A stretch of 64,000 nucleotides of DNA from Candidatus Bathyarchaeota archaeon (GCA_020341775.1 CP070835.1:1692089-1756088), one strand, 5' to 3'; shown: positions 1-64,000, counted from the stretch's first letter. Notes: a model not told the origin generated them from the sequence alone. Numbers and translations are program-made.

Positions 1-2
1 CA

Positions 3-170
3 CCGAATAATGGAGAGAGAAATGAGTTCTATCATTGGCATCTGGAGGTCTATCCCAAACTGACCATTTGGGCAGGATTTGAAAAAAGCACTGGAATCTA
101 CATTAACGTCGTACCTCCAGAAGATTCCGCTAAAAGTCTGAAAATTGCAATCGAGAAATCTCAAACCTAA
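3..170 (+). CDS. 3' end of a HIT-superfamily nucleotidyltransferase (GalT-like), truncated by window edge
   Basis: Own translation of frame 3: ...NEFYHWHLEVYPKLTIWAGFEKSTGIYINVVPPEDSAKSLKIAIEKSQT*. The HWHLE..P histidine motif followed by AGFE..G..IN..PE matches the C-terminal pattern of GalT/HIT uridylyltransferases. No start codon in window. Confidence 0.45.
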   Translation, partial: PNNGERNEFYHWHLEVYPKLTIWAGFEKSTGIYINVVPPEDSAKSLKIAIEKSQT

Positions 171-808
171 AGCCTATTATCCCGCCTCATTCTTGGGAAG
201 AATCTTCCAGTTTTCTGTTGATATTCCAGAAATTCTTTGCCAAACCTTTCGATGAGCAATTCTTCTTCTAGGCTGACCACATGCAAATAGCCGGGGACTG
301 CAATAAAGGGGATTAGCGCCACCAAGTTCAGCAAAACAAAGAAAAGACCTACGAATAGAATGAAGTAAGCGAGGTACGAGGGATGGCGCACGTAGCGGTA
401 AGGACCCCAAGTCACAAGTTTTTGGTTTTCAGGCATGTCCCATGAAGTGGCATACACCCCCCTCGCTAAAACACTCCAAAGAAATAAGCCATAGCCAAAG
501 GCGGTTGCGAAAATCCCGATCACCTGAACCTCTGAGGCAAACAAAAATTCTAGTTGAAAGCAAGAATCACCTATGACTGAGTGAAATCCGCTTAGGACCA
601 AAATGATATATAAAACCGACTCCAGAAAGAAAATTCCGGTTCCCAAGGCAGCCAAGGTATAGATAGGTCCTGGTGGTAGTTGCACGTCAGCTTTAACCTT
701 GGGCTTCTGTTTCCTTAGGCTGGACTTCACAATGTTGTACAAGTTTCCCACCCAAAAAGCAATCAAGCAACAAGTAAGAAACAGAGCTATCGCAAAGTCG
801 GGAAGCAT
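167..808 (-). CDS. isoprenylcysteine carboxyl methyltransferase (ICMT/PEMT) family membrane protein
   Basis: Multi-pass hydrophobic protein with the C-terminal signature LVTWGPYRYVRHPSYLAYFILFVGL...EEELLIERFGKEFLEYQQKTGRFFP, typical of ICMT/phospholipid methyltransferase family. Confidence 0.8.
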   Translation of the reverse strand: MLPDFAIALFLTCCLIAFWVGNLYNIVKSSLRKQKPKVKADVQLPPGPIYTLAALGTGIFFLESVLYIILVLSGFHSVIGDSCFQLEFLFASEVQVIGIFATAFGYGLFLWSVLARGVYATSWDMPENQKLVTWGPYRYVRHPSYLAYFILFVGLFFVLLNLVALIPFIAVPGYLHVVSLEEELLIERFGKEFLEYQQKTGRFFPRMRRDNRL

Positions 809-891
809 GGATCAGAAATGCCAGCTTGCCTATTTATTTGTTAAATATATAGCCGGAGCTGAGATGAGCGTGAAGAAAAGCCTGCGCGAAA

Positions 892-1482
892 CTAGATACT
901 GTCGTTCGTTTCTGCTGGAAGTTCGCCTACTTCAGACCGTGCCAAGGTGCGTTCCTGCACCTCTGCGGTCGTGCTAGCCGGCTGTTCTGCATCGGACATT
1001 GGAGCCTCTCCGCGCGAAGCCATATTTCGTTCAGGAGCAGGTGGAGCGATTGCTTGCTCGCGCACCGTTGGAGCAGTAGGCAGTTGCTGCTGACCCGAAA
1101 AGAGTAGGTTTGGTGGTGGGTGAGGCGCGTCGATCAATGTTGCCAATAGATACATGGACATGAAAACGTGCTGATATACTCTCTGAAACACATTTGGTGT
1201 TTGCGTCTCAGGGTCTATCTCCAACATTTTCGCGATATCCGCGTCCTTCCCCTCAAGTGTAGCAGCCCCTTCTACCTCAAACTTGGCAACACTGGGCTTA
1301 GTCCCTACAACCAAGGCAAAGCCTACGCTAACCAATCCGCTACGCCGCTCTCTTTCTTCCATTCTCGCTTTGACATCAAAATTTATCGCTTCACTTCTTC
1401 GACTCTCCTCAGCTAACCTGACTCCTGACAAACTATGAATTGCAATTCGAACCACTACATTCAACAGGCTAGCTGAGGGCAA
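892..1482 (-). CDS. hypothetical protein: about 115 aa globular N-terminal domain plus P/A/Q-rich disordered tail
   Basis: Uninterrupted 196 aa ORF immediately downstream of the VWA gene on the same strand. Tail is PPPNLLFSGQQQLPTAPTVREQAIAPPAPE.... No family recognised with confidence. Non-ATG start likely. Confidence 0.5.
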   Translation of the reverse strand: MPSASLLNVVVRIAIHSLSGVRLAEESRRSEAINFDVKARMEERERRSGLVSVGFALVVGTKPSVAKFEVEGAATLEGKDADIAKMLEIDPETQTPNVFQRVYQHVFMSMYLLATLIDAPHPPPNLLFSGQQQLPTAPTVREQAIAPPAPERNMASRGEAPMSDAEQPASTTAEVQERTLARSEVGELPAETNDSI

Positions 1483-1597
1483 ATTTCTTTATACTCCATT
1501 TCACTCAGTAAATTGAATAGCATTCTAGTACAAACCACGCTTTCTTTGGCAAGTTTTTGCTTTGTGTGTGGGCTTGTGTGACAGACAGCCATTTTGT

Positions 1598-3325
1598 TTA
1601 GTTCTCAAGCGCAGCTGCTGAGGCTTGTACAAAGATTCTAGCAAATCTCTTTATGAGGTCTTTTTGGCTACAGACAACGCTGCTTATTTTAAAAAAGTGG
1701 CTCATTCGTTCAGTTTTCAATCCCACGCCAATCACAACGATACCTTTTCTCTCGAGACAGTTTATGGACTCTGACAACGCAGAAGACATGTTTGAATAGC
1801 CTAGGAGCCAACCATCAGAAAGCACAATTAGAAATCTCTGCTCGTCAAATCTCTGTGAAAGGATCTGCCCTGCGACTCGGATCGCGTCAGGCATGTAGGT
1901 TAATCCCTTGAATCTCAATCCTCCAATTCTCGCGCGTACTCTCTGAGAGTACGCTTCAGAAGCGTCTTTTAGTATGTGGAAACGATCGTTAAAAGCAAAG
2001 AGCGTCCACGAGCTTGGATCCATTAATAGCTCCTTTGCAGCTTCTGCAATGCAAATCAGTAAGGCTCGACTGAGCTCATCATTAATCTTCATGCTTGCGC
2101 TCGCATCAAATAGAATCCCCCAAGCATAACTTCTGCTCAAATACTCATTTTGCATAAAAACATCTGTTCTCGGGCTTTGACTCGCAATCTTCTGAATGAC
2201 TTCAGTCATGTCTAATTGCCCGACTTCTTTCCTTGGATCTTCGTCTAATGCATCCTGAGCCACCCTTAGACTGTCCAAAAGTCGTCTACTTCCCCCACGG
2301 AGAAAAACGCGACTCTTTAAATACTGCCCATAATCCTCATCAGGAAAACCTGAGGATTTGAAGTGGGTACCAGCTATATATTTCTCGATTTTTTTTGACA
2401 CCTTCTGCTCTCTTGTCTTCTGGTGAAACCACGAGTCAAAGGCTTGCGTAGCTTCAATGTCAATCTCCTTTTTCCAACACGATTCCATGGGCTCCGCGAT
2501 AGGGGCGACGCCGTTAAGGTGTTCCAATGACTTCTTGAAGCTCTTTTCAAGTTCGACCTTGGACGCGTTTTCATGTCGAGAGAATAGTGTGTGTGGGCTT
2601 ATATGATCGGTGTGTGGCAGAGATGGAATCTCAAGAATCGGACGGTGTGATTCTAGAACTCCTGTAATCTCTCTTTTGATTTTGTCGGAAAACTCAGCGA
2701 CGTCAATGTCCTTTCTCTGGGCCTCAGCCAGCGATTTCCTAATGCTTCCTTTTAGAGAATTCAGCTTTCCATCAATTTGGCTGACAGCACGTTCTTCCTC
2801 TAGAGAGAGCGTTCCTTTCGTAATGCCTACGTTCTGTATCAAAAGCAAAGCAGCCATAATCCGCGTGGCCGAATTAAAGATTCTCTCAGGAGATTTCATT
2901 TTTGTGAAGGCAAACGAATTTGCGAAGGCCAAATCTGCCAGCTTCTCAGGGTGCTTGGTTGAAATGTAGCTGTTCACATATACATCATCAACGAGAGACT
3001 TAGCGAAAGCTTCGACTACTGGACATTTCGACGTTCGTGAGGCTGTGCTTTCCTTACGATTTGGTACCATGGAATGAGCAGTTAAGTGAAAAACACAAGC
3101 GCGAAATAGCCTTCCAACGATAGTTTTTTCAGATCCTGCGGGAATTTCACTCCCAAGGAATGAGACATATCCATCTTCTGCAATTCTGGGCACAGGCAGG
3201 ATTAAGTTGAAGGAAGACTTGTTTCGGGTTAGAACTGGTTGAAGGAGTTGTCGGTCTAAGCGGATATTCGTTTTCTTTTTGTCTCTTTGGAGTGAGAGAG
3301 ACCAAGCATAGTCGAGAAACCCCAT
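1598..3325 (-). CDS. von Willebrand factor A domain protein (NorD/CbbO-like partner of the upstream AAA+ ATPase)
   Basis: C-terminal VWA domain with MIDAS-type DxSxS (ILFDASASM) and LIVLSDGW motifs. Long helical N-terminal region. Starts 37 nt after the CbbQ/NorQ-type ATPase gene, the standard two-gene arrangement. Confidence 0.8.
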   Translation of the reverse strand: MGFLDYAWSLSLQRDKKKTNIRLDRQLLQPVLTRNKSSFNLILPVPRIAEDGYVSFLGSEIPAGSEKTIVGRLFRACVFHLTAHSMVPNRKESTASRTSKCPVVEAFAKSLVDDVYVNSYISTKHPEKLADLAFANSFAFTKMKSPERIFNSATRIMAALLLIQNVGITKGTLSLEEERAVSQIDGKLNSLKGSIRKSLAEAQRKDIDVAEFSDKIKREITGVLESHRPILEIPSLPHTDHISPHTLFSRHENASKVELEKSFKKSLEHLNGVAPIAEPMESCWKKEIDIEATQAFDSWFHQKTREQKVSKKIEKYIAGTHFKSSGFPDEDYGQYLKSRVFLRGGSRRLLDSLRVAQDALDEDPRKEVGQLDMTEVIQKIASQSPRTDVFMQNEYLSRSYAWGILFDASASMKINDELSRALLICIAEAAKELLMDPSSWTLFAFNDRFHILKDASEAYSQRVRARIGGLRFKGLTYMPDAIRVAGQILSQRFDEQRFLIVLSDGWLLGYSNMSSALSESINCLERKGIVVIGVGLKTERMSHFFKISSVVCSQKDLIKRFARIFVQASAAALEN

Positions 3326-3361
3326 GAAAATTACCGCACAGATCCTGGTGGTCGCGGATCA

Positions 3362-4384
3362 TCATTGTTTAGGGAAGACCGACTCAATTACTCTTCTAAC
3401 GTCTCCTTGCACTTCCGTGTTGTCGCTTGTCAATGCAATTATGGTTTCTTCTGCCGCAACATTTGGAGTGTTTCCATCATAAATGAGGGTGGCCCAATTT
3501 ATCAGATCGCCTAGAGATGGTCCATACGGAAGATCTCCTGCCTTGTATTGCCTGCGTAACTCAGCCCCAACTTGAACGATTTTATAAGCCATGTCTTTGT
3601 CAATTCTGGATCGTCTTATCAGCATTTCAACTTCTAGAGGGGAAATCTTGTTGCCAACACTTGTATAGTCGAAGTTTATCCACACAGCCATTCGTCTTCT
3701 CATAGCTGCGTTCAATGGTTTAGTTCCTGCAAACTCTGCAGAATAAGGATTCATGCTGATAACCAGGTAGCCATACTTATGTCTCTCTACGACTTCGTTG
3801 TCCTTCTCGTTTAATACAAGGTGCCCTCTGGTGTCAAGCACCGGGTTGAGTCTTGTGGCAACGTCTTGCTTCATCATGTTAGCCTCATCAAGATACATTA
3901 TCCCCCCCGCCCTCAGCCACCGTGTCACCATGCCATCAATCCAATTTTCTCTTCCCAGGCCAATGAAACGTCCGATCAAGTCGTAGGAAGACGTTTGAAG
4001 GCCACAGTTGACTTCCCAAACGGGCAAGCCGCAAAGCTCTGCCACAAGATATACAATGTGGGTTTTGCCAGTTCCTGATGGACCTATGAGCGAGCATTGT
4101 TTGAAATAGTAAAGCGCTCGGACGATTCGTTCGACGTAATGTTGGCCACTATCAATGTATTCAGGCGTGCCATTAGGAACTAAATCTGCCAAGTGTGCGA
4201 AGCTATAATTTGGATGAAGGTCATATTTCTGGATTTCATATTTGCTATAGAGCGGGGATTGAGACATAGGTCGCTCTTTGTCTATGGACACGGTTATTTT
4301 GAAATTACGTCGCCGGACAGAAGAAATCTTTTGAATTCGACTGGTTTCTTCTGTCTCTTTTAACCCTTGATGCCCATAGCTCAT
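3362..4384 (-). CDS. CbbQ/NirQ/NorQ-family (MoxR-class) AAA+ ATPase
   Basis: Walker A GPSGTGKTH, Walker B IMYLDEANMM, short single-AAA architecture. The ORF-track start at 4384 adds about 39 non-conserved residues; ATG at 4267 (MSQSPLYSKYE...) is the more likely start. Confidence 0.85.
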   Translation of the reverse strand: MSYGHQGLKETEETSRIQKISSVRRRNFKITVSIDKERPMSQSPLYSKYEIQKYDLHPNYSFAHLADLVPNGTPEYIDSGQHYVERIVRALYYFKQCSLIGPSGTGKTHIVYLVAELCGLPVWEVNCGLQTSSYDLIGRFIGLGRENWIDGMVTRWLRAGGIMYLDEANMMKQDVATRLNPVLDTRGHLVLNEKDNEVVERHKYGYLVISMNPYSAEFAGTKPLNAAMRRRMAVWINFDYTSVGNKISPLEVEMLIRRSRIDKDMAYKIVQVGAELRRQYKAGDLPYGPSLGDLINWATLIYDGNTPNVAAEETIIALTSDNTEVQGDVRRVIESVFPKQ

Positions 4385-4565
4385 GATGAATCCACTTGTG
4401 GATTATTATGGCGCGGGGAGAAGATAAATATTGCGTAGCACTACTTGCGATATGTTATCCGTATCCCCGCTGCGTCCACTTCAGTCAGCCAGGTGTGTGT
4501 AAGGGCACACAACATACAAGGCTTTAGTAGCCCAGCCAAGAAAAAGCAAACAAGGGAATGCTCCT

Positions 4566-5099
4566 TTGGGTCAAGAAGCTAGTTCATCGCAAGAGATGAC
4601 GAAAGTCAGTGTCACTAGAAACCAGAGACTAAGTGAATCCGCTGAAGTATCACTCCACGAAGTTCTTGACTCGTTGAAGACTGTTGAGGGTGACATTGGA
4701 CAGATCTGTGAATTGACCTTAGAAGAGAATCGACTTGTGGAGGCCTTCTTTCAATCAACATTGAAGCTTGTGAAGCCACTCGCAGCGACGATTCCTGTTT
4801 CTACAGCCGCGTTTCCTCAAGAAATGGCGAGCGTGGCTCAAGCACATTTGGATCCAGCAGGCCATCTTGTTATCCAATATGGTCTTGGGCGGGTAGAGCT
4901 TAGGAATCTGAGAGAGGAGTGTAATCGCGATCTTCTGATCGCGGTTATCAAAGACGTTTTACCAAAATTTAAGAGACTTACTGCTGCTCATAGGCAGAAA
5001 GTTGAGAGCAGATTTGAAATGTTGTCAGCGATTACTAAAGAAGTGCAAAAGCTGGCTGACGCGTTGGTGCGGGCGACGACCCGCAGCGAACATGAATAA
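4566..5099 (+). CDS. hypothetical protein
   Basis: Clean 177 aa ORF with protein-like composition and no recognisable motif. Convergent with the next gene. Confidence 0.5.
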   Translation: MGQEASSSQEMTKVSVTRNQRLSESAEVSLHEVLDSLKTVEGDIGQICELTLEENRLVEAFFQSTLKLVKPLAATIPVSTAAFPQEMASVAQAHLDPAGHLVIQYGLGRVELRNLREECNRDLLIAVIKDVLPKFKRLTAAHRQKVESRFEMLSAITKEVQKLADALVRATTRSEHE

Positions 5100-5106
5100 A
5101 TCGAAG

Positions 5107-5640
5107 TTATACAACTTTTAACACTGAAAAGTCAGCTATGTACTGGAATTTCTCTGCGAATTCTTTATCTTTCTTATGGCGAAGGACGATTTTCTCAGGG
5201 ACGCCATCGCAATTGTAGACTAGGTATATTATGTCTTTGCCCAAGCCTGATTTTTCAAGTTTCACAATCGAATCTTTCACTTTTTCTAGTTGTTCGATTT
5301 TTCGGGTAATGTTTTCTATAGCGTCAAAGAGGATTTCGGCTTCTCCTAACTCCGATGCGTTAACCATAATGTCATTGAATTGGATCCATTCAGCTGATGT
5401 TGAACTTTTTTTGGACTTGTTTTTTTTGGCCCCCTTTTTTGCCTTGCCTTTGGCTTTTCTCAGGCCTTCCACTGTCTTCGTCCATTCTTCATTAACGATT
5501 TCAGAATCTCGCAAGAAGGATCCTAGCCATTGGCTATATTCTTCCCCAACGGACTTGTATGTCTCAATCTCTCTCTCCAGGGTTTCACTCATCTCTTTGA
5601 TTGAATAGAAACTACGGATCTCAGTCACCACGTTTACCAT
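5107..5640 (-). CDS. hypothetical coiled-coil protein with central Lys-rich linker
   Basis: 177 aa ORF. AAGGAG lies 8 nt upstream of the ATG at 5640. Central KAKGKAKKGAKKNKSKKSS tract separates two helical halves. Confidence 0.55.
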   Translation of the reverse strand: MVNVVTEIRSFYSIKEMSETLEREIETYKSVGEEYSQWLGSFLRDSEIVNEEWTKTVEGLRKAKGKAKKGAKKNKSKKSSTSAEWIQFNDIMVNASELGEAEILFDAIENITRKIEQLEKVKDSIVKLEKSGLGKDIIYLVYNCDGVPEKIVLRHKKDKEFAEKFQYIADFSVLKVV

Positions 5641-5931
5641 TCTTAATTAAGCTCCTTGAGTCATTTTGTTGGGCACTCAACTGTTGCTGAGTGTAGACGA
5701 TACGCAACGTTGTGAAACACGATTTTTCCACGCTGGGCTTTGCGCCTATGCCATTCTTTGGCATGGATTAATCGCGCTAGCATCATGCGTACAGGTTCTT
5801 CCTGCTTCTTAAGAATAAGAGAGTTTGTATGTTACGAGGTTTTACACACCAAGAGAGTTACAGCTATCAGCTGAGAGACATCTTACTCCTTTGCGCTAGA
5901 AATCGCAGAGATGACCCACCAGCTTGTCTCT

Positions 5932-8148
5932 TTATTTGCCTAGATCAATTCTCCTGAACGCGTTGAAAGGCATTTGCTCGTCAACTAAACATTGCCTCAA
6001 GTAATCCTCCAACGTCTCGCCAGCCACCACTTTTATGTCGTAGTCATTGGGATCTACCGAATGCTTATAGTTCTTTGCTGGAATCACAACTTTCCTGAAT
6101 CTCCACGCTTCAGCCGCTTTAATCTTCTCATGAAGCCCTCCTACCGCGGTTACCGGCACCTCACCATCTACGCCGACGTTGATCTCGCCAGTGACCGCGA
6201 CGTCTTGACGGATTGGCTTCCCTTCTATCAGGGAGCACAACAGTATCGTCATTGTCACGCCTGCACTCGGTCCATCAACGCCATAAGCCTGCGCAAAATC
6301 TATGTGAGTGAAATAGTCTTGAGCTATGTCTACTCCATATTTCTGTAGGATGACACTTCTAACTTTCGCAACGCTGTCAGTGATAAAACGCTCCTTTCCG
6401 CCTTTCGCGATCCCAGTAACTTTGTAGTAGCCTTTCAGATGATTGTTGTTTCTGTTATCTCGTTTCTCTAAAAATCCTTTAACTGTCAGTACATTACCGG
6501 TCATCTCGCCACTATAGGGATCCGAGACAACAGCAAGACCGTAGATTTGGCCGAGTCTTGCGCCCTCAGGTTTGATTTCAAGGAGTTTTCCGCGCTCACT
6601 TATTTCGTGCTCAAGAATCTGCTTTTGGATAGTTTTGCAGTGATTCTCTATTGCTTCTCTCACGTGCTTCTTTTCAACTATTTTACAGCCTTCATTGATG
6701 GCCAAAGTGGCTGCAGTTTTAATGATGGCTATCATCGGTCGGAATCGTGTCGTCAATCCATCTCTCTTATTACTTCGCCTTCGACCTTCGTCAACGATTT
6801 CTTGACAGGCTCTTCTACTGAAAGGAATTAGATGGAAACGTGAAACTTCTTGAGCTACGAATTGGACATATTTTCGCCGATTTTCCACAACATTGCGCAT
6901 GTCATTATTCATCCTCACAACTTTTCCGTAGCCGTAAATTCGATCCATTAACGCTGGATGAACCTGCCCGATACTGTCAAAGTTCCCTGCTCCAACTAAG
7001 AAGCACATGCAGGGCACGGGTTCAGTGGAGACTGCCATAGCAGCGGTGTTGCCCTCATCCCATCGACTTCTCAAAGTTACAGGCAACTGACCATCTTCCA
7101 AAACCGTCAACAATGTCACTGCTTCAGATGGTTTCAAGTTCTTAATCTCATCGATGAAGAGAATGCCCATGTGAGCTCGGTGGACATCACCTGCTGACAC
7201 TCTCTGATGTTCTGGAGTTCCTAAACCACCAGTCTGCAGGGGATCCCAGGCGATGCTGCCAAATAGTTGCGCTGAGCCATGGCCTGTTGCATCGATGAAC
7301 GGTGCGACTCTCTTAGTGTTGTCTACTATGAGCTTTGGCACGTTTGTGGCTCTAGCTCCTCCTACTCCTTTTGCACCACCCATCACGCCAAAACGTCCTA
7401 GCACAACTACAAGTATCAGAAACATTAGCATCATGCCCGCGGGTAGAAATGTAGTAGTGCCTATGGACACAAAGCTGTCCAACAAATATTTGGCGAAATC
7501 TCCCCCATACGCTTCCTGAAGAGGAATCCCAAAAGCATTCACCGCGTTGGCTTCCCATTGAAGAGTCTGCTGCCATAAATAATAGAAGCCGGCAAACATG
7601 AAAATCAAAGCCACAACAATCATCAGATAGGTCAAAGCTTTCATGCCTACTTTCTGAAGAAACAGTTTTTTAGTCTCTTTCAATTTTTCTTTGAAAATGA
7701 CTTTTTTCCCATCGCCTGCAGAGTGCGAAGATATTTTCGGTTCACTGGGAATAAGATTGTTTTGCCAGCAAACAATGTCTTGAAGCTGAATTTTATGCTT
7801 CTGGTAAAGTTCCGTGAGATGAGCAGCGAGGGCTCTGCCGATGAGAGATTTTCCGGTTCCCGGGTCACCCAGCAGGAGGAGATATGGGCCAGGAGGGGCT
7901 GTTTTTGTTGTACTCGGTTTTTCTTTATCCGGGTCTTTCCATGCTTCGTACCATTTTTCCTTTTCAAGATACTTGAGCTTGTGAACCCACTCTTCCAAGC
8001 AGAGGTAGCATTCGTTCAAAGCTCGTTCTTGTCCGATAACCCAATCTAAAAGATTGTCAGAGACTGGGTAGCCTTCAGTAGATTTGAAGCTCTTCCAGTT
8101 CCATTTCTTACCAAGGATTTCTTCTTCGTCTTCTCCGAAATAATCCAC
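5932..8148 (-). CDS. lonB: archaeal membrane-bound ATP-dependent Lon protease (LonB)
   Basis: Walker A GDPGTGKS, hydrophobic membrane insertion between Walker A and B (LTYLMIVVALIFMFAGFYY..., LPAGMMLMFLILVVVL), Walker B ILFIDEI, protease Ser motif DGPSAGVTM and downstream Lys (HEKIKAA). GTG start with GGGAG upstream. Confidence 0.92.
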   Translation of the reverse strand: MDYFGEDEEEILGKKWNWKSFKSTEGYPVSDNLLDWVIGQERALNECYLCLEEWVHKLKYLEKEKWYEAWKDPDKEKPSTTKTAPPGPYLLLLGDPGTGKSLIGRALAAHLTELYQKHKIQLQDIVCWQNNLIPSEPKISSHSAGDGKKVIFKEKLKETKKLFLQKVGMKALTYLMIVVALIFMFAGFYYLWQQTLQWEANAVNAFGIPLQEAYGGDFAKYLLDSFVSIGTTTFLPAGMMLMFLILVVVLGRFGVMGGAKGVGGARATNVPKLIVDNTKRVAPFIDATGHGSAQLFGSIAWDPLQTGGLGTPEHQRVSAGDVHRAHMGILFIDEIKNLKPSEAVTLLTVLEDGQLPVTLRSRWDEGNTAAMAVSTEPVPCMCFLVGAGNFDSIGQVHPALMDRIYGYGKVVRMNNDMRNVVENRRKYVQFVAQEVSRFHLIPFSRRACQEIVDEGRRRSNKRDGLTTRFRPMIAIIKTAATLAINEGCKIVEKKHVREAIENHCKTIQKQILEHEISERGKLLEIKPEGARLGQIYGLAVVSDPYSGEMTGNVLTVKGFLEKRDNRNNNHLKGYYKVTGIAKGGKERFITDSVAKVRSVILQKYGVDIAQDYFTHIDFAQAYGVDGPSAGVTMTILLCSLIEGKPIRQDVAVTGEINVGVDGEVPVTAVGGLHEKIKAAEAWRFRKVVIPAKNYKHSVDPNDYDIKVVAGETLEDYLRQCLVDEQMPFNAFRRIDLGK

Positions 8149-8390
8149 TATTCTCCCTCTGCATTCATTTGAACGATGCGAGACGGTTTCATCACAAGAA
8201 AACTATATCTCTAGTCTTAATATACAGCTTATTTTGCACCCATTCATATGTCCCCTTTTAGAATATATCGCAGGATTTTGTGTGTTGGTGACTACTAATC
8301 TGTATTGAGAGTTCAGAAGTATAAAATAGAAGTTGAACTCAACTGGCAATCCACTCATTCCAAATTCCGAGTTAGAATGATGGAGATGGC

Positions 8391-9299
8391 TTGTTCGTGG
8401 AAACAGTTATGGAACGTCCTCAAAGAGTTACTAAACTCCTCGACGAAAACACTGGAGCATGGAAACTCGTCAGAAAGGACAAAGGCCCGCTCAAATCAGT
8501 AGAACTTATTGAGAGCATGTTCCAAAAGCTTGGTCTCTCTAAAAACGAAATTAGGGTTTACATTTACCTTGCCCGCTCGAAGGAGCGAAAAGCAAGTGAA
8601 ATTTCTGAAGCCCTAAGTCTACACAGAACAGAAACATATCGGATACTGCGAGACTTGGAAAAAAAGGGCCTAGTCCTATCCGTTTTCGAAAAACCTTTGA
8701 AATTCATCGCTACACCCTTCGAGCGAGCCATCGACGCCCTCATCGAAGCAAAAAAAATGAGAATACGACGGTTAGAAAAGAGGAAGAAAGACCTAATTGA
8801 CCTTTGGGTGTCTCTGCCTCAACCTGAAATGAAACATAAAAGAAAAGAGGTCTTCCAGATACTGGAAGGCGAAGAGCAAATTGATTTCAAATCAAATGAA
8901 ATAATTCAAAACATGCAGCAGCAGATCAGTGTCTTTGTTTCTGAAGAAGATCTTGCAAGATTATATCATTCAGGGTTTATAGATCGACTTGAGAAGCTCT
9001 CGAAAAAGAACTTCGTCAAACTTCTAGTAAATGACTCACGGAAAAGCCGGTTTTTTGCCGAAAAAGTGAGACTAGCAAATGTGAGATATACGGTCTCAGA
9101 TGTTGAAGATGTTCCAACCTTCATTCTAGTCGACCAGGAACAACTCCTTCTTGTGATAAGAAAGAGTGGAGAGAAAGCGAAACGAGCAAAAATCGCTGCT
9201 TTGTGGACGAACTATAATGCCTTCGTCAGGGTTTTAGAGAAGCTCTTCTCAGAGCTGTGGAATGTTGAGGAACCTTTAACGCGTGATTCTTCATCTTAG
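8391..9299 (+). CDS. TrmB-family transcriptional regulator
   Basis: N-terminal wHTH LGLSKNEIRVYIYLARSKERKASEISEALSLHRTETYRILRDLEKKGLV is the TrmB signature. Start may be the internal ATG at 8409 (MERPQRV). Confidence 0.8.
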   Translation: MFVETVMERPQRVTKLLDENTGAWKLVRKDKGPLKSVELIESMFQKLGLSKNEIRVYIYLARSKERKASEISEALSLHRTETYRILRDLEKKGLVLSVFEKPLKFIATPFERAIDALIEAKKMRIRRLEKRKKDLIDLWVSLPQPEMKHKRKEVFQILEGEEQIDFKSNEIIQNMQQQISVFVSEEDLARLYHSGFIDRLEKLSKKNFVKLLVNDSRKSRFFAEKVRLANVRYTVSDVEDVPTFILVDQEQLLLVIRKSGEKAKRAKIAALWTNYNAFVRVLEKLFSELWNVEEPLTRDSSS

Positions 9300-9372
9300 A
9301 AAACAGAATTTCATCACCGTATTCTTGCGAAATTTAGTGAATTCTGAGCGTTAAGCTGCGTCATCTCCTGCT

Positions 9373-9382
9373 ACACACAAAT
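9373..9382 (+). promoter_or_regulatory. ACACACAAAT motif upstream of pilin gene 1
   Basis: Exact 10-mer, about 52 nt upstream of the ATG at 9434. The same 10-mer recurs at 10098 and 10807. Confidence 0.4.
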
Positions 9383-9421
9383 GAACATAGTTTACCATGC
9401 ATATTCTTATGTCAATGACTG

Positions 9422-9988
9422 TTGGGGAAAAAGATGATGAAACAAGTTTTAAGGAATAAAGCAGGCCTTAGCACAGTCGTTACTACTCTGATTATTCTGG
9501 TTGTCTCAGTGCTGCTAGCTACTGTCGTTACTTTCTACGCCATCAACGTGACCACAACCAGAGTCCAAGAAGAAAGTCTGCAAATATTCAAGCAGCATAT
9601 TTGGCACAACGGCACCTCATTCGGAGAAGCAGGCTTTATCATAATCAATACGGGTGGTCGAGACGTCGTTATCGACAAGATCACTGTGAGAGGCCAAGAA
9701 TGCGCGTGGACGACTGTTTACCACAACAAAACGCAGGACACAATCAACAGCGACCTTGTGTACAACTCCACTCTTACGGATGGTGGAACCATAACCGTAG
9801 GCTCGACTGGTTACACGTTCACTCAGGCTAGCGACGACTTGATCTTGAAGTCGGGCTGGACCATGATAGTCTACATAGCCAACCCTGACCATGTTTCGGT
9901 GGGTGACATCGGTGTCACCATAGGCGTCACGGTTTTCACTGCGAACGCTCAATACTACAAAGAATGTAATGTAGAAGCTTCGCTTTAG
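9422..9988 (+). CDS. archaeal type IV pilin (class III signal peptide), copy 1
   Basis: Short basic leader then ...RNKAGLSTVVTTLIILVVSVLLATVVTFYAINV, a pilin N-terminal hydrophobic helix. Several N-x-S/T sequons. Likely ATG start at 9434. Confidence 0.8.
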   Translation: MGKKMMKQVLRNKAGLSTVVTTLIILVVSVLLATVVTFYAINVTTTRVQEESLQIFKQHIWHNGTSFGEAGFIIINTGGRDVVIDKITVRGQECAWTTVYHNKTQDTINSDLVYNSTLTDGGTITVGSTGYTFTQASDDLILKSGWTMIVYIANPDHVSVGDIGVTIGVTVFTANAQYYKECNVEASL

Positions 9989-10003
9989 CAAAATCCCCTT
10001 TCA

Positions 10004-10009
10004 TTTTTT
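10004..10009 (+). terminator. oligo-T tract after pilin 1
   Basis: T6 run 16 nt after the stop codon. Archaeal RNA polymerase terminates at oligo-T. Confidence 0.4.
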
Positions 10010-10097
10010 CTGAAAATCACATAAAAACTTTCCAAGCTGGAGTCTAACCGAAAAAATCCTGACTCAAATGAACCATTTGAATGTGTAGCACTGTTGT

Positions 10098-10107
10098 ACA
10101 CACAAAT
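10098..10107 (+). promoter_or_regulatory. ACACACAAAT motif upstream of pilin gene 2
   Basis: Exact 10-mer, about 51 nt upstream of the ATG at 10158. Confidence 0.4.
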
Positions 10108-10709
10108 TGTCTTATTCATTAGACGTCAACGTTTCGCTGACAGATGGAGAGAAAAAAATGAAAAGTCTTTTGAAGAGCAAGAAAGGGCTCAGCACCGTAG
10201 TGACAACGCTAATAATCTTGGTAGTCTCAGTGCTGCTAGCTACTGTCGTTACTTTCTACGCCATCAACGTGACCACAACCAGAGTGGAAGAAGAAAGCCT
10301 TCAAGTCTTTAAGCTACATACATGGCACAACGGCACAACTTTCGCTGAAACAGCATTTCTTGTAATCAACACGGGTGGTCGAGACGTCGTTATCGACAAG
10401 ATCACTGTGAGAGGCCAAGAATGCGCGTGGACGACTGTTTACCACAACAAAACGCAGGACACAATCAACAGCGACCTTCCATATAACTCCACTCTTACGG
10501 ATGGTGGAACCATAACCGTAGGCTCGACTGGTTACACGTTCACTCAGGCTAGCGACGACTTGATCTTGAAGTCGGGCTGGACCATGATAGTCTACATAGC
10601 CAACCCTGACCACATCGCAGTCAGCGACATCGGTGTCACAGTGGGCATCAATGTCTTCACAGCCAACGCTCAATACTACAAAGAAGCTAACGTAGAGGCT
10701 TCAAGCTAA
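10107..10709 (+). CDS. archaeal type IV pilin (class III signal peptide), copy 2
   Basis: About 88% identical by eye to copy 1: KSKKGLSTVVTTLIILVVSVLLATVVTFYAINV.... Probable start is ATG 10158 (MKSLLKSKKG), preceded by GGAGAG. Confidence 0.8.
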   Translation: MSYSLDVNVSLTDGEKKMKSLLKSKKGLSTVVTTLIILVVSVLLATVVTFYAINVTTTRVEEESLQVFKLHTWHNGTTFAETAFLVINTGGRDVVIDKITVRGQECAWTTVYHNKTQDTINSDLPYNSTLTDGGTITVGSTGYTFTQASDDLILKSGWTMIVYIANPDHIAVSDIGVTVGINVFTANAQYYKEANVEASS

Positions 10710-10739
10710 ACAGCAAATCATCAGTTCAATACCTCTCTC

Positions 10740-10745
10740 TTTTTT
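10740..10745 (+). terminator. oligo-T tract after pilin 2
   Basis: T6 run about 30 nt after the stop codon. Confidence 0.35.
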
Positions 10746-10806
10746 CTCATTTCGATTTCACGCATACAAAATATGTAATCACTATTCTTATGCGTAGTAC
10801 AATTTC

Positions 10807-10816
10807 ACACACAAAT
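10807..10816 (+). promoter_or_regulatory. ACACACAAAT motif upstream of the pilus assembly operon
   Basis: Exact 10-mer, about 70 nt upstream of the TTG start at 10886. Confidence 0.4.
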
Positions 10817-10885
10817 CATCATATTACTTCTGCAAGTAGCAGACATTGAAGTCTAATCGTTATATTACAAACCGGGGCACGTTAA

Positions 10886-11722
10886 TTGCATCGCAGAAAG
10901 TCAAGAGCAGCACAGTTCCTACTTTCAAAGAAAGCAACTGCCCTGCCTGTCTCATTTCTTATGTTATTCGTCTCCCTCACCCTAATCGTCTCAGCAACAT
11001 ACTACATTTCAGTGACCAAAATCCAAGCAAGAGGAGCGCTTCTCAACATCGCTGAAGCCAAACACAGTATAACAACATTCGAGAGCTTCGTAGGATTTGC
11101 TGCATGGTCTCCAGGCACCTCAAGCACTTATCATTTCGAAGACTCAGGTGGCACATTCAAGATTTACCCCAACACAAAAAACCTTCTCGTCAACATAACA
11201 GACAACAACACGTTCTACATGGTCGCCTTCAACAGCAGTGTCGGAAAAGCTGTCTACGAGCTGCCACCAGCCGAAACTGCAGTATACACGTTCTACCTGA
11301 AAGGGGATCGAAGAGCAATAATCAACCAAACTGCTTTCACAATGTCGCAGATTCACTTATCCCCTGGAACATCCGCGCCCGAACTGACCTTAGCTTATCG
11401 TCCTCTGGCAACTATGAGTGAGACCGACTTCGACGTAAAACCAGTAAATACGCTTAGACTATACATAATCAGCTTTGAATCTTCAGCAACCCTGACAGCC
11501 CAGGGCGAACTCGACGTCAAATCCACATGCGTAAACGTAACCTCCAATTTGCAGACCTACAACTTTTCCACACCAATAAACACCATCTTCGCTCGGGCGA
11601 CCATGGATGAAAGAAGCGACATCGTAGCGCTTCCAATGATGAGCAACGTAAATGGATCTTTTTTAGAAGTCGAGACTCTGGTATGCCACATTAAATTGGA
11701 AAGAATCCAGCGAGGTAGCTAA
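10886..11722 (+). CDS. pilin-like protein with N-terminal hydrophobic helix
   Basis: Basic leader then KKATALPVSFLMLFVSLTLIVSATYYISV. Sequon-rich (NITD, NNTF, NSSV, NQTA, NVTS, NFST, NGSF). First gene of a tightly packed operon. Confidence 0.6.
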   Translation: MHRRKSRAAQFLLSKKATALPVSFLMLFVSLTLIVSATYYISVTKIQARGALLNIAEAKHSITTFESFVGFAAWSPGTSSTYHFEDSGGTFKIYPNTKNLLVNITDNNTFYMVAFNSSVGKAVYELPPAETAVYTFYLKGDRRAIINQTAFTMSQIHLSPGTSAPELTLAYRPLATMSETDFDVKPVNTLRLYIISFESSATLTAQGELDVKSTCVNVTSNLQTYNFSTPINTIFARATMDERSDIVALPMMSNVNGSFLEVETLVCHIKLERIQRGS

Positions 11723-11723
11723 C

Positions 11724-12182
11724 ATGCCAACGATAGCTCCAAGCTACATCTACGCCTTCTTCGCCTTGGTAGCAGTGTCCAGCATTCTCATCTCTTCCTT
11801 TGCAGCATATGCTGCAAGCCTTCGAACACTCCCAGAAATGCGCCAGCTCCAGAATCTGCTCAACCGCGTTGCAGCCAAAAGCTGTGAGCTCATAACACTG
11901 ACGACCACTACAAACTCTAGCTCAGAAGCCGTGTTGAAGCTCCCATCAACCATAGGCAACAAACATTACTGGATTAGACTGCACAATGAAACTTCAAAAG
12001 CTTGGGTCGAAGGTGTGTTTTCGTCAATGGGCCTAGGCGACTCAGCCCCACGAGTGTATATTCCCAATTTTGTTTTTCCGTCTGGAAACCACTCCAGCGC
12101 CTATGGCCCAGCAATTTTAGAATGTTACATGAACGGCTCCACCGTCAAGCTGCATCTAGAATCTTGGAGGGACAGCGTGTGA
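11724..12182 (+). CDS. pilin-like / minor pilus protein
   Basis: N-terminal hydrophobic segment PSYIYAFFALVAVSSILISSFAAYAA. Starts 2 nt after the previous stop. Confidence 0.55.
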   Translation: MPTIAPSYIYAFFALVAVSSILISSFAAYAASLRTLPEMRQLQNLLNRVAAKSCELITLTTTTNSSSEAVLKLPSTIGNKHYWIRLHNETSKAWVEGVFSSMGLGDSAPRVYIPNFVFPSGNHSSAYGPAILECYMNGSTVKLHLESWRDSV

Positions 12183-13768
12183 AATTGAAGTTACACAAGA
12201 AAAAGCAAAGAAGAGAAATCGAAGAAAGGCCAGATCTAAGTGTCTCCGAAGAGACACTAGCTGGATATCTAGATCTCAAACGATTTACAGTTCCTGAAGG
12301 CTGCAGCGAAGTTGAAACTTACCCACTCAAGGCTCCTTATTCCTACGCTTCAATTGTTCAAGATGAGGAAACAGGAGTCTACTTCTACATTGTCGATGAG
12401 CTCTCGCTAACAAAGGAGGAAAATGACCTTTTCTTTAGAATGAAGAACATCTTGGAATATGAGCTTCAGGCCCCCCTAGGAGATGAAACATTGAAGGAAT
12501 CATTCCATGCGCAGATGCCCACCATCATCGACTCGCATGGAAAAGCCTTCAGAGATTTTTCTCCCATAAGCCTTAGAAAAATCCTGTATTACCTAGAACG
12601 GAACATTGTGGGCTATGGCAAAATCGACCCGTTTATGCATGATACCTACGTGGAAGACATAAGTTGCAGCGGAATCAACAAACACATTTTTCTTTGGCAT
12701 CGGCGGTACGAGAACATTAGAACCAACATTTTCTTCAGAGAAGAGCAAGAACTTGACGATTTTGTCATGAAAATGGTTCACAAGGCAGGAAAACACGTCA
12801 GCATAGCCTTTCCTATAGTAGACGTTACTTTGCCAGGACAGCACCGCTTGGCAGTGTCCTATGGAAGAGAAACTACCCCTTCAGGAACCAGCTACACCAT
12901 TAGGAAATTCCGCGAAGACCCCTTCACCATAGTGGATTTGATTGAGAACGAAACCATAGACGAAACGATTGCAGCGTACTTGTGGCTACTAATGGAAAAC
13001 AAAATGCCCGTCATGATAATGGGGGCTACTGGAGCGGGAAAGACTACAGCCCTTAACGCAATTGCTTGTCTTGTGAGGCCTAATTACAAAATAATCTCAG
13101 TAGAAGAAGTAGCCGAAATTAATTTGCCTCACGAAAACTGGACAGCAACGATTGCTCGTTCGGGATTTGGAGTAGAAAGCGAAGGCGAGATTACCCTTTA
13201 CGATTTGATAAAGTCGGCGGTAAGACATCGACCAGACTTGATAATTGTGGGTGAGGTCCGAGGCGAAGAGGCCTATGTACTCTTCCAAGCCTTAGCGACA
13301 GGACATGGGGGACTCTGCACACTGCACGCCGAGGACGTAGAGACAGCCATTAAACGATTGACGCAACCACCAATGAACATACCGTCCTCAATAATTCCGC
13401 TAATGAACTGCGCAATCATCGTGAAACACGTTCGAAAGCCCATCTTCCTCGGAGGTGACAAAAGACTTTCTAGTAGAAAATTTATTCGCGTGGCTGAAAT
13501 AAAAAGCGAAACATCAATAAAGAACATTTTTGCTTGGAATGCTTCTTCAGACACTTTTCAAGAAAATTTGAGCAGCAGCTATTTAGCAAACAAAATTGCC
13601 AGAGATTTGGATGTTTCTGTCGAGCAAGTTTGGGATGATTTGATGCAGCGTAAAAAAATTTTGTTGGAAATGGCAGAGCACAATATTCGAGATTATCGTA
13701 GCGTGAATGAAGTTCTAAGCAAATACTACTACAATCCCCGAGATCAAGGGAAACTTGGGCAGGGATAA
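12179..13768 (+). CDS. type IV pilus/secretion ATPase (PilB/GspE/VirB11 superfamily, ArlI/FlaI-like)
   Basis: Walker A GATGAGKTT, Asp box/Walker B DLIIVGEVRGEEA, His box ATGHGGLCTLHA. The ORF track extends to 12002, but that part overlaps the preceding gene. GTG at 12179 overlaps its TGA (GTGTGA). Confidence 0.9.
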   Translation: MKLKLHKKKQRREIEERPDLSVSEETLAGYLDLKRFTVPEGCSEVETYPLKAPYSYASIVQDEETGVYFYIVDELSLTKEENDLFFRMKNILEYELQAPLGDETLKESFHAQMPTIIDSHGKAFRDFSPISLRKILYYLERNIVGYGKIDPFMHDTYVEDISCSGINKHIFLWHRRYENIRTNIFFREEQELDDFVMKMVHKAGKHVSIAFPIVDVTLPGQHRLAVSYGRETTPSGTSYTIRKFREDPFTIVDLIENETIDETIAAYLWLLMENKMPVMIMGATGAGKTTALNAIACLVRPNYKIISVEEVAEINLPHENWTATIARSGFGVESEGEITLYDLIKSAVRHRPDLIIVGEVRGEEAYVLFQALATGHGGLCTLHAEDVETAIKRLTQPPMNIPSSIIPLMNCAIIVKHVRKPIFLGGDKRLSSRKFIRVAEIKSETSIKNIFAWNASSDTFQENLSSSYLANKIARDLDVSVEQVWDDLMQRKKILLEMAEHNIRDYRSVNEVLSKYYYNPRDQGKLGQG

Positions 13769-13770
13769 GG

Positions 13771-15279
13771 TTGGCTTTCAATTTCAATCCACTGAAGCTG
13801 TTCCGCTCCATGATTACATTTCTTTCTGGAAAACAAAAGGCTTCAGAGATTGACAAAGAGCTTCCTTTCACTGTAATGTTGTTCACGTTGATGGCAGCCA
13901 GTGGAATAGCAGTTTATGATGCTTGGAAAAAACTATCTCGAATCAAGTTGCTACCTGAAACCCAGAAGGAGGCTCAAGAAGTCGTAAGACAAGTTGAGGT
14001 TTTGGGGCACGATCCATTAACAGTGATGTATAAAAAAGTTGAAAACGCGCCCTCAAAAACTTACCGTGACTTCCTAGCAGGTTATGTTTCCTCAGTGAAA
14101 AGCGGGGTAAACGTAGTTAATTTTTTAAGAAGCAGACTCCGTTCTATTCTAGAAACGCAGAGCGCAACAGCTTTTCGCTCAATTGAGAGATTAGGAACCC
14201 TGGTGGAAGCCTACGCAGTCATGCTTATTGTAACCTTGTGCGTTTACATTCTATATGTAGTGCTTTCTACCACAGCTACGTTTGAATACTTATCCATAGG
14301 CGCATCCTCTTCTGCTTCAGACCCTCTAATGTACGCCCTCATCTTCTTGGCCACCCCATTTATAACGTTCGTTTTCATGGCAATAGCCAATCTTGCGCGC
14401 CAAAGCAACTTACTAACTGTCAAGGAAGCCTACCGCAACGCGGCAATCTCGGGAGGGGCAGCTGCTGCGTTTTTTGCCGTGGTAATGTTTACGCCCCAGC
14501 TAGCATTCGTGCTAGACGCCCTATCTCCACCAGGAGTGGTCACCCTTTGTCTGATGGCGGTTTCTCTGCCCCCCACATTGGTCTATCGAAAAATTGCTAG
14601 AAGAAATTTTGCAGCGGAAGAAGCCGTGCCTAGCTTTCTACGAGACGTGACAGAGTCGAGAAAGATTGGGCTTTCTCCGGTGAAGAGCATAGTTCACGCC
14701 ACGGGGAGAAAAGCATATGGAACATTCAGCGAAACACTACATCTTGTCCGAAGCCAAATTGAATGGGGAATCCCTCTTAGAAGAATTTTTGGCAACGTGA
14801 GAAAACATATCCGAAGCTGGCCTGTCTTAGTCTACTTCTTAATTTTAGTGGAGACAATAGAGTTTGGAGGAGGATCCGCAAATGCTTTGGAATTGCTGTC
14901 TGAATATAGCGAAAAAAACCGGGACATCGAGGCAAACAAGCGCTCTACTCTCAAACCTTACGTCATGTTAGCCTTTGTCTGGAGCGTACTTATCGCCCTC
15001 ACGACATCAATAGTAGCCATAACGATTTTAGTCCTTACCCAAATCACTGCTCCAGGTGCTTCACCAGCAATGTTCAACGCCATGCAACAACAAATAATGA
15101 TGTTCTCCATTGGCATAATTTTCCAGTGTTGGATGTCCGGCTTCTTTATAGGCAAAATAAGTGAAGGCACTTTCGCTGCGGGCTTCAAATACTCTGCGAT
15201 GCTCGCCATCACGGGATATGTTTCGCTATTCTTATCTCAAAACTATCTGCGGGGAATGCTTGGAGTAGTGCCTGCATAG
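13771..15279 (+). CDS. type II secretion system F-family polytopic platform protein (ArlJ/TadC-like)
   Basis: 502 aa with repeated blocks of transmembrane helices separated by cytoplasmic helical domains. Immediately follows the ATPase, the canonical ATPase plus platform pair. Confidence 0.85.
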   Translation: MAFNFNPLKLFRSMITFLSGKQKASEIDKELPFTVMLFTLMAASGIAVYDAWKKLSRIKLLPETQKEAQEVVRQVEVLGHDPLTVMYKKVENAPSKTYRDFLAGYVSSVKSGVNVVNFLRSRLRSILETQSATAFRSIERLGTLVEAYAVMLIVTLCVYILYVVLSTTATFEYLSIGASSSASDPLMYALIFLATPFITFVFMAIANLARQSNLLTVKEAYRNAAISGGAAAAFFAVVMFTPQLAFVLDALSPPGVVTLCLMAVSLPPTLVYRKIARRNFAAEEAVPSFLRDVTESRKIGLSPVKSIVHATGRKAYGTFSETLHLVRSQIEWGIPLRRIFGNVRKHIRSWPVLVYFLILVETIEFGGGSANALELLSEYSEKNRDIEANKRSTLKPYVMLAFVWSVLIALTTSIVAITILVLTQITAPGASPAMFNAMQQQIMMFSIGIIFQCWMSGFFIGKISEGTFAAGFKYSAMLAITGYVSLFLSQNYLRGMLGVVPA

Positions 15280-15293
15280 GAGCGTTTCTCACG

Positions 15294-16370
15294 ATGCCTG
15301 CATCCTCAATAGACACATTCTTTGCATGTTCGCTTATGGTCATACTCATTGTGTCAGCAATGGCTGGCACAGCAAAGATTGCGCAACCCTTTCTAGCCAA
15401 TTCAACAAATATGAGTGACTTTGAACGAGTACGCAGTTTGACTGAATACATGCTTTTGAGCACAGGCACGCCGTCCAATTGGGGAAATGATGCAGAGGTA
15501 ATCCCATCGGTGTTTGGCTTGGCGACAGCAACTCAACAGCCATATGAACTAGATTTGGATAAGGTTTGCCGACTAAACAGCCGCAACGCATACTCTATTA
15601 AATACGCTGATGTAGTGGCGGGCTTGGTCGAGGATGTGGTGCTGAATGTGAAAATCTGCCCGCTCTTTGAAGTCTTGATTGGATTAACTTCGATCCAAAG
15701 TGAAGAAAACACAACCAAGTACACTTTTCAAATCTCGACAACCAAATCTGGGATCCCAATTTCAGCTTGGTTAAGCTGTTATCTAGTTGTTGAAGCCAAC
15801 ATCTACAGGCTGTCTTCGTCAACGGACTCAAAGGGGCAAAGCTTTGTGAATGCTACTTTATCTAACTCGCTCGCCGGAGCAGCGATATTTGCAGTGTTTG
15901 CAAAGTTCAAAGCCCACTCTCAAATGATGGGCTTCAACGTGTTCTCCTTCGGTCACAACGTTGAACCTCCCGAACCCAACAACACTTTTCTTCGGCTCAG
16001 CCCGTTGAATCATGTTCTAAACGTGTCTTTCCAAAACCTAACTATCGAAGTTTCCAACGCCTCCATCATTACCTACAACTACCAATTCACCCTCTCACAA
16101 ACTGCGACTGGGAATCAAACAGAAGAATATGCTATTCCCCATCTTTTAGACGACAGCCCTATGATACTTGTACTTAGCGGACACAACGCTTCTGTTACAT
16201 CCTTTACTGAATGGACAGCATACCCCCAAGTTCCCATGGAAATCGGCCCCGACATCAGCGAATCAACCACCAGCACAAAGGCACCAGCGTTAACCTACAT
16301 TGTGATTGTAAACTCCGTGCTCTACAAGGCAGTAATTACTTGCAGGAGCGTGTGGAGCCAATATGCTTAA
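15294..16370 (+). CDS. pilin-like extracellular protein, sequon-rich
   Basis: N-terminal helix IDTFFACSLMVILIVSAMAG and many N-x-S/T sites. In operon. Confidence 0.55.
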   Translation: MPASSIDTFFACSLMVILIVSAMAGTAKIAQPFLANSTNMSDFERVRSLTEYMLLSTGTPSNWGNDAEVIPSVFGLATATQQPYELDLDKVCRLNSRNAYSIKYADVVAGLVEDVVLNVKICPLFEVLIGLTSIQSEENTTKYTFQISTTKSGIPISAWLSCYLVVEANIYRLSSSTDSKGQSFVNATLSNSLAGAAIFAVFAKFKAHSQMMGFNVFSFGHNVEPPEPNNTFLRLSPLNHVLNVSFQNLTIEVSNASIITYNYQFTLSQTATGNQTEEYAIPHLLDDSPMILVLSGHNASVTSFTEWTAYPQVPMEIGPDISESTTSTKAPALTYIVIVNSVLYKAVITCRSVWSQYA

Positions 16371-16782
16371 CAGTGTGGGGCAAATGAGAACAGTTGAAGC
16401 CTTCTTGGCAATTCTTCTGTTATTTTCAGCCTTTTCCATAGCCACCCTAATGTCTCCAGCGCCAACTATCGAAAATGCGGATTCCTTGACCACAATGGGA
16501 ATCCAAACACTTGTTTCTATCGACAACGATGGTACGCTGGGTAAGCTGATTGACGAAAGAAACTGGACAGCACTATCAGAGGCGTTAGACACGTCGCTGA
16601 ATGTCGGCACTTCATACAACCTTACAGTTTATGACACAGACCTAGAGACAATGAATGACGTTCTAATTACAAATGGCCTAATATCCAGTGGAGACGTGGT
16701 TTCTTTTCAATATCCCTGCGCAAGCCCAACATCTGCAGACAACTACTACCTTCTTCAACTGCAACTAGCAACAGCGAGATGA
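16363..16782 (+). CDS. pilin-like protein (class III signal-like N-terminus)
   Basis: MLNSVGQMRTVEAFLAILLLFSAFSIATL: a G-Q junction followed by a hydrophobic helix containing an early Glu. Overlaps the previous gene by 8 nt. Confidence 0.6.
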   Translation: MLNSVGQMRTVEAFLAILLLFSAFSIATLMSPAPTIENADSLTTMGIQTLVSIDNDGTLGKLIDERNWTALSEALDTSLNVGTSYNLTVYDTDLETMNDVLITNGLISSGDVVSFQYPCASPTSADNYYLLQLQLATAR

Positions 16783-16788
16783 ACCTCT

Positions 16789-17556
16789 ATGAAAGGAAAA
16801 AACTGTCGACAATGTTCAGGGCAGATTCTAGTGATAGCTGTATTTGTCGTTAGCGTGATTCTGTTATCAACCCAACTTTACATATACGAAACAAGCCGAT
16901 CCCTGGAAAGAGAAAGAACAGTTCGTGTAGCCGATTTCGTTTCAGCTGTTAGGCTGGGCTCCAAACATGTTGTTATTGGCTCGCTGGCCAACATTTCCCA
17001 GGGGAGGAACAACTCGAATCTTGAATCCAGCCTAGATGGGTGGACACACTTTGTAGGCAGCCTGTACCAGTTTGGGAAGCCCGTACTAAATTTCACGCTC
17101 AACCACGCTGCACCCTACAACAATGGAACACACATTTCGTGGGAGACAAACGGTTCTGGCGTCTCAAGCGCCCATGTAGACTTCACCCTTTCACTTACAC
17201 AACGTCAAGCTCAAGTTCAACTGCCCTACATCTGGAATTTAACAACCTCTCTAATGATACATGGTGTTCATCGGACAGTTTCAGGCAATACTAAACAGAT
17301 AAATGTCACCTGCAGCTTGTTTAACGAGGAACATCCAACATTGGCTCAGAATATCACTGTACTTTTTGAAACCTCAAACTCGTGGTTGAGTGCAACTGAG
17401 CAGAGCAATTATAACTTCACCGATCACGGCAATGGAACCTACACCGCTTCCTTTGAAGCCGAAGCTTTAGAAGAAAGCGTAAACGTGTCTGCTCAAGCAT
17501 ATGACATGCGAGGAATCTACGTTCAAGCTAACACCACTTGCGTGAACACTCCATAG
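16789..17556 (+). CDS. pilin-like extracellular protein, sequon-rich
   Basis: N-terminal GQILVIAVFVVSVILLSTQLYIY helix. At least 10 N-x-S/T sequons. Confidence 0.55.
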   Translation: MKGKNCRQCSGQILVIAVFVVSVILLSTQLYIYETSRSLERERTVRVADFVSAVRLGSKHVVIGSLANISQGRNNSNLESSLDGWTHFVGSLYQFGKPVLNFTLNHAAPYNNGTHISWETNGSGVSSAHVDFTLSLTQRQAQVQLPYIWNLTTSLMIHGVHRTVSGNTKQINVTCSLFNEEHPTLAQNITVLFETSNSWLSATEQSNYNFTDHGNGTYTASFEAEALEESVNVSAQAYDMRGIYVQANTTCVNTP

Positions 17557-17617
17557 AAGGCAAAGGAGAGCTTCGCCCATGCCTTTCAAAAAGATAGTCT
17601 GCAGAGAAGGTTTTGAC

Positions 17618-18952
17618 CTAAGGGCTGTGCCAATCACCGACCATCCCCCTAGGTTTACCGCACTTTTCCCTTCCATACCGGCTGACAGGCTTAGTTAAAT
17701 GTCTTTGAGAGCGAGGAGAAACGATGAAAAGCCCTTCTGAAATTCGGCGCTTCTCCTGCACCAAAATCCTTTTTTTGTTTACGGACTTAAATCCACACCT
17801 CGCACATTTTAGTCCTTGTCCCCAGCCCATAGAACTCATTCTTTTTCGACATTTGGGACATTTCAAATTACATGATTTGTATTTGGGCGCTAATTTTAGA
17901 ATCACCATTTTTTCGAGGTTTACTGTTAAAGGCTGCAGAGAGGTACTTGGTCTGACTCCACCAGAAACTTCTAAAATATCTCCTGGAATTAGCTGCCACG
18001 CAATTTTCCTTAGCCTACCAGTTGGTTCATAAGCAGCACAGTCGACCGCTCCTGTTGCGTCCCCAATAGTAAATATTCTATGCCTTCTCCGAACTAGCTT
18101 AGGCTTAGAGGTGACGGTGCCGCGAAGAATTACTGATTGGTACTGTTGGATGTCGCTAATTGCGTCGACCCTTCTCAAATGTGCGTCAGTTCCGTGATTG
18201 GTTCGAAAAATCACCCATCGCTCGATTGGCTCCAAAGCGTAAACACATCGATGCGCTTGAACCACTGCCTCGGCGGTTTCCCCCCGGATGCCATAAAGAA
18301 TCGGATCTGGACCTCGAGGTGTTATAAGGACTCGTTGAGTTTCAGGATCTATATTGTTGAACGTTTGCTGTACAGTCTCCTGGTTCATTCTTTCCACCGA
18401 TTCCATGCTCAGCTGGCGGGAAGTGCCTCGGTATTCAGGTGTTCTATAAGCTATTACTTCGTAGGTGTGGTCACCTTCAAGAGGCTCGCCAACAGCAGCG
18501 AGAGCACCAACCAAACCATATCCTGCTCCAAAACCCAGCGCTTCTGCTTTCAGTCTGTTGATAAGCTTTCGCGCCTGATTCATTCTAACGATGCCTTGGA
18601 TGGTTTCTTTAGCAAACGCCCTTAGTTCTTCAGGAATTGCGTCACCTTGAAAAAAGACGAAGCCCGGATCTGTGTCTTTAACACCCAAAACCGAGTTCGC
18701 TTCAATTGTGTCAGCCACCACCTCAAAGATGGAATGCGCTGTAGCCCGATCACATGAGAGGCGAAGACAAAGAGCCCCATTTCCTCGGGTTTTCCAAGGC
18801 ACATTAGGATTCAAGCGGACAAGGTTAGGGTAATCAGTGAAGGTCGCCCCCAAGTTCTCAAGTTTTTCCACTAGTAAAGCAGCTATGTAAGTGGTGCATC
18901 CGCCCCTAGGGGAATCAGTGTCGTCGAAGCCAATATGTAGATTCGCAATCAA
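17618..18952 (-). CDS. tiaS: tRNA(Ile2) 2-agmatinylcytidine synthetase
   Basis: N-terminus LHIGFDDTDSPRGGCTTYIAALL is the TiaS signature. C-terminal zinc ribbon CPKCRKRMSSMG...CARCG. TTG start. Confidence 0.9.
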   Translation of the reverse strand: MIANLHIGFDDTDSPRGGCTTYIAALLVEKLENLGATFTDYPNLVRLNPNVPWKTRGNGALCLRLSCDRATAHSIFEVVADTIEANSVLGVKDTDPGFVFFQGDAIPEELRAFAKETIQGIVRMNQARKLINRLKAEALGFGAGYGLVGALAAVGEPLEGDHTYEVIAYRTPEYRGTSRQLSMESVERMNQETVQQTFNNIDPETQRVLITPRGPDPILYGIRGETAEAVVQAHRCVYALEPIERWVIFRTNHGTDAHLRRVDAISDIQQYQSVILRGTVTSKPKLVRRRHRIFTIGDATGAVDCAAYEPTGRLRKIAWQLIPGDILEVSGGVRPSTSLQPLTVNLEKMVILKLAPKYKSCNLKCPKCRKRMSSMGWGQGLKCARCGFKSVNKKRILVQEKRRISEGLFIVSPRSQRHLTKPVSRYGREKCGKPRGMVGDWHSP

Positions 18953-19147
18953 CGTTCAGCATTTTCTGATTAGCTGCTCTCTGATAAAAGTACTTTGACA
19001 CTATGTGAGATGCAGGCCATCCCATTTTCTGTGCTGACTCCTTCGACTGACACCTGAAGCACCTCCCCATTGCCAGGCAGAGTTGATTCAATAATTAACG
19101 TAATTCATCCTCATGCCTTGCTTCCGCATTCTTCGACCGCAGTTTTT

Positions 19148-19468
19148 CTACATCATTCCCAACAAAATGTTGTACTGCTTTAAAAAGTTCCGTCCCTTCT
19201 CACTTGCACCGTACAACACGCGCTTTCCTCGAGTCATTGTTTCAATGAACCCCATCTCATCGAGAGATTCGATATATTTCGTAACCTCTGAAGTGTTAGT
19301 TCCAATATGTTTCATGATGGAATATCTGGAAGCCTTTTCATCATTAAGAACTTCAAGGAGTGAAGCAATGATCTCAAAATGACTTCTATTTTTCTTCCCT
19401 GTCAAAGAATGCAGACCAGAATATCTTCTATAGCTTTCCATCAAATTCCCTACAATGTATGTATTCAT
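19148..19468 (-). CDS. small winged-helix DNA-binding protein (HTH_45-like)
   Basis: 106 aa. SHFEIIASLLEVLNDEKASRYSIMKHIGTNTSEVTKYIESLDEMGFIE...GKRVLYGASEKGRNFL is a wHTH with wing. Confidence 0.65.
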   Translation of the reverse strand: MNTYIVGNLMESYRRYSGLHSLTGKKNRSHFEIIASLLEVLNDEKASRYSIMKHIGTNTSEVTKYIESLDEMGFIETMTRGKRVLYGASEKGRNFLKQYNILLGMM

Positions 19469-19521
19469 AATTGAAAGACATCTAGGTTTTTTCGATTGAC
19501 CTTATTGAAAAAGATGTCCAT

Positions 19522-19541
19522 TATATGAAAATATATGAAAT
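19522..19541. promoter_or_regulatory. 2 x 10 bp tandem TATATGAAA(A/T) in a divergent promoter region
   Basis: TATATGAAAA TATATGAAAT sits 28 nt upstream of ATG 19569 and 54 nt upstream of the divergent wHTH gene start. TATA-box-like units repeated at one helical turn. Confidence 0.35.
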
Positions 19542-19568
19542 ATACCGTACTGGACGCAAAGCATATTT

Positions 19569-20216
19569 ATGTTATTTCAACTGAAACTATTGAAAGGAGT
19601 CAACAGTTTGTCTCAACTTCGACTGTCTCCAAATGATGTTCAGTTCCTACAGGACACCTTAATCACAGAATTCAAGGTCACTAATATACGCCTGCGAGAA
19701 GGTGAATACCAACACGATCTTGCGAAGGCAATCGCATCCTATCAACTGGAATTACAGTTTCCACACGTCAAAGACATAATTCAGCGGCTCTATGGGGAAG
19801 AGAAAATTGAGGACATCGCGTTCATTAGGAAAATTCAAACGATCCTAAAAAAGATGGAGCGGAACAACGTCGTCAAAATTCTGCCAAAAGGAAAGCCCTG
19901 GGCACTCCAAAGATACGCCTTGTCAAGCTTCAGTTTTGAGGATGTAGACAAGAATCGCGTCTCGTTCGCCACCGAAGAGCAGATAGTGCAAATGCAGGAT
20001 CTGTTACTGTCAATTGGTCAGCAGGGGCAACCCACAGCAAAACTAGCCACCTCCAAAACTAAGATTTTCGCGTTGGTGGCTATTTTGATAGCATCATACG
20101 CCGCAGTGTTGTGGGACTTGATGCAGCCGATTATCACCCCGATCTTGTTCATCCCAGGATTCTCACTTGCAGTCATCTGCTCCCTAATGCTCGGGAGAAC
20201 TCTTTCTCGACAGTAG
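19569..20216 (+). CDS. hypothetical protein with C-terminal membrane anchor
   Basis: 215 aa: soluble N-terminal region then two hydrophobic segments (IFALVAILIASYAAVLW, ILFIPGFSLAVICSLMLG). Confidence 0.5.
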   Translation: MLFQLKLLKGVNSLSQLRLSPNDVQFLQDTLITEFKVTNIRLREGEYQHDLAKAIASYQLELQFPHVKDIIQRLYGEEKIEDIAFIRKIQTILKKMERNNVVKILPKGKPWALQRYALSSFSFEDVDKNRVSFATEEQIVQMQDLLLSIGQQGQPTAKLATSKTKIFALVAILIASYAAVLWDLMQPIITPILFIPGFSLAVICSLMLGRTLSRQ

Positions 20217-20239
20217 CCATTGGCAGGAGCTTCACCTTA

Positions 20240-21907
20240 ATGTTTAATAATTCTACAACCCCCAAAGGAGTCGTGGCAGACGTGAGCAAGCTCATTTCAA
20301 CCTTTTCAATTGTGTGTTTGATTGCGATGTTGTCTCTGACAAACAGCGGAATGTTTGTGAAGGGGCAACCCTCTGTGATAACTGTCCCAGACGATTACGT
20401 GAAAATTCAAGAAGCCATTAATAATGCCTTTGATGGAGACACGATATTCATCAGAGCTGGAACATATAATGAACACGTAGTTGTTAACAAGAGCTTATCT
20501 CTTATCGGAGAGGCCGATGCTGCCATCATTGATGGCAATGGAACCGGCAATGTTGTTGTTGTAACCGCAAATAATGTGAGTATTATTGACTTGACGATAC
20601 AGAACAGTGGTTCCAGCTTCAGCGATTATGGGATCTTGCTCTACGCGGATAATAACTTGGTTTCAAGCAATGTGATAACGAATAATTACTATGGAATCGG
20701 CGTCTTGGTGTCCAAAGCAAATGTAGTCGCGGGCAACAACATCTTCTCAAACAATTATGGAGTAAAATTGTTCCTTGCCGTCAATAATACTTTTCACCAC
20801 AACAACTTTGATAATCTTTACCCGGCCGAAAGCGACGAGTTTTCCTCAACCTTCTGGGATGACGGAGCCGAAGGAAATTATTGGAGCGGCTACACAGGTG
20901 TGGATCAAAATGCAGACGGAATCGGCGAGAGCCCTCACCCTATACCTCCCTTCAACCAAGACATTTTTCCACTGATGGGTCAGTTTTCCAGTTTCGATGC
21001 TGTTTCACAAGATGCAACATATCACGTCACTACAATTAGCAACTCAACAGTGTCAGAGTTCAGATTTGAGGTTGGGCTGGAAACCGGAAACAAGATAATA
21101 GGGCTCAACGTCACAGGCGAAGATGGTGTAGCTGGTTTTCTCCGAATCATGCTTCCTACCGAGTTGATGTCCAGCCCCTATATTGCGTTATATGGACTCG
21201 AAGAAATTGGGCCAAAACAACTATTCTCAAACCAAACACATGTCACCCTCTACCTCACATATGTTCATGACAGCCGCATAATCACGTTGATTTCCTCTAA
21301 ATTCCAAGATCTTTACCAGAGCTTGAATGCGACCTACAATCAACTATTGGCCAACTACATTAGCCTGAACACAACCTATCACAGCCTTCTGAGCCTCTGC
21401 GAAAATCTGAACATAACCTACAATGAACTCCTAGATAACTACAGTAGCTTGAACACCACTTTCTACGAACTCTTGAACAGTTACAGCCTTGTCCTAGAAA
21501 ATTATACCCTACTCCAAACAAGCTACAGTGAACTGAACAGCTCCTACCAACAACACCTCGCAGACTACAACAACAGCCTGCTCAACATCGCAAACCTCAC
21601 AAACCTCTATTACAACCTGCTCAACACCAACGCGGTCATTCAGATGAACATGTTCAATCTGAACAGAAGTTATTCCGAACTTGTGAATAGTTATACCCTA
21701 CTCCTAAATAATCATAGCCAGCTCAAAACGGATTACGACGAACTAAATGGATCTTACCAAGAGCACCTGTCGAATTTTTCGGACAATGTGATGGGCATCC
21801 AAAACCTAACCTACGTCTTTGCAGCCACGACCGCGATCTTCATTATGACAACCATCTACCTGTCAAAACATGCTCACAAGAACAACACGACAGTTGAAAG
21901 CCAATAG
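20240..21907 (+). CDS. secreted right-handed beta-helix (NosD/PbH1-like) protein with repeat stalk and C-terminal TM anchor
   Basis: Signal-like LISTFSIVCLIAMLSL. IQEAINNAFDGDTIFIRAGTYNEHVVVNKSLSLIGE plus repeated N-rich beta-helix turns. 14-aa LN-x-T-Y repeats. C-terminal FAATTAIFIMTTIYL. The ORF track starts at 20111, but that part overlaps the upstream gene; ATG 20240 preferred. Confidence 0.75.
   Translation: MFNNSTTPKGVVADVSKLISTFSIVCLIAMLSLTNSGMFVKGQPSVITVPDDYVKIQEAINNAFDGDTIFIRAGTYNEHVVVNKSLSLIGEADAAIIDGNGTGNVVVVTANNVSIIDLTIQNSGSSFSDYGILLYADNNLVSSNVITNNYYGIGVLVSKANVVAGNNIFSNNYGVKLFLAVNNTFHHNNFDNLYPAESDEFSSTFWDDGAEGNYWSGYTGVDQNADGIGESPHPIPPFNQDIFPLMGQFSSFDAVSQDATYHVTTISNSTVSEFRFEVGLETGNKIIGLNVTGEDGVAGFLRIMLPTELMSSPYIALYGLEEIGPKQLFSNQTHVTLYLTYVHDSRIITLISSKFQDLYQSLNATYNQLLANYISLNTTYHSLLSLCENLNITYNELLDNYSSLNTTFYELLNSYSLVLENYTLLQTSYSELNSSYQQHLADYNNSLLNIANLTNLYYNLLNTNAVIQMNMFNLNRSYSELVNSYTLLLNNHSQLKTDYDELNGSYQEHLSNFSDNVMGIQNLTYVFAATTAIFIMTTIYLSKHAHKNNTTVESQ
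21301..21800 (+). repeat. in-frame 42-nt (14 aa, two-heptad) repeats, each carrying an N-x-S/T sequon
   Basis: LNATYNQLLANYIS / LNTTYHSLLSLCEN / LNITYNELLDNYSS / LNTTFYELLNSYSL ... LNSSYQQHLADY ... LNRSYSELVNSY ... LNGSYQEHLSNF. Confidence 0.7.
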
Positions 21908-21981
21908 AGAACCAAGCAAACACGCATGCTTTCTGCTGGCAATATGCCAAAAAAAGGAAGGTTATTGTGTTGGTGTAGATG

Positions 21982-22335
21982 TTAGGTGTTTTGTTCTTCA
22001 ACAACGATCATGGTCAACGTAGACCGAACTTTGTCTAGTCTTCGCACATGCCACGTGACTATTTCTTTGAGTTTGTCCATGCTTTCTGCCCCGATTTTAG
22101 CGACGACGTCGTAGACACCATACACCGCATACGCTTCCACCACTCCTTCAACACCCTTTAAGGTTTTCAGAACGTCACTCTCTGAGCCAATTTCTGTATT
22201 TATCAGGACAAAGGCTACTGGCAATTCACTATTCCTCTCTTGTATGTTTAAGGTGTGTGACCTAAATATTTTGCTACTCACTCTCAACAGGAAGGGATGA
22301 GTGCGATGCCTTGGTGAGTCATGAACATCGATCAT
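21982..22335 (-). CDS. stand-alone Lrp/AsnC ligand-binding (RAM) domain protein
   Basis: VAFVLINTEIGSESDVLKTLKGVEGVVEAYAVYGVYDVVAKIGAESMDKLKEIVTWHVRRLDKVRSTLTMIV is the AsnC-type RAM fold pattern. The first ~40 residues of the ORF are probably not translated (internal non-ATG start). Confidence 0.65.
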   Translation of the reverse strand: MIDVHDSPRHRTHPFLLRVSSKIFRSHTLNIQERNSELPVAFVLINTEIGSESDVLKTLKGVEGVVEAYAVYGVYDVVAKIGAESMDKLKEIVTWHVRRLDKVRSTLTMIVVEEQNT

Positions 22336-22366
22336 AGGTGCACAAAGACACTAAATTGCAGACAAC

Positions 22367-23095
22367 CTAATTCACATTAACCCTCTTGATAAGGCTTGGA
22401 GGCTTAAATCTTAAGCCAAACCTCCTCAACTCTTCGCGAATCGATAGGGCTGACGCTAGTAGCTTCTGAATCCCCTTCACATGCGCTGCTCCAGTCAGCG
22501 ATAAGACCTTCACCTCTTCTCCTCGAGCCAGCTTCTGTGTGACAATCCACGCTAATCGAGCCGCCATCAACGCGTTTCTTTCATCAATCAAGACCTGCCA
22601 AACATGTGGTGCCCTTTCTCGCAAATCCTCCAGCCGTTGATGGTGTCGTTCTAAGACCTTATCTTTGTACCCCCTCTCCCACAACCAGACCTCATCTCTA
22701 GGGCTGCTCCATGAAGAGAAACCGACAAAGGAGAATGGCCACAACTCCCAAGGCGGCAGTAGATGCCTAATTCTTCTAACAATCTCTATTTCAGACATAT
22801 CGATAAGCCAAATATTCGCATTCACGTTACCTAAAGCATCAGCAGCCCCCACAAACTCGCATCGTCCCACACAAAGCTCCCTCTCTGGACAAGAAGCACA
22901 GCGACGATTTAGCAATTGGAACCGCGCCATATCAAGTTCAACAGCTAAATCGGTAGGCTTCAACCTTCTTACTGCTTCCTGAGCCTCCAATAGACTCCTT
23001 CGGGTGAAATGCGCGGTGCCTAGCAAGCTAACATATTCATTATAGTTTTCGTCGAGTATTTCGACCTTTACTGGCGTGTCTTCCTGGCTATTCAA
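22367..23095 (-). CDS. TraB/PrgY/GumN-family protein
   Basis: N-terminal VSLLGTAHFTRRSLLEAQEAVRRLKPTDLAVELD and C-terminal LSLTGAAHVKGI match the TraB family pattern. Carries a Cys cluster CASCPERELCVGRC. Overlaps the Hsp20 stop by 8 nt. Confidence 0.7.
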   Translation of the reverse strand: MNSQEDTPVKVEILDENYNEYVSLLGTAHFTRRSLLEAQEAVRRLKPTDLAVELDMARFQLLNRRCASCPERELCVGRCEFVGAADALGNVNANIWLIDMSEIEIVRRIRHLLPPWELWPFSFVGFSSWSSPRDEVWLWERGYKDKVLERHHQRLEDLRERAPHVWQVLIDERNALMAARLAWIVTQKLARGEEVKVLSLTGAAHVKGIQKLLASALSIREELRRFGLRFKPPSLIKRVNVN

Positions 23096-23636
23096 TGCTT
23101 ATACTCCGCTTCTTAGTATCTTTACTAGTTTTCTTGATTTTCGGTATAGTAACCTCCAGCACACCGTTCTTGTAGGTGGCAGTGGTTTGTGTGAAGTCAA
23201 CGTTTCCAGTAGGCATCTCAACGGTTTTCGTGAAGTTTTTAGCTTTCACTTCTACTAGCTCATCTGTTACATCAAGTTTAATGTCGCTCTTGTCAACGCC
23301 TGGCAATTCCATATAGATCTTGACTTTCTCGTCTTCGACAAAAACATCCGTAAGAGGCTGCCGCTGCTCCACAAGCGCCCGTTTCGCTGTCTGCAGTGGA
23401 TCACCGCCAAATTGAAACTGCCCGCGGGCCACAAAGCCTCTGGCTCCAGAGTTGCTGATTGGCTTAATATTCCACCGACCTTTAATCGCTCCGCCTCTCG
23501 CCATTCTTTCAAAATCTTTCATCTCTCTCAACATCCGATTCATTAAATTCTTGTAGAAACTGTCGATATCCCGGAAAACTTCATCGTCCTCAAAATGTTC
23601 CCCCATATTCTCTTCACCTCCCTCAGATGCTTTCAA
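23088..23636 (-). CDS. Hsp20/alpha-crystallin small heat-shock protein
   Basis: Alpha-crystallin domain PLTDVFVEDEKVKIYMELPGVDKSDIKLDVTDELVEVKA...ATYKNGVLEVTIPK. Confidence 0.9.
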   Translation of the reverse strand: MKASEGGEENMGEHFEDDEVFRDIDSFYKNLMNRMLREMKDFERMARGGAIKGRWNIKPISNSGARGFVARGQFQFGGDPLQTAKRALVEQRQPLTDVFVEDEKVKIYMELPGVDKSDIKLDVTDELVEVKAKNFTKTVEMPTGNVDFTQTTATYKNGVLEVTIPKIKKTSKDTKKRSISIE

Positions 23637-24027
23637 ACATTGTCCGCAATTGCCTTAAAACGAGGCTCAGCATCAGAAACTCAGCTCTCCCTGCCTCTGA
23701 AAAGCTGTATTTGCCTTCCTCATTCTTTTCTATTAAGCCTCCATCGCAAAGCTTCTTAGTGTTCTGCCAGACAATCTTTGGATTCAACCCAAGCTCTCTA
23801 GTGAAATCCGTGAATCCAAGTGTGTGATTGTCCTCCTCAAACAGCCGCTTCACCATGCGGAGTCTAGTGTGGTGTGAAAGGGCATCAAAAAGCTTGGTAA
23901 ATCTCTCATACTCTTCCTCAAAAAAGCCAAGCTCTCTATGTAGACGCTCTTGAGACCAAGCCTCACCCGATAGCGGCAATTCCAATAAGATTTTATTGTT
24001 CCTAACCAAGAGCAACTTCACGCTCAT
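23623..24027 (-). CDS. ArsR-like winged-helix transcriptional regulator, first gene of the Hsp20 operon
   Basis: ALSHHTRLRMVKRLFEEDNHTLGFTDFTRELGLNPKIVWQNTKKLCDGGLIEKNEEGKYSF is an ArsR/SmtB-type HTH. Overlaps the Hsp20 start by 14 nt. Confidence 0.7.
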   Translation of the reverse strand: MSVKLLLVRNNKILLELPLSGEAWSQERLHRELGFFEEEYERFTKLFDALSHHTRLRMVKRLFEEDNHTLGFTDFTRELGLNPKIVWQNTKKLCDGGLIEKNEEGKYSFSEAGRAEFLMLSLVLRQLRTMFESI

Positions 24028-24032
24028 TCCAA

Positions 24033-24060
24033 TTACCTAATGGTAATTACCAAAGGGTAA
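24033..24060. promoter_or_regulatory. two abutting inverted repeats TTACC-N4-GGTAA (candidate operator)
   Basis: TTACCtaatGGTAA TTACCaaagGGTAA. The junction forms the perfect palindrome GGTAATTACC. Begins 6 nt upstream of the ArsR-like start codon. Confidence 0.45.
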
Positions 24061-24126
24061 TACTTAAACTTTGTGAAAAACAATAAGTTTGAGGAATAGA
24101 CAAATACCTACACGAGGCTGGTCACG

Positions 24127-25185
24127 TTGGGACTTCACGAAGCTATGTTATTCGAGAAACTACCAGAAAGCTGCGTACAATGCCACTTATGTGCTCGCCA
24201 CTGCAAAATCGACGAAGGCAACAGCGGTTTCTGCCTCGTTCGAAAAAATAAGAACGGCACACTCTTCTCGCTAAACTACGCCAAGGCCTGCTCTGCCTGC
24301 GTTGATCCAATCATGAAAAAGCCACTCTATCATTTCCAGCCAGGCGCTTCAGTCATGTCAATTGCCACAGTAGGCTGCAACTTTCGCTGCAAGTTCTGCG
24401 ATAACTGGATGATAAGTCAAGAGAAAAAAGTTGTTGGGCACAATTTTCCGCCCGAAGAAGTTGTGAAAGCCACGAAATCCAATAGTTGTCAAGGCGTAAG
24501 CTACACGTACACCGAACCCACCATATTCTTCGAATATGCCTATGACACCGCCAAGATAGCCCGAGGCGTGGGATTCTTCAACACTTTTGTAACAAATGGC
24601 TACATGACACCAGAGGCGGTGAAAACCATTGCCCCCTATTTAGATGCGGCAACAGTGGATTTCAAGGGCGCCGCTGATCCTCAGTTTTACGCGACCTTTT
24701 CTTCGGTGCCTTCAGTTACCCCGATCTTTGAATCGTTGACTGAGATGAAGCGAAAAGGCATCCACATTGAAGTCACCAACCTCATAGTGCCACGAATCGG
24801 AGACTCCATGGACAAAATCAGAGAATTAGCCGTTTGGATACGTGACAATTTAGGTGTGGATACGCCTTTTCATCTCTTGAAGTTTCATCCCGACTACGAA
24901 ATGGCGGGCATACCTGCGACTTCCCTGTCTGTGATGGAGAAGGCATACGTCTTAGCTCGCAGAAAGGTTGGCTTGAACTATGTGTACCTCGGAAATACGC
25001 CTGGGCACCGATTCGAGCACACATACTGCCCCAACTGTAACGAGCTGCTGATAAAACGCTTCAGCTTCGAAATAGTGAAGTGGAACTTGGCAAAAGACAT
25101 GCGATGCCCAGCATGCAGTCACAGCATACCTATAAAAGGAGAGCTGCACCCCGCAGCCACTGCTTATCCCTACGCCCTATTTTAA
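24127..25185 (+). CDS. amrS: AmmeMemoRadiSam-system radical SAM enzyme
   Basis: N-terminal VQCHLCARHCKIDEGNSGFCLVRKN, DPIMKKPLYHFQPG, and radical SAM cluster GCNFRCKFCDNW (CxxxCxxC). Confidence 0.85.
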   Translation: MGLHEAMLFEKLPESCVQCHLCARHCKIDEGNSGFCLVRKNKNGTLFSLNYAKACSACVDPIMKKPLYHFQPGASVMSIATVGCNFRCKFCDNWMISQEKKVVGHNFPPEEVVKATKSNSCQGVSYTYTEPTIFFEYAYDTAKIARGVGFFNTFVTNGYMTPEAVKTIAPYLDAATVDFKGAADPQFYATFSSVPSVTPIFESLTEMKRKGIHIEVTNLIVPRIGDSMDKIRELAVWIRDNLGVDTPFHLLKFHPDYEMAGIPATSLSVMEKAYVLARRKVGLNYVYLGNTPGHRFEHTYCPNCNELLIKRFSFEIVKWNLAKDMRCPACSHSIPIKGELHPAATAYPYALF

Positions 25186-25334
25186 GAAAGCAGCGACCTT
25201 CCTTTCAGGCTATCATCTACTCCCACCTCGCACCACACACATCTTCCTTTGAATTCAAGTTGCAGGCACAAGCTCTCACTCCGATCCTAATGACATAAAT
25301 GGTTGTCTAACGGTATTCTCTTTGATGGTCATGT

Positions 25335-26426
25335 ATGTGGATGTTTTCAAAACCTGACGCTGCAGCCGTATTGAAAAACAAGAATGTTCGTGCAAGTCTG
25401 GCAAGATACCTGAACGTTATGCAAAACGACAATTCAGCCAAATTCACGGTTGCCCAAAACCTAGCTGCTGATTTCCACACAGATGATTCCCTGAGTGAAC
25501 TCTGGAAGAAACATGACCAACTGCTACTCACATATGTTCATCTTGAGGAGAAAATGGACGCATGCTTGAAAAGCCCAAAAACAAGTGCAGAACCTTCACA
25601 GTCCTTCCTAGACTTGAAGATTGGAATTGCCAATCGAATTCTAGCAAATTGTCATTTCTGCGCTAGAAATTGTGGCGTGAACAGAAAAGAAGGCAAATTC
25701 GGCTACTGCCGATGTGGCGCTCAAATCACCGTCTCCACCATGTTTCCGCACATGGGCGAAGAACCAGAATTGGTACCATCTGGAACAATATTTACCCTTG
25801 GATGTACTATGCGTTGTCGCCACTGCCAAAACTGGACCATATCTCAATGGCAGGACTCTGGAGAAATCTACTCTCCAAAGCGCCTTGCGAGAGCCGTGGA
25901 ATATCTGCGCAAGAAAGGTTGCCGAAATGTCAACCTCGTCGGGGGCGACCCTACACCATGGCTTGCCCAATGGCTGGAAACCTTCAAACATGTCGACGTC
26001 AACGTCCCCGTCGTCTGGAACTCTAACTCTTACTACAGCCCGCAAACAAGCAAGCTCCTTGCTGGATTCGCTGACGTTTACCTTCTAGACTTCAAATACG
26101 GAAACAATGAGTGTGCTAAACGCATATCTGAAGCTCCAAACTATTGGGAAACCTGTACCCATAATCACAGCTACGGGAAAAAATACGGTGAGTTGCTGAT
26201 CCGGATCTTAGTGTTGCCTGGCCATCTAGACTGTTGCGTCAAGCCAATCCTAGAGTGGACAAGCAAAAATCTTGGGCCCACAACACGGACAAATGTTATG
26301 TTTCAATACAGACCCGAATGGCTAGCCCATGAAATTCCCGAATTGCGCAGACGGCTAACCCAATCTGAAAAGGAAACAGCCATCAAACTTGCTAAAGAAT
26401 TGGGACTTGTCAACGTCATAGTCTGA
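25335..26426 (+). CDS. radical SAM protein, PflX-like (pyruvate formate-lyase activase-related)
   Basis: CHFCARNCGVNRKEGKFGYCRCG followed by HMGEEPELVPSGTIFTLGCTMRCRHCQNW. Confidence 0.75.
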   Translation: MWMFSKPDAAAVLKNKNVRASLARYLNVMQNDNSAKFTVAQNLAADFHTDDSLSELWKKHDQLLLTYVHLEEKMDACLKSPKTSAEPSQSFLDLKIGIANRILANCHFCARNCGVNRKEGKFGYCRCGAQITVSTMFPHMGEEPELVPSGTIFTLGCTMRCRHCQNWTISQWQDSGEIYSPKRLARAVEYLRKKGCRNVNLVGGDPTPWLAQWLETFKHVDVNVPVVWNSNSYYSPQTSKLLAGFADVYLLDFKYGNNECAKRISEAPNYWETCTHNHSYGKKYGELLIRILVLPGHLDCCVKPILEWTSKNLGPTTRTNVMFQYRPEWLAHEIPELRRRLTQSEKETAIKLAKELGLVNVIV

Positions 26427-26542
26427 ACAGCTTGCTTTGGTGCGCCCCCCAAGCACACACGCAAAGATTGAGCTAACGTTTATGCAACCAAAAGCTATTT
26501 CTCTCTGAATCTATCTGGTATGTCGAGGAAGAAATTGTAGAA

Positions 26543-26752
26543 ATGCCCTATTGTCCAGAATGCGGCGGCAAAATGCAATACATTTCAGCAACAAAACGCC
26601 ATGCCTGCCAGAGCTGCGGACTCTCAGTCACCCATCAAGAGCTAATTGAGCTGCGACAGCAACTACGACCCAAAATTGAATCAGAAGGCGAAGAGCGCAG
26701 GAAAGCACAAAAAGAATACCTGAAATGGTGGCTTGGCAAAAAGAAAAAATGA
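26543..26752 (+). CDS. small zinc-ribbon protein
   Basis: CPECGGKM...CQSCG (CxxC-N14-CxxC) followed by a basic helical tail. Confidence 0.55.
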   Translation: MPYCPECGGKMQYISATKRHACQSCGLSVTHQELIELRQQLRPKIESEGEERRKAQKEYLKWWLGKKKK

Positions 26753-26855
26753 ACTAGCAGACAGTGCATAGCGTTTGAATCCTTAGTGTAGACAATTGAC
26801 TTTTATTCTTTCACCGCAACTATAACTTCAAGCGTCGTCTTCTGAAGGTTCGAAA

Positions 26856-27701
26856 ATGGCTAAACACGTAGAAATAGTCTCCATTGGGAACGAATTGCTG
26901 ATTGGAAAAACCCTCAACACAAATGCCCAGTGGCTCGCAAGAAGAATAACATCTCTAGGGCTCTGCGTAACCCGAATAACCGCTGTTCACGACGACGTTA
27001 AAGAGATCGCAACCATTTTGCGAGAAGCCATAGCCCGAAACCCTAATTTCATATTCACCACAGGAGGTTTAGGGCCAACTTTCGATGACTTGACGTTGAC
27101 AGGCATTGCGGAAGCCCTCAACTCCAAGCTAAAGGTAGACGAGAAAGCCCTAATCATGGTGAAAAAAAAATACGGCGACCTCGCAAAGAAACTAGCGCAT
27201 AAACAGTTTGAGCTAACTCCTGCGCGAATCAAAATGGCAACGATTCCAGAAGGGGCACAGCCCCTACCCAACCCTATAGGAACCGCACCAGCAATTGCAA
27301 TTCGCCACAGCGATGTCACTGTTTTCGTCTTGCCAGGCGTCCCACCAGAGATGAAGGCCATCTTCGAAAACTCGGTCTTCTCAATTCTCAAAAAGGCTGC
27401 AGGATCCCTAATTTTTGTTGAGGCCAACCTTTGCGTTTCAGGAATCACAGAATCCGAAATAGCGCCTCTCATAGACCAGGTCATGCAGAACAACCCCAAC
27501 GTTTACATAAAATCCCACCCCTTGGGCGCAGAAGGAAAACCAGAAATAGAACTCCATCTTTCCACTACAACAAGGGACAGCGAAGAAGCCACGAACCAAA
27601 TAAGTAGGGCAAAGTCACAGCTTTCAGAGGTAATCAAAGCAAAAGATGGGACAACCAAACTTGGTACTCGTATGCGTAATCCCGAAGGTGCTTCATTCTA
27701 A
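26856..27701 (+). CDS. CinA-like MoCF-biosynthesis (molybdopterin-binding fold) domain protein
   Basis: VEIVSIGNELLIGKTLNTNAQWLARRITSLGL...FIFTTGGLGPTFDDLT matches the CinA N-terminal/MoaB-Mog fold signature. Confidence 0.75.
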   Translation: MAKHVEIVSIGNELLIGKTLNTNAQWLARRITSLGLCVTRITAVHDDVKEIATILREAIARNPNFIFTTGGLGPTFDDLTLTGIAEALNSKLKVDEKALIMVKKKYGDLAKKLAHKQFELTPARIKMATIPEGAQPLPNPIGTAPAIAIRHSDVTVFVLPGVPPEMKAIFENSVFSILKKAAGSLIFVEANLCVSGITESEIAPLIDQVMQNNPNVYIKSHPLGAEGKPEIELHLSTTTRDSEEATNQISRAKSQLSEVIKAKDGTTKLGTRMRNPEGASF

Positions 27702-27872
27702 ACGGAACCTACACACGCGCATGTGAAGCCCATCATCTAAGGCAGCGACATACTCGTAAGTTGAGCAGTGTTAATGTTGATGATGACGATCCAACCACCG
27801 AGCCACTCCCCTTCCGAAAAAAGAAATAAGGAGGAGTGCAGATTCAAGGCTGATTGTGGGCGGTGAAGCTTC

Positions 27873-28634
27873 ATGTTCATTGTCTTTGTTATAGGAACCG
27901 CAGGATCAGGGAAAAGCCTCTTCACTTCAGCTTATTCTGAGTGGTTGAAAGTAGAGAAACAAGATGTGGCAGCGATAAATCTAGATCCCGGTGTTCTAGC
28001 ATTGCCCTATACGCCTGATTTGGATATTAGGGACTATGTCAATATAGAGAGCTTGATGAACGAACATCTTCTCGGCCCAAATGGCGCGTTGATCGCAGCA
28101 GCTGACCTCATAGCTGAGCAAGTGAAGAAGCTGAGCAGGGAAATTGAAGAGCTCAAAGCTGACATTGTTCTCGTGGATACTCCTGGCCAAATGGAGCTTT
28201 TCGCTTTCAGAGCCAGCGGTCCATACATCGCTGACGGATTGACCAAAGAACCGAAGGCGATAACCTACCTTTTTGATTCGGTTTTTTCTCTCAACCCTCT
28301 AAACTACGTTGCGAACCTCTTCCTCTCGGCTGCAGTATACAATCGCTTTCTAATCCCCCAAATCCACGTCTTGTCAAAATCAGACCTACTGCCTCAAGAG
28401 CAAGTAGATAGAATAATAGGTTGGTCGGTAGATCCTGAAATGCTGACGATGGATATCGACAACCAACTAAAAGGAACGAAGCGCTTATTAGGCCTTGACA
28501 TGACGCATGCCATACACAGACTGGGACTTCGTTTCCTCTTGACTCCAGTTTCGTCAAAAAGCAATGATGGAATGACAAAAATAAACGCAGCGTTCGAGCG
28601 AATTCTCACAGGAGGCACAAAATTCACAGATTAG
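27873..28634 (+). CDS. GPN-loop GTPase
   Basis: P-loop GTAGSGKS, NLDPG, the eponymous GPNG (LLGPNGAL), DTPGQMELF and SKSD. Confidence 0.85.
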   Translation: MFIVFVIGTAGSGKSLFTSAYSEWLKVEKQDVAAINLDPGVLALPYTPDLDIRDYVNIESLMNEHLLGPNGALIAAADLIAEQVKKLSREIEELKADIVLVDTPGQMELFAFRASGPYIADGLTKEPKAITYLFDSVFSLNPLNYVANLFLSAAVYNRFLIPQIHVLSKSDLLPQEQVDRIIGWSVDPEMLTMDIDNQLKGTKRLLGLDMTHAIHRLGLRFLLTPVSSKSNDGMTKINAAFERILTGGTKFTD

Positions 28635-28686
28635 AAGCAATGCTGCCACCTTTCGGAGAAACCATGTAATTATCTAGACTCGCCGA

Positions 28687-28950
28687 TTAAGGCGCAAGCA
28701 ATCCACCTAGATCGTCTGAAAAAACTAATACCACCGCAATTAAGAGGCCTTTCGCGCCCTCCAACAACGTTGCATGTCGTTTTTCTATCCCTAATTTCAC
28801 TTCACTGCCTCCACCTTTGATTAGCATTGCCACATTAAACGGGGCTAGCGTTAGCCTCCTTCTCCCCACCACGATTTTTCTGGGAAACGCCGCCTGAAAC
28901 GTGTTCCACAATTCTTCTCCTTTTCCGGAGAAGACGCAGAGCCAGCACAA
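28687..28950 (-). CDS. doubtful hypothetical ORF
   Basis: Only ORF in a 350 nt gap. Non-ATG start and no motif. Confidence 0.25.
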   Translation of the reverse strand: MCWLCVFSGKGEELWNTFQAAFPRKIVVGRRRLTLAPFNVAMLIKGGGSEVKLGIEKRHATLLEGAKGLLIAVVLVFSDDLGGLLAP

Positions 28951-28991
28951 ACTTAAAGAATGTCAAGCTTGGCTTTAATTGTGAATCCATA

Positions 28992-29084
28992 GGGCCCGTA
29001 GCTCAGCAAGGATAGAAAGCCAATGTCCAAAGCACCGGGCTTTTAACCCGGGGGTCTCGGGTTCAATTCCCGACGGGCCCGCCA
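28992..29084 (+). tRNA. tRNA-Lys(UUU) with a ~15 nt insert in the D-arm; CCA encoded
   Basis: Hand fold: acceptor GGGCCCG/CGGGCCC, anticodon arm CCGGG-CTTTTAA-CCCGG, T arm TCGGG-TTCAATT-CCCGA. D stem GCTC pairs with GAGC only after removing about 29017-29031 (aagccaatgtccaaa; boundary ambiguous by 1 nt). Confidence 0.8.
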
Positions 29085-29192
29085 TCCGCTGTGCGCATGC
29101 ACGCGCGCATGCGTACCTGCTCCTCGAGTGTGCATATTTCCACAAGTATAAAACTGAAGTATGGCGCGCGCGCTTTGTTGCTAGTTTTTTTC

Positions 29193-30506
29193 TTACTTGG
29201 ACTCTTTGACAAAACTTATCAAGAGCGTAGCTGCTAAAAGCTCAATAGCTGAAAAAAGGTAGAATGGCATAGCCTGTTCAACTTGGTATAAGAAACCTCC
29301 TGCTAGGGTTCCAAGTGCTGAAGCCATTGTAGTACTAAGCTGCCAAAAAGCTGTTATGCGTCCCCTCAACTCTTTGCGTGTTAAATCAGCTTGCAGCGCT
29401 TCGTAGGCTGGAGCATAATAAATTCCGAAGATCATAAGAAGCGTCGCCATAATTAGAGCATGTTCGAATGAGCGAGACAACGAAAACAATATTGTACAGG
29501 GCGAGCAAGCTACTATTGAGAAAATCATCACGTTTCTTTTACCTACTCTGTCGCTTAACCACGCTCCTGGAATCTTCAGGATTATTGAGAAAGATTGAAC
29601 ACTGACTATTACTGCCCATTGGAAGGGCCTGAGCCCTACGATACTTGATGCGTAGAGAATGTAATATGGCCCTACCGTGCCGTTAGCAAAGGCTACTAGG
29701 GCAGATGAAAATAACAACACCCCAAGCTGCCTTGATGAGGATCTTGGAAGCCTCACTACACTCTTGAACTTCTCAAGATAAGATGATTCAATATCTTGTT
29801 TTGGTATATGCAGTAGCGTTTCCTTTAAATACAGAAAAAGGATGAGCGCGGAAAGGAAAAATGTGGCTCCTGTATATACACAAGCTAGCCTAAAGCCTTC
29901 CGCCAAACCGTAATTATGAATCAACCACCCTCCCACGATCGGCGATAATGCTGCTGGAAGAGAGGAGATGACTTGGAGGATTGCGATTCCCGTAGTTCGC
30001 CTTTTAGGAGAAACAGAATCAACGACGAGAGTGCGTAAAGCGGGCGTTGAGATTGATCCAATCGCAGCACATATGCTTAGAACTGCAAATAAACACCAAT
30101 CGGATGTGAGCGCATATAGAAAAGGAAAGAATCCAGTGTAAAATGCCCCCGTGACTATGATGGGCCTTCGACCATAGCAATCGGCTATAACACCCCCAAA
30201 AAGAACCATGGAAGCTCCGATGATCGATGCTGTTGCGGTCATGATGCCCAACATAAGAGGGTTTCCGCCAAGCCCGACGAAATAAAGCGACATAAAGGTA
30301 CTTATCAAACCACTCCCAAAACCCCTCACAACATTGCTGGTCCCGATAACAGCGAAATTACTCCTAAGTGCGCTTAGAGAATGGAAGCTTGAGGCCTTGG
30401 CATCGTCAAGATGACTTTCGCCAATATGAACGTCGCTTTTCTTCACTCGTTTTGGATGTAGAGAGACCAAAGCCTTACTTCCTGTTCGATTGCATTCTTC
30501 ATTCAC
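29193..30506 (-). CDS. MFS transporter
   Basis: About 12 hydrophobic segments. MFS loop motif ADCYGRRPIIV between TM2 and TM3 and a second SDRVGKRNVM in the C-terminal half. Confidence 0.85.
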   Translation of the reverse strand: MNEECNRTGSKALVSLHPKRVKKSDVHIGESHLDDAKASSFHSLSALRSNFAVIGTSNVVRGFGSGLISTFMSLYFVGLGGNPLMLGIMTATASIIGASMVLFGGVIADCYGRRPIIVTGAFYTGFFPFLYALTSDWCLFAVLSICAAIGSISTPALRTLVVDSVSPKRRTTGIAILQVISSLPAALSPIVGGWLIHNYGLAEGFRLACVYTGATFFLSALILFLYLKETLLHIPKQDIESSYLEKFKSVVRLPRSSSRQLGVLLFSSALVAFANGTVGPYYILYASSIVGLRPFQWAVIVSVQSFSIILKIPGAWLSDRVGKRNVMIFSIVACSPCTILFSLSRSFEHALIMATLLMIFGIYYAPAYEALQADLTRKELRGRITAFWQLSTTMASALGTLAGGFLYQVEQAMPFYLFSAIELLAATLLISFVKESK

Positions 30507-30786
30507 GAGTTGACATGAAGCAGATATGCGAATATCTAAAAGATGTTTATGAGCTGTTAATCATTAGCTGAAATTTAGCTTTTTTTCCTGTCGTTATCGC
30601 GCGCGCAAGGCTAAATCCTCTTTTTGAATGAAATGTGTAATCATTCAAGTTCGTATTTTACATCTGAATTGATCAAACAAAATTCTTTTACTGCATTTTA
30701 ACTGAGTGGCAGGTAATGTCTAGTTAGACTCGAAGAGAAACTAACATTCAGGCCACCTTGATTATAGTCAAAGGAGTATTCAAGAA

Positions 30787-32445
30787 TTGAATAAATCATT
30801 GATTTTAAGCAGTTTTGTGGTTGCAGTAGGTTTGTTGATAGTTTTTGGATTCTTGAACTTCACTCCAATTAACTTGGATTCATTGCTTATGTTGATCAAT
30901 CAGCTAAGCTATGTCGTTACCTACCTTTCTCTTGTAATCTGTCTCGTGACTGTAATCATAACTTTCGTGTGGTTTCCACAGGTCAGGAAGAAGTTCTCTT
31001 CACCCATTAAACATTCAGGATTATCAATACTAAAACTACTCTTAGTCACAACCATTCTCATCATAGCCATTCAAATCTCCCTACTGTTTCTATACCCCAA
31101 TCTCCTTTACCAAATATCCTTTTACCTATTTTTCATATCAATATTCATGTTCACAATTCGAAACTCGATTACTCTTGGAGGCGCGTATCTTCATAAAAGA
31201 CATGAAAAAAATGACTCAAGCTATGATCTTACGGAAGATCCAGTATTGGTTACCGTGATTGTTCCTGCCTATAATGAAGATAAGGCTCTTGGGAAAACCG
31301 TTGAATCTCTTCTCAAACTGTCCTACCCGAATAAAGAGATCATTATTGTAGATGATGGATCGACAGACAGAACCTTGGAAGTTGCTAGAAATTATGCCAA
31401 AAACGGTGTAATAAAAGTGGTGACAAAAGCAAATGGTGGAAAGTGGGATGCTCTGAACACAGGAATCAAAGCAGCAAAAGGAGAATACATCGTCTGTATC
31501 GACGCTGATACCGTTCTTGATCAAAACGCCATCCAACACTTGGTAAAGCATTTCAGAAATCTTAGAATTGGGGCTGTGGCTGGAAATGTAAAAGTGGGAA
31601 ATCGAAGGAGCCTTTTACTCAAGCTTCAAGCTCTCGAGTATGTTGTGGGAATTAATCTTCACCGAAGAAGTGAAGCGTATTTACAGAATGTCACGGTTGT
31701 GCCAGGACCCATTGGGGCGTTTCGAGCATCTGTACTTAACGAGGTGGGCTTATTTGAAGGAGATACCTTTGCTGAGGATGCAGATATTACATTCAGGATC
31801 TTGAAGGCAGGGTATAGAACAGTCTATGAACCACGAGCTTTCGCTTATACAGAAGCTCCAAAATCCATGGCAGGTCTAGCCAAACAGAGATACCGATGGT
31901 ATAGAGGGAGTCTCCAAGTTCTATCGAAGCATAAAAACATGGCTTTCAACACGAAATATGGGCGGACTGGCACCTTTGTCATGCCATGGAGGGTTCTCAA
32001 TGGAGTTATCTACCCGTGGTTTATGTTCTTCATGCTGATGTGGCTACTCGTCTTCTGCTTCAACCCCCTCTCACCATACACAATCTATCAGCCTAGAATA
32101 GGAGGGCAACCCGAATGGGCACAAGGTGGACCATCACTTGGTCGGGGACAAGGCCCTCCCAGTGGTACGACCCTGATCGGCATTTCGATTGACTTTTTCC
32201 AAGCTATTCCTTACATCTACGTTTTCTGGTTCTTAGCGTTCATTATTCTGGAAGTCGCTGTGACCGCCTATGCTCTATCTCTGGATATTAGAGAAAAACG
32301 AAGTCTATTGTTATACACTGTGCTCCACAGACTTTCTTTCCTCTACATTTTGGATATTATAAGAATGTTAAGCCAGCTTGAAGAAGTGTTTCACTACCCT
32401 ATGAAATGGGAGAAAATGGAACATCACGGAACAGCAACTATCTAG
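30787..32445 (+). CDS. membrane-embedded processive family-2 glycosyltransferase (PgaC/cellulose-chitin synthase-like)
   Basis: N-terminal TM bundle. VIVPAYNEDKAL...IIIVDDGSTDRT, CIDADT, FAEDADITF and QRYRWYRG (Q-x-x-RW) motifs. C-terminal TM helices. Confidence 0.9.
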   Translation: MNKSLILSSFVVAVGLLIVFGFLNFTPINLDSLLMLINQLSYVVTYLSLVICLVTVIITFVWFPQVRKKFSSPIKHSGLSILKLLLVTTILIIAIQISLLFLYPNLLYQISFYLFFISIFMFTIRNSITLGGAYLHKRHEKNDSSYDLTEDPVLVTVIVPAYNEDKALGKTVESLLKLSYPNKEIIIVDDGSTDRTLEVARNYAKNGVIKVVTKANGGKWDALNTGIKAAKGEYIVCIDADTVLDQNAIQHLVKHFRNLRIGAVAGNVKVGNRRSLLLKLQALEYVVGINLHRRSEAYLQNVTVVPGPIGAFRASVLNEVGLFEGDTFAEDADITFRILKAGYRTVYEPRAFAYTEAPKSMAGLAKQRYRWYRGSLQVLSKHKNMAFNTKYGRTGTFVMPWRVLNGVIYPWFMFFMLMWLLVFCFNPLSPYTIYQPRIGGQPEWAQGGPSLGRGQGPPSGTTLIGISIDFFQAIPYIYVFWFLAFIILEVAVTAYALSLDIREKRSLLLYTVLHRLSFLYILDIIRMLSQLEEVFHYPMKWEKMEHHGTATI

Positions 32446-32627
32446 AAGAAAGCAAATGAGCGGCGCTCGCGCATCAAAGAGCTCAAGAATTGCATTATCG
32501 TTCGGGTGGATCAGCTAGTGAAAGAGGCTTCTTTCTGAAGCACACAACTTCACTATGTGCCAAACAACGAGTACAGATTCGAATAGAAAAAAAAAGAAGG
32601 TGAAGGGATGTCGCATAAATTCACCCC

Positions 32628-32656
32628 GTGGGATTCAAACCCTGACGGGCCCGCCA
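32628..32656 (+). pseudogene. orphan copy of a tRNA 3' end (T-loop plus acceptor plus CCA), related to tRNA-Lys
   Basis: gtGGGaTTCAAaCCCtGACGGGCCCGCCA versus tRNA-Lys tcGGGTTCAAttCCCGACGGGCCCGCCA. The last 13 nt (GACGGGCCCGCCA) are identical to 29072-29084. No matching 5' acceptor strand (GGGCCCG) within 200 nt upstream. Confidence 0.55.
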
Positions 32657-33364
32657 CAACATGTTTGCACGCCTTCTGAGAGATATTGTGAGGCGTGATA
32701 TATTTTCTGGATGAAACACTGTTGATATACCAATTTGGATAGAAGAGATCAGGTGTCGCCCTTTGAGAAAGCCAAAGAAAGCAAAGCCGCCGCTCAAAGA
32801 GAGCTATACTATTTTTCATGCGTTATTTGAAGCCGTGAGGAACAAGGAACGAGAAAAGAAACAGGGAACCTCTGGGCTTCGTGGGTGAAGCTTACGAGGA
32901 AATTCCTCCATTATTTCGCGAAATGCACATTCATGGACTACGTTTCATCTTGGTTTCTGTCAAAGCAGCAATTAATTGAAAGAAAACAGAGCCATTCTGA
33001 TCATTGCTGAGAGGAATTGCGGAGGGATATGCCTTTCCTCTCAGCTCTGTGACGCCTTCTCCTTTACTCCCTTCTGGAGGCATTCATTATGTTCTCCGCC
33101 GACAATAAAGGGATTGTTACGCAGATTGTAATATGCCTTAGCCGTATTATTGTCAAAGTTTTCAGCATTCCAAGAAGAAGCACTTGACTTTTAGGATGCC
33201 GCTGCATTAGCCCTGTTGATGAAAAATGCTTGAGGATATGGCTCTCTCTGCAGCCCAGCTGCTTGTGATACTCTTTTGGACAACGCTTGTTTTTATAGTG
33301 TTCTGGGGGGCGTGGTGGCTCCGCTCGTTGCGGAGTGCCAAGGGCAAAGAGTAAGGGCTGTGTG

Positions 33365-34813
33365 TCACGCTAAGAAGTTGAGAGACTTCTGCTCGGTTAG
33401 ATATACGTCAGGATCAAGCTTCCACGATTTGATGTCGAATTCCCCTCTCGTCTGGGCAAGTTGTTCTATGAAGTTGCCTGCTTCCAGTTCTCTCCACCAT
33501 GCTTCGCCATGATTATTAGAGAGTCTTTCTTTCATCGCTGCAACCCTTACCGATGCGATCACATAACTTGGAGAGTACATGTCGTAGTTAGGCATCACAT
33601 GATGCAGTATCCAATAATTGCCCGGTGTTTCAATAAAGAACCGTTTTGTCAGTTCTTGCCATCTCTTTGCAGCTTGATCTACTGTGTAATTTCGTTTCCA
33701 AAACTCCATTTTCATGATACTGTTGGCAGCGTAGAAGGTTAGGAAAGCCAGATTCATGAATCTCACTCGATCGACAATTTCTGTGACGGCTTTTTCCTTA
33801 AGCTTCAGGTCTTGTCTTAGGAATAATGGGTTTTCTATAATGCTTTCTATGAGTATGCTAAAAGTTTCTGCCACACTCATAGGCACAATGTATCGTTTCC
33901 AGACAGAGTCGTTGGGAAGTGCGCTCTTGCCATGAATGGCGTGTCCAAATTCGTGGAAGAGACTTCCAAAATCTGGGAAGGGAGAAACTTTTCGGTAGAG
34001 TATCCTGACATCATTTGGAATTTGAATGCCCCAGCAGGAAGCGCTTGGGCTCTTGTTTGGACGATCCTTGCCGTCGACGTTGATGGTGGAAGGATCGAAG
34101 CCTAAGTTTGTCAAGAGCTGGAGAACCTCGTTTAGAGGATTTTTCTCTTTCAAGTAATTGTCCAATGGTTTGTAGATGCGCCCACGCCACGTGTAGAAGT
34201 CATCGTAGTACTCTGTTGTCGCCTTGTGGAGGACTTGCGGCGCGAGCAGCGCTGCTCCGCCTAAGAATGTTTGTTTAGCTCCATCGCCTAGTTTTTCGAG
34301 AAGGCCTATTAATTTGTCGTAGGAGATTTGCTCGAGCTCTAGGTAGCTGTCTAAGGGTGTGAGACCATACTGCCGATAGACTTCTCTTGTGATTCTCATC
34401 CGTTCTTCCACGTGCTTGGCAATTGACGGAGCTTTGGCGACAAACTCGTCGAAGACTTGCTTTCGTTCTTGAGCATTGTCGATTTGAGAGTTGAATTGGC
34501 GCCAATTTCCCCAATTAACCTTCTTCCCGTCAATGCGGTGTCTTTCCGTGGAGATGCTTTCCATACGCTGATCGTGAAAATCCAGTTCAACTTCAAGCCT
34601 TTCAGCTTCAGCGATTGTGCCTATAGACGCTAAGTACATGCTCCTTGGATTGGCGAATTTTTCTAGGAATTCTTTACTGATTTCCGTCAGTTGCTGGGCA
34701 AGCTTTTTCATAAGCTCGCGGTCGTACGCCAATCCTGCGTTTTGATTGTAGTATTGCTCTGAAAGTTGACTGCCAAGCTTTTCATATCGCAATGCGAGTT
34801 CGTTTAAGTCCAA
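33365..34813 (-). CDS. zinc metallopeptidase, M3/oligoendopeptidase-F-like
   Basis: HEFGHAIH (HExxH) in an all-helical 482 aa protein. Overall layout resembles PepF-type peptidases. Family call tentative. Confidence 0.6.
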   Translation of the reverse strand: MDLNELALRYEKLGSQLSEQYYNQNAGLAYDRELMKKLAQQLTEISKEFLEKFANPRSMYLASIGTIAEAERLEVELDFHDQRMESISTERHRIDGKKVNWGNWRQFNSQIDNAQERKQVFDEFVAKAPSIAKHVEERMRITREVYRQYGLTPLDSYLELEQISYDKLIGLLEKLGDGAKQTFLGGAALLAPQVLHKATTEYYDDFYTWRGRIYKPLDNYLKEKNPLNEVLQLLTNLGFDPSTINVDGKDRPNKSPSASCWGIQIPNDVRILYRKVSPFPDFGSLFHEFGHAIHGKSALPNDSVWKRYIVPMSVAETFSILIESIIENPLFLRQDLKLKEKAVTEIVDRVRFMNLAFLTFYAANSIMKMEFWKRNYTVDQAAKRWQELTKRFFIETPGNYWILHHVMPNYDMYSPSYVIASVRVAAMKERLSNNHGEAWWRELEAGNFIEQLAQTRGEFDIKSWKLDPDVYLTEQKSLNFLA

Positions 34814-35011
34814 ATCGGTATTTCTCCTTTTTGAGAGCTATTTATCTTGAAGAGATATAATGGTTTGCGCATCAGACTCACACCGAGGGGTACTTTCGCA
34901 CCCCGCTTTGCCCTCCAATTAGTCAACGTGTACAATGTGTCAGCGAAGTGTGAGGATAAATTTTAAGTAGCAGCCTCTGGCTTATGGGTTTTGGCGTCTT
35001 GGCGCAAGGCA

Positions 35012-35143
35012 GCCCTGGTAGTATAGTCCGGTCACAAGGAGTGTGTTCCTCAATGCCGGAATAGTATAAGCGGCTGTCGCCCGCTCGACACTACAGAGAG
35101 CATCTGTAACGAGAACCGGGTTCAAATCCCGGCCAGGGCGCCA
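35012..35143 (+). tRNA. tRNA-Asp(GUC) with two non-canonical inserts (D-loop and variable region); CCA encoded
   Basis: Hand fold: acceptor GCCCTGG/CCAGGGC, anticodon arm AGCGG-CTGTCGC-CCGCT (35069-35085), T arm CCGGG-TTCAAAT-CCCGG. 132 nt total versus about 77 expected. Extra ~28 nt lie between 35035 and 35063, and ~26 nt between 35089 and 35115. Confidence 0.8.
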
Positions 35144-35176
35144 ACACAAACTTCAAATCCCGAGAAAACTCCAATG

Positions 35177-35182
35177 TTTTTT
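35177..35182 (+). terminator. oligo-T tract after tRNA-Asp
   Basis: T6 run 34 nt after the encoded CCA. Confidence 0.4.
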
Positions 35183-35365
35183 AGTAAGAAAAGAGCGTCG
35201 ACTGTTACAAAGTATGGATCTGGCGGGCGATTGAAGACCATCACAGTATTAAACAGCCACAGGAGATTCTTCCAGCAGGCAATGAGAAGTTGTTAGAATT
35301 TGCGGAGCACATTGAAGCCACTAGAAAAAGCCTAGTTAGACAAGACAGACTGTTGAGAACGCCTC

Positions 35366-36010
35366 TTATTTGGATAATAACTTTTTAGCGACATCAACAC
35401 ATGCCATAGCGTCTTCAGCATAAGCGTCGGCTTCGATTTCTTCGGCCCAGGCCGCCGAGACCGGAGCCCCCCCTACGATCACCTTTACCTGTCCTCTAAG
35501 TCCAACTTTTTTGAGAGCGTTGATCACCTCAGCCATCTTCACCATGGTTGTCGTCAGCAAAGCTGACATTCCGATGATGTCTGGTTTGACTTCCTTCGCC
35601 TTCTCAACAAACTTTGATGTTGGCGTATCACATCCGAGGTCGTGAACCTCGAAGCCGTTGACAGTGAGCATTGTGGCTACGATGCTTTTGCCGATGTCGT
35701 GGATGTCCCCTTCGACCGTTCCGATAATAACTTTACCCAAAACCTTTCTGGACTTCCCCTTAGCTAAAGCTGGCTCCAGTGTGGCTAGAGATTCTTTCAT
35801 AGCTTGAGCTGCTATCATCAACTCTGGAAGGAATATCTCCTCAGCTTCAAATTTGGCTCCTACAATACTTAGACCCTCTCCTAAGCCTTGCTCAATTGCT
35901 ATAAGTGGGTCAAAGCCAGTTTCTATGACCTCTTTAGCAACTGCAACCGCTCCCTCAACGTCATAGTTCAGGACAGCTTCCTTAAGTCGCTTCAAAACAT
36001 TTTCCGCCAT
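35366..36010 (-). CDS. corrinoid (cobalamin-binding) methyl-carrier protein 1
   Basis: B12-binding DxHxxG (GDIHDIGKSIV), MSALLTTTM and VIVGGAPVS motifs, with an N-terminal helical cap. ATG 36010 has GGAGG 8 nt upstream. The ORF-track start at 36052 is rejected. Confidence 0.85.
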   Translation of the reverse strand: MAENVLKRLKEAVLNYDVEGAVAVAKEVIETGFDPLIAIEQGLGEGLSIVGAKFEAEEIFLPELMIAAQAMKESLATLEPALAKGKSRKVLGKVIIGTVEGDIHDIGKSIVATMLTVNGFEVHDLGCDTPTSKFVEKAKEVKPDIIGMSALLTTTMVKMAEVINALKKVGLRGQVKVIVGGAPVSAAWAEEIEADAYAEDAMACVDVAKKLLSK

Positions 36011-36203
36011 TAAACAATCCTCCCGGACGATAGCGTCTTGGCAAAAGAACACATACTTGCTTTATATAATTTCCTACTAAACATCTTTTGAAAGTGATAT
36101 TGCCTGATGCGGGTGCAAACTGCAAGATCGCGTGCACATCTTCATTTAGGCTTGAACTTGATACCTAGGTCCTCCATGCGCAAGCGTATGAATACCGTGA
36201 GGG

Positions 36204-37169
36204 CTAAAAGGTGGCTTTCTCCAGTGTTTCAACGAATGCGGGAAACAGCTTGTATAATGGATGCTTCTTGGACAAAGGTTTTATTCCAAAATCTATTCTG
36301 ACTGACGTCGCGATTATTGCGTCAATTGCAGCACTTGCTGGGATCACCCAGGACGCTGATTCTATTGGACCATAAAGCAGGTAATCAGCTCCAAGGATTA
36401 AAGGCACAACCTCCACACTTGCCCAGCAAGCTTTGAGTATGTCCGGTCCCCAACGTCTTGCCTCCTTCCAAACTGAGGCGGCGTTTCCGGGAGAGCCGCC
36501 CACAGGGAGGCCGAGTTTTTCTTTCACAAAGAAACATGCTTTGGCCCCCACTCCTATGCTTGGAATATAAGTGAAGAGGGTTGTGTCCACCAATGGTTTC
36601 TCTATGCCGGCTTCCTCCGCTATTTTTAGTAATCCCTTCTGTTTTTGGGTTCCTTTTAGGAGTGATACAACGCCTTTTGGAGTGCGATCCTTTACGTTGT
36701 AGGCAAGCAAGATGGCTGCTTTTACCTTTGATTCCTTAATGGCGGCAATTTCGCTTTCGTCAGGTGGTGGAGTGGGCATTATGCTGTTGTAAATGGTTCT
36801 TTCTGCTAGGCCAACTTCAGCTATATGTGTCAGCGCTGCGATTCTCACCTCGGGAAGCCAAGCGTCAAATGAGATCAGAGAGTCTGTAAATTCTGAAACA
36901 AAATCGACATATCGAAGTGCTGATTGAACCGTCGTTGCAACGATATCCACGCCACAAGGGTTGCCCGTAAGATCAGAAAGTTCATCTTGAACATTGAGAA
37001 GTGCCTCCGCCTTTTTTTTGTCAAAGATGCCCCTTTTCTCATCTTTTACGATTTTATGTCCTTCATAGAAGGTGGTTCCAATCAATAATGTGGGGAGTTC
37101 TCCTGGCTGCCCTCCAACCTTTGCTTCTCCTATCTTGAAGATTTTTTGCTTAGCTTCAAACTTGAACAT
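36204..37169 (-). CDS. mtrH: MtrH-family methyltransferase (methyl-corrinoid:tetrahydromethanopterin-type)
   Basis: N-terminus MFKFEAKQKIFKIGEAKVGGQPGELPTLLIGTTFYEGHKIVKDEKRGIFDKKKAE closely follows the MtrH signature. Length of 321 aa is typical. Confidence 0.85.
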   Translation of the reverse strand: MFKFEAKQKIFKIGEAKVGGQPGELPTLLIGTTFYEGHKIVKDEKRGIFDKKKAEALLNVQDELSDLTGNPCGVDIVATTVQSALRYVDFVSEFTDSLISFDAWLPEVRIAALTHIAEVGLAERTIYNSIMPTPPPDESEIAAIKESKVKAAILLAYNVKDRTPKGVVSLLKGTQKQKGLLKIAEEAGIEKPLVDTTLFTYIPSIGVGAKACFFVKEKLGLPVGGSPGNAASVWKEARRWGPDILKACWASVEVVPLILGADYLLYGPIESASWVIPASAAIDAIIATSVRIDFGIKPLSKKHPLYKLFPAFVETLEKATF

Positions 37170-37190
37170 GGGGGCTCATCTTTCTAGTCA

Positions 37191-39158
37191 TCACTTAATA
37201 CGACCCAGCCTTCGTAGCAGATTTGCTGTGTCCGGATACCTGTCTAGGTTCTTGTGAGGGAAGAAGAGAGCATCTAGATATTCCTTCTGGAAGTCTTCGT
37301 CTGCAGCCAACTCGTGATATTTCACGGTTGTCGCTATCTTTTCAGCGTATTCCCTCTCTTCTTTTGATATTAGACACATTCTTGCGCCTGTGCCGGCGAT
37401 GTTGCCGACAAACTCAACTCTTTCTAATGGTAATTCAGGATACATGCCGATGGTCCTAGCGTTCTCGGGGTCGATGTAGTTGCCAAAGGCCCCTGCCATA
37501 AACAACTTGCTTATGTCGCTCTCCGTGACGGTTTCTTTTCTTTTCTCTCCCAGTCTCTTCATCAGGATCTCGGCGCCGGTTCGCATCGCGGCTTTCGCTT
37601 TTTGCAGTTCTCTTATATCGCCTTGGGTTATTGTGATGTCAGTGTCGGTAGCTGTTTCGGGTTGCGGTACCAACACAAATTCGGGAATTCCCTTTAGCCC
37701 CCTTCTTAGCCGGTCTGTCTCCTTGGCCATTTCGGAGACAAATTTGCCTGTCAGATCAATCAAACCTGCCTTGAGAAGCTCGGCTGGGACATCTACCAAG
37801 GCTGACCCACACAGACCAACAGGGGGCTTCTCTTCTATGGTTCGATAGTTGACCTCAAATGTTTCAGGGTCGATGCTTACTCTCTCGATGGCTCCGGTTG
37901 CAGCCCTCATTCCGTGTTTGATTTGCATGCCTTCAAATGCTGGTCCAGATGCGCATGAGTCAACCATGACTAGATCCTTGTTCCCTAGGTCGATCTCCGT
38001 GTTTGTTCCAATGTCAAGCGCCAGACAAATCTCATCAGAGTCCAACATTCTCGTGGCTAGTATGACCGCCACGTTGTCCGCCCCTACAAATCCCCCGATG
38101 ACTGGAGCATAATAGGCGTTCGCCCTTGGATGGGAGACTAACCCAATACTGCTAGCCCTGATATCAACTCCTCTCCGCAGCACCGGAGGGTAGGGCGCAA
38201 ACGCGACATACCGACCATAGATGCCGAGGAAGCAAAGCTGCATTGCTGTGTTGCCAACACAGCAGATCTCGTAGATCTCACTTGTTTTCACGTTGGACTT
38301 TTCGCAGCACTCCTCGATCATCTCGTTAATTCCGGACACTACAGCTGCCTGGAGTTCTTCGACGCCTTTTTGGCCCTCCAGCATCTGATGACTTATCCTC
38401 GACATCACTTCTTCGCCCAAAGGGATCTGGGGATTCATCCTAGCGGCAACAGCGACAACCTTCCCAGTGTTAAGGTCCATTAGGAAGCCTGCAAGCTTTG
38501 TGGTTCCCACATCGACGGCGAAGCCGAAGCATCTGTCAGATGTGTCTGAAGGCTCAATGTCAATGATCTTGTTCTTCCATTTAACTGCAGTAACTGTCCA
38601 ATCCGCATCTCTCAGTTTATTGGCAAGGTCTACAGCTACTTCGAAATTGAGGTCCAACTCTGTGGGGAGGTTGTACTTCGCATTTAACGCGTCTAGAAGT
38701 CTATCTTCGTCCGACCGGCTGTCGTGGAGGGTCGGCTCTGGCAGTTTTACAGGATACTTTCTGACAAATGGATTGAGTTGCTCTACCAGGACTTCGAGAC
38801 CTGCTGTCTGCAACCTTTGCTTTCCAATCCTGCTTCTCTCTGGAACATAAACTGAAACAGTAGTAGTTGGCATAGTTTGGCATGCAAGCCTATAACCTGC
38901 CTCTATCTCTTCCTCCGTGATGTGCTTCAGCTCCTGCTCTGTGAGGGAGTTCAGCCCTTTCATGCCTTTCTCGATTTTGACTTTGCATTTTCCGCAAGTA
39001 CCTTTGCCCCCACAAAGCGAAGATAGGTCGATACCCAACGCCTTAGCAGCGTCAAATATACATACACCTTTTTTGAACCACTCCCTCTTTCCGTATGGAA
39101 AAAATAAAATTTTTATGCGTCCGGACCTCTCGACTTCCTCTCTCAGAGTCAACGGCAT
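37191..39158 (-). CDS. reductive activator of corrinoid proteins (RACo/RamA-like; 2Fe-2S ferredoxin plus ASKHA ATPase)
   Basis: N-terminal plant-type ferredoxin cysteines CGGKGTCGKCKV...LACQT. ASKHA phosphate motifs DVGTTK and DIGTNTE. Length of 655 aa. Confidence 0.85.
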   Translation of the reverse strand: MPLTLREEVERSGRIKILFFPYGKREWFKKGVCIFDAAKALGIDLSSLCGGKGTCGKCKVKIEKGMKGLNSLTEQELKHITEEEIEAGYRLACQTMPTTTVSVYVPERSRIGKQRLQTAGLEVLVEQLNPFVRKYPVKLPEPTLHDSRSDEDRLLDALNAKYNLPTELDLNFEVAVDLANKLRDADWTVTAVKWKNKIIDIEPSDTSDRCFGFAVDVGTTKLAGFLMDLNTGKVVAVAARMNPQIPLGEEVMSRISHQMLEGQKGVEELQAAVVSGINEMIEECCEKSNVKTSEIYEICCVGNTAMQLCFLGIYGRYVAFAPYPPVLRRGVDIRASSIGLVSHPRANAYYAPVIGGFVGADNVAVILATRMLDSDEICLALDIGTNTEIDLGNKDLVMVDSCASGPAFEGMQIKHGMRAATGAIERVSIDPETFEVNYRTIEEKPPVGLCGSALVDVPAELLKAGLIDLTGKFVSEMAKETDRLRRGLKGIPEFVLVPQPETATDTDITITQGDIRELQKAKAAMRTGAEILMKRLGEKRKETVTESDISKLFMAGAFGNYIDPENARTIGMYPELPLERVEFVGNIAGTGARMCLISKEEREYAEKIATTVKYHELAADEDFQKEYLDALFFPHKNLDRYPDTANLLRRLGRIK

Positions 39159-39877
39159 TCACCAGCTTGACTTCCCCTTTTTTTTCGCTTCCTTTCCATG
39201 AGCTTTACTGCTTCCTTAATTTCTTCAACCAACGTCTTTACTTTGTCCACTGCTTCAACTGCGTCCTTGCCGTAAGCATCTGAGCCCAGTTTCGACCTCC
39301 ACTGCTCAGTGACTGTGCCGCCACCTATAATGGTCTTAACTTTTCCTTTCAGACCCTTTTTCGCCAACTTCTCCTCAACATCCTTAATTGACACGAGGGT
39401 TGGCGTCATCATGGTTGACATAGCTATAACCCCGATCTCTTCCTCAGAGGCTTTTTCAATGAACTCTGAGGCTGGCACGTCTACGCCCAAATCGACCACT
39501 TCGTATCCAGCTGCCGTGAGCATCGCTTTCACAATGTTCTTCCCTATGTCGTGGATGTCTCCCTCCACCACGCCAAGAACGATTTTTTCCTTTCTCTCAG
39601 CCCTCTCTGTCTTCAAGAGCGGAAGAAGGAGCTCCAACCCGGCGTACATAGCCTCAGCTGATAGGAGCATTTCGGGGAGGAAGTATTCTTTGTTCTCAAA
39701 TTTGTCACCGACCACCTCCATAGCCTTTGATAATCCTTCCTTGATTACTTTCATGGGGGCAATTCCTGCGTCTATGGCATCTTGAGCTGCCTTTGCGCAC
39801 TCTTCGGTCTCCCCTAAAATTACGGCTTGTCTAAGCCTCTCAAAGATTTCTTCTTTTCTGCTCATTTTTATCATCAT
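39149..39877 (-). CDS. corrinoid (cobalamin-binding) methyl-carrier protein 2
   Basis: GDIHDIGKNIV (DxHxxG), MSTMMTPTL, TIIGGGTVT. 3' end overlaps the RACo start by 10 nt. Confidence 0.85.
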   Translation of the reverse strand: MMIKMSRKEEIFERLRQAVILGETEECAKAAQDAIDAGIAPMKVIKEGLSKAMEVVGDKFENKEYFLPEMLLSAEAMYAGLELLLPLLKTERAERKEKIVLGVVEGDIHDIGKNIVKAMLTAAGYEVVDLGVDVPASEFIEKASEEEIGVIAMSTMMTPTLVSIKDVEEKLAKKGLKGKVKTIIGGGTVTEQWRSKLGSDAYGKDAVEAVDKVKTLVEEIKEAVKLMERKRKKRGSQAGECR

Positions 39878-39917
39878 TCCTTAATGGGGAAAGTCTTCAA
39901 TGAGGTATAGGAATTTG

Positions 39918-40991
39918 CTAATCCTCCTCTTTTTTCCATCGCGGCGGTGTTCCATACTCAATGGCGGCGTTCACGAACTCCCTTATGTGTTCTGTCGATG
40001 TTTCTATCCAATAGTCACACCCCGGAGAAACCATGTCTACACCGTCCGCGACAACCTTTTTGACCCTGCTCCTAATTGCATCTATTGATGAGTTGTGTAT
40101 GACGTTATATGGGTCAACGTTTCCGCCTATTACATAGCCAGCTCTATGTTCGTCGGCTATCTTCCTTGCCTCAGACATTGGCGTTCTTTCCTCTATTGTT
40201 ATAGCTTCAGCTCCACAGTCTATCATCGAAGTAATGACTTCAAGGCCTCTGCTTATTAGGCTCCCGCATATGTGAAGGACTCTAGGCGGCTTCACCATAC
40301 CAATTAACTCGGTGAGGTGAGGCTTAACAAACTGGTCAAAGTGTTTTGGTGAGATGTTGTCGAGAGAGGCTCCCTCCTCGGTGAAAACTATTACGTCGGC
40401 TCCTGCTTCCTTAAACGCATTTGCCACTGCAGCATAATATGGATTAAGCGTTTCATAGATACGATGAATTCTCTCAGGCTCTTTTATCATGTATTTGTGG
40501 AACTCAGCCGGATCGATCAAATAGCCCCCGACACTTGTCAACGGACAGGTAACAATGCCTGTTACTGGAACCTTCCCTCCATATTTCTTCTTCAATATTC
40601 TTATCGCCTCGATGCAGACTGGAATTCTCCCTCTCTTGGCAAATTCGCTGGGATCCTCTGGGATATCCATCTCGTAAATGTCGGTGGCAATGAATCTCTT
40701 AACCGATATCCACTTTATTTTCCCCTCGAAATACTCGCAAGGTGCGCCAAGAGCCTCTGCCTCCAAGGTCATGTCAAATGGCACAGACATGTTTTCGTTT
40801 CCGGTTAGCTCGTAAACACCCGCCGCCAATCTAGCCATTGTCTCCGGATCCTTATGGGCTTTCGGCCAATAAGCATCGAATATCTTCATGCCATCTAAAG
40901 TAAACGTTCGAGTGGAACACCAAACTGGAAGTCGGTCGGCATCTTCTTTCCTTCCCTCTAGGAAAGCCATCAATCTTTCGTGAGGATTCAT
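39918..40991 (-). CDS. UroD-family methylcobamide methyltransferase (MtaA/MtbA-like), paralogue 1
   Basis: MNPHERLMAFLEGRKEDADRLPVW...PFDMTLEAEALGA. Zn-ligand motif H-x-C (LHICGS) and distal PGCDYW. Confidence 0.85.
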   Translation of the reverse strand: MNPHERLMAFLEGRKEDADRLPVWCSTRTFTLDGMKIFDAYWPKAHKDPETMARLAAGVYELTGNENMSVPFDMTLEAEALGAPCEYFEGKIKWISVKRFIATDIYEMDIPEDPSEFAKRGRIPVCIEAIRILKKKYGGKVPVTGIVTCPLTSVGGYLIDPAEFHKYMIKEPERIHRIYETLNPYYAAVANAFKEAGADVIVFTEEGASLDNISPKHFDQFVKPHLTELIGMVKPPRVLHICGSLISRGLEVITSMIDCGAEAITIEERTPMSEARKIADEHRAGYVIGGNVDPYNVIHNSSIDAIRSRVKKVVADGVDMVSPGCDYWIETSTEHIREFVNAAIEYGTPPRWKKEED

Positions 40992-41078
40992 TTCTTCTCA
41001 ACTGTATCTGTTTCTGTAGTGCCCGGGCTCGCAAATGTCCGTTAAAGGTTTTAAGCCCATGAATCTTATATAAAGTCG

Positions 41079-41324
41079 GTGTCTGAAATGGGCATGCCCG
41101 TAAAAAAGAAGACGTATGACATTAAAAGTAGGATAGGCGATAGCTTAGAGGTTAGGGTTGAAAAGGTCGGCACGGGAGAGAAGGCGGACATCCTTTATAG
41201 AATAACTCGTGGCAAAGATAGACGAGTTGCTGCTCCGGACACGGTTGTACTCTTCAAGGCGGAGCTAGAGGAACTAAGCGGGCTTCTGAAGGAAGATTTT
41301 CTGAAGAGGGAGTTTCAGAATTAG
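41079..41324 (+). CDS. small hypothetical protein on the opposite strand inside the methyltransferase island
   Basis: 81 aa ORF with protein-like composition. The only plus-strand ORF that does not overlap a minus-strand gene in 35.4-45.4 kb. Confidence 0.4.
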   Translation: MSEMGMPVKKKTYDIKSRIGDSLEVRVEKVGTGEKADILYRITRGKDRRVAAPDTVVLFKAELEELSGLLKEDFLKREFQN

Positions 41325-41444
41325 GGCTAACGTCACAGTGCAGCGCTTTTGAAACATTATCGTAGGGCTAGAAACGTTTTTACCGTTACTAGGCTTGAGC
41401 AGAATCAGCCGTTGAAGAACTGCATTTTATGGTGTTAGAGTTCC

Positions 41445-42461
41445 CTATCTGACGCAAGCTTTTACAAGGGCTTCTATGTGCTTCGTAGGTGTTTCTATCC
41501 AGAAGTCGCATCCTGGAGCCACCACGCTGACTCCCTCCTCTATACACCCCTTCACAGCCTCGCTGATCCTTTCAACAGGACCCTGATGTATTACTCCATA
41601 AGAGGGAACGTTTCCAATTATCGGATATCCAGGCCTGATTCTGTCAACCTTTTCCCTCGCCTCCTTAATGGGAGTTCTCTCATCAACCGCTATGGCGCTT
41701 GCACCGCACTCAACCATCTTGTCCAAGATCATCGAAGCAGAACCACATATGTTTAGGATCGTGGGTGACTTTAAACGCCTGATAATCACCTGCAGACATG
41801 GCTTAACGAACTCGTCGAAATGCTTCGGAGAAATATTATCGTTAGAAGCACCCATACCATGCAAAGTGATGATGTCGGCCCCGGCATCTCTGTACAAATT
41901 CGCTATTTCAACATAGACATCAATAGTGTCTTTAAGAAACTGATGAGCCTTCTCTGGCATCTTCCTCAGCCACTTCAAGAATGTGATGCTGTCAACCAAG
42001 TAGCTACTGATACTTGTAAACGGTGGAACCATGTAAGCGTTCACCGGAACCTTACCTCCAAATTCCTCCTTCAATTTTCTGATCGCCTCGACAACGATGG
42101 GAACTCTTCCAGTCTTTGACACATCCTTTGGAAACTTGAGATCGGAAGGATCTTTCATAAGGAATTCCCTAACTGACGGCCACTTTATCCTGTCTTCATG
42201 AAAGTCGATCACAGCACCCAAAACCTCTGCCTCAACCGTCATGCAGAATGGAACCGATACGTTGTCGAGACCACACAATCTGTGAGCCGCTGAGCCAAGC
42301 TTGGCCATTTTCACGGGATCTTTATGGGCAGCCGGCCAAAAAGCGTCGTAAGCCTTCATAAACTCAATCGTACAAACGCTGGCAGAGTTCATGCAGGGGA
42401 ACCTATCAACATCCTCTTCTTTCCCGCTCAGGATGGACATCAACCTCTTGTATGGCGTCAC
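41445..42461 (-). CDS. UroD-family methyltransferase (MtaA/MtbA-like), paralogue 2
   Basis: Same fold signature (RFPCMNSA..., PFCMTVEAEVLGA, APGCDFW), but the H-x-C motif reads LNICGS (Asn in place of His). GTG start. Confidence 0.85.
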   Translation of the reverse strand: MTPYKRLMSILSGKEEDVDRFPCMNSASVCTIEFMKAYDAFWPAAHKDPVKMAKLGSAAHRLCGLDNVSVPFCMTVEAEVLGAVIDFHEDRIKWPSVREFLMKDPSDLKFPKDVSKTGRVPIVVEAIRKLKEEFGGKVPVNAYMVPPFTSISSYLVDSITFLKWLRKMPEKAHQFLKDTIDVYVEIANLYRDAGADIITLHGMGASNDNISPKHFDEFVKPCLQVIIRRLKSPTILNICGSASMILDKMVECGASAIAVDERTPIKEAREKVDRIRPGYPIIGNVPSYGVIHQGPVERISEAVKGCIEEGVSVVAPGCDFWIETPTKHIEALVKACVR

Positions 42462-42572
42462 TTTTCATCACACGTAATAATCCTGGCTATGTTTATGTGA
42501 CTTTCTCCAAACATGCATGTATGCAGGAGCTGTTCTATCACAGGGGACAAACGAAAGTTTGCTTCGCTTGGT

Positions 42573-43586
42573 CTACTCCTTAACGACCTGAACCATAGCC
42601 CTGATGTTATCGATCGGCGTTATTGGAGAGAAACCGCATCCCGGTTCAAGAAAGTCGACGCCAGACTCGAGGGCATTTCTCGCTTCTTTTTTCACGTCTT
42701 CGGCGGATCCGAAAACCAGAGTACTCTTAGAGGAGACGTTGCCCAAGATCTTGACATCGCCTACAAGTGGTCTTATTTTGGCAACGTCCACGACTTCATC
42801 GATGCTTATCCCATCAAAATCAGTTTCAACCATGTCAGGTGTTATCATCTCAGCTCTCCCACAGATGTGTAGCAGCCTCGGTCCACCTAGGCTCTCGGCG
42901 ATTTTGGTCAAAGCTGGCTTGACAAACTGCTTGAAGGCGGCAGGACTTATCAATTCGGGTGACGCTGTTGGGTCGCTGACTTGCACTATGTCCGAGCCCG
43001 CTCGGTATTGGGCTTTGGCGTATTCCACGATGACATCTGTGACCAAGGCAACGAATTCTTTCACATAGACAGGCTTTCTTACAGTCCAAATCAGAAGCTT
43101 CTCTACTCCCGCTAATTCGCCAGCTAGCGTGAAGGGTCCGAGCGCAAGGCTTGAAATCGGCAGTGAATCTCCCACCTCTTTTCTAATTATCCTGATGGCT
43201 TCCAACACAACAGGAATTCTGTCCATCTCAAGCAGATTCTCTGGCATCCTTAGGTCTTCGGGCTTTTCGAAGGGATGAGTCCGTACGGCAGGAACACTCT
43301 GAGGACTTGCCCCCCAGCGAATCTCGCATCCCAAAGCCTCGGGTTCTACCACAAAGTCAAATGGTACTCTGATGTTCTCGATTCCAGTCAACTCGTGACT
43401 GGCTATGGCAAGCCTCGCCATCTTCTCTGCGTCCTTATGGGCCTCGGGACAATGTGTATCAACAGCGTCTTGCACATCAACCGTTGCAGTTCCCCCACAG
43501 CCTGCAAGCGAGGTCACCGGAACCCTATCCACCGCCCCGCCGAATAAAGCGGTCAAAACCCTTCTTTTGCAGCTAAACTGCCTCAA
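42573..43586 (-). CDS. UroD-family methyltransferase (MtaA/MtbA-like), paralogue 3
   Basis: DRVPVTSLAG..., PFDFVVEPEALGC, LHICGR, EPGCGF. TTG start. Confidence 0.8.
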   Translation of the reverse strand: MRQFSCKRRVLTALFGGAVDRVPVTSLAGCGGTATVDVQDAVDTHCPEAHKDAEKMARLAIASHELTGIENIRVPFDFVVEPEALGCEIRWGASPQSVPAVRTHPFEKPEDLRMPENLLEMDRIPVVLEAIRIIRKEVGDSLPISSLALGPFTLAGELAGVEKLLIWTVRKPVYVKEFVALVTDVIVEYAKAQYRAGSDIVQVSDPTASPELISPAAFKQFVKPALTKIAESLGGPRLLHICGRAEMITPDMVETDFDGISIDEVVDVAKIRPLVGDVKILGNVSSKSTLVFGSAEDVKKEARNALESGVDFLEPGCGFSPITPIDNIRAMVQVVKE

Positions 43587-43729
43587 CCTCTTTACCCATT
43601 CTTTCTTTCTGTGTTGCCCACTTAAACCTAACTCGCAGAGGACTCAGTTCGATCCAGGTGCAAACAGTTCGAGCAACAAATTAATCGAGCCCAATTGATT
43701 TCTTCTACTTTGTTACGTCTCGACCCACA

Positions 43730-45214
43730 TTAGGATGCCGAAACTAAAGGCAAGGTCGATATTTTGTGTTGTTTCATTATGTCCCTCACAACATCTTCTA
43801 AATCATTTTCAATGTCATGCGGTAGTGGCTCAGGCTTGTGTTCTTTTAATGTTTTCTCTACGATCACCTTTGCCCTTTGAACAATATCCTTTGATCCGGC
43901 TGCCTTCCATGCTTTCCACTCTCGGCGATCAATGATTTCAGAGGGCATGAATTGCTCTTTCCGAAACCATTGCAGCGTGTGTTTTTCAGCTAAGTACATT
44001 CCACCTGGACCTACCTTCCTTAACAAGTCGGCAGCAAGGGTTTCGTCGTCAACTCTGACACCTTTCACCAGCCTTAGGGCCATGCCGCAAATCGTGTTGT
44101 CAATAACAAGCTTCTCTAAGCTTTGACAGCTCTCAAAGTTTAGCATGCCCGGCCCCGACATAACATTAATTCCGGCAAGTGCCCCAAGCACTATCCCAAT
44201 TCCGGATTCAAACCCGCATTGTGCGTCAACGACTTTTGTGTCGCTAAGTCCAAGGTACATGTGAGTCGGCAGCCCATAATATTTCCCAATTTGAGCGTAG
44301 GAGCAACCGAGCATAATGGTCTCTATGGCTCCGAGACGAGCTGTGGCGTATCTTTGGTCAAATGTCGTTGGTGAACCGCCATAGATGACTGGAGCTCCTG
44401 GGTTCGTTAACTGAGCCATCACGAGACCGCTAAGGAATTCAGCGTTATGCTGAACAAGAGACCCAGCCAGCGTTGCTGGCCCAGTAGCGCCTAGTTGGGG
44501 CATCGGGACAATTTCAGCGGGGATGCGAAACTTGGCGCAGTCAATTAGGTTTTGGGAAAGAAGTTCACTCCACTTCAACGGTGCTGATGGACATGTGTCA
44601 AAAACTGCCATGGGCTTTCTAGCCAACTCCTTTTCGCCTCCAACCACAGCCTCAAGCATCCGTTTCATATCATAAAGGCCATCAACGCTAAATGTACCCG
44701 TAACTATTGGTTTAGGAGAGTTCTTCAGAACAACAAATAGGCGGTATCGATCGACGATACCCACAGGGACATCCGAGACTACCAACGCCGTGCTTTGAGC
44801 CTGCACATATTCTAAAGCGTCGGTCAACCTGACGAGGTCAGCCAAATCTCTTGATAATGGGCGTCGAGTCTCATTTGTCTTGGAGTCGAGAATGAACAAC
44901 GCTGCTGAGCCTGGATTGTAAGTAACTTTATTCCTTTCGAGAACTCGGTCATGCTTTCCATCGCGACTGTAAAGCCTAATGGTCGAGGGCGCTTTGACTA
45001 GAGACTCCTTCACGAGATGTTGAGGAATACGAGCGAGTTTGTTGTTAGAGTCGACCTCAGCCCCCGCATCGGCAAGTAGTCTCAATGCTGTGTCATTGTA
45101 GATTTTGACACCAACATCTTCCAAAAGCTTCGTAGAGGCGAGGTGGATGGATTCGACCTCGTCTCTGGACAGCAGTTGGAGTCGTGGAACATTAGAGAAA
45201 GAGAATTTTGACAT
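43730..45214 (-). CDS. MttB-superfamily (trimethylamine methyltransferase-like) corrinoid methyltransferase, no pyrrolysine codon
   Basis: PRLQLLSRDEVESIHLASTKLLEDVGVKIYNDTALRLLADAGAEVD and later blocks fit the MttB family. About 494 aa from ATG 45214, which has GGGAG upstream. The reading frame has no internal TAG. The ORF-track start at 45436 adds 74 basic non-conserved residues and is rejected. Confidence 0.88.
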   Translation of the reverse strand: MSKFSFSNVPRLQLLSRDEVESIHLASTKLLEDVGVKIYNDTALRLLADAGAEVDSNNKLARIPQHLVKESLVKAPSTIRLYSRDGKHDRVLERNKVTYNPGSAALFILDSKTNETRRPLSRDLADLVRLTDALEYVQAQSTALVVSDVPVGIVDRYRLFVVLKNSPKPIVTGTFSVDGLYDMKRMLEAVVGGEKELARKPMAVFDTCPSAPLKWSELLSQNLIDCAKFRIPAEIVPMPQLGATGPATLAGSLVQHNAEFLSGLVMAQLTNPGAPVIYGGSPTTFDQRYATARLGAIETIMLGCSYAQIGKYYGLPTHMYLGLSDTKVVDAQCGFESGIGIVLGALAGINVMSGPGMLNFESCQSLEKLVIDNTICGMALRLVKGVRVDDETLAADLLRKVGPGGMYLAEKHTLQWFRKEQFMPSEIIDRREWKAWKAAGSKDIVQRAKVIVEKTLKEHKPEPLPHDIENDLEDVVRDIMKQHKISTLPLVSAS

Positions 45215-45435
45215 TGAACTCCCTCTTCTTTTAGCTTTTCCCGTATAGGATCCTAATAAACTTCTCCTGCAACTTTTTAAAACCTTTATGAATTCTTCAC
45301 CAACCATCCTTCTCTTTCGTTTAGAATCTGCTACTCCCCTCAGCCTTTTCCAATTCTTTTCCAGCCTTCCACCATAACGAAGTTTCCAATGCCCGCAAAC
45401 CCAAATAGTTCTGTGCGCGTTTTGCGCATCTAACA

Positions 45436-46224
45436 TCAGAGAAGGTCGATTTCGTCTTGTATTGCCTTCCGCACTTCTTCTTCTGAAGCCGGACCAGGCA
45501 GTTTGATCTTGCCATTGATCAGAGGTTCCGAGGTTCCGTATTTCTTAACGTTATTCAAGGTAGACTCGATCTCGACAAGCTTGACCTTGTCCCCAAAGCT
45601 TTGAGCGACGCTTCTAATAAGTTGATGCATATGAGCGCCGACAGGACAAAAGAAGTTATCGAATAGAGTCACTTCAACCGCATCCTTCGAAGGCGTATAG
45701 TTCAGCTGTAAAACTTTGACAGAGACATTTTCTTTCGCAAGTGGGAAATACATGACTTTATAGAACGGCGCGTGCTCCGCCACTATTCGGAATCCTTGTT
45801 TACGGAAAAGTCCATAATACATCCACTCTTTGAGGTCTGTTGCAGGGATCATTATGCCCTTCAATCCTCGTTCCTTCAGATCAACCTTCATGTAGTCAAA
45901 CATCATTCTGCCATAACCCTTATGCATGTACGCTCGTCGCATTTCAGTGCAATAGATGCAAGCCACTCTTGGCTCGACCTCGTATGGAATAAGCGCCTTC
46001 TCTGAATTTGCATAGTAGATGTGGCCGACGACTTTCTCGCCATCAAGTAGGTGATAACCTTCGACATGCTTGCCCAGGTTACTCTTCAACCACTTCCTCG
46101 ACACTGGTAGAGATTCGCTCCAAGAAGCATTGGATGGTACTTCCTTCATGCAGCAGTATGTCGCCTCCAAATCGCTCGGTGTCAACTTTATAACTTTCAC
46201 CCAGTTCACACTATTCAGATACAA
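45436..46224 (-). CDS. GNAT acetyltransferase fused to a thioredoxin-fold (Thioredoxin_3-like) C-terminal domain
   Basis: GNAT core MRRAYMHKGYGRMMFDYM. C-terminal VEVTLFDNFFCPVGAHMHQLIRSV...VKKYGTSEPLINGKIKLPGPASEEEV resembles small redox-inactive thioredoxin-like proteins with CxxC degraded to CPVG. Confidence 0.65.
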   Translation of the reverse strand: MYLNSVNWVKVIKLTPSDLEATYCCMKEVPSNASWSESLPVSRKWLKSNLGKHVEGYHLLDGEKVVGHIYYANSEKALIPYEVEPRVACIYCTEMRRAYMHKGYGRMMFDYMKVDLKERGLKGIMIPATDLKEWMYYGLFRKQGFRIVAEHAPFYKVMYFPLAKENVSVKVLQLNYTPSKDAVEVTLFDNFFCPVGAHMHQLIRSVAQSFGDKVKLVEIESTLNNVKKYGTSEPLINGKIKLPGPASEEEVRKAIQDEIDLL

Positions 46225-46322
46225 TACTCCGTGCTCTTATTATTAGTTCGCGATGTCAACCATACACTCAGCTGGGATTGCGCTGCAACGTGGACATTTC
46301 ATGATGTTGCCACTGTAGCACA

Positions 46323-46342
46323 AGCTTTTCATAGGAAAAGCT
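46323..46342. promoter_or_regulatory. 8-bp inverted repeat AGCTTTTC-atag-GAAAAGCT upstream of the desulfoferrodoxin gene
   Basis: Perfect inverted repeat ending 32 nt before the GTG start at 46375. Operator or 5'-UTR hairpin. Confidence 0.35.
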
Positions 46343-46374
46343 GTGTATTCAGATGAGTTTGAGGAGGTGAAAAG

Positions 46375-46752
46375 GTGACTGAAATCAGGCAGGTTTACCG
46401 GTGTGATGTGTGTGGAAACATAATCGAGGTTTTACATGAAGGAGCTGATTCGCTTGTGTGCTGTGGCCAGCCAATGAGTTTGCTGGCTGAAAAAACCACC
46501 GATGTTGGCTTGGAAAAACATGTCCCAGTTATTGAAAAGGCCGGAAACGAAGTTACCGTCAAAGTCGGTAGCATTCCTCATCCCATGGAACAAAACCATT
46601 ACATTGAGTGGATAGAGATAGTTGCTGATTCAACATCTTGCAGGAAATTCCTGAAGCCCAACGAAAAACCGGAAGCTGTGTTCGAAACAAAAGCAGGAAT
46701 GCTGAAAGCTCGAGAATACTGCAGCATCCATGGTCTTTGGAAGAGCCAATGA
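46375..46752 (+). CDS. dfx: desulfoferrodoxin (2Fe superoxide reductase)
   Basis: Centre I cysteines CDVCGN...VCCGQPM. Centre II ligands KHVP, PHPM, HYIEW and CSIHGLW. GAGGAGGTG RBS before the GTG start. Confidence 0.92.
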   Translation: MTEIRQVYRCDVCGNIIEVLHEGADSLVCCGQPMSLLAEKTTDVGLEKHVPVIEKAGNEVTVKVGSIPHPMEQNHYIEWIEIVADSTSCRKFLKPNEKPEAVFETKAGMLKAREYCSIHGLWKSQ

Positions 46753-46803
46753 CGTTTGAAGGCGCACGCGCAAGCATTATATTGAAAAGAAGACTATCGG
46801 TCT

Positions 46804-48360
46804 ATGGCGATCAATATGGCCGAACCAGCAAAGGCGTTAAAATCAGATTATGATCTGTTGATGGCAAAAGCAAAGGACATCATCATTATTGGGTCAATTC
46901 AATCTCTCGCCAGTTGGGACATGGAAACTAAAATGCCCCCTAAAGGAATAAAGCAGCGAAGCCAGCAACTCGCCATTCTCAGCCAAATTGAACATCAAAT
47001 GACCACCAGTTCTGAAATCGGCACTCTGCTCTCAAAAATTGAGAAACACGTTGCCTATGAAACTTTAAATGAGCTGCAAAAAAGAAACGTATACCTAATG
47101 AAGAAGCAGTATGACGAGCAAACCAAACTTCCAGAAAAGCTTGTTGTCGAGACTGCTCGACAGCAGGCCCTCACAATTGACACGTGGAAGAAGGCGAAGA
47201 CAGCAAAAGATTTCTCCATGTTCAAACCAGAACTCGAAAAACTGCTCGCCCTGAGAAAGGAAGCCGCCAAGATTCTCATGAAAGTAAAAGAAACCAGAAC
47301 TCCATACGACGCGTTGATTGATATCTTTGAGCCAAGAATGACCTCTGAGATGATTGCCAAAATTTTTGGAGAACTGCGAGAAGGGCTCGTTAAGATCATT
47401 AAAAAATGTGCAACCGCCCCGGAGAAACCCCAAGCATCAATCCTCATGCGCAAGATTCCGCCAAGTGTGCAGCAGAAAATTTCGAACGAGCTTGCCCAGT
47501 TTATTGATTATGATGTGAAATCTCCTAAGGCGGGAGGACGAATCGATGAGACTGAGCATCCGTTCACGAACGGCTACTACGACGACGTACGGATTACAAC
47601 TCACTACTACGAAAACAACCCAGCATCTTCTTTGTTCTCAGTGTTGCACGAGGGCGGACATGCGATTTACGAACAGAACCTCAATCCAGAATGGCTCTAC
47701 CAGCCGGTGGGTATGGGAGCTTCATTAGGGTTTCATGAGTCGCAGTCACGTTTTGTAGAAAACATCATTGGACGCTCAAGGGAGTTTTGGACCTACTTCT
47801 ATCCGAAGCTCAACCTGCTCGCAAGCAACGCTTTTTCGGATGTGGCGCTAGATGATTTTGTACGGGCAATCAACCAAGTTAAGCCTTCCAAGATCCGTGT
47901 TGAAGCCGATGAAGTTACTTATTGTCTTCACATCATCATCCGCTTTGAGATTGAACGTGAGTTGATCGCCAACAAAATCGCTGTAGCAGATCTTCCAGAG
48001 ATTTGGAACCGAAAATACCACGACTACCTTGGCGTGGAAATCCAAAACGACTCGGAAGGTGTCATGCAAGACATCCACTGGGCAAGTGGGTACTACGGCT
48101 ACTTTCCAACATATGCGCTGGGCAACATATACAGCGGACAGCTACTCACCAAATTGAGAAAGGACATACCTATCTGGCAGGACCAGATTAGAACTGGCGA
48201 CTTTCTCCAAGTGAAAAAATGGCTGACCGAGAATGTTCATCAGCATGGAAACCTATACGACCCAGCTGACCTCATCAAGAGAATAACTGGTGAGTCACTC
48301 AATGTCCAGCCTTACCTCAAATATTTGGACGAGAAGTGCGCTTGGATTTATGGGTACTAG
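46804..48360 (+). CDS. M32 carboxypeptidase (carboxypeptidase Taq family)
   Basis: All family blocks present: HPFT, DVRITT, HEGGHAIYE, GFHESQSRF, IRVEADEVTY, GVMQDIHWASG, YFPTYALGN. Confidence 0.92.
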   Translation: MAINMAEPAKALKSDYDLLMAKAKDIIIIGSIQSLASWDMETKMPPKGIKQRSQQLAILSQIEHQMTTSSEIGTLLSKIEKHVAYETLNELQKRNVYLMKKQYDEQTKLPEKLVVETARQQALTIDTWKKAKTAKDFSMFKPELEKLLALRKEAAKILMKVKETRTPYDALIDIFEPRMTSEMIAKIFGELREGLVKIIKKCATAPEKPQASILMRKIPPSVQQKISNELAQFIDYDVKSPKAGGRIDETEHPFTNGYYDDVRITTHYYENNPASSLFSVLHEGGHAIYEQNLNPEWLYQPVGMGASLGFHESQSRFVENIIGRSREFWTYFYPKLNLLASNAFSDVALDDFVRAINQVKPSKIRVEADEVTYCLHIIIRFEIERELIANKIAVADLPEIWNRKYHDYLGVEIQNDSEGVMQDIHWASGYYGYFPTYALGNIYSGQLLTKLRKDIPIWQDQIRTGDFLQVKKWLTENVHQHGNLYDPADLIKRITGESLNVQPYLKYLDEKCAWIYGY

Positions 48361-48377
48361 CGATGTTAGCGTGCGGC

Positions 48378-49139
48378 TCAGAATAAAATTTGGCAAGGCA
48401 CATTGCAACCTTCAAAAGCCGTGGCAAATTCCTTCTTCTTCTCTTTGAAGAATGTGTCAGTGAGCGCGTATTCTAATCCATATTTTTTGTAGACCCAGTC
48501 GGCATAATGGTAGTTCATCTTGTCGATTAGCACGTGATCGACCTTGTTGCATAGAATGGGCACTAATTTTTCTGCTCCTGGAAGGAGCGGCGCAATCATC
48601 GCGAAGGTCTCAACCCCTGCACTGTTTAGTCTCTCCAATGTTTCAATTCTCTCTCGGATTGTGGGTGAGTTGGGCTCGAAAATTCTCCTGAAATTCTCGT
48701 TTGCAGTTGTGACCGTAAGCCCTACCTCAATCTCTCTGAATTGCCTCAGCAGATCCAAGTCCCGCAACACAAGCGGCGACTTCGTTTGGACAGTAACCGG
48801 CCAACCTTGCTTCAACAAGACCTGTAGACACATTCTGGTTATTTCATATTTCTTCTCGACAGGTTGGTATGGATCACATACTCCACTCACCCAAACTCTC
48901 CCAAGCTTTTTCCTTCGGACTTCACGATTCAACAGAGTTGCCGCGTTTATTTTGACGTCTACAAACGTGCTCCATGGTTCTCTATGACCAGTGAATCTTT
49001 TCATGAAATGAGCATAGCAATAGGTGCATCCATGTTCGCAGCCGACATATGGGTTTACGGTGTAGTCTGCCACTTTGGATTTGGACAAGATCGTCTTTGC
49101 ATACACTTCTTTAATGATCATGAAGCCACATTCGCACAA
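48378..49139 (-). CDS. radical SAM protein (SplB/COG1533-like)
   Basis: VNPYVGCEHGCTYCYA (CxxxCxxC). 253 aa with no SPASM-type extra cysteine cluster. Lies 17 nt downstream of the PadR gene. Confidence 0.8.
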   Translation of the reverse strand: MCECGFMIIKEVYAKTILSKSKVADYTVNPYVGCEHGCTYCYAHFMKRFTGHREPWSTFVDVKINAATLLNREVRRKKLGRVWVSGVCDPYQPVEKKYEITRMCLQVLLKQGWPVTVQTKSPLVLRDLDLLRQFREIEVGLTVTTANENFRRIFEPNSPTIRERIETLERLNSAGVETFAMIAPLLPGAEKLVPILCNKVDHVLIDKMNYHYADWVYKKYGLEYALTDTFFKEKKKEFATAFEGCNVPCQILF

Positions 49140-49156
49140 GTGTCATGAGCGTCTAA

Positions 49157-49486
49157 TTACTTCTCTTCATATTCGTGAAAGATCTCTCCAAAAGCACTGC
49201 AAAAGTACCTGCACGCTTTCTCCATCGCTATCTTGCCACTTTTTGTCAACGTGTAGCTAGTTGTTCTTCCCTTCCTCTCCACTTCTATCAACCCTTTCTT
49301 TCGAAGCTCTTTTAAAGCGGGATAGATTGTTCCAGCAGTCGGTTTTGTCCCTCGCCTCTTTCCCAGTTCTTCAGATATTTCCTGTCCATTCATAGGCTTT
49401 TTTGAAAGAACCCAGAGTATGTAGAAGGAAAGCATACCACGCATGTCGCAGCAATCGGGCGGCGGGGGACAACATCGTTCAGCCAT
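49157..49486 (-). CDS. PadR-family transcriptional regulator
   Basis: LSFYILWVLSKKPMNGQEISEELGKRRGTKPTAGTIYPALKELRKKGLIE is the PadR wHTH signature. Confidence 0.85.
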   Translation of the reverse strand: MAERCCPPPPDCCDMRGMLSFYILWVLSKKPMNGQEISEELGKRRGTKPTAGTIYPALKELRKKGLIEVERKGRTTSYTLTKSGKIAMEKACRYFCSAFGEIFHEYEEK

Positions 49487-49566
49487 AATGAAGTATTGGG
49501 GCTCCTATACATTTATATATTTCCTCATCCTATTATAGGACATCCAATAAATCAGAGGTGGCTGAG

Positions 49567-49638
49567 ATGGAAGAAAAGAAACGACTAAAAGAAAAGAAAG
49601 CAGAAACCAAAGCATCCTGCTGCTCAGGCTGTTGCTGA
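49567..49638 (+). CDS. candidate 23-aa micro-ORF with Cys-rich C-terminus (MEEKKRLKEKKAETKASCCSGCC)
   Basis: Own translation; below the ORF-track length cut-off. AGAGGTGG lies 7 nt upstream of the ATG, TTTATATA about 50 nt upstream, and a T6 tract about 70 nt downstream. Divergent from padR. Confidence 0.3.
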   Translation: MEEKKRLKEKKAETKASCCSGCC

Positions 49639-49708
49639 TTAGCTACGGCAGTCGAGGCTTCCAGGAGCACTGCAAACAACAAGGCGCTAATTACCATCCC
49701 TTACACGC

Positions 49709-49714
49709 TTTTTT
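49709..49714 (+). terminator. oligo-T tract downstream of the micro-ORF
   Basis: GCTTTTTTCTCC, 71 nt after the TGA. Confidence 0.3.
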
Positions 49715-49947
49715 CTCCTTATCGGCTCCCCAATAACGCGACTAGCCACTGCACTTCACGAACCCCCAATCCGCGTTAACACAACACAGCAAAATGTGCT
49801 GCGCGGCGCACGCGCTCTCTCTTCACTTCCGCTTTCCTCTCCACCCTCCTAAGATTTCTCTGCTCCACAGTCATTATATACAAAAGCCCAACTGATGATC
49901 CTCCGCTTCCGGTTCACCTACGTCCAGTCTCAAGATGATAGTAGGCG

Positions 49948-50568
49948 TTGCCAATGCAGTATCGATTTAAACATCTAGAGTACAATGGATTGAAAGGTGT
50001 AATTGGCGAGCATTTAGCAAGAAGTTTCCTACGGAGAAACCTGTTTCCCCATCTGATTCAGAAAGAAGGTTGGGACCATGTTGTGCTCAGCAATAACCAC
50101 TACAAACAGCACGCATGGACTTGGCGAACAAAGCTGTTTGATTTTGACCAATTCCGAGACGACTTCATTATTCATGGCTTCTACGCAAACAGAAAGCTTC
50201 TTTCCAAGTATGCCTCTACGGTAGGCGTTTTAGAACTCAACCACTGCACTCCCGATGGCTTGCTATTCAAACTCAAAAGAACGGGAAAGACAAGGAGATT
50301 GATAGAGAAAACATGTCCTTCCATTGCCAAACTGCGGATTGACGGTTTGAAGCAGGGAAACGCCTTCGTGTTACCAATGGTTGGAGGCGATCTTGAAATC
50401 GTCGAGATCAAATGCGGGCGCAATGCGAAGTTGATGGACAAACAGAAGAAAACCTATAACGATTTAATCGCAAAGGATGTTCCTCTTAGACTGATCAAAG
50501 TAAGAATTGTTTCCTTCGATCTTAACAGATTCCTAGTGGAGGAACATAAATATGACAAATTTGTGTAA
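49948..50568 (+). CDS. PD-(D/E)xK nuclease-fold protein (Hjc/VRR-NUC-like motifs), overlapping the dinB start
   Basis: Ordered motifs GVIGEHLA (helix Glu), TPDGLLFK (Asp on strand), LEIVEIKCG (E-x-K), then MDKQKK (Gln). 3' end overlaps the dinB start by 17 nt. Confidence 0.5.
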   Translation: MPMQYRFKHLEYNGLKGVIGEHLARSFLRRNLFPHLIQKEGWDHVVLSNNHYKQHAWTWRTKLFDFDQFRDDFIIHGFYANRKLLSKYASTVGVLELNHCTPDGLLFKLKRTGKTRRLIEKTCPSIAKLRIDGLKQGNAFVLPMVGGDLEIVEIKCGRNAKLMDKQKKTYNDLIAKDVPLRLIKVRIVSFDLNRFLVEEHKYDKFV

Positions 50569-51634
50569 TGGGGAGCATATCATACTCCATGTTGACATGG
50601 ACCATTTCTTTTCTGCTATTGAAGAGCGGGAACATCCTGAATTCAAAGGCAAGCCTGTAGTAGTAGGCGCTGACCCCATGATGGGTGCAGGTAGAGGAGT
50701 AGTCAAAACGTGCAACTATGAAGCGAGAAAATACAAGATACATTCAGGCATGCCGATTTCAAGAGCTTGGCAGCTGTGTTCAAAAGCCATCTACGTACGA
50801 GCCAACTATCAACTTTATAAGAAGGTGTCTAAAGCAATCATGACGATTCTCAGACGATACTCCATCCAGTTTCAGCCTTGGGGTTTCGACGAAGCCTTTC
50901 TCGACGTCAGCAACGCAGCCCAAAACTATGAAGAAGCTGCAAAATTAGCGGTGGCGATAAAACATGACATTCTCTGGAACGAGACGCTGACCTGTTCCAT
51001 AGGCATCGCACCCAACAAGTTGGTCGCCAAGATAGCAAGCGATTTCAAGAAACCTGATGGCTTAACGGTTGTCAAGAGGAATCATGTGAAGCAATTCCTA
51101 GCGCCTTTACCAGTGCAAAAAATGTTATGGATAGGCAAAAAAACCAAGCTCAAGTTGAACAAAATCGGAATTGAAACGATCGGCGATCTTGCGAATCATG
51201 ACATTTCAACACTCGTTGAAATGTTCGGGGTCATGGGAAGACGTTTTCACCAATGGTCACTTGGGGTGCACATGTCAGAGGTTAAAAACAGAACCGGCAC
51301 AAGGAAATCCATAGGTCACCAGAGCACTTTTTCAGTAAATACTAACGATATGAACATCATCATAAAGCGACTCGACGAAATCTGTCTAAGAATCCATAGC
51401 AGATGCATCAAATATAGGACAGCCTTCAGAACGGTCACTGTTATAATCAGATTTGGCGACTTTCAAACCTTCAGCCATGGAAAGACGCTGCCATTATTCA
51501 CACAAAGTCTCCAGACGCTCCAGAAAACATCACTTGAACTCACGCAAGGCCTTCTTAAAGAGAAACGAACAACAAGATTGGTAGGCGTGAGGGTCTCCAA
51601 CCTGAAATCCAGTGAGGGCCAGGAAACTTTATAG
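50552..51634 (+). CDS. dinB: Y-family DNA polymerase IV (Dpo4/DinB)
   Basis: ILHVDMDHFFSAIEEREHPEFKGKPVVVG, FDEAFLDVS, SIGIAPNKLVAKIASDFKKPDGLTV. Confidence 0.92.
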   Translation: MTNLCNGEHIILHVDMDHFFSAIEEREHPEFKGKPVVVGADPMMGAGRGVVKTCNYEARKYKIHSGMPISRAWQLCSKAIYVRANYQLYKKVSKAIMTILRRYSIQFQPWGFDEAFLDVSNAAQNYEEAAKLAVAIKHDILWNETLTCSIGIAPNKLVAKIASDFKKPDGLTVVKRNHVKQFLAPLPVQKMLWIGKKTKLKLNKIGIETIGDLANHDISTLVEMFGVMGRRFHQWSLGVHMSEVKNRTGTRKSIGHQSTFSVNTNDMNIIIKRLDEICLRIHSRCIKYRTAFRTVTVIIRFGDFQTFSHGKTLPLFTQSLQTLQKTSLELTQGLLKEKRTTRLVGVRVSNLKSSEGQETL

Positions 51635-51680
51635 CCACGCGAAATTGAACGCGCGAAGCGGTGAAGACTAGAAGCTTTAA

Positions 51681-52454
51681 TTGGGCACGCGAGAATTACT
51701 GTGCAAATTCAATTGGTGCGGCTCATTGGCGTTAATGAATAAAGTGCTCATCGTCTCCTTGCACGAAACTTCGGAAATAACCAGTCTATTAACGAAGAAC
51801 ATGTTTGAGATAGTCCAAGAAAACCCGGACTTCATCGTCTGCTACGGCGGGGACGGAACGGTATTGTTTGCGGAGAGAATCTTTCCAGGAATACCGAAAC
51901 TCATCGTGAAAAAATCTAACGGCTGCAGAAAATGTGATTACGCTTTGTCGGATGCTTCAACGGTCCTATCACGCATCAAGGCTGGAAATTACGAGATGCA
52001 AAAGATGATCAAACTCGAAACATCATTTGAGGATAGGAAACTAATCGGGCTTAATGAAATCCAAGTCCACGTGAAACTGCCAATTCACGCAATTAGATTC
52101 ACTGTTTCCCTTGACGGTCGCAAACACGTGGACCTGATTGGCGACGGAGTAATTGTCGCGACACCTTTCGGTTCGACAGGATACTACAAATCAACGGGAG
52201 GAACCCCATTCGAGAAAGGCATAGGAATTTCATTTAACAACCTGCACAACAAAAAGGTTGAGAGCTTCGTTGCTTCGGAAAGTGCTACGGTGAAGGTAAA
52301 AATCAACCGCGAGCCTGCCTTAGCTTTCGCCGACAACAATCCCCGTTCCATAGAATTAAAGGAAAATAGCCAAATTATAATTAAGAAAAGTATCGAAACA
52401 GCGACTTTTATCCAAATGGGCAAGCCGCCGCGTGAACACGCAACACTTAATTAG
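51681..52454 (+). CDS. nadK: NAD kinase
   Basis: YGGDGTVL and GDGVIVATPFGSTGYYKSTGG motifs. Likely start is ATG 51735 (MNKVLIV). Confidence 0.88.
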   Translation: MGTRELLCKFNWCGSLALMNKVLIVSLHETSEITSLLTKNMFEIVQENPDFIVCYGGDGTVLFAERIFPGIPKLIVKKSNGCRKCDYALSDASTVLSRIKAGNYEMQKMIKLETSFEDRKLIGLNEIQVHVKLPIHAIRFTVSLDGRKHVDLIGDGVIVATPFGSTGYYKSTGGTPFEKGIGISFNNLHNKKVESFVASESATVKVKINREPALAFADNNPRSIELKENSQIIIKKSIETATFIQMGKPPREHATLN

Positions 52455-52460
52455 TCACCA

Positions 52461-53420
52461 GTGTTGAACACCTATGAAACCGTGAAATGGGTGAATACAT
52501 TGAGCGAAGATGAAAGATTCAGCACAGGCCTCTCCACTAGAGCAATAGTGTTGATCTCAGTCCTGGCGTTCTTCTTCATATTCATAGTGGTCTTCGGGTT
52601 AATCATGGTATTTCAGGTAGGCGTTGGACATGCAGCAATCCTTGTGGATCCCTTAGCTGGCACAACCAGTAGCCCAATACTCGGTCCGACTTACGCAATA
52701 AAGGCACCGTGGGTTACGGTTGTTGACATCTACTACGCTACGGAAACGTTTGAGGCTGTGATTCCATCCTTTTCTTCGGACCAACTAGAGATGCAGATCG
52801 AAGTCTTAGTGAGGTGGTCACTCGACCCAGACCGAATCAAAGACCTCTACACTAACTATCCGAATTTAAACTACAAAGAAAGGGCGATTGAATCAATCTT
52901 GGAAGAAAGCATACGGTTAATAACCAAGAACTACACCGCGCTGGAAACTATAGAGTTCAGGAATGTTGTACGGGACCAGGTAGAAGCCGCAGTCATGCAA
53001 GAGCTGAACACAGAACCATCATTAGCAGGGGCATTGATGCGTTTTGAACTAGACCTCAAAAATATTGGCTACCCAGACAAATACACGTCAGCCATTGAAG
53101 ACAAACTGGTGGCTGAACAGCAAAAAATTCAAGCAGATTTTGAGAGAGCAAGAATATTGGTGCTGGCTAATGCGTCAGCTCAAGAAGTCGTCATCAAAGC
53201 CGAGGGTGAAGCCGAAGCAAAAGTCATAGAAGCCAACGCAACAAAAGAAGCGATCGAACTGGTTTTAGAATCAGTCGACCAGAACGGAAATCAAACAAGG
53301 ATTGCTGAGCTATATCTCTGGGTCCAAACGTTACAGAGAATTGCGCCAGAAGTCGAAATCTTCATTGTAGGAGCCGATGGCGTTCCGATATTGATCCCCG
53401 CGAATTCCACAGTTCCTTGA
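52461..53420 (+). CDS. SPFH/band-7 (prohibitin/HflC-like) membrane protein
   Basis: N-terminal TM (VLISVLAFFFIFIVVFGLIMVF), an SPFH-like core, and a C-terminal Ala/Glu-rich coiled coil (EAEAKVIEANATKEAIE). Confidence 0.75.
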   Translation: MLNTYETVKWVNTLSEDERFSTGLSTRAIVLISVLAFFFIFIVVFGLIMVFQVGVGHAAILVDPLAGTTSSPILGPTYAIKAPWVTVVDIYYATETFEAVIPSFSSDQLEMQIEVLVRWSLDPDRIKDLYTNYPNLNYKERAIESILEESIRLITKNYTALETIEFRNVVRDQVEAAVMQELNTEPSLAGALMRFELDLKNIGYPDKYTSAIEDKLVAEQQKIQADFERARILVLANASAQEVVIKAEGEAEAKVIEANATKEAIELVLESVDQNGNQTRIAELYLWVQTLQRIAPEVEIFIVGADGVPILIPANSTVP

Positions 53421-53557
53421 CACTGAATCAAAACTATTCCTCCCCTCTTTTTGCCATCGCCCAACTACTAGCACAGTATCTAAGCTGATGATCGTGCTTC
53501 TTCACATGCATGCCTACATCCAGCGTCGAACTGGCTGAGTAATCCTAGATAATAGGC

Positions 53558-53764
53558 TTAATACCTTCTCCTCGATGGTCTGCGCTTCGAATAACACTCT
53601 CGGCAGTATACGGGTCTACTTCCGTCAGGTTTGAAGGGAACTTCACAGTCTTGGCCACAATCAGCACATACCACCTTATGCATTTCACGCTTTTCTCTAT
53701 ATGACAATCGAATTACACCTCCATGCATTAGTAAACGAAAAACGAACTTCCCCATAGGACTCAT
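53558..53764 (-). CDS. small CxxC-N17-CxxC zinc-binding protein
   Basis: CADCGQDCEVPFKPDGSRPVYCRECY followed by a basic tail. The conserved part starts at ATG 53683 (MHKVVCADCG), so the real product may be only 41 aa. Confidence 0.55.
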   Translation of the reverse strand: MSPMGKFVFRLLMHGGVIRLSYREKREMHKVVCADCGQDCEVPFKPDGSRPVYCRECYSKRRPSRRRY

Positions 53765-54203
53765 TTTTCGCGTGTTTATCAGTTCTCAGTTGTATCTATT
53801 TAAACTTGCGTGCTGCGGGCATGCATAAACATTGCGAGCCCAGAATTCTCCATTCAACATGAAAGCATTCAAAGCATCTGCAAATTGGCTATCATTCTTT
53901 TCTCTCTCGGACTTTGCTTACCCACTCGGTTTTTTGTGCATATGCTTGATGTAAGGTTTCAGAACCATAGGTTGACAATTTTCTTTGCCTGTCTCGCATC
54001 CTTCTCTTAACAAGTGAAACATGCTTGTCGACACCCTTCTTCCTCAACCTAAATCACCAACAGCACGCGAATTACTAATTAGGATCAACGAACTTAAAAA
54101 TCTAAGTATGCAAAGCTGCAGAAAGCACACTTCAGAAATCGCGCAAACAGAAACTTCGACAAAAATGGGTGGATAGGCGGATCTGCGTTTCTCTCTGATA
54201 GTC

Positions 54204-54557
54204 TTATTTTTTGATTGTAATTTCCATCGTTGAGACGTTTCTGGGGTTTCCGCCTTCTCTAGGTGTGACCTCTTCAGTACCGATAGCAATGGAATGCACT
54301 TTAGCGTCTTTGAAAAATCGAGTGCGAAGGATTTCGGCAACATCAACAGCAGTACTTATGGCGCGCCCTCGTGCCTTAAGGACGACTTCGTTCGTGTCAT
54401 GCATATTGAAGGCCGTGATTGCAGCCATGACGTAATTCATTGGCGGCTTGTTCCCGATGTAGACAGTGTTTTGGTCTTTGCGGGCTTTAGGAGGAGGCCC
54501 AGGGCTTTCAACTTCTTCAACAGGTTCTTCGCTAACGGTTTTTTCTTTCTCTGACAT
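54204..54557 (-). CDS. albA: Alba DNA/RNA-binding protein
   Basis: [22 protein letters not shown]...[21 protein letters not shown]. Acidic/Pro-rich ~25 aa N-terminal extension. Confidence 0.9.
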
Positions 54558-54658
54558 TGAATTACACCAGTTGTGTCAGGGTTGTTCATTAGAAGGCGAG
54601 ATTTTAAGTGTTACGGTACGAGGACCCTTCAATAATCGCATCCACGCGTCTTTGTGGC

Positions 54659-54850
54659 CTATTTCTCGGATTCGAGCTTCACAAGGAAGACAGTGTTATT
54701 TTTGCTGTTGTGACTTCTTTCACACTGCAATGCCACAGTTGTTCCGTCTTCACCTATCCACACGCAAATACCAACGTGTTCCCTTTCAGGATGAATTTTC
54801 TCGTCAGCCGGGATCTTCATCTTGTCTCCAATTTTTATTTCCACTATCAC
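54659..54850 (-). CDS. small hypothetical protein
   Basis: 63 aa, GTG start with GGAG 7 nt upstream. No motif recognised. Confidence 0.4.
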   Translation of the reverse strand: MIVEIKIGDKMKIPADEKIHPEREHVGICVWIGEDGTTVALQCERSHNSKNNTVFLVKLESEK

Positions 54851-55025
54851 CGCACACTCCTAAACTGTGATGCTTTCGCGCTTAACGCAGTGCATTAGCT
54901 CCTTCTCCTCATTGATCATTACCACTATTAAGTCTTTCATAAAGATGATGCCGACCCAAAAGCACATGGTAATGGTTCGCGGATAACTGGAATCCAAGTG
55001 TATAACAGATCTTCTGAGTGCTGTG

Positions 55026-55140
55026 TGGTGCCGGGGGCGGGATTCGAACTCGCGACTTCTGGGCTTGGGCTGCTTAGGCCCTTTCTTCTCGCTCTCCAGA
55101 TTATGAGTCTGGCGCCCAAACCAGGCTAGGCTACCCCGGC
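55026..55140 (-). tRNA. tRNA with CAU anticodon (elongator Met or Ile2) carrying a ~37 nt insert at the variable-region/T-stem junction; CCA encoded
   Basis: Reverse complement folds as acceptor GCCGGGG/CCCCGGC, D arm GCCT-AGCCTGGTTT-GGGC, anticodon arm CCAGA-CTCATAA-TCTGG, T arm GCGAG-TTCGAAT-CCCGC (one A-C mismatch). 115 nt versus 78 expected. G1:C72 and a non-GGG/CCC anticodon stem argue against an initiator. Confidence 0.8.
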
Positions 55141-55320
55141 TCTGGTTTCTAAGTATTGGCTTCGTTCTTAAGTCTTTTACTTCCATTCCCCTTCCATTTT
55201 GATTCAGAGCATAGCCTATCCGCACTGGAGAGTGTCTCTCAGTCCATGGGGTTTGACAACACTTATCTAAACACGATTCTTAATTCTTGGTGATAAAACG
55301 CAACGCAGGAGAAAATTCGT

Positions 55321-55842
55321 ATGGGCTATGAACAATGGTGGAAATCCTTAGAAAACCTCATAGCGGAATTACGAAGAAAACACATCACAATTGCCCCTGA
55401 AATCATGACATCTTTACGTTCTGCCAGAACTATGATAAACATCTACAAGGCTGACACCTCATATCGTGAGTCAATTCCCGCAATAGAAAATTATCTATTA
55501 GACGTAGAATCGACGCTTATAAATCTAGCAAAAGAAAAGATCAGCCAAGACTTCATGGAAAGCTGGATCAGCAAACTCGAAACGGCGAGGCAAAGTGACA
55601 AACCAGCTGCGGGAACTGTAACACCGCGATTTATTCCTGGACTGCCCAGACGCGAGCATTGGATAAGAGTTCTGCCTTCAGAAGGCATTCTCAAAGAAGA
55701 CGTTACGCGTCTTGCTGACGAGTTGGGGCTTTCTTGGAAACTGCAGAAAGACGGTTACATCCTGGTGTATGGCGTCAGAGACAAGGTAAAGGATTTTGTC
55801 AAAACAATGGCTGAAAAATGTCGACCGCCACGGAAAAATTAG
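55321..55842 (+). CDS. hypothetical protein
   Basis: 173 aa helical protein. No motif I can name with confidence. Confidence 0.55.
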   Translation: MGYEQWWKSLENLIAELRRKHITIAPEIMTSLRSARTMINIYKADTSYRESIPAIENYLLDVESTLINLAKEKISQDFMESWISKLETARQSDKPAAGTVTPRFIPGLPRREHWIRVLPSEGILKEDVTRLADELGLSWKLQKDGYILVYGVRDKVKDFVKTMAEKCRPPRKN

Positions 55843-55885
55843 ACTACTTTGTTTAAAAAACTGTTAAAGCGCAGATGAAGTTATT

Positions 55886-55918
55886 TATAGAAGAATTCTA
55901 TAGAAGAATCTATATTCC
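55886..55918. repeat. tandem TATAGAAGAAT(T)C units upstream of smc
   Basis: TATAGAAGAATTC TATAGAAGAATC TATATTCC, ending 33 nt before the smc ATG. Confidence 0.5.
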
Positions 55919-55951
55919 ACATCGGTCGACTCCTGGAGCGCCTCTTAAAAG

Positions 55952-58900
55952 ATGCCCCATGTCAAGAAAATCGAATTAAAAGGCTTCAAATCGTTCGGAC
56001 CCAAAAAAGTGTCTGTAACAATGGACAGGGGCTTCACCGTCGTCACAGGACCTAATGGAAGCGGAAAGACCAACATCGTAGATGCCATACTTTTCGTCTT
56101 AGGCGAACTAAGTGCACGGCGAATGCGGGCCGAAAATCTGGCCAAACTGATTTTCCACGGCTCACCAGACTCTGGAGTCTCTAAAGCACAATCTGCAAAA
56201 GTTCTGCTTCAATTCGACAACAAAGACGGCCGAATTCCCGTTGACACCAATACTGTGACTATATCCCGAGAGGTTTCCAGAAGCGGACAATGTGTTTATC
56301 GCCTTAACGGTCGAAGGATATCACGGACAAACCTCCACGACATCTTTTCTATGGCTGGAATTGCCTCAACCAGCCACAACATAATATTGCAGGGCACAAT
56401 CACTCGCATGACAGACATTTCATCAACTGACCGCCGCAAGATTATTGAAGACATGGTCGGCATCGCCCAATATAATTCTGAGCAAGCAGAAGCGGAAGAG
56501 AAGCTCCGAGCTGCGGAAATCGCAATTCGCACCGCCATGGGAAGAATTGACGAAGTACAAAAACGGGTTGACGACTTGGAGAGAGAAAGAAACCAGTTAC
56601 TTCGATACAACTTCATTCAGACTGAAATAAAACGCTTCGAAGCTATGAGAATCTCTAACCAAGTGGCCGTCACCGGAAAGAAAGTGGCAGAGGTCTCTTC
56701 AAAACTCGAAGAAGCCCGAAGCAATGCTGAGCATCTCCGACAAGTGCGCGACAACATGCGCGAACACCGTCATTCTATTGAAAGTGAATGGCGACGGCTC
56801 AGCTCGGACTTTGTAGAGGAAGGAGGATCACGGGTCCTCGAAGTTCAAATAAAAATCGGAGATTTGAAGTCGAGACTAACTGAACTCTCAACAAAGATTG
56901 GGGCAAGCACAACCACCCTTGAAGGATTAAACAAGGTAAAAGAAAACAATGCCCAGCAACGAGACTCGATGCGGCAGCAAATCGACGAAAACCGAAAGCA
57001 GAGACGACGACTAAAGACAAAAAAAGAGCGGCTGTTGAAAGAAATTCAAGAGAAACAAGCTGAACACAACGTTCTTGCAGATGAAACCACGCAATTATGG
57101 GAAAACATCGGAAAGAACAGTAAAGAAATTCGAGACACTGAACGACAACTCGACAGGCTTTACCAAGAACTCACTGACCTGAAAACCGACCACGCCCGAA
57201 AGCAGACATCAAAAAAAGTCTTCCTTCGTAGATTGAAGGACCTTGAAACGCGAAAAAATCGTTTTACTTCCACTCTAAAAGACCTTGAAACATCTTTTGC
57301 TGACCTAAAGGACGTTCAGAAGGAGCAGCGGACACAGCTGAACAACCTTCAAAAGGCTCTGGAGCGTAGGCACCTCCAAAAAGAATCTGTCGAAAGAGAA
57401 ATTGATGAGGCGGGAAGAATCGCTAACACCGCTCGGGAGGCAGTTGTCGAATTTGCTACTCAACGCGAGCTCGCTGAAACGGTTGCTGCTGAAGAAAACG
57501 CATTGAGAAACATAGAAGAACTAAGTGAGCTTGGAGTAATCCATGGAGTTTATGGTCGGCTCAAAAATCTAATACGAATTGACGCCCACCACCGGCAAGC
57601 CCTGGAAGCAGCCGCCGCTGACTGGCTCGACGCGTTGGTCGTGCAGGATTTCGAGGTGGCGTTTACGTGTGCAGAGACACTGAAACGTCTACGACTTGGC
57701 CGAATCAAAATCATCCCAGTTAAAGGACTCGCAAAAGAAGCCGTGAATCCACCAGAAATCCGAAATGTGAAAGGGTTGGCCACAGCCTTTGTCAAATGTT
57801 CAAAGGAACATGAACCCGCAGTCGACTTTGTTTTCGGCGACACACTCGTAGCCAGCAACGACAAAGTGGCTCTGACCGCTTGCCGAAAAGGCTACAGAAG
57901 CGTGACATTAAACGGAGATGTCTACGAGGCCGGAGGAGGTTTAGAGAGCGGCCTGTTTCGTGCTCCACTTGACTTCTCAACGATAATCCCCAGCGAAAAC
58001 GCTATCAAAAGCTTAGATGAAGCTGTAAGAGCCTTACAAGAACACTTGGCAAAAAGAGGGAAAGAGGTTTCTTTCTTCCAAGAAGAAATGGAGTTAACAA
58101 GAACTGAAATAACGCGGCTATCTGAAGCCATTGCTACACTCGACAGTGAGGTAGCTAGAGTCAAAAGAAGCATCAAGATCACCCGACGGAACCTCCGACG
58201 AATCGATTCGCACATTCAAAGCACAAAGACGAAGCTCGAAAACGAAATCACTGAAATCGGCCTTCAAAAAGCTCAACGGCACTCAATTCGAAAGGAAATG
58301 CAAACCCATCGGGGTGCATTAGCTGAGTTGCGGAGAAAAGCTGATCCAACTCACATTCAGGAGTTAGAGATTCAACGAGACAAACTTGCTGAGAACATAA
58401 TTGTGCTCAGGCAGAATTTTGGCACCGTTAAGATGGAACACTCAACTTTGCAGTCGACCCACAACAACGTTCTGAAGCTAGGCTACGAAAATGTCAGCAT
58501 CCAACTTAGAAAAATAATTAAGCAACTTGCCGTTGTCGAGAAAGAAGTAAACGAAGCGCTGCAAGAAAAAGAGCTGTTGAAAGTAGAACTCATAAAACTC
58601 GAAAAGTCCCGAGAAGAACTCTCTCGCACTGTGCTGAGTGCCCGGGAAGAAGCTAAAAAGTTCACCGTTCAGATTGACGACATCGACAAAGAACTGAAGA
58701 AGATTGATCCCGAATACGAACTCGCAGAACGGCTTCACAACCAACTACAACTATCGCTTCAAACGTCAAACCTAGAACTCGACAATTTTCGACGACAACT
58801 TAAAGAATTCGGCTATGACCACGCGATACTCATAACACCCGAACAGCTTAAAGAAGCAGAGGCGTCCTTGAAAATGATGAAATTCGAACTGGAACGCCTT

Positions 58901-59509
58901 GGAGCAGTCAATCAGCTTGCCCTCTCCCACTATGCCGAGCAAATATCACGCTATAAAGAACTGTCGATGCGCATGAACGAGCTGGAACGTGAAAAACACT
59001 CCATAGTAAACTTCATGGACGAGATCGAAAGCAAGAAACGCACAGTCTTCATGGGCGCCTTCGAAAAAATAAACAGGAACTTAGAAAAGTACTTCTCGAA
59101 AGTCACAGGCGGCGGCAAGGGGGAACTAAGGCTGGAGAACCTGGAAGAACCCTTTTCTGGAGGTGTGGACATGATCGTTCAGTTTCCCAACAAACCACCT
59201 ATTCTAGTCAGTGGCGCCAGCGGCGGAGAACGGTCAGTTGCTGCCGTAGCGTTCTTGTTCGCTATACAAGAGTTCACGCCAGCCGCTTTCTACATACTCG
59301 ACGAAGTAGACGCTCATCTAGATGCTTTCCACGTCGCCAAACTCGGAGAGCTCTTGGTAGAAGAAGCCGAAAAATCTCAATTCATCGTGGTCACGCTGAA
59401 GCCTGAAATGGTCAACAAGGCGCAAAAAGTCTACGGAGTATACATGCGCGACGGAAATTCCAACGTGATTTCAGTCACATTCCCGGAGGCTAAAGCCAGT
59501 GAATCATAG
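55952..59509 (+). CDS. smc: SMC chromosome segregation ATPase
   Basis: N-terminal FKSFG...GPNGSGKTNI, about 900 aa of coiled coil with a central hinge (GVYGRL...), C-terminal signature LVSGASGGERS and Walker B FYILDEVDAHLD. Confidence 0.95.
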   Translation: MPHVKKIELKGFKSFGPKKVSVTMDRGFTVVTGPNGSGKTNIVDAILFVLGELSARRMRAENLAKLIFHGSPDSGVSKAQSAKVLLQFDNKDGRIPVDTNTVTISREVSRSGQCVYRLNGRRISRTNLHDIFSMAGIASTSHNIILQGTITRMTDISSTDRRKIIEDMVGIAQYNSEQAEAEEKLRAAEIAIRTAMGRIDEVQKRVDDLERERNQLLRYNFIQTEIKRFEAMRISNQVAVTGKKVAEVSSKLEEARSNAEHLRQVRDNMREHRHSIESEWRRLSSDFVEEGGSRVLEVQIKIGDLKSRLTELSTKIGASTTTLEGLNKVKENNAQQRDSMRQQIDENRKQRRRLKTKKERLLKEIQEKQAEHNVLADETTQLWENIGKNSKEIRDTERQLDRLYQELTDLKTDHARKQTSKKVFLRRLKDLETRKNRFTSTLKDLETSFADLKDVQKEQRTQLNNLQKALERRHLQKESVEREIDEAGRIANTAREAVVEFATQRELAETVAAEENALRNIEELSELGVIHGVYGRLKNLIRIDAHHRQALEAAAADWLDALVVQDFEVAFTCAETLKRLRLGRIKIIPVKGLAKEAVNPPEIRNVKGLATAFVKCSKEHEPAVDFVFGDTLVASNDKVALTACRKGYRSVTLNGDVYEAGGGLESGLFRAPLDFSTIIPSENAIKSLDEAVRALQEHLAKRGKEVSFFQEEMELTRTEITRLSEAIATLDSEVARVKRSIKITRRNLRRIDSHIQSTKTKLENEITEIGLQKAQRHSIRKEMQTHRGALAELRRKADPTHIQELEIQRDKLAENIIVLRQNFGTVKMEHSTLQSTHNNVLKLGYENVSIQLRKIIKQLAVVEKEVNEALQEKELLKVELIKLEKSREELSRTVLSAREEAKKFTVQIDDIDKELKKIDPEYELAERLHNQLQLSLQTSNLELDNFRRQLKEFGYDHAILITPEQLKEAEASLKMMKFELERLGAVNQLALSHYAEQISRYKELSMRMNELEREKHSIVNFMDEIESKKRTVFMGAFEKINRNLEKYFSKVTGGGKGELRLENLEEPFSGGVDMIVQFPNKPPILVSGASGGERSVAAVAFLFAIQEFTPAAFYILDEVDAHLDAFHVAKLGELLVEEAEKSQFIVVTLKPEMVNKAQKVYGVYMRDGNSNVISVTFPEAKASES

Positions 59510-60191
59510 AAAACCATTCTATCTCCAACCGCCATGGAACATCCTATTCGAGATTCACAAACTCGAGAAGGTGAAACCGTGGAACGTCAACATTGCCTTT
59601 CTCCTAGCGTCTTTTACAGAGGAAATGCAGAAACGAGGCGAAGTTGACTTCCGCGCATCCGGTGTCGCGTTAGACTCATCCGCTTTCATCTACTTGATGA
59701 AGTCAAAACTGCTCTTAAAACTTGAAGAGCCGCCTGCTCCCCCCAAACTTCCAGCCGACTTTGTTCCCCCACCGATTTTTCTGCCATTAAGGTATGAGTT
59801 GACCTCCACCACAATCGAACAACTGCTTGAAGCTCTCGATTCTGTTCTAAAAGGTGAAAAACTGCTGCCAACAAAGCCTCGCTTAGAACACATTCTACCG
59901 CCACCTGCAGATATAATCCCTGAAATCGACCGGTACTTAGCGGAAATCGACGATTTGATGGATAAACTCTATGACAAAATGCTCCATCTTGCCCAGGGAA
60001 AACCCTTTTTGAGCTTTGCTAGGCTTGTCTCGAGTGAAGACAAGCTTGAAGCAGTCCGCACCTTTATTCTACTCCTATTCCTAGCTCAAAAGCAGAGAAT
60101 CTGGCTATGGCAAGACGAAGAGTTTGGTGAAATCTATATTTCTGTAGGAGGAAATGCCTATATTAAAGAATCCGAAGGAAGTGCCGCCTGA
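59499..60191 (+). CDS. scpA: segregation and condensation protein A (kleisin)
   Basis: GTG start overlapping the smc stop by 11 nt. Size and the PWNVNIAFLLASF / RTFILLLFLAQKQRIWLWQDEEFGEIYI blocks fit ScpA. Confidence 0.8.
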   Translation: MNHRKPFYLQPPWNILFEIHKLEKVKPWNVNIAFLLASFTEEMQKRGEVDFRASGVALDSSAFIYLMKSKLLLKLEEPPAPPKLPADFVPPPIFLPLRYELTSTTIEQLLEALDSVLKGEKLLPTKPRLEHILPPPADIIPEIDRYLAEIDDLMDKLYDKMLHLAQGKPFLSFARLVSSEDKLEAVRTFILLLFLAQKQRIWLWQDEEFGEIYISVGGNAYIKESEGSAA

Positions 60192-60753
60192 CAGCGCATC
60201 CCCCGAAATGAAAAAGCAGGCACGCAGCCTCGCCTTGATAGAAGCCGCACTATACGTCGCTGGACGGCCATTAGACCTGAAAACCTTAGCCTCCGTAATC
60301 AAAACCCGCTCAAAAACAGTGGTTCAACAACTTGCCCGCACCCTAAAACTCGAGTACGGTAGTCGAAAGACGAGCTTGGAAATACTTGAACTCGAAGACG
60401 AACGATTTGTAATGCAGCTGAAAGCAAAATACTCTCCAAGCGTGCAACGATTAGCCCTGCGTCCCCTCTTGACAAGGGGTCCGCTGAAGACGCTTTCCTA
60501 CGTGGCTTATCGACAGCCAGTCTCCCAGAAACAAGTGGTCACCGTGCGGGGCACTCACGTGTACACTCACTTGAAACAACTAGAAGACCTGGGGCTGATT
60601 ACACGGGAACGGGTAGGCCGCACAAAAGCCATTCGAACAACGCCGTTTTTCGCTGACTACTTCGGTTTAAGCCACGAATTGCGGGCCATGAAACGCAAAC
60701 TCAAAAAAGTTTTCGATTTCGTCGAACCTCCGCCTACACGAAAAAGCCAATGA
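60154..60753 (+). CDS. scpB: segregation and condensation protein B
   Basis: LALIEAALYVAGRPLDLKTLASVI and a second winged helix (LKTLSYVAYRQPVSQKQV). Overlaps scpA by 38 nt. Confidence 0.85.
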   Translation: MPILKNPKEVPPDSASPEMKKQARSLALIEAALYVAGRPLDLKTLASVIKTRSKTVVQQLARTLKLEYGSRKTSLEILELEDERFVMQLKAKYSPSVQRLALRPLLTRGPLKTLSYVAYRQPVSQKQVVTVRGTHVYTHLKQLEDLGLITRERVGRTKAIRTTPFFADYFGLSHELRAMKRKLKKVFDFVEPPPTRKSQ

Positions 60754-60769
60754 ACAGCACTAGACTTAT

Positions 60770-61213
60770 ATGTTGAATTTTGTTAGTCTCATAAAGCCTC
60801 AAGGAGACAAGAGCTTGTCTGTTTGGCATGGTGATTCACACAAAAGAAAGCCTTCCGGTGGTCGCAAACGAGCCTACCGCAAAAAACGACGTTTCGAGAG
60901 AGGATCATATACGACAGAAACCATGCTGGGAGAAAGAAAATCGAAAACAATTCGCCGACGAGGAAGTAACTTGAAGACGCGAGCTTTGAGGGAAAAGCAA
61001 GCGAGTGTTTCCAACCCCTCAACAGGAAAGACAGAGAAGGTGGAAATCCTACGGGTCGTTAGAAACCCAGCAAACGTGGACTATGATAGACGGGGGGTTA
61101 TCACCAAGGGAACAATCGTTGAAACAAAGCTCGGACTTGCCCGCGTCACTTCACGCCCAGGGCAGCAAGGGCTGATAAACGCAATTCTGATGCCCAAGGA
61201 AAAAAAAGGGTAA
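60770..61213 (+). CDS. rps8e: 30S ribosomal protein S8e
   Basis: WHGDSHKRKPSGGRKRAYRKKRRFERG is the S8e N-terminal signature. Probable start is TTG 60815, with AAGGAGA 8 nt upstream. Confidence 0.9.
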   Translation: MLNFVSLIKPQGDKSLSVWHGDSHKRKPSGGRKRAYRKKRRFERGSYTTETMLGERKSKTIRRRGSNLKTRALREKQASVSNPSTGKTEKVEILRVVRNPANVDYDRRGVITKGTIVETKLGLARVTSRPGQQGLINAILMPKEKKG

Positions 61214-61220
61214 AAAGACC

Positions 61221-61517
61221 TCACTTTTCTGTTTTCTGTCGACTAGCCATAATCTCCTTTGCGATTTCTAGCAAAACTTTGCCGTTCATGTCTTCCTTCT
61301 GAATCCAAACTCGCCCAGTCTTTCTCCACGGCATCGCCGGATGAGCCCCAACAGCTTCTACTTCAGGCATGAGATCCAGCCGTTCTACAGCTCTCCGTAT
61401 TTCATCAAGGCTCGGATTAGGTATTGCAGCGTTCTTCGGAACCTTTCTCCCTTCTTTCCTAGTCCTAGAAGCATCGAAATAGACTGGCCAAAGCATCTTC
61501 TTCTTTTGCTTCCTCAC
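61221..61517 (-). CDS. srp19: signal recognition particle protein SRP19
   Basis: LWPVYFDASRTRKEGRKVPKNAAIPNPSLDEIRRAVERLDL. Confidence 0.9.
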   Translation of the reverse strand: MRKQKKKMLWPVYFDASRTRKEGRKVPKNAAIPNPSLDEIRRAVERLDLMPEVEAVGAHPAMPWRKTGRVWIQKEDMNGKVLLEIAKEIMASRQKTEK

Positions 61518-61570
61518 TTGGCTCCCTCTTAAGATCTCAACATTTATTTTGTCCTTTTATATTTCTATTT

Positions 61571-61635
61571 GTTGCCGGATGATGAAAAGGTATTTGCTTG
61601 AGTTGATGATATTTCAGAGTTACACGGACGGCAAC
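61571..61635 (+). ncRNA. candidate C/D-box sRNA with non-canonical D boxes
   Basis: Terminal stem GTTGCCG (61571-77) / CGGCAAC (61629-35). C box ATGATGA (61579-85), 12 nt, TTGA (expected CTGA), GT, C' box TGATGA (61604-09), 15 nt, CGGA (expected CTGA). Confidence 0.3.
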
Positions 61636-61802
61636 CCACTAAAAATGTGTAGCTAATCCGTTAGAAGGCATTTTTACTCTTTTTTGGATGTTTTATCCCT
61701 TTTCCGGGGAGATTTTTCATCTTTTAAATTTTTCGGTTGCACAATGTTTAAATATTGCGGAGGTTTTGAATTGCTGTCCTTTTGTGAGGGGAATCAGAAA
61801 GG

Positions 61803-62072
61803 TTGAAGCGTTTAGGCTATGTGCTTCATGTAAGCTCAAGTCGGAATCTAATTCTGAAGGCGGAGGCGAAGGCCCTGCCAAAAGCCAACAGCAAAGTTGT
61901 CGACGAAAATCTGAAAGTCATCGGCACAGCTCTAGACGTTTTTGGCCCTGTATCATCACCGTACGTTGCAGTAAAGCCTGTCGTATCCAATCCTCAACAC
62001 TACGTTGGAAATATGCTTTACACTTTTCCCTCTCAAGAAAGGAGGAAGGAGAAGAAAAAGTATGGAAGATAG
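61803..62072 (+). CDS. gar1: H/ACA ribonucleoprotein component Gar1
   Basis: [21 protein letters not shown]...[31 protein letters not shown]. Confidence 0.88.
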
Positions 62073-63012
62073 AGGAACCTCAACCGCAGCTTCTGCAGAA
62101 CCTGTGAAAGTTCAAAAATGCCCCGAATGCGGAAGCGACCGCCTTATACGTGACTATGAAACGGCTGAGATTGTCTGTATGGAATGTGGCATAGTCATCG
62201 CCGCGAAGCTTCAAGACAGAGGACCCGAGTGGAGAGCATTTGATCAAGAGCAACGAGCCAAGAGAACTCGAGTGGGTGCACCGACAACTTTCACAATTCA
62301 TGACAAAGGCCTATCCACCATGATTGACTGGCATGACCGAGACGTCTACGGCAAACGCCTATCACCTGGCCAAAAGGCACAAGTCTATCGTCTAAGAAAA
62401 TGGCAACGACGCATCCGCGTGTCAGACGCGACGGAGCGCAACCTTGCTTTTGCGCTATCGGAAATTAGCAAGATTGCCAACGCCCTAAGTTTGCCAAAAA
62501 ACATCCTTGAAACGGCCTCTGTTATCTATCGCAAAGCTGTCAAGGAGCGCTTAATTCGCGGCCGGTCTATTCAAGGTGTAACCGCAGCGGCAATATACGT
62601 TGCATGTCGACAATGTGGCCTCCCCCGAACCTTGGAAGAAATTGCGCAATCCTCAAATATAAATAAAAAGGAAGTTGGACGCAGCTATCGCTTTTTGATA
62701 AGGGAACTTGACTACTTCGTTCCACCGCTCAAGCCAAGCCAATATATCACCAAGTTCTCAAACCAGCTGACGATGCAGGGCAAGGTGGAAGAGATAGCCC
62801 ACAAAATCTTAGCAACCGCAAAGAAGTTGAGGTTGACTTCTGGAAGAGGACCCACAGGCATCGCCGCTGCCGCCAGCTACATTGCGTCCGTCTTAACAGG
62901 AGAAAGGAAAACCCAGCGAGAAATCGCTGAGATCGCGCAAGTTACAGAAGTTACCATAAGAAATCGCTACAAAGAACTCGTAGAACGTCTTTCATTCGTG
63001 ATGAGCATCTAA
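62062..63012 (+). CDS. tfb: transcription initiation factor IIB (TFB)
   Basis: Zinc ribbon [25 protein letters not shown]-linker, and two cyclin repeats ([18 protein letters not shown]..., [15 protein letters not shown]). ATG 62062 overlaps the gar1 end by 11 nt. The ORF-track start at 62005 is rejected. Confidence 0.95.
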
Positions 63013-63089
63013 CCCAGCTTTCTCCTTTTTCTTCGTTGTTGCGACCTTCATGGTAAAAAGACATTTTAGCATCGACTGCCCACTTAGAC

Positions 63090-63524
63090 TTGAGCGGTGA
63101 ATCTTTGCCAGAGTGCCCAGAATGCAACACTGCAGTGGAATCTCCTTTTAAAACGTGGTCTGTCTCAAGGAAAACCGCGGACGGCGAAACCGAAACAATT
63201 TTCGGGATGTTTGAATGCTCAGAATGTGGAAACCGATTCCGGGCCGGTGCGAAGAACACCGAGGTCAAGAAGGAGTTAAGTATAAGAGGCGTGGCTGAGA
63301 AGATTAAAACCATCGAGGGAGAATTCATGAACACACTAAAAAACTTGAGGGAAAAACTCAAAACCTTAGGAACCGAACGAGCAAACCTCTTGTTGGAAAT
63401 TGACGGACTCAAAAAAATGGCCGAGGCCAAAGCTGACGCTTTGGAGAGCGAAGTTGGCATGTTGAGGGAAGAAGTCAAATCCCTGAAGCAACTGCTCGGC
63501 GTCGGAGAGATGGAACCAGAATAA
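63090..63524 (+). CDS. zinc-ribbon plus coiled-coil protein
   Basis: CPECN...CSECG ribbon followed by an ~80 aa heptad-rich helix. TTG start. Confidence 0.6.
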   Translation: MSGESLPECPECNTAVESPFKTWSVSRKTADGETETIFGMFECSECGNRFRAGAKNTEVKKELSIRGVAEKIKTIEGEFMNTLKNLREKLKTLGTERANLLLEIDGLKKMAEAKADALESEVGMLREEVKSLKQLLGVGEMEPE

Positions 63525-63638
63525 CCCGTAAAAGATGTGCACCATCGCATTTCAGAAAGGCTGCACACTCGGATTTTTGAACTGACCTTTTCTAGGCGTC
63601 ACCGGGCGCGTAAATGGTTAATAAATTTACGATAGCAT

Positions 63639-63938
63639 ATGTTTCTACTTGAGAGTAGAGAAATGAGTGCAGGTTATGAACGAGAAAGGAAGAAATCCTT
63701 CCAGAAAACAAGGCGGTCCAAGCAAATCTACAAGGAAAGTGCTGAGGTAACGCCGTTCGGCGTTCACAGCAACTATCGATCGATGGAGCCTTATCCATGC
63801 ACCAACTCCGACCGAGTATTTGGCTATTTCCATAAATCCCGGTTTCAATGCCCAGATATTGAAGATAGAGAACAAGTCCGACTGTTAGCTGATTTTTATA
63901 TATGCCTCCGTGCCTGGGAGCTAAGAGAAGGTGAGTAG
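63639..63938 (+). CDS. doubtful basic hypothetical protein
   Basis: The ORF has plausible composition (likely start ATG 63663, MSAGYERERKK...) but no motif. The region is also hairpin-rich. Confidence 0.3.
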   Translation: MFLLESREMSAGYERERKKSFQKTRRSKQIYKESAEVTPFGVHSNYRSMEPYPCTNSDRVFGYFHKSRFQCPDIEDREQVRLLADFYICLRAWELREGE

Positions 63939-64000
63939 TTTCTGAGGAGGGAAACAATTCCTTTGCGTACCAGCAAAGGGCCTCTTATTTCATAAGGTGG

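Follow-up and report, generated by a model that had tools for sequence, protein, structure and literature searches.

A corrinoid methyl-transfer gene island of Bathyarchaeota that joins a stand-alone MtrH to MttB-family and MtaA-like methyltransferases

Here, we describe a 10-kb set of genes for B12-dependent methyl transfer within a 64-kb stretch (hereafter the window) of a publicly available, closed Bathyarchaeota genome, a set that is confirmed as real and as conserved in Bathyarchaeota and most of whose parts are already known from earlier genome studies. We propose, with roughly even confidence, that it encodes a modular, soluble corrinoid methyl-transfer system that has a single exit, on the pterin side, and two or more entry lines, and that would probably bring methyl groups of the quaternary-amine and sulfur/selenium types into the carbon-fixation pathway of a sediment-type archaeon.

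Gene order and conservation of the island

The island occupies positions 35366-45436 of the window, where the ORF listing gives eight intact minus-strand reading frames whose ends are exactly those of the preliminary description (Table 1). Each of the eight proteins has a near full-length match in Pfam, with which NCBIfam is concordant, so that the families first named (MttB, three URO-D proteins, two corrinoid proteins, an activase and MtrH) are all upheld. The statement that all genes lie on the minus strand is correct for these eight, but a conserved plus-strand gene for a 76-aa protein, JSW72_09470, interrupts the island. This small protein has 27 homologues (72-100% identity), those with a name all being from Bathyarchaeota and several lying on contigs equal in size to contigs that carry UroD2 homologues; a homologue (57-59%) also adjoins a UroD3-like gene in two other loci, L002 and L003. 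It has no match in Pfam or NCBIfam, and its AlphaFold2 model reaches a pLDDT of 54.

Because the island and its neighbours recur together in L090 and L091, which are independent assemblies of this species, and because synteny of its modules extends to other phyla, the grouping is not due to chance. Tight packing is confined to uroD3-CoP2-RACo-mtrH, where the successive gaps are 40, -10 and 21 bp, the 3' end of the CoP2 gene overlapping the start of the RACo gene, and where a TATA-like box lies ahead (TTTATATA, 83 nt upstream of UroD3). A further box, ATTATATA, is found 60 nt upstream of Met15 of CoP1, and mttB is followed directly by uroD1 with no TATA-like box between the two. These promoter assignments are matches to a consensus only; the whole island is unlikely to be read as a single transcript. 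The 64-kb window contains no genes of mcr, mtrA-G, the Wood-Ljungdahl pathway or coenzyme M (CoM) synthesis, which bears out the absence of mcr genes noted at the outset.

Table 1. Features of the island in order of transcription, with the small plus-strand gene (positions in the window)
Feature	Position	Strand	Basis or remark
MttB-superfamily methyltransferase (MT1), non-pyrrolysine	43730-45214	-	494 aa from Met75 (most likely start); long ORF to 45436
UroD1, MtaA-type corrinoid methyltransferase	42573-43586	-	URO-D 268 bits; His-Cys-Cys (LHICG ... PGCG)
UroD2, MtaA-like, of a conserved archaeal clade	41445-42461	-	URO-D 224 bits; Asn for the zinc-ligand His (LNICG ... PGCDFW)
JSW72_09470, conserved small gene	41094-41324	+	76 aa; in the 453-bp UroD2-UroD3 gap
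UroD3, MtaA-like	39918-40991	-	URO-D 213 bits; LHICG ... PGCDYW; heads the uroD3-CoP2-RACo-mtrH unit
Corrinoid protein 2 (CoP2), putatively cognate to the UroD/MtrH module	39149-39877	-	B12-binding_2 + B12-binding
RACo/MtoD-type ATP-dependent reductive activase	37191-39158	-	Fer2, RACo_linker, Raco_middle and RACo_C_ter, in order
Stand-alone MtrH-family methylcorrinoid:pterin methyltransferase (MT2)	36204-37169	-	Pfam MtrH (PF02007) 297 bits
Corrinoid protein 1 (CoP1)	35366-36010	-	B12-binding_2 + B12-binding; ORF to 36052

Methyltransferases, corrinoid proteins and activase

The start of the MttB-superfamily protein is most likely Met75 (about position 45214), since the first 74 residues of the long frame are unmatched and the alignment with M. 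barkeri MttB begins at that residue. The protein covers positions 17-492 of the 500 in the Pfam profile MTTB (PF06253; 314 bits against a cut-off of 25). A pyrrolysine-type trimethylamine enzyme is ruled out by a sub-cut-off score with the NCBIfam model TIGR02369 (466 against 525 bits), by an uninterrupted frame with no in-frame TAG and by a leucine that aligns with Pyl334 of M. barkeri MttB (7xcl), a position where MtgB of Desulfitobacterium hafniense (2qne) also has leucine. Leucine is the residue that betaine-type enzymes have at the pyrrolysine position. The protein scores higher with pyrrolysine-type MttB (269 bits) than with MtgB (228 bits). Four other Bathyarchaeota loci (L015, L016, L023 and L082) have an orthologue of 75-79% identity that adjoins both a CoP1-like gene and the MtrH module, the CoP1-like gene (56-60% identity) being immediately beside the MttB orthologue in L015, L016/L086 and L082, and CoP1 is the probable partner of MttB. 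CoP1 itself probably begins at Met15 (214 aa, as given by gene callers) and exceeds the TIGR02370 cut-off of 215 with 233 bits, CoP2 lying just under it with 213; both carry the DxHxxG motif as GDIHDIG in translation.

The activase scores 474 bits with the AcsV model and 150 bits, through its ASKHA part only, with the RamA model TIGR04270 (cut-off 500), and its N-terminal domain shows a C-x5-C-x2-C...C pattern in translation. The original label of RACo/RamA type is thereby narrowed to a RACo/AcsV/MtoD-type protein with an N-terminal [2Fe-2S] domain, and a RamA-type activase is ruled out. MtrH, which is 100% identical to UCB60310.1, exceeds the cut-offs of TIGR01114 (292 against 271 bits) and PRK00979 (305 against 287 bits) and stays below that of the MtgA model (273 against 550 bits), while in a PDB search its score with soluble MtgA (6sj8, 233 bits) is on a par with those of MtrH chains from Mtr complexes (223 and 213 bits). 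Its gene belongs to a CoP-RACo-MtrH unit, has RACo, CoP2 and CoP1 as neighbours and has no mtrA-G genes beside it or anywhere in the 64-kb window, in keeping with an MtrH of the stand-alone type.

All three UroD paralogues (337-357 aa) exceed the cut-off of the NCBIfam MtaA/MtbA subfamily (PRK06252 / TIGR01463), the PRK06252 scores being 375, 298 and 260 bits for UroD1, UroD2 and UroD3 against a cut-off of 244; none reaches the equivalog models MtaA_Meth (cut-off 400; UroD1 361 bits) or MtbA (cut-off 600). Against M. mazei MtaA (4ay7) they score 282, 189 and 170 bits in the same order. The O-demethylase clade was represented by CdmB (9rui), the solved MT1 nearest to MtoB (31% identity), which neither UroD1 nor UroD3 matches at E <= 0.001 and UroD2 does not match at E <= 10. 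This comparison places all three paralogues within the MtaA clade, outside the MtoB/CdmB clade. A neighbour-joining tree separates them into three distinct clades, that of UroD3 being sister to that of UroD2.

UroD1 alone looks like a true MtaA: it is 42% identical to the M. mazei enzyme, and its 56% orthologue lies directly upstream of MtaB-MtaC in L002. The His-Cys-Cys zinc ligands are kept in UroD1 and UroD3, whereas UroD2 is Asn-Cys-Cys, with L-N-x-C-G in 117 of its 120 nearest homologues (62-98% identity), the named ones among which are from Bathy-, Hadarch- and Heimdallarchaeota; this substitution may mean that UroD2 works by another chemistry or is a subunit without catalytic function. 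Orthologues of UroD2 (54-74% identity) stand beside MtrH-CoP-RACo in 12 loci, and an 80% orthologue of UroD3 lies inside a RACo-MtrH-UroD-CoP unit of Hodarchaeota.

Distribution of the MtrH/UroD cassette and related systems

The combination of MtrH, UroD2-type, UroD3-type and CoP2-type proteins with RACo recurs in Bathyarchaeota, Hadarchaeota and Hodarchaeota, and MtrH with one or more MtaA-like UroDs, a corrinoid protein and RACo is also present on contigs of Desulfotomaculum, Anaerolineae and Dehalococcoidales. A UroD gene lies within 6 kb at 13 of 18 loci whose MtrH is at least 47.5% identical to that of the island, against 3 of 64 with a more distant MtrH, and the UroD2 and UroD3 clades appear to be fixed partners of this MtrH subclade. 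The three bacterial groups are, to our knowledge, not known to use CoM, and a CoM-outlet role is therefore unlikely for UroD2 and UroD3 at least. Of the two outlets first ascribed to the island, MtrH-type and MtaA-type, the MtrH exit is retained as likely; UroD2 and UroD3 go with MtrH, UroD2 without the His ligand, and only UroD1 resembles a genuine MtaA, which leaves a second exit to CoM weakly supported. Elsewhere it is MtmB/CoP pairs to which the cassette is linked (L088); it also lies near MtaB/MtaC (L002) and, in one mcr-bearing Bathyarchaeota chromosome of 3.05 Mb, is about 7 kb from mcrBGA.

Taken together, the cassette spans Bathyarchaeia, Hadarchaeia, Asgard archaea, Desulfotomaculum and Chloroflexota, with one methyltransferase drawn from a fixed Asn-Cys-Cys clade. 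We suggest tentatively, as a possibility rather than an expectation, that MtrH, two divergent MtaA-like proteins, a corrinoid protein and RACo make up an undescribed cross-domain system that passes methyl groups from sulfur or selenium compounds (dimethyl sulfide, methanethiol, methylmercaptopropionate) to the H4MPT/folate C1 pool. We know of no established enzymology for such a route, which, if real, would provide abundant sediment microbes with acetogenesis or respiration driven by methyl-sulfur compounds.

Several characterised systems resemble the island in part. MtoABCD of Methermicoccus shengliensis and Archaeoglobus fulgidus, in which an MtrH-like MT2 has been demonstrated to pass the methyl group of the corrinoid to a pterin rather than to CoM (PMC8630106), likewise combines one corrinoid protein and a RACo-type activase of the [2Fe-2S] kind with two UroD-superfamily methyltransferases, but the UroDs of the island belong with the MtaA/soluble CoM-methyltransferase clade and not with MtoB/MtvB/CdmB, are about 100 residues shorter and are accompanied by an MttB/CoP pair. 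The glycine betaine:tetrahydrofolate system MtgABC of D. hafniense shares an MttB-family MT1 with leucine at the pyrrolysine position, a corrinoid protein and an MtrH-family MT2, MtgA being the best PDB match of the island's MtrH; the island differs in an MttB nearer to the pyrrolysine type, in scores below the MtgA and MtgC cut-offs of NCBIfam and in an acceptor that is presumably tetrahydromethanopterin (H4MPT). With MtaABC and MttBC-MtbA of methylotrophic methanogens it has in common an MT1, a corrinoid protein and an MtaA/MtbA-type zinc methyltransferase (UroD1), whereas its activase is of RACo and not RamA type, its MttB is without pyrrolysine, MCR is absent from its 64 kb and its MtaA-like genes are embedded with MtrH, an arrangement absent from those systems. 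By parts list, the island resembles the sdm genes of M. voltae and the type 1 mlp clusters of Kountz and Balskus (2023), which are found in anaerobes of both domains and proposed to act on S/Se-methyl groups (PMC10418091): in each, several MtaA-like proteins from distinct clades are accompanied by a RACE activase and a corrinoid protein. The mlp clusters are without a pterin methyltransferase, unlike the island with its MtrH, and the island also differs in its Asn-Cys-Cys UroD2. The MtrA-H membrane complex contains a homologous MtrH, as the TIGR01114 and solved-complex scores indicate, but the neighbours of the island gene encode soluble corrinoid proteins and an activase, and no role in sodium pumping can be inferred for it. 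The remark that such genes are not biochemically resolved holds for the island's enzymes and their orthologues, but not for the wider MtrH family, since MtoA and MtgA have been assayed (PMC8630106).

Proposed methyl flow and competing readings

In the modular scheme proposed here, two input lines would converge on MtrH and H4MPT. Along the first, the non-pyrrolysine MttB would demethylate a quaternary amine and load the methyl group onto the Co(I) of CoP1, its putative partner; along the second, UroD3, UroD2 and possibly UroD1, with a predicted zinc-thiolate-type site, would exchange a methyl group between a substrate of the sulfur/selenium type and CoP2. The stand-alone MtrH would unload methyl-Co(III) onto H4MPT, the likely acceptor, and the resulting CH3-H4MPT may feed a Wood-Ljungdahl-type pathway towards oxidation or acetyl-CoA synthesis, while RACo would use ATP to re-reduce Co(II) to Co(I). 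Precedents for an MtrH-type MT2 are MtoABCD (PMC8630106; PMC8359953) and MtgA of D. hafniense, and a methyl feed to H4MPT in a non-methanogen, as put forward in the preliminary description, agrees with published proposals (including PMC7886697, PMC8630106 and PMC8359953). Kountz and Balskus, who described clusters of Mlp, CoP and RACE, argue that S- or Se-methyl substrates are to be expected where an MtaA-like protein has a His-Cys-Cys site (PMC10418091). We take uroD3-CoP2-RACo-mtrH together with uroD2 to be a candidate ancient mobile cassette, to which lineages would add different MT1/CoP pairs, MttB here and MtmB or MtaB elsewhere.

The UroD enzymes could work from methyl-S/Se compounds towards H4MPT or from H4MPT and CoP towards a thiol; inflow is favoured for UroD2 and UroD3, and UroD1 is possibly a thiol-side MT2. 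The energetics count against inflow, as methyl transfer from CH3-H4MPT to HS-CoM yields about -30 kJ/mol and thioether-to-pterin transfer is uphill, so that the opposite direction is favoured for thioether substrates. The place of UroD1, a good MtaA look-alike, directly after mttB speaks against the proposed scheme, as do the cassette near mcrBGA and the Asn of UroD2.

We consider unlikely an alternative, the model of the preliminary description or a stronger form of it, in which the MtaA-like enzymes are MT2s methylating a thiol (CoM or another, for example homocysteine or sulfide). Joined with MtrH, CoP2 and RACo, they would amount to a CH3-H4MPT:thiol methyltransferase that is soluble and conserves no energy, a split counterpart of Mtr or of MetH in which MtrH methylates or demethylates H4MPT and MttB/CoP1 could feed either acceptor. 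Pterin to thiol is the exergonic direction of methyl transfer, and the four modules of MetH parallel a zinc thiol barrel, a pterin barrel, a B12 module and reactivation. The alternative also draws on the identity of UroD1 to MtaA, on the scores of all three paralogues above the methylcobalamin:CoM methyltransferase subfamily cut-off, on the His-Cys-Cys sites of UroD1 and UroD3, on the position of uroD1 behind mttB and of its orthologue ahead of MtaB-MtaC, on the mcr-linked cassette and on an anabolic role for the CoP-MtrH couple raised by Loh et al. (PMC7886697). It is opposed by the absence of mcr and CoM-synthesis genes from the 64 kb, a CoM outlet being useless without MCR, by the cassettes of Hodarchaeota and of the three bacterial groups for which CoM use is not known, by the missing His ligand throughout most of the UroD2 clade and by the two to three distinct paralogues per cassette, more than one acceptor would need.

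It is improbable that the island serves low-flux salvage, demethylating methyl-Se/S compounds (dimethylselenide, methylselenol or methylthio by-products) with MtrH as a mere methyl sink and no energy or carbon pathway attached. The parts are indeed those of type 1 MGCs, in which a single corrinoid protein and a single RACE activase of the [2Fe-2S] type go with two to three MtaA-like proteins, each from its own clade (three here), and the pterin methyltransferase that is "surprisingly" absent from those clusters (PMC10418091) is present here and in the bacterial cassettes. This likeness to Mlp1-3, however, is one of parts list and clade count and not of Mlp sequences, cluster look-ups having returned no characterised names; the Mlp zinc site is invariably His-Cys-Cys save in several Mlp1 (PMC10418091), against the Asn of UroD2; no selenium-related gene lies within the window; and in several genomes there is a physical linkage to catabolic MT1s (MttB, MtmB, MtaB), which points to a bulk flow of methyl groups.

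Very improbable is methoxydotrophy on lignin-derived methoxylated aromatics by Mto/Mtv-type O-demethylases, of the kind known from Methermicoccus, Archaeoglobus and some Bathyarchaeia. Although the composition equals that of MtoB1-MtoB2-MtoC-MtoA-MtoD (a corrinoid protein with its two UroD-superfamily MT1s, an MT2 like MtrH and an activase of the [2Fe-2S] type; PMC8630106), mto homologues and "bacterial-type" MT1 clusters are reported in Bathyarchaeota (PMC8359953 among the sources) and an MFS transporter gene (29193-30506) lies about 5 kb away, the two retained Cys ligands follow the S-type and not the O-type pattern (PMC10418091), and the absent CdmB match together with the small size of the proteins, against 47-48 kDa for MtoB (PMC8630106), argues against an MtoB/MtvB/OdmB-type identity for UroD1-3. 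Methoxylated aromatics, listed among the substrates in the preliminary description, accordingly find no support here. A divergent UroD that adjoins MtrH in another locus (L022), used as the control, does match CdmB 9rui, at 1.9e-12.

Gene content and protein types of the island

Between positions 35366 and 45436 the window carries eight minus-strand open reading frames (ORFs), all uninterrupted, and the families that a preliminary description had named from the sequence (MttB, UroD/MtaA, corrinoid protein, activase and MtrH) were each matched over almost the full profile length in Pfam and NCBIfam searches, so that the eight-gene island reported there is sound. The DNA is archaeal, as seen from TFIIB, TiaS, LonB, SMC/ScpAB and intron-bearing tRNAs in the window, and it comes from a closed genome that is already in public databases with automatic annotation. 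The window MtrH is 100% identical to UCB60310.1 ('MAG: Candidatus Bathyarchaeota archaeon'), two further assemblies, GCA_012975005.1 and GCA_012974985.1, hold the same island with identical neighbours, and the closest MtrH among GTDB representatives, which do not include this genome, shares 66% identity. A literature search on accessions of sister genomes returned no paper. No mcr genes, as had been remarked, and no mtrA-G, Wood-Ljungdahl or CoM-synthesis genes were seen within the 64 kb.

Features of the window and of four comparison loci (L numbers denote MtrH-bearing loci of other genomes)
Feature	Position	Strand	Observation
MttB-superfamily protein (MT1)		-	profile match
UroD1	42573-43586	-	NCBIfam MtaA/'methylcobalamin:CoM methyltransferase' subfamily, 375 bits (cut-off 244)
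UroD2	41445-42461	-	same subfamily, 298 bits
UroD3	39918-40991	-	same subfamily, 260 bits
CoP1 and CoP2		-	corrinoid proteins; GDIHDIG motif in both
RACo activase		-	four domains, profile match
MtrH (MT2)		-	profile match
tRNA gene	35012-35140	+	226 bp downstream of CoP1
tRNA match	55029-55140	-	112 nt, 54 bits; absent from ARAGORN output
262-aa ORF	45436-46224	-	directly upstream of mttB; weak GNAT (E 5e-4) and weak thioredoxin-like matches
AAA_5/CbbQ-NirQ-NorQ-type ATPase	3362-4384	-	paired with VWA-domain protein
VWA-domain protein	1598-3325	-	
Desulfoferrodoxin gene	46375-46752	+	just upstream of island
MFS transporter gene	29193-30506	-	about 5 kb downstream of island
L001 = L008 (OY970340.1)	17427-20873		mcrB, mcrG and start of mcrA about 7 kb downstream of UroD-UroD-MtrH-UroD-CoP-RACo
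L088 (JGI 3300041077)	14767-20957		two corrinoid-protein/MtmB pairs and a third MtmB directly behind MtrH module
L092 (JBHIEC010000023.1)	641-7922		NMT1/Ssu-Tau-type ABC transporter (binding protein, permease, ATPase), DsrE-like gene, DUF6951 between RACo and MtrH
L093 (JAZFWQ010000086.1)	7955-10370		CobA/CobO/BtuR adenosyltransferase family and CobU interleaved with three URO-D genes

The MttB protein most likely starts at Met75 of its long ORF, giving 494 aa, as this is the residue from which M. barkeri MttB can be aligned. The ORF is free of amber codons, and opposite the pyrrolysine (Pyl) of MttB (7xcl) it has Leu, the residue also found in MtgB, which acts on glycine betaine. The protein is thus a non-Pyl member; a quaternary amine rather than trimethylamine would be its expected substrate, and by score Pyl-type MttB (269 bits) is a somewhat closer relative than MtgB (228 bits). 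The activase, with its N-terminal [2Fe-2S] domain, is of the RACo/AcsV/MtoD kind, so that the first half of its earlier 'RACo/RamA-type' label stands while the second falls, the score being far under the RamA cut-off. For MtrH, the match to MtgA, a soluble methylcorrinoid:tetrahydrofolate methyltransferase, reaches 233 bits, and those to the MtrH chains of Mtr complexes 223 and 213 bits.

All three UroD proteins have M. mazei MtaA as by far their best solved relative (UroD1 282 bits, 42% identity; UroD2 189 bits, 36%; UroD3 170 bits, 35%). As the Mto system shares the parts list of the island, MtoB-like O-demethylases were suspected at first, a candidate ruled out by HMM subfamily, by size and by the absence of a match to CdmB (9rui), a solved O-demethylase-related MT1. 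UroD1 and UroD3 gave no match to CdmB at E <= 0.001 and UroD2 none even at E <= 10, whereas a control, the divergent UroD adjoining MtrH in locus L022, matches it at 1.9e-12; on these comparisons UroD1-3 are therefore classed as MtaA-clade proteins and not Mto/Mtv-type O-demethylases, and methoxylated aromatics, once put forward among the possible substrates of the locus, are unlikely ones for these UroD proteins.

A conserved cassette around MtrH

Species-representative genomes were scanned with an MtrH alignment and the window proteins were mapped onto 85 loci, in which the MtrH relatives split into two groups by identity and UroD neighbourhood. Where MtrH has at least 47.5% identity to that of the window, an MtaA-like UroD lies within 6 kb in 13 of 18 loci, a corrinoid protein in 12 and RACo in 12; among more distant MtrH proteins a UroD is found in only 3/64. 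The recurrent order, namely UroD3-type, MtrH, UroD2-type, CoP2-type and RACo, is found in Bathyarchaeota, Hadarchaeota (L006, L011) and Hodarchaeota (L004).

Beside this module stand, in four Bathyarchaeota loci (one a closed chromosome), an MttB orthologue (75-79%) with a directly adjoining CoP1-like gene; in L088 corrinoid-protein/MtmB pairs come after it, and in L002 MtaB/MtaC lie nearby. As the MT1/corrinoid pairs thus differ from locus to locus, the module behaves as a hub to which varied pairs attach. The MtmB genes of L088 are called full length (459-462 aa), apparently without the amber codon of methanogen MtmB.

The cassette extends to bacteria, with a Desulfotomaculum contig reading URO-D, CoP, RACo, MtrH, URO-D, an Anaerolineae contig (L092) RACo, MtrH, URO-D, CoP, and a Dehalococcoidales contig (L093) CoP, RACo and MtrH plus three URO-D. 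None of these groups is known to use coenzyme M (CoM), which makes CoM methyltransferase activity unlikely, as a rule, for the UroD partner of MtrH. The CoM exit first proposed for the island is accordingly probably mistaken for at least two of its three UroD proteins; the tetrahydromethanopterin (H4MPT) exit was rightly interpreted. Since bacteria share the conserved cassette in which MtaA-like proteins accompany this MtrH subclade, labelling these partners 'CoM methyltransferase', or reading methanogenic potential from them, is probably wrong. DUF6951 is also a neighbour of the Desulfotomaculum cassette, and the set of transporter, DsrE-like and DUF6951 genes in L092 may point to sulfur compounds or a sulfonate as substrate.

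A coarse tree of 179 sequences, made by neighbour joining and with M. mazei MtaA (reconstructed out of a PDB alignment) as its single characterised anchor, places UroD1 with MtaA-type proteins, which have the zinc motif H-C-C then Gly, and one MtaA-type member of its group stands directly upstream of MtaB-MtaC in L002. UroD2 and UroD3 fall into sister clades of a group whose second Cys is followed by Asp (PGCDFW) and to which bacterial proteins also belong. Cluster look-ups of 20 representatives returned generic names only. UroD2 has Asn at the position of the MtaA zinc-ligand His, as do all UroD2 orthologues of the fetched loci and 117/120 of the nearest database homologues, a clade-wide change amenable to a simple site-directed test. 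The literature searched yielded no description of this change, of the fixed link between the MtrH subclade and two MtaA-clade paralogues, or of the bacterial occurrence of the cassette. Stand-alone MtrH beside a corrinoid protein has been known in Bathyarchaeia since 2015 and is discussed, with an anabolic alternative, by Loh et al. (PMC7886697); descriptions also exist of non-Pyl MttB beside MtrH in Asgard archaea, and Bathyarchaeota are reported to carry mto homologues and 'bacterial-type' MT1 clusters (PMC8359953).

Proposed methyl flow and its direction

From the families and synteny observed we infer pairings, an acceptor and a direction, the best-supported reading being a soluble corrinoid system with one pterin-side and several substrate-side methyltransferases. 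MttB would transfer a methyl group from a quaternary amine to CoP1, a sulfur- or selenium-type substrate and CoP2 would exchange methyl groups through the MtaA-like enzymes, MtrH would pass the methyl group of methyl-Co(III) to tetrahydromethanopterin, and RACo would restore Co(I). Precedent exists for each piece: the MtrH homologue MtoA unloads MtoC onto a pterin, not CoM (PMC8630106), D. hafniense MtgA does the same for the betaine system, and Kountz and Balskus argued that methyl-sulfur or methyl-selenium compounds are the substrates of His-Cys-Cys MtaA-like proteins that come together with a corrinoid protein and a RACE activase (PMC10418091).

The main weakness of the proposed mechanism is thermodynamic. 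Methyl transfer from thioether to pterin is uphill by roughly 30 kJ/mol (the textbook value for the Mtr reaction), so that the opposite direction, in which a thiol would receive the methyl group from H4MPT or a corrinoid protein in a soluble reaction like that of Mtr or MetH, stays a serious rival. It is favoured by the MtaA-like character of UroD1, by the placing of uroD1 directly after mttB and by a Bathyarchaeota chromosome of 3.05 Mb in which about 7 kb separate mcrB/G/A from the module. This closed chromosome (bin MFD04492.bin.c.5; L001) has HdrA/FlpD-, HdrB- and HdrC-like genes upstream, and its mcrB is called as two pieces (232 and 219 aa), which may reflect a frameshift or an assembly error.

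In sediments Bathyarchaeia rank with the most abundant microbes, and how they use methylated compounds matters for the cycling of carbon, sulfur and methane precursors. With two corrinoid proteins, an activase, a pterin methyltransferase and four candidate substrate methyltransferases, the island offers a complete, cloneable test set for non-methanogenic archaeal methylotrophy.

Putative transcription units and neighbouring features

Tight packing is confined to uroD3-CoP2-RACo-mtrH (spacings of 40, -10 and 21 bp), a unit preceded at 83 nt by a TTTATATA box. Further TATA-like boxes stand upstream of mttB (Met75) and CoP1 (Met15), and pattern spotting, used alone because a sigma-70 promoter scanner does not suit an archaeal host, found none between mttB, uroD1 and uroD2; from this placement we infer three putative transcription units. 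The 453-bp gap between uroD2 and uroD3 holds a 76-aa plus-strand gene, hypothetical protein JSW72_09470, which has no Pfam or NCBIfam match and an AlphaFold2 model of pLDDT 54. Its 27 homologues share 72-100% identity, those with names being from Bathyarchaeota and several lying on contigs equal in size to those of UroD2 homologues, and in L002 a 57-59% homologue adjoins a UroD3-like gene.

The desulfoferrodoxin and MFS transporter genes flanking the island are not conserved beside the module in other lineages. The stop of the ORF upstream of mttB overlaps the ATG of the long mttB ORF, and this ORF is kept in same-species loci. The tRNA gene near CoP1, with an anticodon loop CUGUCGC giving GUC (Asp), carries one non-canonical insertion of 33 nt in the D-loop and another of about 27 nt behind the anticodon stem; it scored 36.5 bits in a local Rfam search and was missed by ARAGORN and a whole-window Rfam scan. 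The second tRNA match, from its length, presumably contains an intron. An AAA+VWA fusion similar to the ATPase/VWA pair of the window is contained in the Hodarchaeota methyltransferase locus L004.
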